64,000 bases of DNA from Blasia pusilla. Taxonomy: Eukaryota. Shown here in pieces: positions 1 to 64,000 of the stretch (positions within the stretch are counted from its first letter, which is position 1; the number at the start of each line of letters is the position of its first letter). The stretch lies in assembly GCA_050084515.1 (NCBI GenBank), contig CM114271.1, forward strand, positions 20,150,001 through 20,214,000. Direction: 5' to 3'. A program made the translations under genes and the position numbers. The notes beneath the pieces are model-generated. The model had not been told where the DNA came from. It saw nothing but the letters and a program-made list of their open reading frames with translations, and ran no database searches.

Positions 1-1250
1 ATGGCTAAGCTTGGGTCAACAGTACCATCCACATTTGGAAGATGACATGGCGCACAATTACGCACATGGTCCTTCCAAACAACTCCATCACGACCCTCCA
101 ACATGAGAACTCCAGAAGCTAACACCTCGCGCACTCGTAAAATAGTGCGGCCTGCCGTCACATCCAACGTTATCGGTGCAATCTGCTGCAAATAGAGATA
201 GTCCCCCACATGGAACCTACAAATCGATGGTCGATAACCTCCACCCCGAATGGTTGCATACCGCAACGTATCCCTGTGTTGAGCAATGGCAAGATTCTCA
301 AAGGTGTTGGCATAACTCTCCGAAAAGAGCTCGCTCACGAGAACACACTCTCATCCACATCTTTGGGTCATCAAGGTTCACCACCTCACTAGACTCCCAA
401 CAAATTGCTGCTGGCAAGTGTGGATCTTGGCCGTATAACAGAAAATAAGGTGAGAAGGAAGCTAAGGATGCTTGGCGACTGAACCTATACCCCATGGCTA
501 ACCATGGCAACCGAATATCCGGTCTCCAAGATGCCCTTCAGAGGCCATACTTGCGCAATGCCCTCTTCACCGTCTCGAACCACACGCTCAGCCAAACCAT
601 CCGCCCTGGATGATCTCGAGACGTGGTCCGATGATCAATCAACGCCTTGTCACACAAGACCTGAAACTCACCTTGAAACTCAGACTGGTCGGTCAAGACT
701 TGGTGGTGCACCAAAATGACTAAGCACTCTATCAAGAAACGATACGCCGTTCCTCACTTGCCTTGTCGTAATGCCACCAACTCAATCCACTTGGAGAAGT
801 GCTCCACCATCACCAACACATATCGATGATGTCATCATACCAACGGTAACGGTCCCGCAAAGTCCACACTCCAATGGTAACCCAACCCCATAATAGGCAA
901 GGGGTGTAACTGTGGTGTAGGGGCATTGAATGATGCCCTCACCCGGTCACAAACCATACAACATGACACCAATCGCTGCGACCGAGTATGCATGCCACGC
1001 CACCAATCTTGACCAAGGAGTAATCTATACGACGCTTTACCCCAAAATGTCCCAACTCCTCATGGGCATGTCGCACAATGCGCTCTCTCTGAGCCAAATA
1101 CGGCACTACTCGTACTCTACCATCCTCCCACACATGGAGAATATGTGTTCCCTCCAATCGATACCTCTTAGCACGTTGAAGAACACGGTCTCGCTCCTTG
1201 GCACTCACTATGCCTGGCACCCTACTGGTCCGTAGGAACTCCAACACCAA
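1..1250 (-). pseudogene. Integrase of G1 (zinc-binding domain, DDE core, start of a C-terminal extension), frameshifted
   Basis: HEELGHFG, WSVDFAGP near 850-875, EHFSKW, LTDQSEFQGEF, HRTTSRDHP, FSPYFLLYG. The reading frame is still open at the edge: WKDHVRNCAPCHLPNVDGTVDPSLA. Confidence 0.9.
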
Positions 1251-1370
1251 CGCATCATCATGAATATCACGCTGATCCGTACCACCATCTCCAACCTTAG
1301 GATCTCAAGGTGGCCATCTACCCTCGACTAGAGTAAGATATCATGTGGTCCTCCATACTAGAGTCCACCC

Positions 1371-1870
1371 CTAACCAACATAAAAGGCGGATGCATGCCA
1401 ACCTGGCACCATCTCCTCATCAACCTCGCCATGCCATCTAGCCCCAGTTGTATCCTCTTGGCTAGTACATGGGTTCCTACTCAACCCATCAGCATCAAGG
1501 TTGGCAACTCCAGGTCTATGTACCACCTGGAAGTCATACTCCTGTAAGATAAGAGCCCACCGTGCAAGCTTCCCTGTAAGCTTGTCAGACTCCATCAACC
1601 ACTTGAGCGGCTGGTGATTAGTAACAAGGGTGCCAAACAAGTAACACCTAAAGTGTGCCACAGCCCACACTACTGCCAAGCACTCTCCCTCATATGAACT
1701 ATAGCGCGACTCCGCCGCATTATTCGAACGACTTGCATAGGCCACCACAAACTCCATGTGCTCATCATCATGTTGTGTCAACACCGCTCCAAGTCCCAAC
1801 CTACTCCAATCAGTGTGTAACTTATTGGAGTAGGTTGGGACCCTCTGATAGGTCTCCTCAAGATAGGCGC
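1371..1870 (-). pseudogene. RNase H of G1
   Basis: LHTDWS (about 1805-1822), GLGAVLTQ, VAYASRS, YSSYEGECLAVVWAV, TNHQPL, KLARWAL, ADGLSR. Confidence 0.93.
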
Positions 1871-1927
1871 CGCCACCAACTGGGCCTTAAGCTCCACAAA
1901 AGCTCTCTCCTGATCATCTCCCCAGTG

Positions 1928-2935
1928 CTACTCTTGATCTGATTTCAGAAATTGGTTCAAAGGCTTTGCCATAGCACTAAATCCCTTCACATACCTCCGA
2001 TAGTAGTTCGCCAATCCCATGAATGCTCGAACTCTACTCACATCTATCGGACGCGGAATAAGTGCAATAGCCTCCACCTTTGCTTGTTGAACTCCCAAAC
2101 CACCTGGATAGATCACATGACCCAAGTACTCAACATCTTCATGGAAGAACTTACACTTTCCTGGATGCAAACGTAGACCATGAGCTTTCAACCGCTCAAA
2201 CATCATCTGCAAATGTATCTGATGCTCCTCCACCGTGGTACTGAACACCAAGATATCATCAATGTAACACCGAACAAAATCCAACCCTGCTAGGATCCTG
2301 TCCATCACTCTCTGAAACTCGGCAAGTGCATTCTTCAGCCCAAAGGGTAAGAATTTCCACTGGTACAAACAATCCTTGCCATGAGTGTTGACACCCCAAA
2401 ATGTTGTCTTGGCCTTGTCACTCTCCCGAATTGGCAATTGATGGTATCCTGCCCGAAGATCCAAAGTACTGAAAATTTTTGCCTGTTCCACCACATCAAA
2501 GATCTCTCGGTGTAGGCATGGCATACCTATCGGCCTTGGTTTGCCGATTGATAGGACAAGAATCTCCACACATCCGCCTATCCGTAGTTGCCATGCATAT
2601 CCTTTTTAGAGCATGATAGTGGCCGATGCATACTCTCCATGCGACAACTCCACTAATCCAGCCTCCAAAAGGTCCAACGTCCTACTCTGAATCAGGTCCC
2701 TCTCCATATCACTATATCGGTAGGGACGACAGAAGATTGGCGTATCACTGGCCAAATCAATCCGTATACCGGGTCCAACCAGAGAACCCAACTCCTTCAT
2801 GCTAAAGGCAAAACAACTCCTATAAGCACGTAGGAATTGTGTCAAGTGTCGTTTCTCACCTCCCGTAAGCTTGGGCCCAAGTAATGGCTCCCAAGTCTCC
2901 TCCACTGGCACACTAGAGGGAGAGGACAATGCCAT
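1928..2935 (-). pseudogene. Reverse transcriptase of G1
   Basis: PIFCRPYRYS, FSTLDLRAGYHQL, LPFGLKNA, YIDDILVFS, KCKF...YLGH, VRAFMGLANYYRRYVKGFS. Confidence 0.95.
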
Positions 2936-3207
2936 TGGCTGCTACGGAACCCCCTCATAAGATGGTACATCCTTAGCTACACCATCATCTGAGCAAATAA
3001 CTCCTCCACCAGCATGAGCAACCAACTCCACATGCCCACCATTACATCCCATTTGCTCCAAGGATGCAAAATACTACTCTCCTCGCCCCAAGCCGATGCC
3101 TCTACCGTCCCGGTAGCCATCGAGCTCATTACAAGGGGTGGAAGATCCATGACATAGTCCAAGTCGATCGCTCGGCCATACCAAGACTCAAAATCCAAGT
3201 CAAAAAT

Positions 3208-4140
3208 TCAGGTCCATGGCTGACCCAACACATGACGTCGTGAAGCCTCGAAATGGAAGCAAACTGTCACACAAAGAGCAAATCCCATCGCACGCTCTCT
3301 CTCATCAGCGTTAGGCTCCACCAACTCTCGCACATGAGAATCCCATACAAGCCCGGGACCACCTTCCCTGTATGCATGTGACGAGGGAAAACTCACAAAT
3401 GTGGGTAGTGCCATCCTAGGCTGGCCCACACGGTTCACCACTGCCATGGGTGACTGATCAATAACCCTCACCACCTGAGAAAGTCGCCCAGTATCCAAGA
3501 TACTATCCATTGTAAGGCAAGGATCCTACTGCACTGCATCATATGCTTGACATAGAACCTCCCTAGGCAACAAGTTTGTCCACCACAAGTGTGGACAATG
3601 TGCACGCGAGCCAACTTGCGCTGCATCCAACAACACCGCTGGTCCAATCCAAGACCGCACCTCATGAACACTCGCCATCATCCGGGTCCGAGTGTCACCC
3701 AACAATGGAACATTCTCCAAAATGTAAGCTAGAGCACGTTCTTGATGAACTTGAAGATGTCGTAACACCCGTAACATCTCCCAAAACAATCGAGACCTAG
3801 GCTCGTGTAATCCCTCACCACGACCAACACGTGTATGACCCTGACATGGCCATCCAACAATCACCAAATCCACAAGACCAACCCTCTCAAGGTCCTGCGC
3901 CCCCAACAATGCAATGTGTGACGGCAAAGCACGCTGGTACCCACAAATAGCTGATGGCGGCAACAAATCAGGATATCTCCGCATCAACTGACCAATATGT
4001 CGGGATGAGACTCTTTGGGCCATCTCATCTCGCTCCACATACACGTATCTCCGCATAGGAATACCGACGCAACATCATCTCATCTGACCAAACCAAAGTG
4101 CTAATCCCACCAAAGAGATCTAACACACAAATGCCCTTCG
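3208..4140 (-). pseudogene. C5 DNA-cytosine methyltransferase domain (DNMT3-like) within the G1 pol region, frameshifted
   Basis: Motif I GICVLDLFGGIST (4098-4136), II RRYVYVERD, IV DLVIVGWPCQG with the catalytic PC, RLFWEMLRVL, VI YILENV, VIII-like AHCPHLWWTN, IX EPNADERERAMGF, X-like RRHVLGQ. All are in canonical order. Confidence 0.92.
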
Positions 4141-4559
4141 GCGGATCGCCATACAATGGGTGTAGTATCCAAAGGGGATAACCAATGGACCAGAAGTAGG
4201 AGTCCGCCGTGGGGCCTCCTCTTCCTCGTGAGGTATATGACCTCACACCAAGCCTCTCACACCAAGCCTCTCCCGCCGTAGTGCACCGCCCGAACTCCAA
4301 AGTGAAACATCCAACGATGAGGATGCCCTTTGTTGCAAAAAATAGGGACCTCCTCTACCTCCTCATGCACAAGAGAATCCATAGCGAAGCATTACCCTCC
4401 AAAAGTCTCTTGGCCAAGTGACTACTCCACTAAAACCACCCACGGATGCTAACACTTTTGGGGAAGACCCTCCTGGTCGAGCCCCATAAATAAATCTCAC
4501 AGAACTTGGCTCATACGTCCATCCCGGACTGCCAACCAGGTCTATAAGACGCTGTCTCA

Positions 4560-5211
4560 CCCGATAATCCATCTGAAAACCCATCGGGTACACATCGCTC
4601 CTCCAACTAGTACATCATACAACTCGGGTGATGTGACTACCGTGAGATACTCCCAACCGGAGCTATCATCGCATGATCTGGTGTCAATCATGCAGAAAAC
4701 TTCTCCGTGTCATGAATTGAGACCTATCATTGGCTCCTCCAGGTGATGTTTGAATCTGGAAAGGGCAAGGCTCAAGCTCTGACCTCCGAATACCCAAACC
4801 AATACATGCCGCCTTTCCCAACATCAAAGGTTGGGCACCAGAGTCTAACAAGACTCTATTTGGTCTATACACATGTCCTGTAGGACTCACCAATCGGAAT
4901 ATCCCACTCCGATTGTCCAACATACATACACCAGGTGTAAGCCTCTCACGATCAATGGCTGGACGGGCTGGTAATCCATCGATCTTCGCCGCTGCTGCTT
5001 GCCAAGTAGCACTGGTACTCAATGCTACACCTAACATAGAGGGTCGCTCCACCGCAACACCCTCATCCACCTCAGCACGTGTAGCAATAACACCCCCACG
5101 TTCACACAACGTGGCTGCTAGCTGAAATACAGGAGCTAAGTCAACTCCTAAAGCCATCAGCTCCGTGGCCAAAAATAATGGGGATCCCAACACTAAAGTT
5201 GCCATCCGCAC
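4560..5211 (-). pseudogene. Retropepsin aspartic protease of G1
   Basis: VLLDSGAQPLMLG active site in ORF 4684..5211, and a YDVLVGG-type C-terminal motif near 4600-4620. It is in the same frame as the last gag ORF, separated by one TGA that reads TGG in G2. Confidence 0.85.
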
Positions 5212-5283
5212 ATCGCTCTCGATGATCTTTGATCTGTGTCTACTACACGCCGATGTAGATGCCTCATCCCCCCACTGTCGGTC

Positions 5284-7035
5284 TCAATAGGTCGCGTGAG
5301 GAACCATAGATGGAGTCCTAAGCACCTCAGACAACAAGAATGATTGGGGAAGCCTAGCTTGCCTCCCAGCCTCACCCCTCTGTGGGTCCAACTCCACAGT
5401 AGCACCAAGTGGCTCTAACGCTCGAGTGGCTCCTCTCGTAACTGCAGCCGATGCCTCAACCTGTGCTGCACTTGCCATATAAGAGAGATCATCCCCTCCA
5501 TAAGAGATGGAAGCCCCTGGTCCTGAACGTGATCTATGCTGGATACCAGCCCTAGTAGCCAACTTCTGATCCAACTGCTTAATCTTGGCACCCATAGTTG
5601 ACTCTGTCGTACTGGTAGGGGTAGCCACCGTAGGCTCTCCAACCACTGGTCCACCTCTACCACCCCTACCACCTCTACCACCTCGGCCTCTCGGAGCTAC
5701 TCCACCACGGCCGCGGCCTGATCTCAACTTTGGATGAAGATCAAAGCAACGCTCTCGAGGATGACATGGTCTCCCACAATGATCACACTAAGTTGGGGCC
5801 GACTGAGGCCCATCCTCCAAAGTCAGTCTCCCATCCTCTTGGGGACAAAACTTCTTAACATGATCACCTCCACATGTCCAACATGACGGTCCTTGCTGCG
5901 GGGCAAAAAATGAAGGCAATGGTCTCTGCGCAAGTGTCCCTCTAGGACCTGACTGAGGTCGTGTGTACCCCCCATGACTCCCACTACTACTACCACCACC
6001 ACCACTACTACGAGACTGTGAGGTGGGCTCCTGAACATGAGAAGTAGTTGTTGTATCCCTACTGAATGCGGATGTCACCACTCTCTCCTTCACCATGTTA
6101 AGCTCAATCTTCTCAGATAGAGCAAACACATGGGTCAATGTGGGTAAATCATCACTCATAAGAGTAGCATCACGTACCCTGCGGCGCAACTCTTTGTCCA
6201 AGATCCCATACCAAAACTGGACTGCCTGAGCCTCAGTCACACCTTGGATAACTGAAATCAAGCGTCGCATACGAGTGTATACCTCACGAAGACTCTCACC
6301 AGTCTTTCGCTCAAATTCTTGAAGACTCCTCAACTTCTCTGTCTTCACTCCCTGATAGTTCTTCTTCAACCTCTTGAAGAACTCTGCAGCTGGGCTAAAC
6401 GATGGTGGGGCACTAGTACCTCCACTAGTACCCCCACTGGTACCTCCATGGGTACCTCCACTGGTACCCCCACTCCGGCTTGTACTCGTACCACTCAACG
6501 TTGGGCTGGCTAGCATAGTAGGAGCACCTACCAATACCACCATGGGTGATAGACACATAGCCTGGAGACCAATATTGTCTCCACGCCTCAATCTCAGCAA
6601 CATGGTCCTTCCTAAACTCATGGTAATCATCCATGGGTGGTCCCTCCAAGTGCTGAAACAACCCCTTCCAAGCCAAGAAGGGTGTAAACAACGTGGCGTT
6701 CCGCAACATTTTCATATCACACCACGTATCAAACTCCTGCATGAAGTCCTCCAACTCAATGGTGCCCACTGCACCCGAGTATCCTCATGGGCCCTTCATG
6801 GCCCCATATATCCCGTCCATGTCCCAAATCAATGGAGCTGCAACACTCAATAACAACGTAGAAGACTCGGTGTTTGGAACACCCTCGTCCTCCTCTTTAT
6901 CAACCGTCGGAAGTGGAAAAGGTAGCCGATACCTAAATCCACTCCATGTGAAACCACCACTGTCCGCACCACAGTCCCCAACCAGACCAGCCGACATCTC
7001 TGTGATGACCAACGCCGGTGCCGCACCACCACCAA
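5284..7035 (-). pseudogene. gag: gag region of G1 (capsid-like domain, two zinc knuckles, RGG-rich tract), frameshifted
   Basis: ORFs 6425..6769 and 5788..6630 (EFFKRLKKNYQG...GESLREVYTRMRRL) and knuckle CWTCGGDHVKKFC. A second knuckle CDHCGRPCHPRERC is at about 5745-5790. RGRGGRGGRGG is in ORF 5284..5727. Confidence 0.88.
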
Positions 7036-8599
7036 ATTATCACCACTAAGTAACCAAGTGACGTCGATGTCGCTATACTATTCTAGCTCTACTAGCTATG
7101 AGTGTAGGCAACCTAACCTGTAATCACCACAAGAAGCCTCCCACGGTCTACTTGTCATCACTCCAGCCTCACTACCGGTAGCACCCATGAATAACACTAC
7201 TCTGGAAATCAGCATCAACCCTAACAATGGGCGCGCAAGCAAGAAGCAACGATGGAGGGGATCCAAACACAGGAAGTCCAACGACAACCCTCCAATCGCA
7301 AATGGAAATCAAGGGAACACAATCCACCAAACGTGGCGCCCCCTGAATCCACAAAACCCACCACACAATTCTAACGCAATAGCTACTCCGCCGCGGGTCG
7401 ATGACGTGCTAGTGAAACTCGCAGCACCTGAAAATATCACTTGCATGGAGAGGCTACACCGTACTATGCGCTAGAGGTCCATCAACCAAAAACCTGAGAT
7501 GCATAAAACGCCTAACACCTCTCCGAACAACACCAAATGAGCTACACCAGTATGTACACCGGCATAGTTAAGAACTCAGCAGTTAAGCGTCTTCCAGGCA
7601 GAATAGCCCAAAGATGGGTGACCAGTTATGCAACACTCAAATCACAAATCCTGCAAAAATTTCTTGACACCCAAGCAAGCAAGCTTGCTTGCTTGCTCCT
7701 TGCTCCTTACTACGCCTCTCACGCCCACTCGCCCGAGTTGCCTCGAAGCATCAAAATGCCAAGACATGCCCCTATCGCCCCCTTCGCCATGCTTTGCTAT
7801 GGAGCGAGGCCCAACCAGGGCGCCCCCAATGGGATAGGCGTCTCCAACAATGAACCAGTCACCAACCAACCAGCCCCTCCGATCCGCTGTCCACCATAGC
7901 CAGACCTTGAGCTAGTCCGCAAAATTTTGATAAGAAATTTCTTCACAAATCCTTGACCAAAATTGAATCTATTTCAACCAAAATTCAATTGACCACCATA
8001 GCTATCTCTCCACAAAACTCAGCTACAACCGAGCTTTGTACTTTGAGCTAAAAATCAGACAAACTTGCTGTCCATACACCTCCAAAATCGCAAATCCGAC
8101 AGCGCTTCCGCCCAGTTTCATGCACGCAAAAATCCGTAACGCTCCACACACTCAAGCAGATAGCTTCACATGAGATCAAAATACAAGTAGCAATAGGAAC
8201 CTCTCACCCGATCTGGATGAACTTCAACAGAGCTTCCGCACTCCACGCTCTCCACATCAGAAAACCGTCGAACACGAACCAGAATCTTCAATCCTTTATA
8301 ACTTCCAACTCCTCTAAAGCACATTGGAAAGCTCTCAGCAACGCGCTTCTTTCCCAACCAACCATGCACCAGATTCACACCTCCAACATAGGCCACAAGC
8401 CATGAACATCCACGGACGAGTACACAATCAACCCTAACCAGATCCTAATGATCCACAATCGAAGCTACCATCGATCTACTCTAGTTCTTTGAGTGAAATC
8501 CGTGAAAGACCTTCTGTTATAAAACACGTATAGAATCACATACAATCGAGCCAAACCCACTCCATGATGGGAGAATCTAGGTCGAAGCTTGCGGGAAAC

Positions 8600-8861
8600 A
8601 CCATAGCCAAGAGCTCTACTCACTACCAAGGCTAACTCCCAACGCAACAGGCTCAACTCAAAGAACTAACTGTTCTTTGAGTGCACTCCACCTTATATCC
8701 TCCAACCTAAGAGCGGGCCCTACTGGAAAAGTCACCCTCAACTGAGTAACCCCCAACCCTATGTATGAAATCGCATCTCTACCTAGACACTGCGGCCCTA
8801 CCTAAGGTATGGCCTCTACTAGCACACTATACTCTACGACATAATCCGTATGGTCATGACA
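8600..8861 (-). repeat. Start of the 5' LTR of G1 (inner boundary not determined)
   Basis: Minus strand begins TGTCATGACC at 8861. Short blocks (CTAGTAGAG; CTCAGT..GAGG.TGAC; AGTAGG..CC) are shared with the LTR start at 14861. No PBS was identified. Confidence 0.65.
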
Positions 8862-9285
8862 AGACCTTTGCATGCCCAATCGTATCAAAGATCTCCTCAG
8901 GGGTGGGCAAGGCATACCTATCGGCCTTTGTCTTCTGATTAATAGGTCGGTAATCTCCACACATTCGCTTATTCGTCCAGTTGCCATGCACATTCTTCTT
9001 GGCGGGCATGACAGTGGCAGATGCATACTCTCCATGCGACATCTCCACTAGTCTTGCTCCTACTCTGAATCAGAACCCTCTCCATGTCACTTTACCTGTA
9101 GGGTCGTTGGAAGATCGGCGTGTCACTCAACAACTCAATGCAGATCCTTGTACCCTTGAGTGTACCCAAATCATGCATACTAAATGCAAAATAGCTCCTA
9201 TAACTCATAAGGAACTAGTGTTTCCGACGCTGCTCTCCTCCTGTCAACTTAGGGCCCATATCTGGCTCCCAAGTCTCCATCGTGA
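8862..9285 (-). pseudogene. RT N-terminal fragment of G2
   Basis: ETWEPDMGPKLTGGE, PIFQRPYR, SHGEYASATVMPAKK, RMCGDYRPIN, DRYALPTPEEIFDTIGHAKV, then truncated. Confidence 0.9.
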
Positions 9286-9402
9286 CTACGATAGGACTCT
9301 CCGACGCGGATGTCGGTGGTTGCTATGGTGCAACCCCATCTCGGACAATAGAACTCCCATCTCCACGTGCAGTACTCGGAACCACGCTCATTGTTGTGGC
9401 TA

Positions 9403-9890
9403 TCATCTCAATGAGCGCACCTGATGTACACTCGTCATCACGCGAGACCTCGAATTGCCCAAAATTGGCACATTCTCCAAAATGTATGTTGGAGAATGAG
9501 ACTGATGCTCTGGTAAATGTTGCAAGATCCGCATCATCTCCCAAAACAACATGGACCAAGTGTCAGCTAACCCGCTACCTCGTCCAACACTCGATTGGCC
9601 CTGACACAGCCAACCAGCAATGACCAAGTCTATGGTCCCTACCCGCTCCAAGTCCTGCGCACCCAACAATGAAATGTCCCTCGGTAGGGAACTCTAGTAA
9701 CCCTGAATGGTGGACGCAGAAAACAAGTCGGGAAAACGGAGGCGTAACAGTGCCACATGGTGAAGTGAAGCGCACCTTGCAACATCATCAATCTCCACAT
9801 ACAAGTACTACTGCACGTGCACTCCAACGTGCAAAACAAAAGCTAACCCAGTGATGGTCCCTCCAAAGAGATCCAACACTCGAATACCCT
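9403..9890 (-). pseudogene. C5 DNA methyltransferase domain of G2, C-terminal half deleted
   Basis: Motif I GIRVLDLFGGTITGLA (9841-9888), DLERVGTIDLVIAGWLCQG (PC changed to LC), MLFWEMMRIL and YILENVP. Motifs VIII-X are absent because the sequence jumps to the pre-RT spacer near 9400. Confidence 0.88.
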
Positions 9891-10339
9891 TATCTGGGAT
9901 GCACCACACAATCGGGGTGGTGTCCAAAGGGGTCATAGCTGCACTCCTGCCTATCTAGGGTTCCTCTGACCCGTCACACTCTAGTGCAAATGTCTTGCTC
10001 CACGCGGTCTGCACATGCTCAGTGGCTAAGCGTCGAAGCTCCTCAGTGGAGCCCCAAAGCGGCACCTCTCCTCCACGAACTGATGTGGCTATCATGACAC
10101 TCCTCTCCATAGAAATTTCAAGAACGGGAGTATCCTCTGCATGGACATGTCCCTCAATCAAATCTCTAGGCCAAGTGATGGCACTACTAAATGTTGCTAA
10201 GGTCGCCATCTCTCTTGGCCGTTGCTCAATCACTACACATGTGAATCAAACGGGTAATGAGCTAAGGCGTCCATCACTTGACTGCTATCCTCGTCTGTAG
10301 GATGATGACTCCTCCCAGTAATCCAGAGAAAAACCCATC

Positions 10340-11070
10340 GGGTATAACACTGCTCCACCAACCAAAATGTCGTAGGACTCTGCATCAGTCACTATCGCCT
10401 TGGCTCACACCACGGAATCATCTGTAGGATGTCCCGGAAAAATCCTCACCATGACCTCATGTCGGATGATATACTGTGTGGTACTCACTCCACCCAAGGA
10501 TGTCTATATCCGGAATGGATAACACTCCATATCGGCTCTCGTCAAGCCCAATCCTCTGAATGACGCTTTCCCCAACATCAGGGGTTGCGCTCCAGAATCC
10601 AACAAGACACATTGTGGACTAAAAGCTCTACCTCTGGGACTCACCAATTGGAAGACCTCTCCTCGGTTATCCAGCACCACAACACCAGGAGAAGCCATGG
10701 CACACTCTATCCCGGGTCTAGCGGGCATCTTCACCATCCTAGCAGCCGCAGCCTGCCATGAATCTGACGTGGACGGCCCAACCATCCGCTCCAAGGGCAG
10801 GTCCATCACCTCCTCTCCAATCACCTCTAAACGTGATGCAGGAACTCCAACTCCGCGCTCACATAGTGAAGCGGCCAGCCAAAAAGCCTCGGCGGGCGTA
10901 CCTCCCAACGTCATAACATCGGAAGTAGAAAATAAAGGAGTGCGGTACACAACGGTGGCCGCTTCCAACAGCGTGCTCCACACATGCCCCTCTTGAGCAT
11001 CAACAATAGGAGTCTTCACACTTGCTTCTCCCATCGCCCTCTCGTGCCTGCACACCAACAACATCACCAA
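10340..11070 (-). pseudogene. Aspartic protease of G2
   Basis: VLLDSGAQPLMLGKA in ORF 10504..11070 and SYDILVGGAVLYPMGF near 10330-10380. Confidence 0.85.
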
Positions 11071-11169
11071 GTCTCCAAGAACTTTGATGAGGACCCATCA
11101 ATGGGGTCCTCATCGCTTTGGACAACGTGACAGACTGAGGAAGCTAGTCTATTTTCTGGCTTCCCCTCA

Positions 11170-12810
11170 CTATGGATCCAACTCTCCGGCTGCTCCACGC
11201 GTCACAAGTGCGGCGGCCTCCATTTGGGCAACCCCACACATCCAACCAAGATCCTCCATATCTTTGGCTGCTCCATATGATGTCGATGCCACGAATCCGG
11301 CATTGGGTAACCTCAATGCCATAGCGGCAATCTGCTCCTGTAGCTGCTGTATCTGAGCAGCCATCCCAGCCTCACGTACGGCGTCTCCCTTGGCGCGTCT
11401 AGGTGGTGGTACTCTACCTCCTCCATGGGCAGCTCCATCACCCTGTAGGGCAACTCTAGCTCCTCGTCCCCCAACAGGACCACCTGATGCACGATCTCTA
11501 GGCCTACTCGGACCAGCTACTCGCTCTAGTGCCCTCTATGGCCCTCGGTCCAGACGTAACTCAGGATGTAAATTGAAACACCTGGTGCATGTATGACCAT
11601 ACCTATGACAATAGTCACATTGATAACCTCGTGGTGCAGCACCATCTCCTCCACCATGCTGAGGCACACGTCCGTGACCTTGACGAGTGCAATCGCGCTG
11701 ATGATGGGCTCCATCACATGACCAACAAGTAATAGTAAGCGGATGCTGCTGAGCCGCATATGAAGGCACATGTCTCTGTGGCACGGCCTCCCGGTATCCT
11801 CCCTGAGCTGGTGGTGCCACTGTCGACCTATCTTGGAGTCCACGTTGCTGCATAGGTGGTGCAGACAAATCGTGACTGCTCTCGCCCAGAACCCATGGTG
11901 GCTACGCTCTCCTCCGCCATGTTGCGCTCAATGTTCTCGGCGGTCCAAAAAACATCTCTCAAAGTAGGGGAGGTGTTCATAAGAAGCATCCCCTCCCGCA
12001 CTCGTGTCCGCAGGGTTCGGTCCAACATCGCATACCATGACTGGATAGCCTGAGCCTCCGTCACCCCCTGAGTGAAGTTGATCAACCGGCGCAAGCGAGT
12101 GTAAATCTCATGCAAAATTTCACCCGGGCGCCTCTGGAAGTCATGGATGCTCCGCAACTTCTCCGTCCGTACCTCTGGTAGCTCGCCCTCAACTCAACAA
12201 AGAACTCAACCACGGGGTTGAACTTGGGACGAACCCGACTAGATGGTGCAATTTCTCCAGTGCGAGTGACCCCTCCTAAAACATCACAAGTGGAAGAGAA
12301 AGTAGCCTCTCCTAACTCCCCCTCCTCATCTGGGAACGGCTCGTCCATGACACATAGTGTGGGTCATAGTAGAGTCGCCATCCCTCAATCTCTTGGGCCT
12401 ATCTGTGGGAGAACTCATGGTAATCGTCCATGGGCGCCTCCACTAAATGCTGGAACATGCCATTCCATGCTGTAAACGGATTGAACTCTCTAGAGTTCCT
12501 ATCCCGCTATGAGTCACACCAACTCCTAAACTCCGCAATGAAGTCGTGTAGCTCTATAGTGCCTACAGCACCCGAAAATCTACGGGATCCTCTACCCCGG
12601 TTGTCCATCTCGTTCGCCCAACTGGTAGGACCACTCAATGTGGACGGTGGATCACTAACACACTCCTCTACAGGCTCACTCTTGTCTGAAGACAACACAG
12701 AAGGAGATCGAGGTGGTCTCTCACGTGGAGACCCTCGAAACCTCGCACCACTTCGAGTAAACCCTCTAGAGGTACTCTCAAGTCCACTACCTCGCCTCTC
12801 AAAATCCTGA
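11170..12810 (-). pseudogene. gag: gag region of G2 with two zinc knuckles
   Basis: FSGAVGTIELHDFIAEFRSWCD; GEILHEIYTRLRRLINFTQGVTEAQAIQ; knuckles CWSCDGAHHQRDC and CDYCHRYGHTCTRCFNLHP. Collinear with the G1 gag. Confidence 0.87.
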
Positions 12811-14539
12811 AAGGACGCCGTGATGGCCCTCGTGCCCCTCTCACACGATCACTCTCAATCTCGTGAGTAATCCCTCAATCACTCAAACTAAATACGCGGC
12901 ACTCAATCTACACTCTTTGACTGAGACATGTGTTGTGCGGCAACAAGCAATGTGGTGAGGAAAATCAACCAATCTATCATCTCATCGACAAACCATCCTC
13001 AACTCTGGAAATCCCACACATGTCTATGTCCCCTAAACCCATACATCATCGATGCTACTAGCATCAGCACGAAACGTAATATCCCAAATAACTTCCCAAT
13101 ATCCGGAAATCCCTCACACGTGTAGGGTAAGTGACCATAATGGATAACTTGACAATAATATCGATATCTCTCCTTGGAAATTGCAAATCTCAACCCTGAA
13201 TTGGTCGTGAAGACAACTCCTCCAATCAACAAGTCGTACTCCTCTCATACTGACGCTGGTCAAACCTCCTCGATGTGCGGTGTAGGTCCAGCGGTCCTGT
13301 GCGGCACTGGCGGCACGGAACGACTACAAACGGCACGGCACTCGGCGGCATACCCTCCTCAATCAGAAATTCATATGCTCTGCACCTTAGTGAAGGAGAG
13401 GCTCCGCGATCGAGATGGTGCGGTGCGGCCACATGCGACACGGCGCGGCAATTGGCGGCGCGTTGCGGCTACGGACATCACGGCATGGTACTCAATCATC
13501 TTCAAGCAGCTGCCAATCCCAACATAGCAACATGAAATGATAACTCAAACACCATAACCGAGGTCACTTGCCATCATTGGTTGATGACAAAATTGCGATG
13601 ACGGTGGCGGCCAAACGTTAGAGAATCAACGGTGGTCGTGGAAGACCCTCCACTCCGTAATGGCAGAAATGGCAACCAAAGGGTGGACAACGGTCGAATG
13701 CAGCTCTAAAAAATGCTAGGCAACAGCAACAACCAACAGTGGAAGGTGGACCGTTGAAGGTGACGGTTGACCATTGATGGTGGACCGTTAATGGTGACTA
13801 TGACGGCGGCGGCAGGTTTAGGGTTTGAACAATTTAACCCTAAAAATTGCCTAGCAAAGGCATTTTTGCAAGATTGACCATAACTTTGCACCGGTTTGTT
13901 GCATATATGCACAGCTTTAGGATCTACAAGAATGTCAAAAAATATTTGAAATTGGACATTCCAGTAAAAACTTACGCGGACTGTCGTAAAGCCAAATGTC
14001 TCTTTCTCCTACACATAATTTGGCAGCGCTTCCGCGCTGATTTCTCCCAACGAAAATGTAAAACATGTGAGAACACAAATCAGCAAGCTACATGGTGCTC
14101 CCAAGACCACCAGCATGGGGCAACCTATCCCCATACTCAATCCCTATCAAAAATTGGGCAGCGCTCCTGCGCGCCACTCTCCCATACGAAAAATCGGCAA
14201 AGGAAACATCACAAGTAAGCGGCTCTTGCTCCGGTGAGCACTTCCATGAACCACTGAGCAATGAATACGATCCCCAACCTGCCAAACCAGCGAGTGATTA
14301 GCGAGCTCCCCCATGAAGCTCTCTCACTCACTCATTCTCTCTTTGTAAAGTAAGATCCAATCTCTCTCACAACACCATAGTTCTCACATGTGTGCACTCT
14401 CACATGTCTCTCTCAACGTCAAACCAAAGCCACTCTCCTAATAAAAGGTTTGGGTTACACATACAAGGCAAGCAAGAACATAGCTCCCCCGCCTCATGCC
14501 AAGAGGTTCAACAAAAAGAGAATGAGCTCTCAAGCTCTC

Positions 14540-14861
14540 TCTCCTTGAGGCATACCCCTCCCCTCTCCCAAGCTCTCTCCATGGTAACCTATGCTCCCAA
14601 GTCACCTCCTTGGCTCTTGACCTGATGTAGGAGGTCAAGGGTCACTTACCAAAAATATATAATTGATCATATATTCAAAATGGTATGCCTAAAATAGTAA
14701 GTTCCTCAATATGGCTCCAAATGAACCGAAACGAAAGGGGAACCTACTCTCTCAGGTTTCCCCGAGCCTCAGCAGGTCATCCTCGACCTACTGAGCCTGT
14801 TCTCCACTACTCACGAAGGCACTCTACTAGATCTCATCGATCTTTCCTAAAATATGTGACA
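14540..14861 (-). repeat. Start of the 5' LTR of G2
   Basis: Ends in ...AATATGTGACA on the plus strand and aligns by eye over about 300 bp with 22000-22314, which ends in ...AATACGTGACA. Confidence 0.7.
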
Positions 14862-15525
14862 GATGGGAGGAGCCAACGAAGTATTTGCTTGACCATTGCC
14901 CAACTGGATTTATTCCCTTGATCAAATCATGGAGAACTTAGTCTATTTGATCAAAATCCAAAGGGGATTACCACATCGACATGGTTGCTTTGGCTAGTAA
15001 AGGACTTAATATAAGAAGAGCTTTTAATGATGACTATGAATCTTCGTTAGGAGTTATGAGCATATACTTATACATGTTCTATCCCTAAATGTTCTTCTAA
15101 GTTGATTTACAGGTGTGTGCACGAAATATGGTGGTTATGCTCTTGTTTTATTGTTTACTCTTTCCTCCTCTCTCTTCATTATTCAATAATGAAGAGAGAG
15201 GAGGAAAGAGTAAACAATGAAACAAGACAAAATTTCTATTTGATCAAAATCCAAGGGGGAATCCAAAGTTTGTTCCAATTATCATACATATTCACGGTTT
15301 TTACTTTTTTGAATAATTTTTTGAATTACTTTTGATTTATACATCGGTAGAAACTACTTAGACCTTTTCTTGAAAATTCTTTCAATTACCTTTATTTCTC
15401 TCAAAACCCCTCACAAACTATTTGTACCATTGTACTCCTTTGCAACTTATAAGTAGGGCATCGTAATTAGCTCCAAAGAATGAGACTTAACCTGGCAAGA
15501 TAAGTCACCGGAGTTTTATGTGGAC

Positions 15526-16153
15526 CATGGTTGCACAAAAATGGACAAGTCCATCCCTAGGACGGACATGGATAGACAAGTTTGGACATGTCTATGGACA
15601 TGGATTGCAAATAGTGGGGCCCACACTTATAGTTTATGGTGGAAGGCATGGCAAGGGTGAGTGGGGCAATAAAGGGGGGAGGACGTGGAGACGGGAGAAA
15701 GAAGAAAAGAGAAAGTGTGGATCACGAAGGCAAGTGGGAAGGATAAGAAAGAAGAAGTAGATGGGGGTCCACATGGACAAGTCCTTCTATAGGATGGACA
15801 TAAGTCCATAAACATGTGCATGTGTGCGGACACAAAAATTTTCCATATGCAACCTCGGCCCTTAAGGCAGACATAGACGGACAAGTATGGATACGTTCAC
15901 ATACATGGATCGCAAGAGATGGAGCCCATACTTATAGTTTGTGGTTGAAGGCAAGGAAAGGGCACGCACAACAATAAGGAGGGAGGGATTGGAGATGGAG
16001 GAAGGAAGAAACGGGAAAGTGCCGAACATGGAGGCAAGTGGGGGGGATCAGGGATAAGAAAGAAAGAGGAGATGGGATCCACATGGACGAGTCCTTCCAT
16101 ATGAGGGACCTGGACATGCCCGTGGATACAGACTTTCTCCATATCTAACCTTA
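15526..16153 (+). mobile_element. hAT-type MITE, head-to-tail dimer
   Basis: TIR CATGGTTGCA at 15526, first unit ends TGCAACCTCG at 15857, second unit ends CTAACCTTA at 16153. Degenerate 8-bp flanks ATGTGGAC / TTGTGGAT. Homologous to 28564-28870 and 30487-30768. Confidence 0.7.
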
Positions 16154-16958
16154 TTGTGGATATCCCACATAAAGAAAAAACGAAGAAGGATTAGTAGGGG
16201 TGTTGCTACATAGAGATCAAAATTGGTATGATTGTTATGTGTTGGTGAAGTAGAATAAAATATTATAAACATGAGTTGAAGGTGAGGGCGTTGTATGTGG
16301 CTATGGCTTGATCATTATCTTATCTTTTTGTGTCTTACTTGCTTCCTTTGCTACTTAATTGCTTATGTATGGTCTTATGTGAGATCATATTTTTTGAAGG
16401 TTTTTTTTGCGTGTTTCCAGTCAAAATCCAATAAAAACTCATCAAAATTAGCTCCACATTAAAAATAATTTAATGAATTTCACGTCACTCTCTTCATTTT
16501 TTTAGAGCATGTTTTTCTCTAGTGAATACCCATAAGGATGCACACAAGTAAATATTTTATAATAATGTGCAATAATGGTTGATCCAATCCCTATTAAAAA
16601 TCGCTTATGTTAAGAAGAATCTACAAGATGTCAAGGCAACGTTGAAGGGTTAATTTTTTTAAGTTTAAGACTAACACCAACACATAATAATCATACTAAT
16701 ACATATGAAGCTAACAATGAGTTTCAATTCATTCTAAACCTGATAGATGATGATGATATTACTATGATTTTTATTCACCTTGAATCCACTACTTTTTATT
16801 TATGTAGAGATGTAAAAGAGAGGAAATTGCAAGAATGGTGTCTTATCCATATATATCGCTACAAAATATATATCGCTGTCGCCAAACACACACACAACCA
16901 CACATAATCCCATGCTAACTCATGGTATCCAAACATCGAGACGATATGTCTCCAATTG

Positions 16959-22314
<5,356 letters not shown>

Positions 22315-25300
22315 ATGGAAGGATAATATTTCAAAATTCTTTGAAAATTGGACCAGAACTCAAAAGGCCCAATATTGAACTCACCAATGAATGTTGTTGG
22401 AGGTTAAACTTGGATTGGATAATGAAAATATAGTAAAAATCCAATGAAACTTTGTACTCGTGGAATTAGCACATTAGTTTTGGAAGGGAAATGAGGTGAG
22501 AAGCAAAAGAAGTCGAAGATTAATGATAACTATGACTTTCATCAACATAAAATTATATGATCATCTACAGACTCTACCAATACTACCACTTCCCAACATA
22601 CTAAAGTCAAATATTTGCAAGATAATCAAACAAACAAAAATCTTGAAGTTTTGTTGATGTTCATGAGCCATTTGAAAGTACCTGAGCTAGGTATAAAAAT
22701 AACATGTTAATTGTATACCTTATTTTTGCAAGGTTATCCATATATCCTTCAAACTTCAAAAAGGTTATGAGAAAAGGATCTAATACATGTGTAATGTTAG
22801 GTGGAAGGAGTTGGGAGCAATTAGCAAAAAATAAAAGTTTACAACCCCCACTCTTTCCCTTTCAAAATAACAATAATAGTTTATTTGTGCCAGTAAATTG
22901 AAAGTTTGGATATGAATAGCATGTAAGGAACCGAGTACAAAGAAAATCTAAAAGGTGGAGAATCCACCTATGATTGAAAGAATAGGCATAGAGAGTTGGA
23001 TAACTTAAAGTGAAAAGAATCGAGGAGATCAATATGTACCTTTTCTAGCTATGTTCATTCTTGGCTTGTCTCAGACACTAAATTAAAATGGATATCTACC
23101 TCCCTTGCAAATACAGTCCTCATGGTAAATACATTCATGTTGGAAGGTTGGTAGATATCTTCCAACACCAAGGGAAAATATGGAAAATATACTAGCCAAT
23201 ATGGAGATTTATGGATCATTTTTGTAAATGGATGCTCGGAAAATAGGCAAATTCATTCTACATGATTTTTATTCTATTGGATTGCATGAAGACAATAGAG
23301 AGAAGATGCATAATTGAGTAGTGCTCCTATGAAGATTGCTCAACATTCTTACAGCTTATCAAGGCATTATGAATTATATCTAATAGATGGATTGTTTATA
23401 TATTTATCATGTATATTTATGAAAAATGAAAAATTATCCCATATTATTTTTTGTACCAATTGTCTTGGATGGCCAATATAGTGTGATTATCATCACGTGT
23501 GGTGCAATGCTTGCAAAGAAGAGTGAAATTGGACATAGTTTTGTGATAACCTTTGTAGGTTGATTGTTGGAATCTATCATAAGCATATTGTATTCATGTC
23601 CAGTAGATTAAAACCTTTGCTTATTGGAGAGAGAAATACTTTCTCTCTCTTTTTCTTTCCAGATATGTCAAAATACGCACCATAATTTTGGTGATATCAC
23701 TAAAAATTTGTTTATGCTAATATAGAACAAAGCTATGTAAATTTTTTCATTGAGAATTTTTACTTTATCCTCTATGTGAATTCCAACACATTATCATTGT
23801 ACACATATTTCATTTTGAAGAGTTGATTCTAAGATTTCTCAAATTTGGCTCAATTTCCATATTTTAAAAATACTTCTATAGAAAAAATTCCAATGATTAC
23901 TTCTATCGTGTATTTTCCACGATTAAAATCTTTCTTAGTACATAGTTATTTTAAGAACTTACTCAAGACTAAGAATTTCCATTTTCTACACTCATGTTTA
24001 TTTAAGGGGGAATATAAGCACAACATTTTTTTGATTTGTTGATTGTTTTCGACTATAGTAAACACACCCTCAAATATTATGTAAGGCATTTTCTTCCCCT
24101 CTTGTGAGGTGCGTGCAAGATTTATCATCCCCATGAAGGTGATAAATTTTGCATTCAAATTTATATGAAGATTTGCATCATCAAGGATAGGTATAGAAGT
24201 ATGATACTACATCCAAGCTAAGTTCATTATCTACATGGAGAAGGTGGAAGAGGAATCAGATGTCTTGACTAATCTTGCACAAGGAAAATCTTACCAAGTC
24301 AAACCCATAAATCCATAAGTGAAGTGTGGAACGTGCACATAGTAAGTGAACGTGAAACAATTTTTTTCAAGTTGCATTAATATATATAATAAATATATCT
24401 TTAGGCTTGGAAATTTTCATTTAGAAAAATATTGTGCATATAAAGAGGTACAAGTGATGGGTTGGTTGGATGTTCATGTGATGGCATAGGATAAACTAGT
24501 ATGGAGGGGTCTAATGAAAATTTACTGGATGGTTTAATGATATCTATTACTTAGGCATTGAAATAGATGAAAATGAAAATTTCATACTCTCTTATTTGGG
24601 AACTACAGTCATGTCTAGATAATATAATAATTTAAAATTAAAAAATTCAAGCATTCCACATATTTTGTATGTATAAATCTTTACCAAACTCGTATATAGT
24701 GTCAGAATTACAAAATTTTGCACCAATAATTCAGATTATGGAACATAGTATTTAAGTATGATTCAAATAAGATCCATCTAGAAACGAGTATATGCATGAA
24801 GAGAGAGCTCAATGGTAATAAAAAGGGGGATTTTGATAGATAAATGACCCTCAATCATTGGCTTGGAAGTTATTGTGCTTGGGTCTTTTAGGCGTGACTT
24901 AAAAAATTAGGTATCATCTAGACTTGATAATTTAAAGTTCCACCAATTATTGCAAGCTTTTTGGGTGATTGAGGGTCATATTACTCAAACTCTTTTATGG
25001 ATTGAATGAAAACTAACTTTTTGTCCTACACAATTTGACATCCATCCAAGCTTGGATAATATCTTATATGCAATTTTGCAATAGCATTTTCAAGCCTCTT
25101 GCAATAAAGTTACTAGGATTAAATACTTGACTCCTTGTTGCATTATACTTGTAATTACTAATTTGAAGAGCCATAAATTCCTCAAGGGATTTAATTTACT
25201 TTGGTTGTCCTTTTGGGGTATTGATTTCATAATAGTCGGCTAAATATCATGGTAAACTACATAGGTTACTTTAGTTTTTGACCATGTATACATATGTATA

Positions 25301-28300
25301 AAATATGAAAGAAAAGAGTGAAATTTCCGTTGCATAATTAAGAAACTATCTGATCGAATAAATAGAAAAATGAATTATAGAAAAATGAACCCATAGCAAT
25401 TAAAATCCATTAAAAATATTAAATTTTAGAGAAGCATAATAAATGAGCCTACTTAAAACAACATGATGAGGAGAATCCAAATGAAAGTCCATAGTCTAGA
25501 CCATTTTTTCCCCATAAATTGAACTTTTAATTGATACCCTCTCTAAATTTAATGTCTATTCCCCAAATGATGAAATAAGATAATAATACATTTTATTTCA
25601 AAAAATCCTATCCAAAGTAGAATGTTCTAAATTTTTATGAAAAAATTAATTCTTAAAATATAATTGCATCTTCTTATTACAAATTTTGCAACAGATCAAT
25701 TATAAAACTAAAAAAACATAAATTCATGATCTTGAAAGACATGTGAATATTTTTTGATGTAAAGTGGAAAAGTTATGTGATAAGTAGAATATTAAGCAAA
25801 TGAAACTCTATTGAAGACCAAAGCCCATAACAATACACCTCCAAATCTTGAATGCACATATGTAAGCTTAGGTTGTGGCTAAAGTTTAGGCTTTTTAAAA
25901 AACTTACTAAGAAGATAATTATTTACGAAAAGAGTTCTTAATCCGTATATTAAATTTTTGGACTAGGAAATTTATGTTATGAGTTGCACACATTACATTG
26001 ATGGGTCTCGGCACCTCATTGAAAATGTGAGAATGGGTTGTTATAGGAAAACAAAAATGAATACAAGCTTGGTGGGAGAGTTCCAAGATTTTCAACCCTA
26101 TAACGAGGTCCCACCAAATATCCATGTCTCCATTCAATATAATAAATTTTAATATTCTAATTTACATGAAAATAAAAAGCATAAACCATTTTTAAATTTA
26201 GAAATACCGATAAGGAGAAATAATTTTGATTTTCTAAGGGAAATTAAGACATATCATTTATATTTTGGATTCAAAGGGATGGATTATTGGAATATTAAAA
26301 ATTGGTGAGATAAAATTTTAGGGAATGTATCTCAATGCATATCTTTTCAATATTCAACTTTAATAGTGGTAAGAATTTAGTATCTAGCATTTATTTTAAT
26401 TAAAAATTTATCATAAAGTGTGGAAAAAGTCAATGGATGAAAAGAAAATGAAATATGATCAAATAATTTTATAAGAATAATTATTTCATAATTATTTCAT
26501 AAATTTCTTGGATAATTTTTAAAAAATAGCAAGGGGAAAGAGTATGGAAATTCCATCAAATTCACACTGAAAAAATCAGATCTCTTTATTTTTCAAATTA
26601 AAAAATAAAGAAAATTAATCTTATTCTCAAAGGTAAGAAAAATGGAAAAACAAAGAAATAGGCATATATCACCCATGACTAATTGAGGAACTTCTTACTT
26701 GTTGTTATGAGTTTTGCCAACTAAAAATAATATCACAGCTTATTAGGGTAGGACAAATAAACAACATTACAATTTCTTAAAGCTAGTTTTAGAGTCGCTA
26801 ATTAATGGCCAATGCAATGCACAAAAAATCTATGTTTATTTTTTATAAATAAGATTGGAGTTCGTATTATAAAATTTATGTAAATAAATCTTAATTAGTC
26901 AAATTTGAATGAGTATCTCAGATTTATGATTGAATTTTAAACATAAGAAATACATGAATAACTTAAGCGTTTGAGAAAATGATACTATACATAGATAATT
27001 TTATATTCATTAACCTAAATAATAACATAGGCCAGGGAAATATCTTTGCATATTTCTATGCATCTTTTGTTTATTTCAAGAAGCAAGTCTTTGAAATTAT
27101 ATAGAAAGTGGTAGTCAAATTTTCATCAATTAAAATTTTTAAGTTCTAAAGAGACCAAATAGTATTAAACCTATTAAGAAAATAAAATTTTATCTAAATA
27201 ATTAATTGAGGAAGTGGAATTATTATGAAAGGAAAAGAAGTGAAGTTCTTTTGGAATGAGAAATTTGAGTTGCTTTATTCTATTTTATGGAAGAAAATAA
27301 GACGAGCCATTTAGTTATATGTGGTTATGTATGAATGAAACATTAATAATCGTATCCCTTTAAAATTTGAAAAAAGGGATGAAAAAAAAACATGGATGCA
27401 ATATTTTCACTTTATAGAGATATCAAAATTTAGAATATTATTGGAATATATTATTAAAATTTAGAATATTCTTGGAAAAACATAGGCTTAATATAAAATA
27501 GATAAACTACTTTTTTTATGATCAAAATGTATGTTAGATAATAAATTAAATATGAGCATCAACATACAAAATTGGATGCTACGTATATCCAATATAATAG
27601 CCTAAAGTAAGAAAAAAAGGCATTGGGATGATGATGGTGTATGTGGAGTATAAAAATGAAGGTTGGTGTCTTGCTATCTATCATGGATAAGATTCCATGT
27701 GATTTTTCTTTGTATATTATGGCTTCTTATGGTGAAACTTATGGTAATATAGTGACAAGTTCAATGACGAAAACTTGTTGAAAGACTTTTTCATTTGACG
27801 TAGGCCTTAACTTTATTTATAAAATAATGTAAGAATGCCATATCTGAGCTGACCTGTTAAGATAGATTATTGGGGATTCTGATAGGGAGTATATAAAAAG
27901 GTGGAGGAATCATGTAATGAGGGATGAATACAATATGAGACTCTACAACATAATAGCAAAAAGGTGTCATTTTTTCATTTAGTAACTAACCTTGAATCCT
28001 GCAAGCTTATGACTAAGGATGGGTTTATAAGACAAAACTAGTCGTGTAGTTGGCAAGATTGAATGAGTGAAGGGATTGCATGAGGTTGAGTGTAAGATCT
28101 CATAAGATGCATATTATCCCCCCAATGAGGCATGTTCCTTGAACCTTGACCTCTCCTCACGTCGTCGGTATGAGCCACCGTGCGATGGCTAATTCTTCAA
28201 GGTGGGTTTTGAACACTCTCACAACTCACAACTTGAAATAATTGCGGCTAAGATGAAATCTACCTAAGCCATAATCCTAGAAGTAAATGATTAGGGAGGG

Positions 28301-28563
28301 ATAGTGCCATCTCCAACAAATAATTATGGGTTTATCTAGGTTTCCTCCCCTTTCCAATTATCTACTTCTAGCCCCTTTTTTTTCCCTCAATACAAACATA
28401 GATCATGACTCCCAACTTCCCAATTTGGCTAGTTGAGACCCAAAGTGGCTTTCGTGAGTCTCATGGGTGTTCTATTGCCACATCTTGAGTGCCCAAACCT
28501 TCCTTGGAATCTTTCCTTATGTTTTGTACCTCTCATGACTAACTGCCAATCTTTGCTCTAAAT

Positions 28564-28870
28564 CAAGGTTGCATGTGGACAAAGTCCATGTCCGCGGACA
28601 TGTCGATATTCGTGGACTTGCGTCCGTCATATGGAAGGAATTATCCATATGGGCCCCATCTTCCCATTTTATTTCATTCCCCCCACTTGCCATCGTGTTC
28701 CATACTCTCCCTTTTCTTCCTACTCCACCTCAACTCCCTCCCCTCTTATTTCCCCACTTGTCCTTGCCATACCTTCCATCATGAACTATAAATAAAGTCC
28801 CACCTCTTGCAATCCATGTCCTTGGACATGTCATGACTTGTTCGTCCATGTCCGTACTTGTGCAACCATG
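28564..28870 (-). mobile_element. hAT-type MITE, inverted copy
   Basis: TIRs CAAGGTTGCA...TGCAACCATG. The body is the reverse complement of the 15526 and 30487 copies. No clear TSD. Confidence 0.75.
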
Positions 28871-30486
28871 CTCATGGTTTTGGCATCCCATAATTGGTCT
28901 CTGTCACCCTTTGCATTTCATGATTAGTCTTATGGCACTGCCACCCATCTTGACTATTCATAAAATCCAAAACACTTTCTCTTAAAAAATCACTTTCCCT
29001 GGGGATACTAAACTTATATTATTTTCCCGTTTAGTCCCCCAAAACCATTTTTCTCCTTTCTCTTAAGACTTTTCTTAAGGTGCTTCATTGTCTCGACTAG
29101 TGATATTCTTGTAGCTTAGTCGTATGTCCTTTGGTCTCTTGGTTTTCTCTCAAGGCTAGTCTCTTATCTTGATATGTCTCTTGGAGAATTACTTCTCCAA
29201 GGAAAATATCGAGATTTTTCTCATGGTTTCCATACCCATCTTGATTGGTCCTTTGTCTCTCAATTGGATTTATAAAACTCCCCACCATCTCCCAATCTCA
29301 CAATTAGCTAGTCTTATTTTGGCCTTTGTGAGAAGAAACAAGGTTGATCTTCCTTTGAATCACAATTACATTTCTCCTTTTGGATCCTTGCTAGCACGTG
29401 TTTATAAGATTTAGCAATTCAAAACGTAATAAGCTCAAAAATAAAATAATATACTCCAAATTCTTCTTTGTTGTGGATCAAATCTCCATCACTCTCCCAA
29501 AGCCTTCCTAGATAACAAGTAAATAAAATCTAGCAATAAGCTAGGGTGCTACTTTAAGCCAAGGGACCTCTTTCCTCATCAAGTAAAATTGGCTAAAGCC
29601 ACAAATTAGAAGACCTTGCTTATATGGGAAACTATGTCAAATTGGGCGCAAATAGCCCCAAAATAGGGATGAACTTATTCACTTAAGTTATTATCCACTC
29701 TATTGCAAAGTAGTGAGTTTCCCATGAGATACAAAATATAGAAATATTTTTAAATTTTTTCTTTTCCATTTTTATAACCACATTTTCCGACTATTGTTAT
29801 TCTATGGCATTCTCGACAATAATTACAACAGTGAAGCTCAAGCTCACATGGATTCTAGTATGTATATGGATATTCTTCAATATGAAATTCTGGCTATGGA
29901 AAAAAAAACTTATACTTGTGATTTATGGGATCTATCAATTACTCAATCGTGAACCAATAGCAAATTATACCATCAAAATATCTTCTCATGACGTAAGGTC
30001 AAGCCATGAACTTCACGAGGTTGCACATTGGCCTATTAACTATGACGTGAGTTTGGGGAAGATCAATTTTTTCTCTGGGAAGTTTGGATACCCACAAGTA
30101 TCGAGACAACATATACTCACTCTGGAAAAATGAAATTATTATAAATTACAAGACTAATCAAAGTAGAGCTTGAATTTCTTACCTCGATTCAAAAGTGCAA
30201 CAATAGACGCTTCCACCTTCTCTCTCCCATGAACTTTAGCAAGTCCTCCAGATTTCACCACGTTGTAAAAATTCTCTAACAAACATCAAGTCCTATAGAT
30301 TTTCACTTTGAACGAAGACCTCCTCCTTTTCTCTCCCTCTAACTATAATGTTATATGTTGGGACTTCACCAACTACAATGGTTAGAAACCTAAAGGTGTT
30401 TTGATGAGATAGTAAAAGATGGCCAAAAGCATAACTACACAAAGGCTTCATAACCCAAGAGACACATGTACACAACTGAGTTACAT

Positions 30487-30768
30487 CATGGTTGCACCAA
30501 AAAGGACATAGATGGACAAGTTTGGATATGTCCACGGATATGGATTCCAAAATATGGGACCCACAACTATAATTCATGGTGGAAGGAAGGGCGAGGGCAA
30601 GAGGGGAAATAAAGGGGAAGGGAGTGGGGGTGGGAGGAGGAAGAAACGAGAAAGTGTGGATTAAGAAGGAGGGATGAGAAAGAAGGCAGAGATGGGGCCC
30701 GCATGGACAAGTCCTTTATAGAACAGATGTAAGTCCATAAACATGGACTTTGTCCATATGCAACCTTG
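30487..30768 (+). mobile_element. hAT-type MITE with a perfect 8-bp target site duplication
   Basis: TIRs CATGGTTGCA...TGCAACCTTG, with AGTTACAT at 30479-30486 and at 30769-30776. An 8-bp TSD is typical of hAT elements. Confidence 0.88.
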
Positions 30769-31844
30769 AGTTACATGATAAGAAAGCAATTTCCCTTATC
30801 AATAATTTAAAATTAGCAAGGAGCTAGGTGGCTTTCTCCAAACAAAGAAGGCTTCATCTCTTAAGGCAAGTGCCCACTTACCATTTTCCTGAAGGAGGCT
30901 CGTATTGTAATAGTATAGATGACATTAGAGTCATAACATGAAACATATAGAATCCTATACAATGAAGGCATAAAGCACTAACATTGTAACAAACCTTTCC
31001 TCCATAGACCATAATTGTAACTTAAAAAAAAAAGATCTCTTCGTTTGGATGATTGCTTAAATTTTCAAATCTTTTATTATTTATGACGAGATTTTGTCGG
31101 TTAATTTGTTTGCCACAGTCTTCACATTCAATCTTATCCTAAATTTTCAGATGATTTTTTTTAATAAATTCATAAAATTCCTCATCATAATATATAGGTT
31201 AAATAGGAATCAATGAGAAATTATTCTTATTTTTAAATCAATAAAAAAATGAGTTAGAATAAATATAAGAAGTTTTTTTCTTATAAATATTTAAATTCAT
31301 ATTTATAAAAAATAACCTAAAATTATCCGTAACTAGAACATCTCATAATTTTAGATATGACATGGATTATCTCGTACATACCCATTTTAAACTTTAATGA
31401 AACATAATTACTCACTATTTAAAAATAAATCATCGGGTAATTGAAATCACATAATAGACTGTTCCACGCATTCTCTAAAATTATATTTTAAAAATATTTT
31501 TGAATTAATAAACATATTATTATAAAAAGTAACCGATACAAAGTTACCATCCCTACATCCAACATATTTTTGCTTGTGTTTGTAAATTGAACATATTGAC
31601 TTACCATCTCCTCCTACTTTTCCCGAAAATTATTATGGTAATTAGGATCTTTATAAGTACTTGCTAAATTATATCTCATGTAAGAGGTGCACTACATCCC
31701 AACTTTTTTCCCTCAATAGCAAGACTAGCCATGTCGGAACTTTGCTTATGTGTTAGCCGATGATACGTTCACACTATGGCATTTTGAGTTCCGCCATCGT
31801 TAGGGTGATTTTTTTGTGTGTAGAGCTTTCAGGTGTAACAGAGC

Positions 31845-32035
31845 TACCATCGATTTCCTTCTCTCTGATCCTCATTTCATGCGTGATGCTCTCTTGATTG
31901 ATCAAAGCTTAATCGGTTTGATTTCCCAACAACGATCAAGTCTATTTTCGTTTGATTCTCAATGATTCTCAAACAACTACCACCCATTTCCTTCTCTCTA
32001 ATCCTCATTTCGTGCGTGATGCTCTTCTGATTGAT
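31845..32035. repeat. Two imperfect direct repeats of about 58 bp
   Basis: CTACCA..ATTTCCTTCTCTCT.ATCCTCATTTC.TGCGTGATGCTCT...TGATTGAT at about 31845 and about 31977. Confidence 0.8.
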
Positions 32036-33272
32036 ATGACTGAACTTGGTTCCGTATAATTTTCAATGATTTTCAGTAAAGGCCTCCTTATCGTGTGACT
32101 CCATTCGATCACACCTAGCTTAGATACGTTTGTTCTTGTAATGACAAGGCGACGAGTTCCAAGCTACTATCACTTTAGGCCGTAACGTCTTGGGCACCAT
32201 CCTTTTGCATTTTTTTATGACACAAAATACCGTTGTTGCTTTTCCATCTCCATTCGTAAGTCAAGCTTTCCTTACGATTTCTCTACTGCATGTTTTGTTG
32301 CATTTCTTTCGTTTCGTTTATTGGAGCTCTTAATTTGGTCCGAGTTGTAGTTGTGATGTGTCTTCTTTACTTATAGCGACAGAGGCACTTGAGCTTGTTC
32401 TTATCCTCTTTGATCTACATTTCCACTCGTTGTTAGCTAAATCTTTCTTTCGTTTATTTATTGCTCGATCTAGGGTGTTGAATTTCTTCAACTTTTCCTA
32501 CGCATTTCTTATTGAGCCCTCAAATTTGTTTGCGCGATGGTTTCCTACGTTAGGAGTAATTGATTGATTCTAGGTCACACATCGAGAACTTCCCGCATCC
32601 CAACAAATTTCTATGGCTTATGTTCTTGGCTTATGTTGAAAACTTTTAATACCATCGTCACGTCCTATGCTATGAATACTCTTGATAGCTCTATCCCTTC
32701 CCTCGGCCCTTGGAACTTCTTGTTTGGTGCAAAATTTAATTGCTAGATAAACAGTAGAAACATTTGTGATGGTGTAGAGGCATGAAGTTTCTAACTCCTA
32801 CCTCCATGGTCTGTTATCTGAAAGTTTACTGGATTGAATTTTTTTCTTATCTCTCCATTGCCATCGTTGAAGGCACATTGTAGTTCCTAAGGTGGCTAAT
32901 GCCGGAGCTCTACCAAACGAACATATATTGATCTACATTCTATGTATACCACATACTAGCATTTCCTTAACTAACCAACAAGGCGTTATTCTCCTGTCGG
33001 ATTGCCTTCCGCTAGATGTCTCATCTGCATTTTAGCCTACCTTATTCTCAACTATACAAAAAAAATGTATAGTTGTAAAGTGCATCGGTACAAGCTTTTT
33101 CTTTTTTGTACTAAAATTTTTGCGCTTCCTATTTTTATGAGTCACCACTCTGGAATAAGCCTCCTATGCTCTTCAAGTAAACCTTACTTACTATCTCAGA
33201 GTGTTCAATGCTCACACCCAAGTTACTTCAAATTATAGCCATGTGTTTAAATGAAGTTCATGTTTGACATCC

Positions 33273-33400
33273 CCAAATCCTTTTGGTGGAAAATTGGCAA
33301 TCTTGATTGGAGACTTGTGCCAATTGCCACCACTTTGTAATCATAAATGTTATGAATTTTGTAGAGCTTGTCACATCAGCTCCTCTACCTTCTCTAAGAA
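33273..33400 (+). pseudogene. PIF1/SF1 helicase fragment, possible Helitron remnant
   Basis: Translates as PNPFGGKLAILIGDLCQLPPLC, matching the PIF1 motif III consensus PFGG..I..GD..QLPP. Other helicase motifs are not confidently readable. Confidence 0.6.
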
Positions 33401-35295
33401 GACATCATGCCGAGATATACAAGTCCCACATAGAACTAGATGAAGTACCTAGATAACCTTGGAGTGATGCTAGCTTTTTGGGAGCATGGCATCATTGGAC
33501 ATCAAATCCAAAATTTCATTACACAAGGTCAAGCATGGGATTCAAAATTCAAGAGAATCCACAAGGAGGGACCAATGTCAGGTACAAGTTATACTTTCAG
33601 TTATGTACTCTTCTTTATGCATTAACCTAAATACACTACCATTTTGGACATATCCACTTATATGTGATTACTTCTCCACTTATATCAAACACTAAAATTT
33701 ATACTTTTCTTTTTCAAGAATATAGAAAGAAGCTTTGAGGTTCAAAAATGTTGATTTCAAGGATCCATCCCTAACTAGGAAGGATGCAACTTGCCTATTC
33801 AAACTTATCTCTGGCGGCATACGCCTATATCAACTACGTATGCTTGAGCGCATGAAGACCACACATGATGATGGCCAATTGGGTGAGTTTGTGCCACTTC
33901 CAATAGATTTAGATAATTCCCACCATTTTCCATTTTTTCGTGAATTTGATGATATAATCATTATATCTTCAACACCTCGAAATAGCAGCCGACTTAACAC
34001 ACCATCTGACACTCCAAGCTTGTTTGCAAGCCCTTTTAAGAATGAAAGATTTCCTACGCCACCAAGTGACAATTATAATCCCGATCCCACTCTTGCATCA
34101 CCCAATAACCGCAAATGTGTTTAAGCTTTATCATGTCTAGGTATTTACTCATGCACTTCCTGGCACTAAGCTATGGTTTTAATATTCATGGCGCTTTGTA
34201 TTTTGCAATGCATTTCTTCATTGACTCAGAATCACAAATTCACTACAATTTTTCTGCAAGTCTTTGCTACAGCTCAAGATCAGCTCTCTACTTCAGTACT
34301 ACAATTTCATATTAGCAAATTTATTTTCAATATAGTCTGCTCTATCTTATTACCTTCAACTCGAACTTTGTCCAACACTTGCTGCTGTTTCTTCTTGAAT
34401 TTTGTACATGCTGAAACAACTTTAGGCATTTATATTTTCATACTTTAGACTATATATCCACACTTGAGTTAGATGGGTTTTTAAATTATTGCAATTTACT
34501 TTTGCTCCATTTGCATTAGGCTATCTTTTCTACGTAATAGTTTTCTTTCTAAGTTATTATGTTTCTATAACTTCTATTATGTCTCTTCCAATTGTGTATA
34601 TATAACTTATAAATTGGCACCTTTACAGTGCATTTTTTGAGATTCCATGTTATATTATTCATATCATTTTTTTCTTATTTTTTGCATTGTCTTGCTATTC
34701 ATTTTTTCCTCAGTACATCTCATTCTATTCTCTCTTAGAACTTATGTGACTGTTTCTTCATGCGACTCCATAGATCAAATTTATGAACATGACAACCATC
34801 ATGCCGTGGTCCATTTCACTAGGCCGGGTCTAGTACATCTCATTGGCATTCCAGTCACTATAGTGATGTGGAAGTGTCACTAGAAGGGCACCAACAAGTG
34901 TCATCAAAAGACCTATCACATGCCTACATGGAATTTGTTCCTGATCTAGATAGTGCTCAAGAGCACGTCTCAAGCTTATCGAATCAAGTTAGCCTTCTTA
35001 GTAGTATGGTGCAAAGATTTATTGCAAGATAATCAACAAAATACTGTTGAGATAGGGGCACTTAAAACACAACTTAAGGATTGCACAGCACAACTTTCTG
35101 ATTTTGCAAAGGATGTTGTCCCATTATTTGAATTCAGTCCCAAGATTTCATTGCAACTATTTGTATTGCAGTCAATGTTGCGTGACTATAGAGGCTAGAG
35201 TATACAAGTTAGAATTGTTCAATTCTAACCTTTAAGCACTCATAGCTTACAAAGTACTCTTATGCAACTTTCATGACATTGGCATGAACTGAAAG

Positions 35296-35382
35296 TTTCC
35301 TGTCAATCATTCAACAAATGCAACAGGTAGGAGCATGACCATATGCTCTACCTGTTGCATTTTTTGAATGATTGACAGGAAA
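35296..35382. repeat. Near-perfect inverted repeat (about 40-bp stem, about 6-nt loop)
   Basis: TTTCCTGTCAATCATTCAACAAATGCAACAGGTAGGAGCAT pairs with ATGCTCTACCTGTTGCATTTTTTGAATGATTGACAGGAAA, with one mismatch and one bulge. Confidence 0.93.
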
Positions 35383-38300
35383 GCTTACACTCATAAATTT
35401 TTTATCATCCTCCAAACACTATTTCTTGTACTGTTTTGTCATTTTGAAACAATTTTCAACTAATCACTGTCAGGTTCTTTGTACTAGAACAATCAACCAA
35501 TTTGCATTTTCTTCTTCATCTCAACTTTCTTCCATCTTTTCATTCATGTCATACTTTGTACAACTTTTTCATGTTGTTGGAACAACATAACTTTAAATTT
35601 GACAAGCACTCAACAAGAAATTTCATTTCTTCATATTCTTCAGTGTATCCTTCATTTGGCTCTTCTAACTTCTTTTCTTCCATCAGTGAGAAGGAATTAT
35701 CTCATCATGCATTGTTGATGTCTTCTTTCACGCCCTACCTGCATATATTTCGCATCATAATTCTAAACCTTCCATTTCCAAAATTTTACTTACTAAACAT
35801 ATTTTAAGCAGCCTCCAATCTGTCACTTCCACATTGACAATAATCTCCAAAGTAACTTTCTTCATTTTATGCAAAATAGATCTATTTTTTAATCCCAATT
35901 TTTTTTCAAATGCACATGTACTCTAATCTTGACACCTCATAACCAACCATTCCACTATGGCCAACCTGTTTTATACGTTTACTCATATATCACTATGCTC
36001 ATTTTCTACTTTCCACAATATTAAACATACTACTTAGGCTGCAAATTTGTTTCCTTTAATATCCTCTAGTGTGTGGTAAGAATGAGGCAATATTGGAGTG
36101 GAGTATTAACATAGCACTTGTAAGGATGCTTACTTAATAATTCACGGATCCTTATTTAACAATTCAATCTTACTAATCTCTTTGTATGTGACCCTACTTA
36201 ACGTGAGCAATAAATGTTGACACGTGTCAAATGGAGGAATAGCTCAAGAACTGACTCATGCCACAAATTTGGGGTTCATGTTAGAGTGAGCTGCAAATTC
36301 ATTTGGAGTTCATGATTGGAGGTAAGAAAATAGATACCCAAGTTAAAAATAAATAAATATCGCATGCAAACGTGAATCCAAGCATGGTCGTCCGATGCAG
36401 GCAGGGAATCGGAACGTTGTGATTGGGGCAGCACAATGGGCAGATCACCAAAGGTCGGGATGGGGCGCCTAATCTGTGGTCGGTTGGTCCTCCGATAAGA
36501 GACCAGCCATAACTGTGAAGTCCTTTACTTTACACCCAAAAGAACCGGTTTTCACCCTCGCGTCGGGACTCCGTCGTACAGTAACTCGGCAGAGGTCCTC
36601 CTCTACTGTCACGCCGAAGGAATAACAACGAGATATACACTCTATGTTTCCATTCTTTATCTCCCATAAATAATAAACGGAATTTATAAAGCATTTTTAT
36701 ACCTTTTCTTTCTACCACTTTTTGCTCGCTGGCTACTGTACTGGCTCCCACTCTCCGGCAAGAACCGGCAATCGAGCCACCCCAAATCAGATCGCGTGGT
36801 CCAGAATCTGCACCACCATTAAAAGGAGCGCTTTCCAATTCCGTCGACATGTGCTCGCGCGGAGTTGGATGAAGGGACTCTGGACGGATAAAACTGGGAT
36901 CCGTCCGTCCTTCCTTCCTGGAGCATTCCGTCCATAGGACTTTTGCGGGGTAGGCTGTATCTAGATGAAGGATAATAAAGAGCTCATCTTCATGTTCTCT
37001 ACCCCGAGAGATTGGGACAGGGAGTTTTTTCGTGACAACCGGTACATTTCCGGTCTCTACAAATCGAAATTTTTTTCATTCCAGCCGGCTAAACAGGTAC
37101 GAATACAAAGGACACCCTCCCTGAACCTTCGGTTTTTGGCCGGTAAATGACGACCTGAATCGGAAATTCTCAGATTCTTCCGGCTTGCTCAACACGTAAC
37201 CCCGGTTCTCCCCGGACATTGGATTGGGATCGTGAATGTGGGACAGTGGGAGTCATATGTTACATGTACTTCTTATTCTGCAATTCTTTTAAATAAATGA
37301 CTAGTCTGGATTGTGAGCTCTCTTTAATTAACATTTTAATACAAATGTACTTTTATTCAACAATTCTATGAAAGGTTTTCTTACCTATTGAGATTTTGTA
37401 GGGCGTTTAGGGTAATTACGAAGAGGTATGAATACAAAATTTGTAACATACATAATACGACCGAATACACAGAATTCTAGGTAGTACAAACTAAAGACTA
37501 TGGTCATCTTTTTTTAATGATTAAATAAGAGTAGTAGTTTTCTTTGAGTCTTCTATTTTGTACTTTTCATGGGTTGCCCATCATCCTCTTATTCAGGCTT
37601 TCTTTTTCTACGAGGATAAGGGATTATAACATGTTTCTACTTCTCATACTAACAATTCGAGACTAAAATTTCCAAACTTGGGTGGTCTAGTCATCATTAC
37701 AATACAAAAATGGTATCCTAGGGAAGTCCGTATTCTAAAAAATGATGGCATAAATTTATCTTTTCATAAGGATCAGTGCACGTGCAATTGAATGCCCTTG
37801 TGCCTACTCATCCTCGGGCTTTCTAACCCAAGGTTGAGTTAGTTAACCATGAACTCTCCAACATTTGCTTGTGAAATAAGAATGAAAATTTTATGTTCTA
37901 TCTAATAACAACGTGTAGGAGATTGTAGTACAATGGATAACCCTTCCCCCTCTCAACAATTGGTAGCATGTTCAAAACCGGCTGAGATACTCACGTTTTT
38001 TCACTCCTGCTTAACTTGATTCTCACCCTCCCTCGATGACCTAATGCGAATATGAATATAATCTTTATAAAATGGAATATCCAAATGAAAAAACTTGCGA
38101 AGGATGGAGGAACGTTGGGGTGCTTCGTAGTATGCAAGAGAGGTTTGGCCAACTCGTTAGATGCTTCATTAAGATTGCTAAACCATTTTTTATGTTGTGA
38201 AATTATTGTGCCTCTAAAGAGAAATATCAAATCTCATTCTCTAAAGAATTTCTCATTCACTTCATCTTACACACCATGATCGTAAGATCGCAAGTTTACA

Positions 38301-40389
38301 TCCCTCGAGGGCTTGATTCCATACGCGTAGGATCTCGACCACCATAGAGCGTTGCCGATTTTTCTGTGCCCAAACCTTTTGGGCGCATAGTAGACCCAAC
38401 AACGTCTTCACAACCCATTTAGCAAGAATCCGTAAGTAAGTAGTTGAGACCAACCGCTAGTGGCCATGGCAATGGAATCGACCCCTTATTATTTGAAGGG
38501 ACGAAAAATTACGACCGGCCTGCAAAGGTTTAAAAAAGTGACGAGGCTCAATAAATATGCGTGATGAAAAACCCGAGAGTAATACGGTGGCGGACAAGGA
38601 TCGTTCGCGAGGGGGAAGATGTTGGTCACTAATAACGGACGGCCATGGTGACGTGTGCACGCGGTTTCTGATTTCTGACGGTGGTGGAGGACGCGAGGTA
38701 AAAGGAGTTACCAACTACTTCTCGCGGCCGCAGCTTTCCCCCGTCTCCCGAGGCCGGTCCGGAATTAGAAAGGAACGAGAACGTGTGTGCCTCTCCCACG
38801 GAAACGTACCACGAACATCTGGATGTTCCATGTCTCCATCCATCCATTCATGGTACACACCTGTACATCATTCCCTCATGCCTGCATCCATGCATGGTAG
38901 GAAGGAGGGCTGGCTCAGGGGAGGCCGGGCAGCAACGGAAGGAACGGGATGAAGTACGGCGGTTTGGGCGCGCTTTCCACTGCAAGACGGCGCCGTTCCA
39001 TGTCGACGGTACTGACTAGCATGCGACTGCTTAACCCTTTTGGATAGCCGCGGTAGAGTAGGGGGGGGGGGTTTCTTTCTTTCTTTCTTTCTCCCTCCCT
39101 TCCGTCCCTGAGTATTTACTTCCCAGCCCACGCAAGCCTCGCTCTTGTATGAGGTGTGACTCACGTAATGGGGTGACATAAGGACCACTGAGGGAGTGAC
39201 TTCAGCTTTTGTTTCCCGCAAACTCACTTACCCTCCTTTTCGCGGTGGGTTTCATGTGACTGGGACTCCACATTCTTGGTGGTTGAGAGAAAGGGAGAAC
39301 TATTTGTGTCATGGCATAAGCGATCGCATTTTTTATTTCTTTATGTTGCGAGACGAAAACGGGGCTTTTCTATGAAGCTCGTATGTGGATGACAATTACA
39401 CGTGTTGGGTTCGATTCATCTCACGGCACACGATCGATACATTTCATGGTAAAAGTATCACGAACAAAACCAAAATCAAAATGAGGGGAAAAATGCACCC
39501 AACGATTTTTAATACGAGCTTAGTTACCTCCATGAAACCACGTGGTGAATTTTAGGGGTTGAAAGACCTGTTATGGAGGAATGTGAACATAATGGAATAC
39601 TGTTAAATTAATACATCCACTTTGAGTTTAAAAATATATTAAACGAGATAGGTTGCTTACGAATCGAGAAAATTATGACAAATATTGTGAAACTAAACTG
39701 ATCAGGTGGCTTATAATTCTTTTTTCTTCTTCTTTCTCCAAATATGGCACCTGCCATATTATGAGGATGTTGAACAAAAATAAAGTCCTCTTAATAGGAA
39801 AGATAATATATAACCATCAATTCGTGAGAATAATGGTGCTCGTGATACCCAAAAGTTAATTTAAAATAACGAAGAAAATAATAAGTATTAAAACTTGAAA
39901 TTTTCTCCCAAGACGTCCGTCATGATGGTACCCTAACTATTGATTTAGAGTGTGTTTGGGGCGTGGACTTTCCAATCATTTGTCATGATGGTTGTGCCAA
40001 CTATTGAAGCATATAGGGGATTTTGGTGTCGTTTATATAGAGAGACGTGAATAGTTCCACTTCACTTCGTATCTCCATGACATTGTTGCTATCTATTATT
40101 AAAAAGGTGCTCTTTTGGGATTATTTTTATTTTTATCTTCATCATGAATGCGTGGGAACTATTTTTAATTTTCTCATGTTCCTTTGTTTCTTTACTATTA
40201 GTACCTTTTATACACATGCTGCATCTCGTTTTCATCGAACTATTATGAGTCCCCCCTTACCGTCATTCTCTCTTCTTTTTTTTAAATGTTTTCTCTTCTC
40301 ATGACTACTTTCATTTCCATGACTTCCATCTCCTTTTGGATCTTTCCATGTACCACTCTTTCGGTTCTCCTTCTTACTTATGGACCTGC

Positions 40390-43300
40390 GATTTGGAGGA
40401 GACGGGAGGGAACGGCGGAGCTCTACGGGATGACGGCGGGGATGGGAAGGAGATTGATGGTGGGATGGAGGATGGAGGGGGGTCGTGTGTTATATCAAAA
40501 CGGAAATACCGACTTCCTCTACGTTTTGATCCCTACCGTCAATCTTCTAGTGAAGTATTTTCATTTTATTTTGTTTTGTAGATTTTTGTTGTTTTAGGGT
40601 CCTCTTTGTTGTCTCGTTTTGTTGTAATGCTTTGAATGTTTCCAAGACAACTCATGTTATTATTCCACACCACCCTTCTTCTTCTTTTTTCTTCTTTTTT
40701 CTCTATGTCCTTATTCACGTTCCTCATTCACGTTTGACCCATGTTTTTCTCCCTTATCCCACTCTATTCCCATCTATTTTTTCCATCTATTCTTTTTCCA
40801 TATCACTAGTACCTCCATACTATCTCTACATTATTTTGGGAAGGGGTTGGGCCATATGTCATAGGTGAAGATGGTAGATGAGAGTTCATACTAGGGAGAG
40901 CATTTTCATGGACGGGAAGAGAGTCGATTACCATTAGGGCTACTTCGAATGGGGGTTGTGGGGCAGATTTTGGTGGGGTTTGTCTCTCGAGTTTGACGGA
41001 GGGGGTCATGTTCTCTTCTTGGTGAGAAGTGTCCATGCCTCGACCCGCATCGGTCCCTCGCGTAGGGGCTCGTGGGTTGTCTAGCCGGGATACGAAATGC
41101 CCTTGTTGTCCCAAATTCTTCACTCGTTCAGGAATTCGGAACCATTTAGCGGCTAAACATCCTGACTTTGATAGATTTGGATGGGTGGTTCCTCCAGTCG
41201 ATCATGGATTCTCACCGATGTTTCATGCATCATCGCCCCCTCTCGAGGCATGGGAGTGGTTGAGGTCCCACCTTGGCAGCATCACAGGTCTCTTTGAGAC
41301 CCGTTTTCCCTGCCCGAGGTTGTTTCATAGGATCCCCCATGCTATTCGGGTTGAGCTTCGCCAGTCTTTCCGCCTTCCCTTATCTAGGATCGCACTTGAT
41401 CCTCTGGATGAGCTCTCGTGGTATCTACTACTTCTCCTTCCACGATGGTGTCTTTGCTATACCCGCAACGGGTCATCGTGAAACCTCCACACGTATTCAA
41501 CGCTTTATGTTTAGGGATTGGGAGAATCTTCAAAATGAGCATGTACTTCGAGTAGAGGCCTTAGCTAAGGATTCTCCCACCCAACATGCCAATCATGGGA
41601 GGCCATCAATACGACAACGCCTTTGATGAAGTCTACATTTGGGGAAGGTTGGTGAGTTTTCACGTGCAGTTCGAGCATTGGGTCCTCTTTTTGCGGCAGT
41701 TCCAAGTCCGAAAAAAAAGTGGCTCTCTTAGAAGCTCTTCACCCTCCTTGAAGTGGTGATGCTCCACCTTTTATGGAAGACTATACAATGGAGCTTGACT
41801 TCGAGGTTTTTACAAGGGCTTTTCTACATACTCCTCGCTTATCAGCAAGCGGGCTATCAAGGATGGTTTTTGAGCATCTCCGCGATTGCTTTATCCCGAC
41901 AGATTTAGCAAGTAGCTTTGTCTCTCTATAAAAGGTGTGTGCACATATGGTGGCAGGTTATCTCCCATTCTTTATCTCTAGGCTCTTAGGGGCTTGTCGT
42001 TTTTTGGCTATGGATAAGCCTCCTTCAGGTGTGCGTCCTTTGGCTATTGGAGAGGTTTTATACCGCTTGGTTAGTCGATCCCTATGCTTGCAATTTTTTC
42101 CTCACTTTAGTGCCCACTTTTTTCCTCATCAATTTGGAGTGGCAATTCCTGGAGTTTGTGAGGCTGTGGTGCATGGGATTCGCTCCACTCTTGATTTTTA
42201 TCCAGATTGGGTAGCAATTCAAGTCGATGTGGCTAACGCATTCACTTCAGTTTCTCGTGCGGCCATCTTTGAGGAGTTACGTTGTGCATGAGGACAACTT
42301 GCAAGCCTCATTCCATTTGTTTGCTCCTTCTATGCCTAGGATAGGTCCATTATCTATTCTCATCATGCTACTTCCGGGGAATATAGTATTCTACAATCTA
42401 CAGCCAGGGGAGGGAAGGCTGGCCATAGAGAGGTTGTGGCCCGATTGCCGCGCTTTCGAGGAGGTGATTGGGAGTCTCTGTAGAGCGAGTTCGTGGCATA
42501 TGCCAGAGGTAGCACTCCATGTGGTTTCCCAGCAATCTCAGATTTGCGGACGATGTAGGAGACTTGGGCGAGCCGGGGAGTACTCGCGAGCGGCTCGTGC
42601 GCTCCGCCCTATGGATATGGCTCCTCCTTCCGATGTTACCATCAACGCCCTCCGGAGGCTACACCCTCGTCCAGTGGTTGACATCCCATCATTTGTACGT
42701 GACTTCCATCCTGACACGACCTTATGCCTAGACCCGTCCCTCTTTGCACGGGCACTCGGGCGTTCTCCTAGGATAGCAGCTGGAGGGTTGTCCGGTATGA
42801 TGTACGAACACCTTCGTGATTGCTTTCCCTCCCAGGAATTTGCTAGCGGCTTTTTTGAGTTGCTTCAGGGTTGCCTCTCACCTAGCTCAGGGGAGAGTGC
42901 CAACAGCAGTAGCCCAAGTATTGGGGGCGGGGCGACTTTTGGCGTTATCGAAGGAGGGTGGTGGGATCCGTCCGATTGCCATAGGGGAGGTGCTCTTGCG
43001 GTTGGTGAGTCGCACTATCGCTTTGCAGTTCCGTGAGGCTTTCCAGTCACATCTGAGTCCGCACTAGTTCGGAGTTGCCACACCAGCCGGTTGTGAGGCT
43101 GTAGCCTTAGGTTTGAGGGCTTGTTTAGATATACATCCCAAGTGGGTGGTTCTCCAAGTTGATGTGGAGAATGCCTTTAACTTAGTGTCTTGGGCAGCTA
43201 TCTTCACGGAGTTGAGAGACGCAGAGGGTCCCATAGTGAGCATGGTTCCCTTCGTGCATGCTTTTTATGGGGCCCTCTTGGCTCTCTATTTTCACCACGG

Positions 43301-45215
43301 TAGGTTCGAGGAGGAGGTCACGATCTTGGAGTCTGCTACCGGGATGCGTCAGGGTGATCCCTTGGGTGGTGCATTGTTTGCTTTGGCTCATTATCGAGCG
43401 GTTCTTTCTATGGTGGAGGCTTTCCCAGGTTGCATTTTCCCTTTGTTGGCAGATGATACTCACATTGTCGGCCCTGGAGACTTGGTTGTTCCTGCATTTC
43501 AGCACTTTTCAGCACAGTTGGCACACGTCGGCCTCGCGGTGAAGGTGGGAAAGTGCAAGGCTTGGTCTTCATTAGGCTTGTCAGCGGATATTCATTTACC
43601 CGAAAATTTTTTGACACCTGTTGGAGGGCTTCGCGTCTTGGGAGTCCCACTCGGGAGCCAGGACTTTGTATTGAGTTTTGTGGCAGCGGCTCTTACCGAG
43701 GATCTTCTTCATGTCAACGATCTCACAAGGATTGGTGACCCTCAAGTAGCTTATAAAATCCTCTCGTCATGTTTTTCCCGCAGACCTGGTTATCTGTGTA
43801 GAACCGTGTGGGCGACTAGCCATATTTCTTCCTTGTATAGATCCTTTGATAGAAAGATTATGCAAGCGTTTGGGGGATCTTCTAGGACCCGGCTCATTAG
43901 AGTGCCCCGCGGGGGAGTTAGCTCGTAGACAGGCTTCTTGGCCGATTGCCTTTGGTGGAGTAGGTCTCATAGCGATTGAGTTAGTGGCGCCTTCAGCCTT
44001 TTTAGGGAGTTGGGCCACTGTAGCACCCCTCCTTTGCTCCTGATTTTTGGTTAGGGATAGACCGCTACTTTTACAGACGTTTCCCAGGTTGAGGATGGTC
44101 TTTTCCCACTTCAGTCTTCACTCACAGCTTGTAGAGACTCCCTTCTTGTTGAGGCTAGAGCAGTTCTTCCCGCTTTCTCTTCCCTAGTTACCTCCGGACA
44201 GTCTGGGCTCCAATCTTCTTTGATGGAAGCCCACTTTGATGCATTTTTTAGAGCTACTATGTCGGATGGGAATATCCCCATGGAGGTTCGGGCCTGTATT
44301 CGCTCTTGCTCCGGTAAGGGGGCATGCTCATGGGTGGGGGCTCGTCCCCTCATCCCGGCTTTCCGCATCGCACCACTTACCTACACTACAGCGATGAGGT
44401 TTCGACTGGGCCTACCCCAACCAACGGTGGTTGGTTCAACACATTGCGAGTGTCGTCGGAGTCTAGATCCACTTGGTGTGCATTTGGCACCGTGTCTAGT
44501 TGGGGGTGAGAGGATAGCCACTCACGATGCAGTGCGGGATATTATGTTCTCTATTGCTCGGGAGAGTGGATTCCATGTACAAAGAGAGAGGCACTACTCC
44601 ATGCGGGATTCCCTTATCCGTGTTGATCTCTACATTACGAGGGAGTCTGAGGTGGTGGTAGCGGATGTTGTAGTGACGGATCCTACACGGAAGACGGCGC
44701 GAGCTCAAGTGGTAGCACAAGGGAGATTGCTACAAGGAGCGGCGGCGGTGGTCGACTATAAATGGCGGACCCACATTTATAGTCGACTTCATGATGGACA
44801 TCGATTTATCCCCCTAGCCATTGAGATGTACGGGGCGATGGGGGAGAGGTTTGACTCGTTCCTTACGGATTGCGCCCATCATCTCCAGTCAAGAAATGGG
44901 TTGTCCTTAGCCACTACGATACTTTATTGTAGGCAACGGGTCTCCATAGCTTTGCAGCGCGCCCAGGCAAATGGGCTTCTGCGGCGGGCTCATGCGGTTG
45001 GAGACGCCAATGCTAGAGGCCCACTTAGTAGTAGTCAGAGGTCTCTAGGTGTTGCTGATATTGTCTCTACTGTTGGTGATTTTGGTCGTTAGGGGGGAAT
45101 GCCCCCTTCTTTCTCCTCCGGGCCGGTTCCGGCCTCTTGAGGTCTATTTTTTGGGTCTCCATGCCCCCTCTTTTGTATCGTGATGGATTTTCCATCCTTT
45201 TTCTACATATATATT
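40390..45215 (+). mobile_element. CRE-clade non-LTR retrotransposon (RLE type), family A copy 1, with an internal family-B insert
   Basis: C2H2 finger CPCCPKFFTRSGIRNHLAAKH. RT motifs GIRPIAIGEVLLRL, LQVDVENAFN, GMRQGDPLGGALFA, LADDTHIVGP, LRVLGVPLG. C-terminus CECRRSLDPLGVHLAPC...THDAVRD, RVDLYI, VVADVVVTDP, FIPLAIEMYG. The UTRs are homologous to 52320-55820. Confidence 0.88.
41466..42407 (+). other. About 940-bp insert of CRE family-B sequence inside CRE copy A1
   Basis: Reverse-complement match to 49680-50425. Removing it restores the TACCCG-GGAGGGAAGGCTGG join seen uninterrupted in copy A2 near 54680-54715. Confidence 0.85.
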
Positions 45216-46488
45216 TTATTTTTCCTTTCGTATGCATTAAGGGAGGATACATCACTAGATATTAAATGTTTTTATCATTTTGAATTAGAATATGAAAGGT
45301 TAAGATGAAAAATTAGGTATGAAAGATTGTGCATAACCAACATGCCTCATTTGAAATTTCCTCTTATACTCCCCTTTGATACATGCACATTTGTTTGAAC
45401 TGCATCTTAAGAGGTTATTTTTGGCACAAAGATCATTTTAAAACTTTTTTGTGGAAATTGATTGGAAATTTCAAGAATGGAAAATGAAAAAAATGGTTGA
45501 AAAAAATTAATACTCAATAACCATTTTACTTACATCACAACTTTGAATATTATAGATGAGGATGAGATCCCTAGTGTATGATTAGGTCCACTACTAACAA
45601 CATGTAAATTCTGGGCTTACTTATGATAATGACACATATTTATTTCCTTCCCAAGTGAACTCCATTCATAGCGGATAACTCCAAAAATGCTTGTTATTGG
45701 ATGAGATTTGATTTCCTTTGGATCGACATGTAGGTGGGTTCAACCTGCCATTTGGACTTAATACTTCACTCACTCACCCACGTTAGCATTATCCTCCTGC
45801 CATATCTCAATTTTCTGAATTTGTTCTTCCGTCTCCTGGTAATGTTTAAACTAGTAAAATTTGTGAGTATCTAAAGGAATTATAGGGTGAAAAAGATTCC
45901 CATATATTCATTGATTGGTATTTAAACAACTATTTAGTGCTCCATGATCAGAGTTTCAAGTTTTTATATTTTAAAAATATTTATGAATATTTGAATTATA
46001 TACTTTTTTCCCAAGAGGATGATAACTTCCACAAATTCAAAGAAATTCAACAATTTTAATAATTTGAAGATGAATATTCAAGGTTATACTCAGACAAAGT
46101 CCGTGTCCGCGAACATGTCCATGTTTGCGGACTCCCTAGGACACACAGATTTGTGTGGGACTGTATACCCGTGACCCGTACCCAAGCCCCCAAGCCCGTA
46201 ACGTAGACTCGGTCTTGGCGAGCCTGCACCCATTTTTTAGCCCTCCTAAAACCCGCACACGCCCACGGCAAGTCAGCCATGCGGGCCCTATGTTGGCTCA
46301 ACCGTAGGCCTTCGGTAGGCATGACTCCTGAGCCTGCCCAATGGGGGCCCAACCTGCCTTGCGGTCTACCCAATATAAGATGAATTTTCATTTCAATATA
46401 TTTCTTTGAATTTATCAAGAATTCTCCGACATCAGTATCTTGTTTAATCCATAATTTTACTTTAGTATGTAGTCTTTGTTTATCTTTC

Positions 46489-46807
46489 CAAAGTTGCATG
46501 GAAACGGACAAGTCCCTCTGGACATGCCAAATGGGTCCCCCGCCAACACCTAAACCCGCCTCAGAGCCCATGAAGCCCGTAACATAGACCCGGACTCGGC
46601 CATCCCTCGTGCATCCATTTTGTAGCCCGTATGAAGCCTCCGACTGAGCCGACACAAGGCCTTCACGACGGGCCTTCCATGGGCTTCAGCCTTCATGCGG
46701 GCTAAAAAATGGTGTGGGTTAGCCGAGCCCGAGTCTACGTTTTGGGCTCAGTGGGCTCAAGTATGGGTGTAGGATATGTTGGGCATGTTCGTTTCTGTGC
46801 AACCTTG
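46489..46807. mobile_element. Palindromic MITE with hAT-like TIRs; a related partial copy lies at about 46079-46350
   Basis: CAAAGTTGCATGGAAACGGACAAGTCCC at 46489 is the inverted counterpart of GGGCATGTTCGTTTCTGTGCAACCTTG ending at 46807. The internal arms are also inverted. The TIR core matches the other MITEs. Confidence 0.7.
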
Positions 46808-47799
46808 GAAATTAAAATTTTGGATTAAAGAAGATATTGATGTCCGAGACTAACTGATAAATTCAAAGGAATGCATTGAAATGAAAATTGATCTTACATT
46901 GGTGGAAATTGATGCAAACAATATTATATTTTATATGATTCTAAAATGAAACAATTTGAATATGAAAGATTACTTGCTAAAGTGAAGTTGTGGATTAAAA
47001 GAGGACATTTATGTCATAGACTTACTTCTTCATAAATTCAAAGAAAAACATTAAAAAAATCAACTCACGTTGATACAAGGAATTACATTGATGAAATTTA
47101 GTTCCCAACAGTGACATTCATTTGTATGATTTTCATGAAGAAGTATTTTGCAATCTTAAGTGATTTTTTCATACTTTTAAATAAAATATTTAATCTATCA
47201 ATAGAATTCTTTTTAAGCATATCTTTCTTCATGAAAACTAGCATGCCATGATTGCATAAGTTTCCATTTTTTAATTATAGTAGTAATGTTATGTCTTAGT
47301 ATGAATCTTTTAATTTTCTGGTAGTCATGTATAGAGAGAATTTTAGTGGGATGGTTTTTTAAAAAATTTAAAACTCCGAAGATAACGAAATATATGTAAA
47401 TCATATCCTTACAAAAAAAAAAAATTTTAATGTCTTCTTTTTCCAAGAAAAAAAGGCAATATGAAATGGAAAGGGGAAAAAATGAATGAAGAAATAAGTT
47501 TTCTTCTTTGGGAAAAGAAAAGAGACATCAAATTTGCTTGGAGATTTTTCTATATGAAATTTTCTTAGAAAATTTGGCATCATACATGATTAAAAGGAAT
47601 TCATGAGATAAATTATGGGGAAAAATTTGAATGAAAATGATTGGAAAAGTGTCTCAACAATTTTTTTGAGAAAGAATCCAATCAATATGAAATCTTTGGA
47701 CAAATGGCTCAAATTTGTAAATCAACGTAGATAGGTGGAAAAAAAATGATATAGATGATGATGAAAGAACACCTTGCATTTTTATATATTCACTTTATT

Positions 47800-50700
47800 A
47801 TAAAATAGACCTCAAAAGAGGACAAAGAAAGGTAATAACATCTCAAAAGAGGAATCAAAAAATGCATAAAATAAGGCAAAAAGAAAATGGCAACTAGCCA
47901 ACGCAAACACCGACTCAACGAGCTACACGATTGATAACCTGAAACAAATCTAACAAGAACACGAGTGGTTGGTCAAACGTGAATGGATGACAAGGCAAGC
48001 GACCCCCACCACCTCCGCACGACGTATCAATGCCAAGGCTTGTGCACGTTGTAAGACCACTGAGATGCATTGCATAAAATAATGAGTAACTACAACGAGA
48101 GAAGGACTACGGGAAGGGGCAAGATGATGATTTTCGAGGGAGTGGTGAGCACATGTTTTCAGGAAATTATCAAAAGACACATGTAAATGACCGAATACTT
48201 CCAGTACAGAAGGAATAAATCCATTAGTTGGATGTCTCACAACATAACTTAACTCCTTGATTCTTGCTGCAGCTTCGGCCGCTGAACCTTTGGTATATGC
48301 GGCTCGACAGACCAAGTCAAAACGTGTTGGATTAGCAACCACCATATCACCTAGTGTCTAGAATCCACCTCGAGACATAACAAGATCCACTCTCCAACAA
48401 GAGGTTGCTTGTGTGGTTGAAGGTAGGACATGGAGTTGCTCTTGCCCAACGGTGTATCTTGCAATACGAGCCACCGATGCTACCTCCTCTCTAATGACAT
48501 CATATGTGGCCATTCATTCTCTACCATGTGCACATTGGAGAATATGGATACCCTTGGCATCAATGGGATCCCCGCATACACAATTCGGCACACCTAACAG
48601 AGAAGGATGGGGAAGTCCAAGGCATAACTGCAAAGCTGTCGAGAATATACTTCGAGGAAGATGAGATGGAAGAATAAGAGGATTTGCAGTAAGCCACGCC
48701 CCCATTCCGGTACCAGCACATGAACGCAGACAAGCTCGATGAGCGTGAGAGGATGCCTCGGAGAGAATGCTAGAAAAGTTGATTTGATGCAGATTCTCGC
48801 AAATATGCTCTTGAAGTTGATCAAGCCCTTCCGTAATCAATTGACTGAAAGGGGGTAGAATTGCTTGTGTAGCAAGAGGAAGAAGGGCTCGTGCAGATCT
48901 AATTTTTGTTGAAATAAAAAATCCCCCTCCTCTACATGGGCGATATAATCCATCAAGATAGGTGTATCTTCTTGGAGAAACCTCGAAGCTATAATCGGTG
49001 CTACCAACGCCCAACTCCCCAAAAAGGCTGCGGGAGCAGATGAAAATGTGGAGGAAAGTCCCACCCCTCCAAAAGAAATAGGCAAGATAGCTTGTCGTGA
49101 AGCCAAGACACCATCCTCTCCCTCAAAGGTATTCGGGCCAAGGAGTTGACCAAAAGTTGCCAAGATAGAAGCGTCAAAAGAGGCCAACCGATGTAAGAAC
49201 CTTAGAGTGGGAGGACTAGTGCGAAGAATGAAGGACGGACGTCGTAGAAAACATTGGGAGAGAATCCCATAAGCCACTTGGGGATCCCCTAGATGAGGAA
49301 ATAAATGAAGCTATTCCACGTCTTTCAAAAGGGCCTCATCCAAGAACTTTGAGACATAGCCGATGAAGCCGATTGGGACCCCAAGAACCCTAACCCCTTC
49401 AATGTAGATGGGAAAATCAAGAGTAGGTAGGGTGAATGTTGAGGGAAGGCATGAAGGAGACCATACTCCAAATTTACTAGGTTGGACTTTAAGGTTTAAG
49501 AAAGAGAGTTGCTCCACGAAATGGGTATAAGGAAGAACCACTTCAGAAGGAGGGCCTATAATGTGAGTGTCATCAGCAATAGAAGGGAAAAGACAAGATG
49601 GAAATGCTGATGCTTGAAGGGCACAAAAATGGGCAATGGCAAAGAGTGGGCCATCCATGGGATCACCTTGACGTGTGTAATAGCATGATGAGAATAGATA
49701 ATGGACCTATCCTAGGCATAGAAGGAGCAAACAAATGGAATGAGGCTTGCAAGTTGTCATGCACAATGTAACTCCTCAAAGATGGGGAAAATCAAGTGAA
49801 TGCGTTAGCCAAGACTTGAATTGCTACCCAAGGGATAAAAATCAAGAGTGGAGGAACCATACTCCACAACCTCCAGGAATTGCCACTCCAAATTGATGAG
49901 GAAAAAGTGGGCACTAAAGTGTTTAAGAAAAAAATTGCAAGCATAGGGATCGACTAAATGGGTATAAAAAGGAAGAACAAGGAGGCTTATCCATAGGCCC
50001 CTAAGAGCCTAGAGATAAAGAATGGAGATGCCACCATATGTGCACACACTTTTATAGAGAACAAGCTAATCGCGGAGATGCTCAAAAACCATCTTGAAAA
50101 GTAGAAAAGCCCTTGTAAAAACTCGAAGTCAAGCTCCATTGTATAGTCTTCCATAAAAGGTGGAGCATCACCACTTCAAGGAGGTGAAGAGCTTCTAAGA
50201 GAGCCACTTTTTTTTCGGACTTGAATGCGCAAAAAGGGAATCAAGTGGTGAAAACTCACCAACCTGCCCCAAAAATCGGCGTTGTCGTATTGATGGCCTC
50301 CATGATTGGCATCCATGGGGAATAGCTAAGGCCTCTACTGAAGTACATGCTCATTTTGAAGATTCTCCCAATCCCTAAACATAAAGCGTTGAATACGTGT
50401 GGAGCTTTCACGATGACCCGTTGCGCCACCCCTTGGAGGGAGGACTAAAACCCATTATGGGAAGAGTAATAGGAGATACAAAGCATTGATATCTGTGGGA
50501 TCAGCGCTAACCTTTCTAATGGGAAAAGAAAATCTTATTGGATAATGGGGCAAAGAGCAATAGGAATGCGAGTGTAGAGTCTAGGACAAGGAAGACCTGG
50601 ATGGAAAGAGCGAAGGAGATTAATTTGGTTTAATTATGTCCAAGCAGTTGTGGGGAGTGCAATAGGAGGTGGTATTGGGTTAGGGATTGAAGGCCATTGC

Positions 50701-51800
50701 ATGGATCGACAGTACATCTGATGTCTTTTGATCCCATTAAGAGCAAACTCCTTACCACAAGGTATGCAACGAACCTTTGGTACAAATGCAGAAGTAGAAG
50801 GGTTACAAGGGGAGGAGGTGGGAGGTACAAGAGGTGGTGATAGACGACGATATGGGGGTAAGTAGGTTGGGGAAGGAGGAGGAGGAAGAGGGGAGATAAG
50901 GGTAGAATAGATGGGAGTTGGAAGCAAGGGCATAGATGAGATATGTGGGGATGGCAAAGTAGAAGGATTCGGAAATGATGGATCAAGATTAGGCTCCATA
51001 GGACAAGACGAAGAGGGGAGAAGAGGAGAATCCGGAAGAAACGTAGCGAGTGTAATGGATGTATTAGCATCTGGAGGAAAATGGCAAGATCTAGGATAAG
51101 GAGGTGAACCAGGGGGAGAAGTTATGGCTGTAGGAGGGCGTGTAAAACGAGATAAGCGAGTAGATGGAGAATCCAACTCCATCTCTGATGATATAGAAGC
51201 AAAGGTAGGAAAGTCATCGAAGACAAGTGAAGACATATGAAATGTGGTTTGGAGAAAACATAAGGGTAACGAGAAAAACAAAAGTAGTGGAATCCTTCCA
51301 AAAGAAATTTAGATGGAGAGAAGAAGATTAGGCAATACCGCATTCATGATTGAAAGTTACTATAAGAAAAATATTTTAAAAAATTGAAAAGGAAAAGTGA
51401 TCTATATGGTATCGGAAGAGGTGGCTCAAGAATATAAATTTCTAATGTCCTTAAGGAGATAGCAAACGTATGTAGGGGCGAAACAGTAAGCTAAAGAGTT
51501 GAAAGAGCAAGGAAGACTTTTGGGAGGAATTGACCTAAAACAAACCCGTACAAAAAAATAGGCACCTACGAAGAAGGAAGAAAAACTAGAAAACCTACTT
51601 GATATGAAAATAACAAGCTCGTCAAGACGATCAAAACAAGCCCAAACAAGTCCAAAATTGACACTCCAAAAGAAAGTTACGAAGAAATTGAAAACATAAA
51701 AAAAGAGGATGTGAGGAGTAAGTGAGCCATCCACCAATGGCTCCTCTGAGGGAATGAGTTCGTAATTTTGGGCCCGACCCATATCAAAAGATCGAGAAAA
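47800..51800 (-). mobile_element. CRE-clade non-LTR retrotransposon, family B (ends approximate)
   Basis: Pro-rich N-terminus and finger CIPCGKEFALNGIKRHQMYC. RT motifs QGDPMDGPLFAIAH, SIADDTHIIGP, VRVLGVPIG, FGGVGL. C-terminus CVCGDPIDAKGIHILQCAHG, VVANPT, FIPSVLEVFG, ISVVLQRAQA. Confidence 0.87.
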
Positions 51801-52319
51801 TTAAGAAGAATCCCTTAAACCGATGGTAAACCGGTATCACTCTATAAGGAGAGCGCTATGTGTGAAATTGCCTATAGGAATCTATGAGCACATTTAGGAG
51901 AGAAGGAGGTCCAAAGATCCCATGAATGTTGGAAAACTCAATCTTAAGTGGAGAAAAGAAGACCCCAAAGTTCAAGCTTGAGAAGATGAACACGTTAGGC
52001 CTTAGATTGAAAAGATGGGATCACCATGGAAATAGTTACAAGCAAAATTCTAGACGTCTCTCCATCTCCTCCGCCATAGTCCTCCTCCTCCATGTCAAAT
52101 GCAATGATGGACGGCATGTCTGACCTTACAACATCTTGCATCCTTTACTATAATAAATCATGCAAAATAGGGTAAAAATTTGGAAATGAAAGGTTAATTC
52201 TGCCAAAAGTCAAGCATGTTCCACTTAAAATGAAAAATGAGATACTATGGCAACCAATTCCGTGAAGACAACGTTAATTAAAACAACAAAAAAAATTGAA
52301 TTTTGAAAAAGAAACCCTC

Positions 52320-55300
52320 GTGAATATAAAACATAATTAGAAAAGTGGATGGGAAACCCATCAGGATACAAACGAGGGGGGCATAGAGAGCCAAAAGAAC
52401 CCCAAGGGCCAAAACTGGCCGCGAAGAGATAGAAGGAGGCCTCCCCCCTAACGACCAAAATCACCAACAACAGAGACAATATCAACAACACGTAGAGAAC
52501 TATGACTACTACTAAGTGGGCCTCTAGCATTTGTGTCTCCAACCACTTGAGCCGCTGCAAAAGCCTCATGCGTAGGATCCGTTCACTACAACATCCGCTA
52601 CCATCACCTCAGACTCCCGCGTCACGTAGAGATCGGCATGGATAAGGTAATCCCGTATAGAGTAGTGCCTCTCTCTCTCTGTACATGGAAGCCACTCTCC
52701 CGAGCAATGGAGAACATAATATCCTGCACTGCATCGTGAGTGGCTATCCTCTCACCCCCAACTGGACACCGTGCCAAATACAGACCGAGTGGATCCAGAC
52801 TCCGGAGACACTTGCAATGTGTCGAACCAACCATTGATGGTTGGGGCAAGCCCAGTCGGAACCGCATCGCTATAGTGTAGGTAAGTGGTGCGATGTGGAA
52901 TGCCGGGATGATGGGACGAGCCCCCACCCATGAGCCTGCCATCTTTCCGGAGCAAGAGCGAATACGGGCCCAAACCTCCATGGGGATATTCCCATCTGAC
53001 ATAGTAGCTCTGAACAATGCATCAAAGTGGGCTTCCATCAAAGAAGATTGGAGCCCAGACTATCCGGAGGTAACTAGGGAAGAGAAAGTGGGAATAATTG
53101 CTCTAGCCTTAACAAGAAGGGAGTCTCTACAAGTTGTGAGTGAAGATTGAAGTGGGAAAAGACCATCCTCAACCTAGGAAACGTACTATAAAAGTAGTGG
53201 TCTATCCCTAACCAAAAATCAGAATCAAATGAGGGATGCTACAGTGGCCCAACTCCCTAAAAAAGTCGAAGACGACACAAACCTAGTCGCTATAAGATCT
53301 ACTCCACCAAAGGAAATCGGCCAAGAAGTCTGTCTACGAGCTAACTCCCCCGCGGGGCACTCTAAGGAGCCGGGTCCTAGATGATTCCCAAATGCCTGCA
53401 TGATCTTTCTATCAAAGGATCTATACAAGGAAGAAATATGGCTAGACGCCCACACGATTCTACCCAGATAACCATGTCTACGAGCAAAACATGATGAGAG
53501 GATGCCATAAGCTACTTGAGGGTCACCAATCCTCGTGAGATCGTCGACGTGGAGAAGATCCTTGGTAAGAGCCGCCGCCACAAAACTCGATAAAAAGTCT
53601 TGGCTCCCAAGTGGGACTCCCAAGACGCGAAGCCCTCCAACATGTGTCAAAAAACCGCCGGGTAAATGAATAAATGAATATCAACAACGACACGTGCCAA
53701 TTAAGGTGAAAAGTTGAACAATGACCACCACAACAATGGATCACCTTGACAAGTCCCGGTAGCAGACTCCAAAACCATGACCTCCTCCTCGAACCTACCG
53801 TGGTGAAAATAGAGGGCCGAGGGGGCCCCATAAAAAGCTTGCACGAAGGGAATCAGACTTGCAATAGGACTCCCTATATCTATCAGCTCTGTGAAGATAG
53901 CTGCTTGAGACATTGAGTTGAGGGCATTCTCCACATCAACTTGGAGAACCACCCACTCAAGATGTATATCCAAACAAGCCCTCAAACCTAAGGCTACCGC
54001 CTCACAACCGGCTGGCGTGGCAACTCCGAACTAGTGCGGACTCAAATGTGACTGGAAAGCCTCACGGAATTGCAAAGCGATAGTGTGACTCACCAACCGC
54101 AAGAGCACCTCACCTTTGGCGATCGGATGGATCCCTCCACCCTCCTTTGACAGCGCCAAAAGTTGCCTTGCCCCCAATACCTGGGCTACTGCTGTTGGCA
54201 CTCTCCCCTAAGCTAGGAGAGAAGCAACTTGAAGCAACTTGGAAAAGCCGCTAGCAGAGTCCTCGGGGGGAAAGCAATCACGAAGGTATTCGTACATCAT
54301 ACCGGACAACCCTCCGGCTGAAATCCTTGGGGAATGCCCGAGTGCCGGTGTAAAGAGGGACGAGTCTAGGCATAAAGTCGTGTCAGGATGGAAGTCACGT
54401 ACAAAATCTGGAATGTTAATCATTGGACAAGGATGTAGCCTCCGGAGGGCGTTGACGGTAACAGCAGAAGGATGAGCCATATCCATAGGGCGTAGCGCAC
54501 AAGCCGCTCGCGAGTACTCCCCGGCTCGTCCAAGTGTCCTACATCGTCGCAATGTGGCTGCTACAAGATCATCCATTGGGAAACCAAGTGAAGTGCTACC
54601 TCTGGCATATGCCAAAAACTCGCTCTGCAGAGACTCCCAATCGCCTCCTCGAAAGTGCCGCAATCGGGCCACAACCTCTCTATGGCCAGCCTTCCCTCCT
54701 CGGGTACAGCAAAGACACCATCGTGGAAGGAGAAGTAGTAGATACCACGAGAGCTCATCCATAGGATCAAGCGCGATTCTAGATAGGGGAAGGAGGAAAG
54801 TTTGGCAAAGCTCATCCTCAATGGCATGGGGGATCCTATGAAACAACCTCGGGCAGAGAAAACCGGTCTCAAAGAGACATGTGATGCTGCCAAGGCAGAA
54901 CCTCAACCACTCCCCTGCCTCGGGAGGGGGCGATGATGCATGAAGCACCGATGAGCATCCATGATCGATTGGAGGAACCACCCATCCAAATCTATCAAAG
55001 TCAAGATGTTTAGCCGCTAAGTGGTTCCGAATTCCTGAATGAGTGAAAAATTTAGGACAACAAGGCATTTTGTATCCCGACTAGACGACCCACCGGCCCC
55101 TACGCGAGGGACCGATACGGGTCAAGGCATGGACACCGCTCACCAAGAAGAGAACATTACCCTCTTCATCAAACTCAAGAGACAACCCCCACCAGAATCC
55201 GCCCCACAAACCCCATTCGAACTAGCATTAATGGTAATCGACTCTCTTCCCGTCCACGGTAATGCTTTCCCTCGTATGAACTCTCATCTACCATCTTCAT

Positions 55301-55820
55301 CTAGGACTTATGGCCCAACCCCTTCCCAAAACAATGTAGAGGTAGTATGGAGGTAATAATAATATGGAAAGAAAATAGCCGAAACCGAAGAAAAATAGAT
55401 GGGAATAGAGGTCTACCTAAGGGTGGGATAACTGAGAAAAACATGGGTCAAACGTGAGCGAGAAACATGGGTGGCTACAGGGTAAGGACATAGAGAAAAA
55501 GGGGTGGTGTGGAAGAACAACATGAGTTGTCTTGTCTTGGAAACATTCATGACATGACAACGAAACCAGAAAACAAAGAGGATCCTAATACCCACATGAG
55601 AAACCCTAAAACATCAGGAATCTAAAAAACAAAATAAAATGAAAAATATTTCACTATAAAAATAACGTTGCAGACCAAAACATAGAGGAGACCGATATCT
55701 CCGTTTCGGTATAACACACAACCCCCCTCCATCCTCCTTCACTCCGTGGCAAATTCCTTCCCCGCCTCCTCAATAGAGCTCCGCCCCTCGTCCCCCTCGT
55801 CACCCCCTTCCTCCGGACAC
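52320..55820 (-). mobile_element. CRE-clade retrotransposon, family A copy 2, with internal deletions in RT and RLE
   Basis: ORFs 54208..55068, 53701..53985, 53225..53650 and 52622..53041 are highly similar to copy A1. Deletions follow QGDP (about 53700-53740) and TDP (about 52570). Confidence 0.9.
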
Positions 55821-57189
55821 CACGCACGGCTGAGTCTTACTTTAACTCGCCCTTTAAAAACTGTATGGGAAAAGAAAACTTCTTGAACAACTTAGTCCAA
55901 AAGAGAATGAACTTAACACGCTTTAATACACATAATTACAATTCTGATGATTTGTTCATTCTCTTGCAATTTAAAAAGAATCATAAACACGAAAAGAAAG
56001 CATTACACGCGTAATTGATTAAAATCTCCTAGGACACAGATCGAATCTTCTTCCTCCTTGTCTGGGATTTGCTGAGTCGGCTCCAACTTCCCAGACAGGG
56101 ACAATGCGGTAGGGTAGGACCATTATGGAAAGACGCGAGGGAATGTACGGGGAAATCTTCTGACGAGGAAACGGCAAACGGGAGCGACCCCACTACGGGA
56201 TTTTGTCTACCTGTTCGCTCCACGGCGGCAGCGCCAGCTGCCACGTGGAGGTAGTAGGAGGACGCTTTTATTTATTTCCATTTATTTATTGCAAGAGGTG
56301 GGATTCGTATTCTAGTTCTATGGATAAGGCGGGAGGAGAGTGAAAAGGATTTAATTCTATAATCTACGTTTCCCGTGTCCGCATAGTATAGGGAGAATTA
56401 TGTTCGAATTATTTTCTTAGTTAGACGGAACTAATTTTTTAGAGGGTAGATATTATAATTGGAGATCATCCTAGAGAAAAGAAAGGACGTCTGAATGGGA
56501 GCTGGTGGGGGCTTCTTTAAGTATTTGAGTTTTTAAGTAGGGTGACCTTCATAACTAAAGAAAACTAGTGGGGTCGTGTTAGGGGATTGTATATAAATTT
56601 ATTTATTTATACTTTTAGAGAGGAAATATTTGTATGTTGTCACATGTCTAAGAAAAGGTGTCCGTAAATAAAAAAATATTCTTCAATAATAATATAAATT
56701 AGTTTAGATCATGTAGTGTTTTTTTATTTCTTCATTTAATTATCTTTTTTAAAATTTATCTCCTCTTTTAAAGTGATATGTGTCAACACCATAAGAATCT
56801 TTAGAGAATAGGTGTCAACATTAGAGGAGGGTTTTTTCTAAACCCATCATATTTTAATTATATGGATATATTAAGTGGAGGATGTAGTTTTTTTAGCTAA
56901 TTGGAAGTCATATTTTGATAATTGGGGTCACATTGAAACACGACATTATTAAACGCGGATCCATCTATCGTACGATCCTTTACAAATCATTACCAGTGAC
57001 AATATAGATACTTAGTGAGATCATGTAGGTTGAGAGGCTTTCTTTTATTTTGTCACATGGTTTAAAAAAAATTTGGATTGATTCTTGGATTCACATTTGT
57101 GAGGTTTGATTATGCCTCTAGTCTCTTGTAGAGTTGTATTGTTAGTTTTATTTCCAGTTCATATCCACATGTAAGAATATCCATGAGAT

Positions 57190-57945
57190 GGATATAAAGG
57201 ACAAAAATAAAAGAAGATGCATAGGAAGTATGTGAATGTGGGACTTAGAGTCAAAGAATTCCAAGGCCAAAATTTTTGGTTGGGGGAGGAAAAAACGGGG
57301 AACTCCCTAAAACCTAGCTTCACCAACAAAATAACTATGACCGATAGTTAAAGAAACTTTACTAGCAACACCACGAAATCTAGCAATGGCATTTCGAATA
57401 GCCTGAGCCCGTCATAGAGGCCCTTTTGCTTGGGCATACTACAAAGCAATGAAGACAAGATGTCTAAAATATAGACACGCAATAGCTAAAGGAAAATCAT
57501 TCCTTAATCCTTAAGTGAGGATAATGGGAATATTTGGTATGGAAAGCGTCAAGCATTTTGCGTATGGCCCCATACATCGCAATACCTAATAGGATGGAGT
57601 GATGTTGTTTCAACTTGTTTGTGAAGACAAGTATAAAGTTGAGTCTTCTCCTCTTTCTGCTTTTGCTTCTTGTTGCAATCCCCCTTTCACAACCAAATGT
57701 TCCTAAATTGACTCTCATGTAGGATTTTTAACCATGAAGTTGACCATCACCAACCACGCCAGCCTTCCACGTCATATATAGGTTTGCCTCAACGAGGAAA
57801 TGTCCCGAGGAGTAGTGCCACTCTACACATGGAAGGCGCTCTCACGAGCTATAAAGTACAAGATATCCAACGAAACATTGTGAATAGCTATCCTCTCAAC
57901 CCCTACTCAACGATGTGCCAAATGCACACCAAGAGACACCCATCT
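57190..57945 (-). mobile_element. Old 3' fragment of a family-A-related CRE element (RLE region and 3' UTR)
   Basis: Minus strand reads GVHLAH..VGVERIAIH, IARESAFHV, HHSILLGIAMYGAI and YAQAKGPL.RAQA, collinear with 44470-45120. Confidence 0.75.
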
Positions 57946-58714
57946 ATAATATTATGGGAGAGTGCCTTCTTGTAGCGCAAACACCCGAGCATCTGACACA
58001 TGGCATTTTGTCCCAAGTAAAATGCAGCCTTTTGAACGGTCTGAGATGTGAGTTTCGAGATTCTAAACCGTCGATTCTAAACCGTTGGATGGGATTTTTG
58101 TAGCCGTTGGACGGGGGTCCTTAGGGTTTTCTTACTTCCACCGTGAAAATGGTTTTTTTTAATCATTCGATTTTTTTTTGTCTTTGAAGACAGTTAGATT
58201 CGCTCCATGAGGGAGATCCGTCACTTTTATGGCCCTCTTGCTATTCAAAGAGGCGTCACGACTTACATAACCTTACAGAGTAGAAGTGTTTATGTGCTAC
58301 AAACCAATTTGAAACTCCAAACTCACTGTGTGCACTTCACCCTCTGCTCAAGTAACATAAGGTCTCATTTGAAAGCTCAGGTAACATCAGATTTTTACTC
58401 ATTCAACAAAATGTTACAAGAAATTGAGGCTTTGGCTATTGCTGAGCTTTATGAACTTTATTCACATAGATTTCATTTACACATGAAATAGCTATTGCTG
58501 ATCTCATAAGCTTTATTGACACATATTTCATTTACACATGCAAGAAAATGATACCAACCAAGCTTAAGCTACTGCTGAGCTTCTGAACTCTAACACTGTG
58601 TGTGTCTTCAAGCTCTACTATGGGTCCTTCAAGGTCTACTCTTAATGTTGCTATTGATTTGTTAATGCATTTCAGGTACTCGACACAATGATCGGTACCC
58701 AAGCTAGCTCTGTT

Positions 58715-58880
58715 TGTGGCTCCAACTCCCGATTCGGCTCCTCCAACAGCTCCCATCGCTCTTTCCGATCCTATAGCAGCTCCCTTTCGATTCGGCTCCT
58801 TTGACAGCTCCCATTGCTCTTTCGGCACCTCTGGCAGCTCCCATTGCTTATTCGGCTCCTTCCGCAGCTCCTCCCACTTT
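58715..58880. repeat. Tandem minisatellite with a 30-bp unit, about 5 degenerate copies
   Basis: Unit approximately CAGCTCCCATTGCTCTTTCGGCTCCTCTGG. Confidence 0.85.
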
Positions 58881-61800
58881 GGTGCAGAATAGATCGGAGC
58901 TAAAAAAATAACCAAGATGGCAACGACAATAAAAAAGAAGAAGCCACCCAAGGAAAGGGAAAGGCTGTAACCTAGATGACCTCATCGAAAAAGCATTTCG
59001 GGAAGAACCTTCAGCAAGGTCTCAGTAGTGAGTTCATGGCTTTACAAATGTCAGAAACCTTGACCTAAACCCGCAACATAGCCCAAGCTTCTTACACATG
59101 GCCATGAACCCTACACCCTTTCATCTCGACGATCAACGAGCATGCAATCCGTGGCTTAATGCAAAGCAGTGGGATAGCGAAAAATTGACAACTTGACCAA
59201 CAACAGCTGCACAATTAGAAATGCCGATAAATGAAGCACATGAGCGATTAGAAATTGGCTCAAACTTCCCGCATAGGAAGCATTCACTGAATCAGGGATC
59301 AAGTCCTAATCGACTGTATAGGAAGCGCACACAAAAGACCAAGGAACAAGGCAGACGCTATAGTCTCCATGAAATACAAACAGGGAGAGGTAATGAGCAG
59401 TAGAAAAACATGGTGCGAATGGGGGAAACCTTGCACAAGTTGAGCACATGAAGAGCTAAATGCAAGTATAAACAATCCATGGTCCTGAAAGCGCAGAGGA
59501 GAGGTAAGAGTCCGAGCATAGTCGGGGGAGGAGCAGAGAGGATACGTCTAATCATTCCTAGGAATGATGAGATTCCTCAAGCACTCGAGTGGAGTAACCT
59601 CAAACTCATGTGTGGCTGTAACAACGTCGAGCGGAGAAAGCTCGTCTGGGTACAACTCTTGCGCCTGACACAAGAAGCTAGCTCCATTGAATAGGAGCGT
59701 TTAGCAAGTGCGAGCGTCGAGCAAGAGGAGGAAGAGCGTTGCGCAGAGAGGAGAGGAGAGCGACGTGCAGAGAAGGGAGTTGGAAGGACAACCCAGCGTA
59801 GCAGCGTGGTTGAGCAGAGAGGAGAGCAGAGGGCCACGTACGAGCGTGGCCAAAGGTCTGAAGAGAATGCGCGGGGGTGAGGGGAAGGGTTGGGGGGGGG
59901 GGAAGGGAAGTGGGACGGAGACGCCTAGGAACGGCGAAGACCGCGCCTAGGCGTTCTCCGCCATTCGATGTAGATCTAACAGCCAGTTACATCTGGCCGT
60001 TGGATCTAGCCCTGATTATAATCAGCGACGGCGGTCATTAGGGGGAGTACGAGGGTAGGGAAAGATTCGGGCTACCAAACCTGGCCTTAAAAAATACATA
60101 TAAACATTCTTTTTTTTCTTCCAATTCATTTTTTCCCCTTCCCATTTTTCTCTTCTTTTCCTTTTTTTTCCCATTAAGTTACATAATTCTCTTTTAGGTA
60201 TTTTCTTTTTAAATTATTATTATTATTTTATTTTTAATTTATATTTTTGCGGTGTGTCATGCACATGGCCAAGTGCCGACGGGTTATTCCCAAACGTGGA
60301 GAGAAGACCGCTGGGTGTTATGTTTGCACAATGATGCCTTTCATGACGACGCTATACACTAACAAAAACTCTTAAACATTTTTTTTTCCACGGGCACCTT
60401 ACTAGTTATTTTTTGTAAAAGTGTCCTACGTATGCACACACAACTCCTTACTTGGGCGGAAAATGAAGAAAACACAAAAACACCCCATTTGGTAACCCCT
60501 CCACTTCCATTACACATTTTTTACATAAAATATGGAAAAATTAGGAAACATAAATTATTTGGCGTCTTAACTACTCTCCACGTAGTTGCCCGCAACGATA
60601 CGGATGACGGAGGGTATATCTGTCAGCTTCATTCGCAGGGATCTCGTGATGCTTGAGACCGAGACCTACAACTACAGTATTGTCGCGACGTGTGGGGGAC
60701 GGAGACGAAGGGGGAAATTGGTTGGAAGAGGCAGGGGAATCGAAGGATCGTGTCTGTACATCGGAGGCTAGTTCGTTTCTCACGGCGATGGAGAGTCGTA
60801 GACATGGGATTACAACGGAGAGTCGGGAGCGGGGTGGCCCTTGTGTTTCGACTCTGGAGAGAACGCCGTGTGCTCGTCGGAGGCTTGTTTGACTCGCTTT
60901 CCTGCGATGCCGGGCTAGAGGAGCCTAGACTCTAGAGGGGGCGATTAGAATCCCGAGAATCAATTATGGAGTGATCACCCAGACAGTGCACACAGATCTG
61001 ACAACAAATAGGGGTCAGTTTGATCGGACTGACATCCCGTCGCGACAGTCCAGAGCGCTAGCTCTGCGTGCGGTCAGTAGTGTGCACAGATCTGACATGA
61101 TGTAGGGGTGGGTTTAAACGTACTGAAGAGCCGGGAGTCGAGAGCGGTCCCTGAGTCGCGCGATGAGTATACTCACCGGTTGTGAGCCACAGATCTCTAA
61201 GACGGGATCTCCTTCCAGTAGGGCAGCTGACAACTCCACAGCGCAAACCTCTGAATTAGTTCATTTAAGCGAAACTGTCTCTCTACAGTGGAAGCCAGTA
61301 TTTCCTCTTCTTTCCTGTGTCTCTTGCCGCAGACCTGTGCACATTGTTCCGCGGAGTAGTGATTTCTTCACATTTGCTTCCCCATGCGATCTACTGCCAG
61401 CTGGGAGGAAGAGCAGAGGAGGTCCTCATTACCCGTCCTGTCAACTCTGGGCTAGCATCTCGGTAGGGGGACGTGGTGTGTAGTAGTTCATTGTTCAACA
61501 GGATGTAGTCCTGTCTTTATGCCACTTCCAGGGTAGTAGTCGAAACGTGCTTTCGTCACACGACTGTGACTCACTGTACGAACAATAGGTGAGAAGCTCT
61601 CTCCCTGCGACGAGAGACCAGTCAGGGGGAATCGTACACCGCCTTTCGATTACCTTCGGTCACGAATTCATCAGGGAACATAAAATCTTCACTTCATGGA
61701 CGCCTTTCCCGATGCTGCAAAGTCGGGTGGAAGATAAGAGTTATAGAAGCAGATGCAATAACATCTTGTCACTACCGCGTCGGACCACAGCTTTTCGCTG

Positions 61801-63025
61801 CGGTTGGAAAGCCAGACAAAAGACACGCTTTAGCCTCCCTCATCATCTCTTCACGACAACCCATGATAAAGACAACGGAAAATTTCAAATGGGGAAGGCT
61901 CCAGTTGGGCCACAGCTTTTCAAGTGTACATAAGCGCGATGGGACCCCAAATATGATCTTACGGAGTCTGACCATCTCATTTGGTACAACTCCACTCGGT
62001 GTAATTGCAAGACGCTACCACCTGCCTCTGCCAACAAGTTCAATGAGAGATCGTGGACGCACATGAGTTTCATACGTATCCCTTCATCTCCCATCTATCC
62101 AGTGGCTCCACCCTCGTTCCGACTAGACAAGTATGGAGCAGATCCTTACTTCGTTGTCCAGCATATCTCGCCTGTTGTTTTGACCAGCAACCATGGTCCC
62201 TTTTCAAGATTCATTTCTGACATGACATCGACTGGGTCTACAGAAATTACCACAGATCCATGCAGTTGCTCCGGCTGCAAACTCGACTCTCTACATTTAA
62301 AAGTACAAAGTAAAACTGATATTCGGTTTCTCCGAGTCACTTGGCGCAGCTAGGAGTCACACAACCAACACAACCAACGCAGAAAGTGAGGAGGCTCCGG
62401 ACTCGCCTAAGGCAGCCTATAGATCATGATTGTGTGTGTGTGTTGTAGTTGATGCCCCAAGCTTCTCCGGTTTGACTATTCCCAAGACTAAAGGTTTTGG
62501 ATCATTATGATTCAGTGATTGACTCAACAGGCTTGCCACGTAAAGTGGCCGGTCCGTTCTCTGTGCAAAAAGAAGGTTGAATTGGGGACCGAGTTTCAGG
62601 CAAGTGTAATGATGGAACGACTCCAGCGGAAAGTTTAGCTCTGACCTTTCATCGGCAAAGTTACTTTGGTCGGCACCCTCGCACAACTTTGATCTCTCAA
62701 TCCAGCAAAGGCGGCATTCCATTTTCTTCTACATTTGCTCATCAGCCTCCTCAGTGCCCATACTCACGGTGCAGCCTTTTGGTTGACATGACAATCCTCT
62801 TGTTAACAGGTCAAAACTTTCTAGGTTGAGGAATTTGAGGTAACTAGTCGTCTCCTTGCTTGGCTGAGTCAATTGAGTTGCCAGCCCAACCACCCAGCTT
62901 TATGAGGAACACCAGTTACATTCGGAAGAAGGGCATGTCTTTTGGCCGCAAAAGGATGTGGAGCGCTACATTAATGGGCACAGAAGTCTTTAAGCTTTTT
63001 CACCACAGCCACTCCGAGCTGGGAG

Positions 63026-63070
63026 CTAAGTGAATTCACCAGGGAACTCTTCATCTGAATCAAACTCCAC
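63026..63070 (-). CDS. Terminal coding exon of the same gene (VEFDSDEEFPGEFT*)
   Basis: Pyrimidine-rich TTGCAG acceptor at 63071-63076, phase-0 join to the upstream exon, 399-bp intron, TAG stop at 63026-63028. Confidence 0.62.
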   Translation of the reverse strand: MEFDSDEEFPGEFT

Positions 63071-63469
63071 CTGCAAGGATAGCAAAAGAAGTGTGTCAAG
63101 TATAGTTTAGACGTATCTGAAAACCAAATGGCAGCTCACAACTCCACGTAGCTTGCTTCGATTTGTACTGTTACATCCACATATGCCAGTCACCAAGTAG
63201 TTACTTTCTGACGGAACGACATTCACGTCAAACACAGACTCCAATAGCCCTTCCTGAATCTGGCTCCATCAAATTGGAAGGTATCCAACAGAAACTTGCA
63301 GCGATGACTGAAGTTACCATAAACTAGTTACCACCAGTTTGACTACCCAACAAAGTGGATCTTTCTCTGAGAAAAAAAAATGATGTCACCATGCATAATA
63401 AATACCCGGCTTCTTTAACAAGAACGGATCCAGGATGCAAGACAAAGGAGAGAACAATAGTTACAATAC

Positions 63470-64000
63470 ATTTTCATCTCTGAACCAACCACCAACCCCA
63501 TCTCGCTTCCAACCAGATTCCTGCAACCGGAGCTCCCGCTGATGTCGTTTTTGCTGCTCTTGCTGGAGGTCCTGCTGGGTAGACTGAGGTGTCACTCCTA
63601 CGGATGCAGCTGATAATCTCCCGCCAGGATTCTTCTCAGATCGAGTCTTTTCTTCCTGGTCTGGTGAGTTCGAGCTGAAAGTTTCAAGTCCTTTCCGATG
63701 ATACCATGACGCTGGAACAGTCAGGCCTTTCCCACCCATTGCTCTCAAAAGTGGGCCGCCAACCTCCCGCTTCATAGAGGGAGGAACTCGAGATGAATTG
63801 TGAACTGCTGCCTTAGCAGTACCACCACCTTGTCCGAGAGATAAAGCAGCTTTGGACCTTTTTGTTGCGGTCAGAAGAGGAGCACTCCGTCTGGCATCTT
63901 GAATAGAAGGAGACGAAGTATCAGAGACCTGGAGAGCGCCTGGAGCCACAGCTTTTCCAAGAGCTATGCGCTTTTGGATCTCATCATGCAGCCGTTGTTT
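63470..64000 (-). CDS. Penultimate coding exon of an unidentified host gene (coiled-coil, low complexity), entering from the right edge
   Basis: Open frame from the edge (KQRLHDEIQKRIALGKAVAPG...) to ...GWKRDGVGGWFRDEN, followed by a GT donor at 63469. Confidence 0.7.

Follow-up and report, generated by a model that had tools for sequence, protein, structure and literature searches.

The locus raises the question of whether a Ty3/Gypsy retrotransposon of a land plant can carry a DNA cytosine methyltransferase (DNMT) among its own genes and, if it does, how the enzyme would be made and what it would do. The initial annotation of the window, that is, the whole 64-kb stretch of Blasia pusilla DNA analysed here, had placed C5-methyltransferase motifs in canonical order between a protease (PR) and a reverse transcriptase (RT) on one coding strand without introns. 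Both observations hold: all of the listed motifs are encoded by the minus strand, spread over three adjacent ORF pieces, flanked by the protease DSG in ORF 5283-4684 and by the RT YIDD in ORF 2605-1928. The window very probably contains two dead copies of a Ty3/Gypsy LTR family whose coding region includes, as an integral component under selection, a DNMT3-type enzyme. Copy 1 occupies positions 1-8830 of the minus strand and comprises gag, protease, C5-cytosine methyltransferase, RT, RNase H (RH) and integrase (IN); the features of both copies are as follows.

8842-12611, minus strand: copy 2 (sister element), diverged and truncated in RT (tblastn, blastn and translation)
8482-8830, minus strand: copy 1 5' LTR remnant (homology over 8482-8681; outer edge near 8830 extrapolated)
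5287-6820, minus strand: copy 1 gag, interrupted by stop codons; carries two CCHC zinc knuckles (tblastn with Marchantia P0012)
5284-5286, minus strand: TGA parting gag from protease (TGG at the aligned site of copy 2)
4684-5283, minus strand: copy 1 retropepsin-type protease region, VLLDSGAQPLMLGK (ORF translation; colinear with Marchantia P0012 and P0002)
3208-4177, minus strand: copy 1 DNMT3-type C5-cytosine methyltransferase domain, inactivated (PF00145; motifs I to X in normal order)
2945-3207, minus strand: C-terminal ORF1 tail of copy 1, following the DNMT and carrying a frameshift (tblastn; matches the P0012 tail, PTGTV..HPWS.WDV)
2942-2944, minus strand: in-frame TAG closing ORF1, a candidate leaky stop (followed by CAG CCA ATG, 2941-2933)
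1928-2941, minus strand: copy 1 reverse transcriptase with YIDD (RVT_1, E 1e-29; ORFs)
1371-1886, minus strand: copy 1 RNase H (PF17917, E 1.3e-30; PF17919, E 6.8e-21)
1-1304, minus strand: copy 1 integrase, running out of the window (weak Integrase_H2C2, E 0.0098)

The LTR remnant was recognized through 8681-8482, which matches at 75–77% the LTRs of L006, L050 and L076, three full-length relatives. In gag, residue 1 of P0012 aligns at 6820 with 77% identity over residues 1–97 (tblastn), and CWTCGGDHVKKFC and CDHCGRPCHPRERC are present in the ORFs of the region that holds the two zinc knuckles. The RT ORF 2941-2606 begins directly 3' of the TAG, with both the RVT_1 match and YIDD falling within the following ORF, 2605-1928, while the integrase part of Sphagnum fallax P0033 aligns to 921-529 at 60% (tblastn). 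The PR-RT-RH-IN order, found together with a CCHC gag in the window, in L006 and in protein P0048, is that of Ty3/Gypsy elements. The rest of the copy 1 integrase and its 3' LTR lie outside the window, and a direct-repeat search of the window accordingly returned no LTR pair. A search of Rfam with the entire window gave 0 matches. A LINE-like ORF is also present in the window; an ESM Atlas look-up was uninformative.

In copy 1 the methyltransferase motifs are distributed over ORF 4354-4025 (motif I, ICVLDLFGGIS), ORF 4074-3526 (RRYVYVERDE, VIVGWPCQGH, RSRLFWEMLRVLRHL, ILENVP and HLWWTN) and ORF 3525-3208 (NADERERAMGF and VLGQ). The 182-aa piece from 4074-3526, which is 72–77% identical to bryophyte relatives, scores 32.7 bits against PF00145 (E 6.9e-8, cut-off 22), the family foreseen for it; the corresponding ORF of L006 scores 36 bits, and other relatives carry PF00145 in their existing annotation. 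The likeness to DNMT3-type enzymes that had been proposed from motif style is likewise borne out. In a phmmer search of the PDB, the relative P0001 matches DNMT3A (6e-12), DNMT3B (1.4e-9) and DNMT3C (6e-9) best, followed by DRM (1.2e-8 to 1.7e-4), the bacterial enzymes HaeIII and HhaI (3.5e-4 or weaker) and DNMT2 (0.007). An AlphaFold model of the DNMT of an intact relative (pLDDT 89.2) has only DNMT3A, 3B and 3C as its top Foldseek matches (E about 2e-19, TM 0.80–0.85 on target length). The motif order I–X is shared with these enzymes at about 20–23% identity in the structural alignments, but the element DNMT has no PWWP, ADD or other reader domain. Identity with DRM was considered and rejected: the domain shows no circular permutation, its motifs running I, II, IV, VI, VIII, IX, X, and the DRM matches in phmmer span only part of it. 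Sequence and predicted fold, compared with solved methyltransferases, thus support assignment of the element enzyme to the DNMT3 type.

Neither copy in the window is alive. The TGA at 5284-5286 had been singled out as the one codon parting gag from protease, reading TGG in the sister element. The aligned site in copy 2 is indeed TGG, but copy 1 is far more broken than this implied, with at least 12 stops and several frame changes in gag-PR-DNMT on forced alignment to the intact Marchantia ORF; the stops include TGA 6787, TAG 5790, TGA 5286 and TAG 3528 (first bases). Judged from these alignments, the TGA is a decay mutation and no recoding site, because copy 2 has TGG and intact relatives such as P0012 are open here in one ORF. 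Within the copy 1 DNMT, the spacing between motifs I and II is 37 nt against 30 in relatives, which shifts the frame, and the C-terminal 'LGQPWT*' likewise reflects a frameshift rather than a simple stop, with paired frameshifts at the C-terminal end of the domain. Copy 2, at 72–79% nucleotide identity to copy 1 (blastn), retains gag and PR, only half of the DNMT (N-terminal, about 9932-9403) and an N-terminal RT fragment (9289-8842); an internal deletion has removed the C-terminal half of the DNMT and the ORF1/ORF2 junction, the PC motif is changed to LC (AGWLCQG), and alignment to intact relatives reveals at least 13 stops. By its motifs the family qualifies as a C5 methyltransferase, and the two window copies cannot be active, their reading frames being broken. 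Since the extrapolated LTR start of copy 1 abuts the copy 2 RT, which ends at 8842, copy 1 was probably inserted within copy 2. A sense-strand G>C and T>A bias was examined as a possible mark of the window copy and rejected, the bias being family-wide.

The family to which these copies belong is transcribed in the host from the sense strand. In stranded host RNA data, with 3482–4161 reads per run mapped here from 6–12% of each run, depth is 15–208x in the element-sense orientation compared with 0–19x in the other, sense orientation having been assigned by rule for most stranded libraries. Most of the reads are 90–99% like copy 1 and about 3% reach 99%, and at the TAG of 3528-3526 the reads show CGG (54/55 and 55/55, run X21); most of the reads may derive from other copies. 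This transcription does not imply translation or transposition.

Relatives are found well beyond the window, and their occurrence in liverworts and Sphagnum mosses would by itself make a bryophyte the most likely host. The DNMT lies at the same position in all 34 close protein matches, 22 of which are named (Marchantia polymorpha 16, Calypogeia fissa 3, Sphagnum 3), with further relatives in Riccia sorocarpa and Marchantia paleacea; the ESM Atlas cluster nearest to P0001 adds 'Streptophyta', and one close relative is filed as a protein of a bacterial MAG. A metagenome scan yielded 156 confirmed stretches, from which 80 loci with the DNMT at the same place were kept. Across the family the domain is colinear and lacks introns, and its frame mostly matches that of PR before it and RT after it; L006, better preserved than either window copy, shows the same domain order with Pfam matches. 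The family element measures about 9 kb, its LTRs about 0.3 kb each; it is composed of LTR, gag (two CCHC), PR, DNMT, in-frame stop, RT, RH, IN and LTR, and lacks a chromodomain. LTR pairs were found in five related loci (L006, L050, L061, L063 and L076); those of L006, L050 and L076 are 86–94.5% alike, about 310–340 bp long and end in TG..CA, and in the related loci neither a target-site duplication nor a primer-binding site could be read with confidence. The DNMT is stop-free in one piece in only 2 of the 80 metagenome loci. Intact elements were found here as annotated or called proteins and not as DNA, among them apparently complete Gag-PR-DNMT ORFs annotated in Marchantia polymorpha, such as the 1278-aa P0012.

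A single gag-PR-DNMT-RT-RH-IN polyprotein, as the initial annotation had suggested, is contradicted by a conserved in-frame stop that splits gag-PR-DNMT from RT-RH-IN in the bryophyte lineage. New in this analysis is the finding of a separate ORF1 of this kind: it closes at a conserved UAG, CAA/CAG-CCN comes next, and RT-RH-IN continues in frame. The stop occupies one homologous codon in 44 copies (TAG in 30, TAA in 14), the next codon being CAA in 40 of them, and RT shares the frame of the ORF1 tail in 49/63 copies. Complete ORF1 products, which begin with M and end 45–55 residues past the DNMT, terminate at this stop in three lineages; those of Marchantia measure 1248–1278 aa, and six from an unnamed 50%-identity clade measure 1330–1339 aa. 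Two more distant relatives, P0048 and P0249, run from DNMT to RT in one ORF, P0048 combining CCHC, DNMT, RVT_1, RNase H, H2C2 and rve.

It is rather probable that ORF1 is the main product and that RT-RH-IN would be made only by readthrough of the conserved UAG, a reading that draws on the resemblance of the stop context to the UAG-CAR-YYA leaky stops of plant viruses. Leaky-stop expression of this tobamovirus type is familiar from plant viruses, and murine leukaemia virus separates gag from pol by a UAG. The element shares with these systems an in-frame UAG, the CAA or CAG and pyrimidine-rich codon that come next, and a polymerase that continues the frame downstream. The contexts of the window (TAG CAG CCA) and of L039 (TAG CAA CCA) match CAR-YYA at 6/6 positions and most moss-type copies (CAA CCC) at 5/6, whereas L075 has TAG CCA, possibly derived from CAG. 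Unlike the viral stops, that of the element stands after PR and DNMT rather than after gag, and the last base of the hexamer is mostly C. Alpharetroviruses encode PR in the gag frame, and the protease is thus made with Gag both there and here. RNAalifold found no conserved RNA structure 3' of the UAG; a pairing between a pyrimidine tract and a purine tract was rejected as evidence, its covariation term being -0.2.

Alternatively, RT-RH-IN may arise from an mRNA of its own, or by termination and reinitiation at the ATG that follows 6 nt after the stop, which we consider a plausible though unlikely route. In most copies an in-frame ATG does lie two codons beyond the stop ('TAG CAA CCC ATG'; in the window, TAG CAG CCA ATG). 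However, L039 has GTG in place of this ATG and in L075 it is displaced, yet the stop and CAR-CC are kept; the common frame of ORF2 in those 49/63 copies would be needless for reinitiation or a separate mRNA; and RNA coverage runs across the junction without a step (bins 2845-3081 and 3082-3318). If the stop is leaky, the DNMT would be produced in the same amount as Gag, and the recoding site, unusually placed for an LTR element, would set the dosage of the enzyme.

What the enzyme does can be approached only as a graded set of possibilities. The DNMT would enter the particle within Gag-PR-DNMT and be released there by the protease; once freed, it could methylate the new cDNA of the element itself, with CG as the likeliest context, in keeping with DNMT3 enzymes generally, and new insertions would then arrive pre-marked. 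Gene-body-like CG methylation might spare such insertions from the non-CG/H3K9 silencing of plants, or might instead damp the activity of the element. Release in the particle followed by cDNA methylation is a published hypothesis for the elements of Klebsormidium and Symbiodinium, as set out by de Mendoza et al. 2018 (PMC5890265). For the present family it is our leading guess, and a tentative one.

It is improbable, though worth weighing, that the domain has instead been kept for m5C formation on the genomic RNA or for a binding or tethering function that steers integration. Chromodomains and PHD fingers steer integration in other Gypsy elements; the bryophyte lineage has no chromodomain, and in its sister clade, described below, the DNMT is coupled with a C-terminal PHD finger, which indicates that chromatin reading matters there. 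In addition, the DNMT domain of KnitGypsy-Dnmt3, the Klebsormidium nitens element, gave no detectable methylation in yeast, a result that its authors call inconclusive (PMC5890265). Against this, PCQ, ENV, RxR and motif IX are invariant in 20 diverse members, and FxGxG and motif X invariant or nearly so, which argues for catalysis; the same catalytic residues are the commonest state even among decayed copies. Moreover, the nearest solved relatives are DNA methyltransferases, DNMT2 reaching an E of only 0.007. Rather more doubtful is that the enzyme works in trans, with the host genome or rival elements as its target in place of its own cDNA. At Gag stoichiometry much of it would be free in the cell, and accidental activity on the host genome is raised in the published discussion (PMC5890265), but no targeting domain (PWWP, ADD or DUF) stands beside the catalytic one.

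Using the Nei-Gojobori method on 79 copies (2997 pairs, which are non-independent, with dS above 1 saturated), the median dN/dS of the DNMT falls from 0.84 at dS<0.1 to 0.32 at dS 0.5–1 and 0.19 at dS>1. From shallow to deep pairs the ratio similarly drops from 0.50 to 0.28 for RT/RH, from 1.27 to 0.32 for PR and from 0.92 to 0.18 for gag. Copy 1 of the window compared with L004 and L006 gives 0.27–0.31 for the DNMT, and L004 and L006 compared with L039 give 0.17, so that the deep-pair range of 0.17–0.31 lies near the RT/RH value and is not close to 1 across the family, the outcome that would have spoken against the initial annotation. The shallow-pair values of 0.6–0.84 fit decay after insertion and also indicate that most copies are neutral debris, while the comparison between lineages supports purifying selection on the DNMT. 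That the DNMT is foreign to the element, being a fragment of a host DNMT3 gene or an independent insertion within both copies, is extremely improbable, since the nested fragments to be expected in any TE-rich region, and the seeming nesting of copy 1 in copy 2, are outweighed by the same colinear place in the 80 metagenome loci, in L006 and in the Marchantia, Calypogeia and Sphagnum proteins, by the lack of introns and by the dN/dS of 0.17–0.31 between lineages. Recurrence in all 34 protein matches and in those loci supports, at the level of sequence, the view that the DNMT is a trait of the family and no accident of two copies, as the initial annotation had left to be decided.

The individual readings can be joined into one, which as a whole we regard as possible but speculative: a live, transcribed Gypsy lineage of liverworts and mosses, including Marchantia polymorpha, would carry a DNMT3-type enzyme at the C-terminus of its major product, Gag-PR-DNMT, would make its replication enzymes only through a leaky UAG, and would pre-methylate its cDNA with stoichiometric virion DNMT, forming with the green-algal clade an ancient strategy across the Viridiplantae in place of two isolated oddities. 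The functional data on DNMTs of Gypsy-type elements consist of heterologous assays with negative or inconclusive results (PMC5890265). Symbiodinium and Klebsormidium, in which retrotransposon-encoded DNA methyltransferases are known, are difficult organisms to manipulate. Marchantia polymorpha can be transformed and genome-edited routinely, and methylation mutants of it are in regular use. The Marchantia family thus makes it testable whether new cDNA is methylated, in which sequence context, and whether the element evades or submits to plant silencing. There is also a consequence for annotation: in public proteomes such ORFs are labelled either 'hypothetical protein' or 'DNA (cytosine-5-)-methyltransferase', and a census of host DNMT genes that included them could come out too high.

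Among known systems the closest in kind is KnitGypsy-Dnmt3, the DNMT-bearing Gypsy element of the charophyte Klebsormidium nitens (de Mendoza et al. 2018, PMC5890265). Both are intronless Gypsy-type LTR elements of streptophyte hosts with an unpermuted DNMT3-type domain in the coding region, and both show conserved catalytic residues and purifying selection, Ka/Ks being reported there as below 0.2 (PMC5890265). The present family is of the same kind, with a DNMT3-type domain in the Gypsy's own ORFs, family-wide and under apparent purifying selection. It differs in that its relatives are in land plants, namely liverworts and Sphagnum mosses by name, and in that the DNMT ends a Gag-PR-DNMT ORF1 before a conserved stop in an element with plain LTRs, whereas the Klebsormidium domain is described as lying 'in the Pol polyprotein ORF' of an element with DIRS-like repeats (PMC5890265). 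No Klebsormidium protein was among the matches listed in our protein searches, including an exhaustive profile search in which all 150 matches listed had an E of 1e-47 or lower. No report of a DNMT-bearing Gypsy element in a land plant was found in the literature searched, and the occurrence of the nearest relatives in liverworts and Sphagnum mosses supports the extension of the range to embryophytes, as had been anticipated, beyond the charophyte and the dinoflagellates in print.

The Symbiodinium elements SymbioDIRS-Dnmt3 and SymbioLINE-Dnmt also encode cytosine DNMTs, those of SymbioDIRS being of DNMT3 type and methylating CG de novo in yeast, and independent acquisition was inferred for them by the authors (PMC5890265). 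They belong to other retrotransposon classes (DIRS with a tyrosine recombinase, and LINE) and to a host of another kingdom. Also related are Gypsy elements of the order RT-RH-DNMT-IN-PHD, which we found in Haematococcus lacustris, Chromochloris zofingiensis, Cymbomonas tetramitiformis and many metagenome contigs. Their DNMTs are related to those described here at 34–42% identity, and in a midpoint-rooted tree of TE-borne DNMTs only, the green-algal and environmental sequences form the sister clade (SH-aLRT 96). The two lineages nevertheless place the enzyme differently: in the green-algal elements RNase H precedes it and integrase follows, a PHD finger stands at the C-terminus and no stop parts the DNMT from RT, whereas in the bryophyte lineage it lies between PR and RT, ahead of the conserved stop.

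The minus strand of copy 1, the Ty3/Gypsy element at 1–8830, carries C5-cytosine methyltransferase (DNMT) motifs in canonical order across three adjoining stop-to-stop ORFs, preceded by gag, which has two CCHC knuckles, and a protease (PR) piece (VLLDSGAQPLMLGK) and followed by RT (YIDD), RNase H (RH) and integrase (IN). The features discussed here are:

4354–4025, minus strand: ORF with the first DNMT piece (ICVLDLFGGIS)
4074–3526, minus strand: ORF with the second DNMT piece (RRYVYVERDE, VIVGWPCQGH, RSRLFWEMLRVLRHL, ILENVP, HLWWTN)
3525–3208, minus strand: ORF with the third DNMT piece (NADERERAMGF, VLGQ)
2944–2933, minus strand: conserved stop and its context (TAG CAG CCA ATG)
2941–2606, minus strand: RT ORF, beginning directly after the TAG

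The middle piece matches PF00145 in Pfam (32.7 bits against a cut-off of 22), which rules out a chance motif match as the source of the signal, and copy 1 also matches RVT_1 (1e-29) and RT_RNaseH (1.3e-30); the methyltransferase motifs reported inside a Gypsy element by the initial annotation are thus confirmed. The class of METHYLTRANSFERASE was assessed via P0001, an intact related protein with 77% identity to the window piece. Among solved proteins it is closest to DNMT3A (6e-12), DNMT3B (1.4e-9) and DNMT3C (6e-9), with DRM ranking after these (1.2e-8 to 1.7e-4) and bacterial HaeIII/HhaI at 3.5e-4 or weaker. The top Foldseek matches of its AlphaFold model (pLDDT 89.2) are all DNMT3A/B/C (E ∼2e-19, TM 0.80–0.85 by target length, 20–23% identity). 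A DRM identity is rejected because the motif order is not permuted. Twenty members that share only 30–46% identity with P0001 show no variation at the PCQ, ENV, RxR and motif IX residues.

The feature is genuine, and the window copies themselves are fossils, both being dead. With intact relatives as tblastn queries, copy 1 spans the gag start at 6820 to the integrase, leaving the window at base 1, and copy 2, a diverged sister element with only 72–79% DNA identity to copy 1, spans 12611 to 8842, where its RT is broken off. Relative to the Marchantia protein P0012, gag-PR-DNMT of copy 1 has at least 12 stops; 37 nt separate motifs I and II, compared with 30 in relatives, changing the frame, and paired frameshifts affect the DNMT C-terminus. 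Copy 2 has at least 13 stops, has lost the C-terminal half of its DNMT to a deletion, and carries a P to L change in the catalytic PC motif. The TGA at 5286–5284, to which the initial annotation drew attention as the one interruption between gag and protease, is indeed matched by TGG in copy 2 but is only one decay mutation among many. Window positions 8681–8482 are matched by LTRs of related full-length elements, and since the extrapolated LTR start of copy 1 adjoins the broken RT of copy 2, copy 1 probably landed within copy 2. Overall, the window appears to consist of nested transposon debris, and no host gene is evident in it. Remnants of LINE-like (non-LTR) RT ORFs lie at 20118–20768 (+), 42215–45092 (+), 47950–49706 (−) and 52622–55080 (−) and include two related pairs in opposite orientation; a long CT/AG-type microsatellite occupies 21642–22247 (+), one frame of which reads (SL)n, and Rfam gave no matches in the window.

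The DNMT is not confined to these two copies. The 182-aa window piece retrieved 34 longer proteins at 44–77% identity, every one with a DNMT, among them Marchantia polymorpha (16), Calypogeia fissa (3) and Sphagnum (fallax, troendelagicum and tenellum; 3), and a second protein search extended the list to Riccia sorocarpa, Marchantia paleacea and the streptophyte alga Mesostigma viride (41% identity). Marchantia models are either gag-PR-DNMT (1248–1278 aa) or extended into RT and RNase H. Scanning metagenomes yielded 156 confirmed stretches, from which 80 loci (L001–L080) were retained, the nearest with ∼82% DNA identity to copy 1. The better-kept locus L006 has the order LTR, gag, PR, DNMT ORF, stop, RVT_1 ORF, RNase H, H2C2, rve, LTR, with no chromodomain. 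The presence of the domain in all protein matches and in the metagenome loci, together with this order, therefore makes the DNMT a fixed part of the family rather than an insertion peculiar to the two window copies, the second refuting condition named by the initial annotation. Judged from these relatives, the window most likely comes from a bryophyte host.

An exhaustive profile search returned 4431 representative clusters at E ≤0.001 and 308 at 1e-30, the best 150 matches all being at 1e-47 or lower and many of them proteins of 1000–3456 aa. Two Pfam layouts were found, CCHC..DNMT..RT..RH..IN (the window type) and RT-RH-DNMT-IN-PHD, the latter with Haematococcus lacustris, Chromochloris zofingiensis and Cymbomonas tetramitiformis as named hosts. 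They form two clades (SH-aLRT 96 each) in a quick, midpoint-rooted IQ-TREE of 45 TE-borne DNMT rows, built with three partial rows left out. The window copy falls within the bryophyte clade (99), nearest to P0001, P0008 and the two Marchantia rows. The clade with a C-terminal PHD finger is large (P0045, P0058, P0070, P0094, P0122, P0198–P0237) and common in metagenome contigs, and no description of it was found in the accessible text of the literature searched. In the same tree, M. polymorpha rows cluster with the moss-like and window copies, with the liverwort Calypogeia outside, and gag residues 1–97 of the window copy share 77% identity with Marchantia; this suggests either long-standing coexistence of lineages or horizontal transfer among bryophytes. 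P0261 (455 aa, 49% identity to P0001) is annotated as a 'DNA cytosine methyltransferase' from a Candidatus Obscuribacterales MAG and is nested inside the eukaryotic retrotransposon clade; a contig of eukaryotic origin was therefore probably binned with a bacterial MAG.

To the already known Gypsy-DNMT3 elements the family adds a new member from land plants. KnitGypsy-Dnmt3 was reported in Klebsormidium (de Mendoza 2018, PMC5890265), in an article whose available text does not refer to Marchantia, mosses or liverworts. In the accessible portions of later work, 'streptophytes (Gypsy-DNMT3)' is cited as prior work by a 2026 preprint (10.64898/2026.05.21.726589), whose Cymbomonas module is different and DNMT4-like, some DNMT3s are described as embedded in retrotransposons 'as previously reported' (PMC12344493), and five Marchantia DNMTs are listed, none TE-borne (PMC5784723); the available text of PMC11982613, PMC9998398 and PMC9033089 holds nothing further on the subject. 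Full-text searching found no report of a DNMT-bearing retrotransposon in a land plant, although subscription papers, figures or supplements may hold one.

Codons of 79 copies were placed on P0001 and compared by Nei–Gojobori distances (2997 pairs). Median dN/dS of the DNMT drops with divergence, from 0.84 (dS<0.1) through 0.60 and 0.52 to 0.32 (dS 0.5–1) and 0.19 (dS>1); the pairs are non-independent, saturation affects dS above 1, and protein-guided alignments were used. Corresponding medians for RT/RH are 0.50, 0.46, 0.35 and 0.28, then 0.47 (24 saturated pairs), while PR falls from 1.27 to 0.32 and gag from 0.92 to 0.18. Between copy 1 and the loci L004/L006, dN/dS is 0.27–0.31 for the DNMT and 0.15 for RT/RH; between L004/L006 and L039, the DNMT gives 0.17. 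This trend is the pattern expected of lineage divergence under constraint followed by neutral decay of copies. The DNMT is stop-free in only 2 of the 80 metagenome loci, and the 321 stops stem mostly from C-to-T changes (CGA>TGA 102, CAG>TAG 65). Across window 1–12611 and L001–L080, the sense strand is rich in G and poor in C (median GC skew +0.23) with T over A, CpG o/e is ∼0.6–0.7, and TpG and CpA are in excess; methylated-C deamination or an intrinsic replication-cycle bias may be the cause.

Transcription was followed in three stranded RNA runs (X21, X22 and X23) that share the species label of the best DNA run. At a likeness of at least 88%, 3482–4161 reads aligned per run (6–12% of each run sampled), with a depth of 15–208x for first mates on the plus strand against 0–19x in the opposite orientation; by the usual stranded-library convention the RNA is minus strand, the sense strand of the element. 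Only ∼3% of reads are at least 99% like copy 1 and most are 90–99% like it, so they come from other copies. Where copy 1 has TAG at 3528–3526, reads have CGG (54/55 and 55/55 in X21, with X22 and X23 similar), the Arg of relatives. Family members open at this codon are transcribed in sense, an observation at the level of transcription rather than of translation or transposition. Some reads (14–27 per run) link 304 to 1326 via 39 other letters, and part of the integrase region is therefore replaced in expressed relatives compared with copy 1.

The DNMT3-type catalytic domain of the family is intact, lacks reader domains, forms the end of the Gag-PR ORF and has been under selection. As a tentative mechanism, the DNMT would be produced alongside Gag and carried into the particle; once released by PR, it would methylate newly made cDNA, probably at CG sites. 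cDNA methylation by a particle-borne DNMT is a hypothesis already published for such elements (available text of PMC5890265). Retention of the domain for RNA methylation or tethering is a less probable alternative, and action in trans is rather unlikely. According to the same article, no methylation by the Klebsormidium domain was detected in yeast, a result its authors judged inconclusive, and a strong mechanistic claim is therefore discouraged.

In 49 of the 63 copies that retain both the ORF1 (gag-PR-DNMT) tail and the beginning of RT, the two are in the same frame, and 44 copies have a stop at one identical codon (TAG 30, TAA 14), 51–54 nt 5′ of the RT homology start and followed by CAA in 40 of the 44. 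The context reads TAG CAA CCC ATG in moss-type copies, TAG CAA CCA in L039 (64% lineage) and TAG TAG CCA in L075 (49% lineage). Complete Met-initiated products finish 45–55 residues past the DNMT in Marchantia (..PPLEQVS) and the moss type (..SPKVFA), and six products of 1330–1339 aa (..ALSATK) share this end point in a clade at ∼50% identity; the more distant full-length relatives P0048 and P0249 have no stop between DNMT and RT. Because of the conserved in-frame stop, the single gag-PR-DNMT-RT-RH-IN polyprotein originally proposed should give way to a layout in which Gag-PR-DNMT and RT-RH-IN share one frame and are separated by the stop. This conserved ORF1-stop-ORF2 layout is worth testing, and the family is tractable in Marchantia. 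The chief alternative to readthrough as the route to RT-RH-IN is reinitiation at the nearby ATG, and no conserved RNA structure was found 3′ of the stop. Leaky stops of plant viruses have the form UAG-CAR-YYA; readthrough is judged the likeliest route, with somewhat better than even confidence, because the stop context of the family resembles these viral signals.
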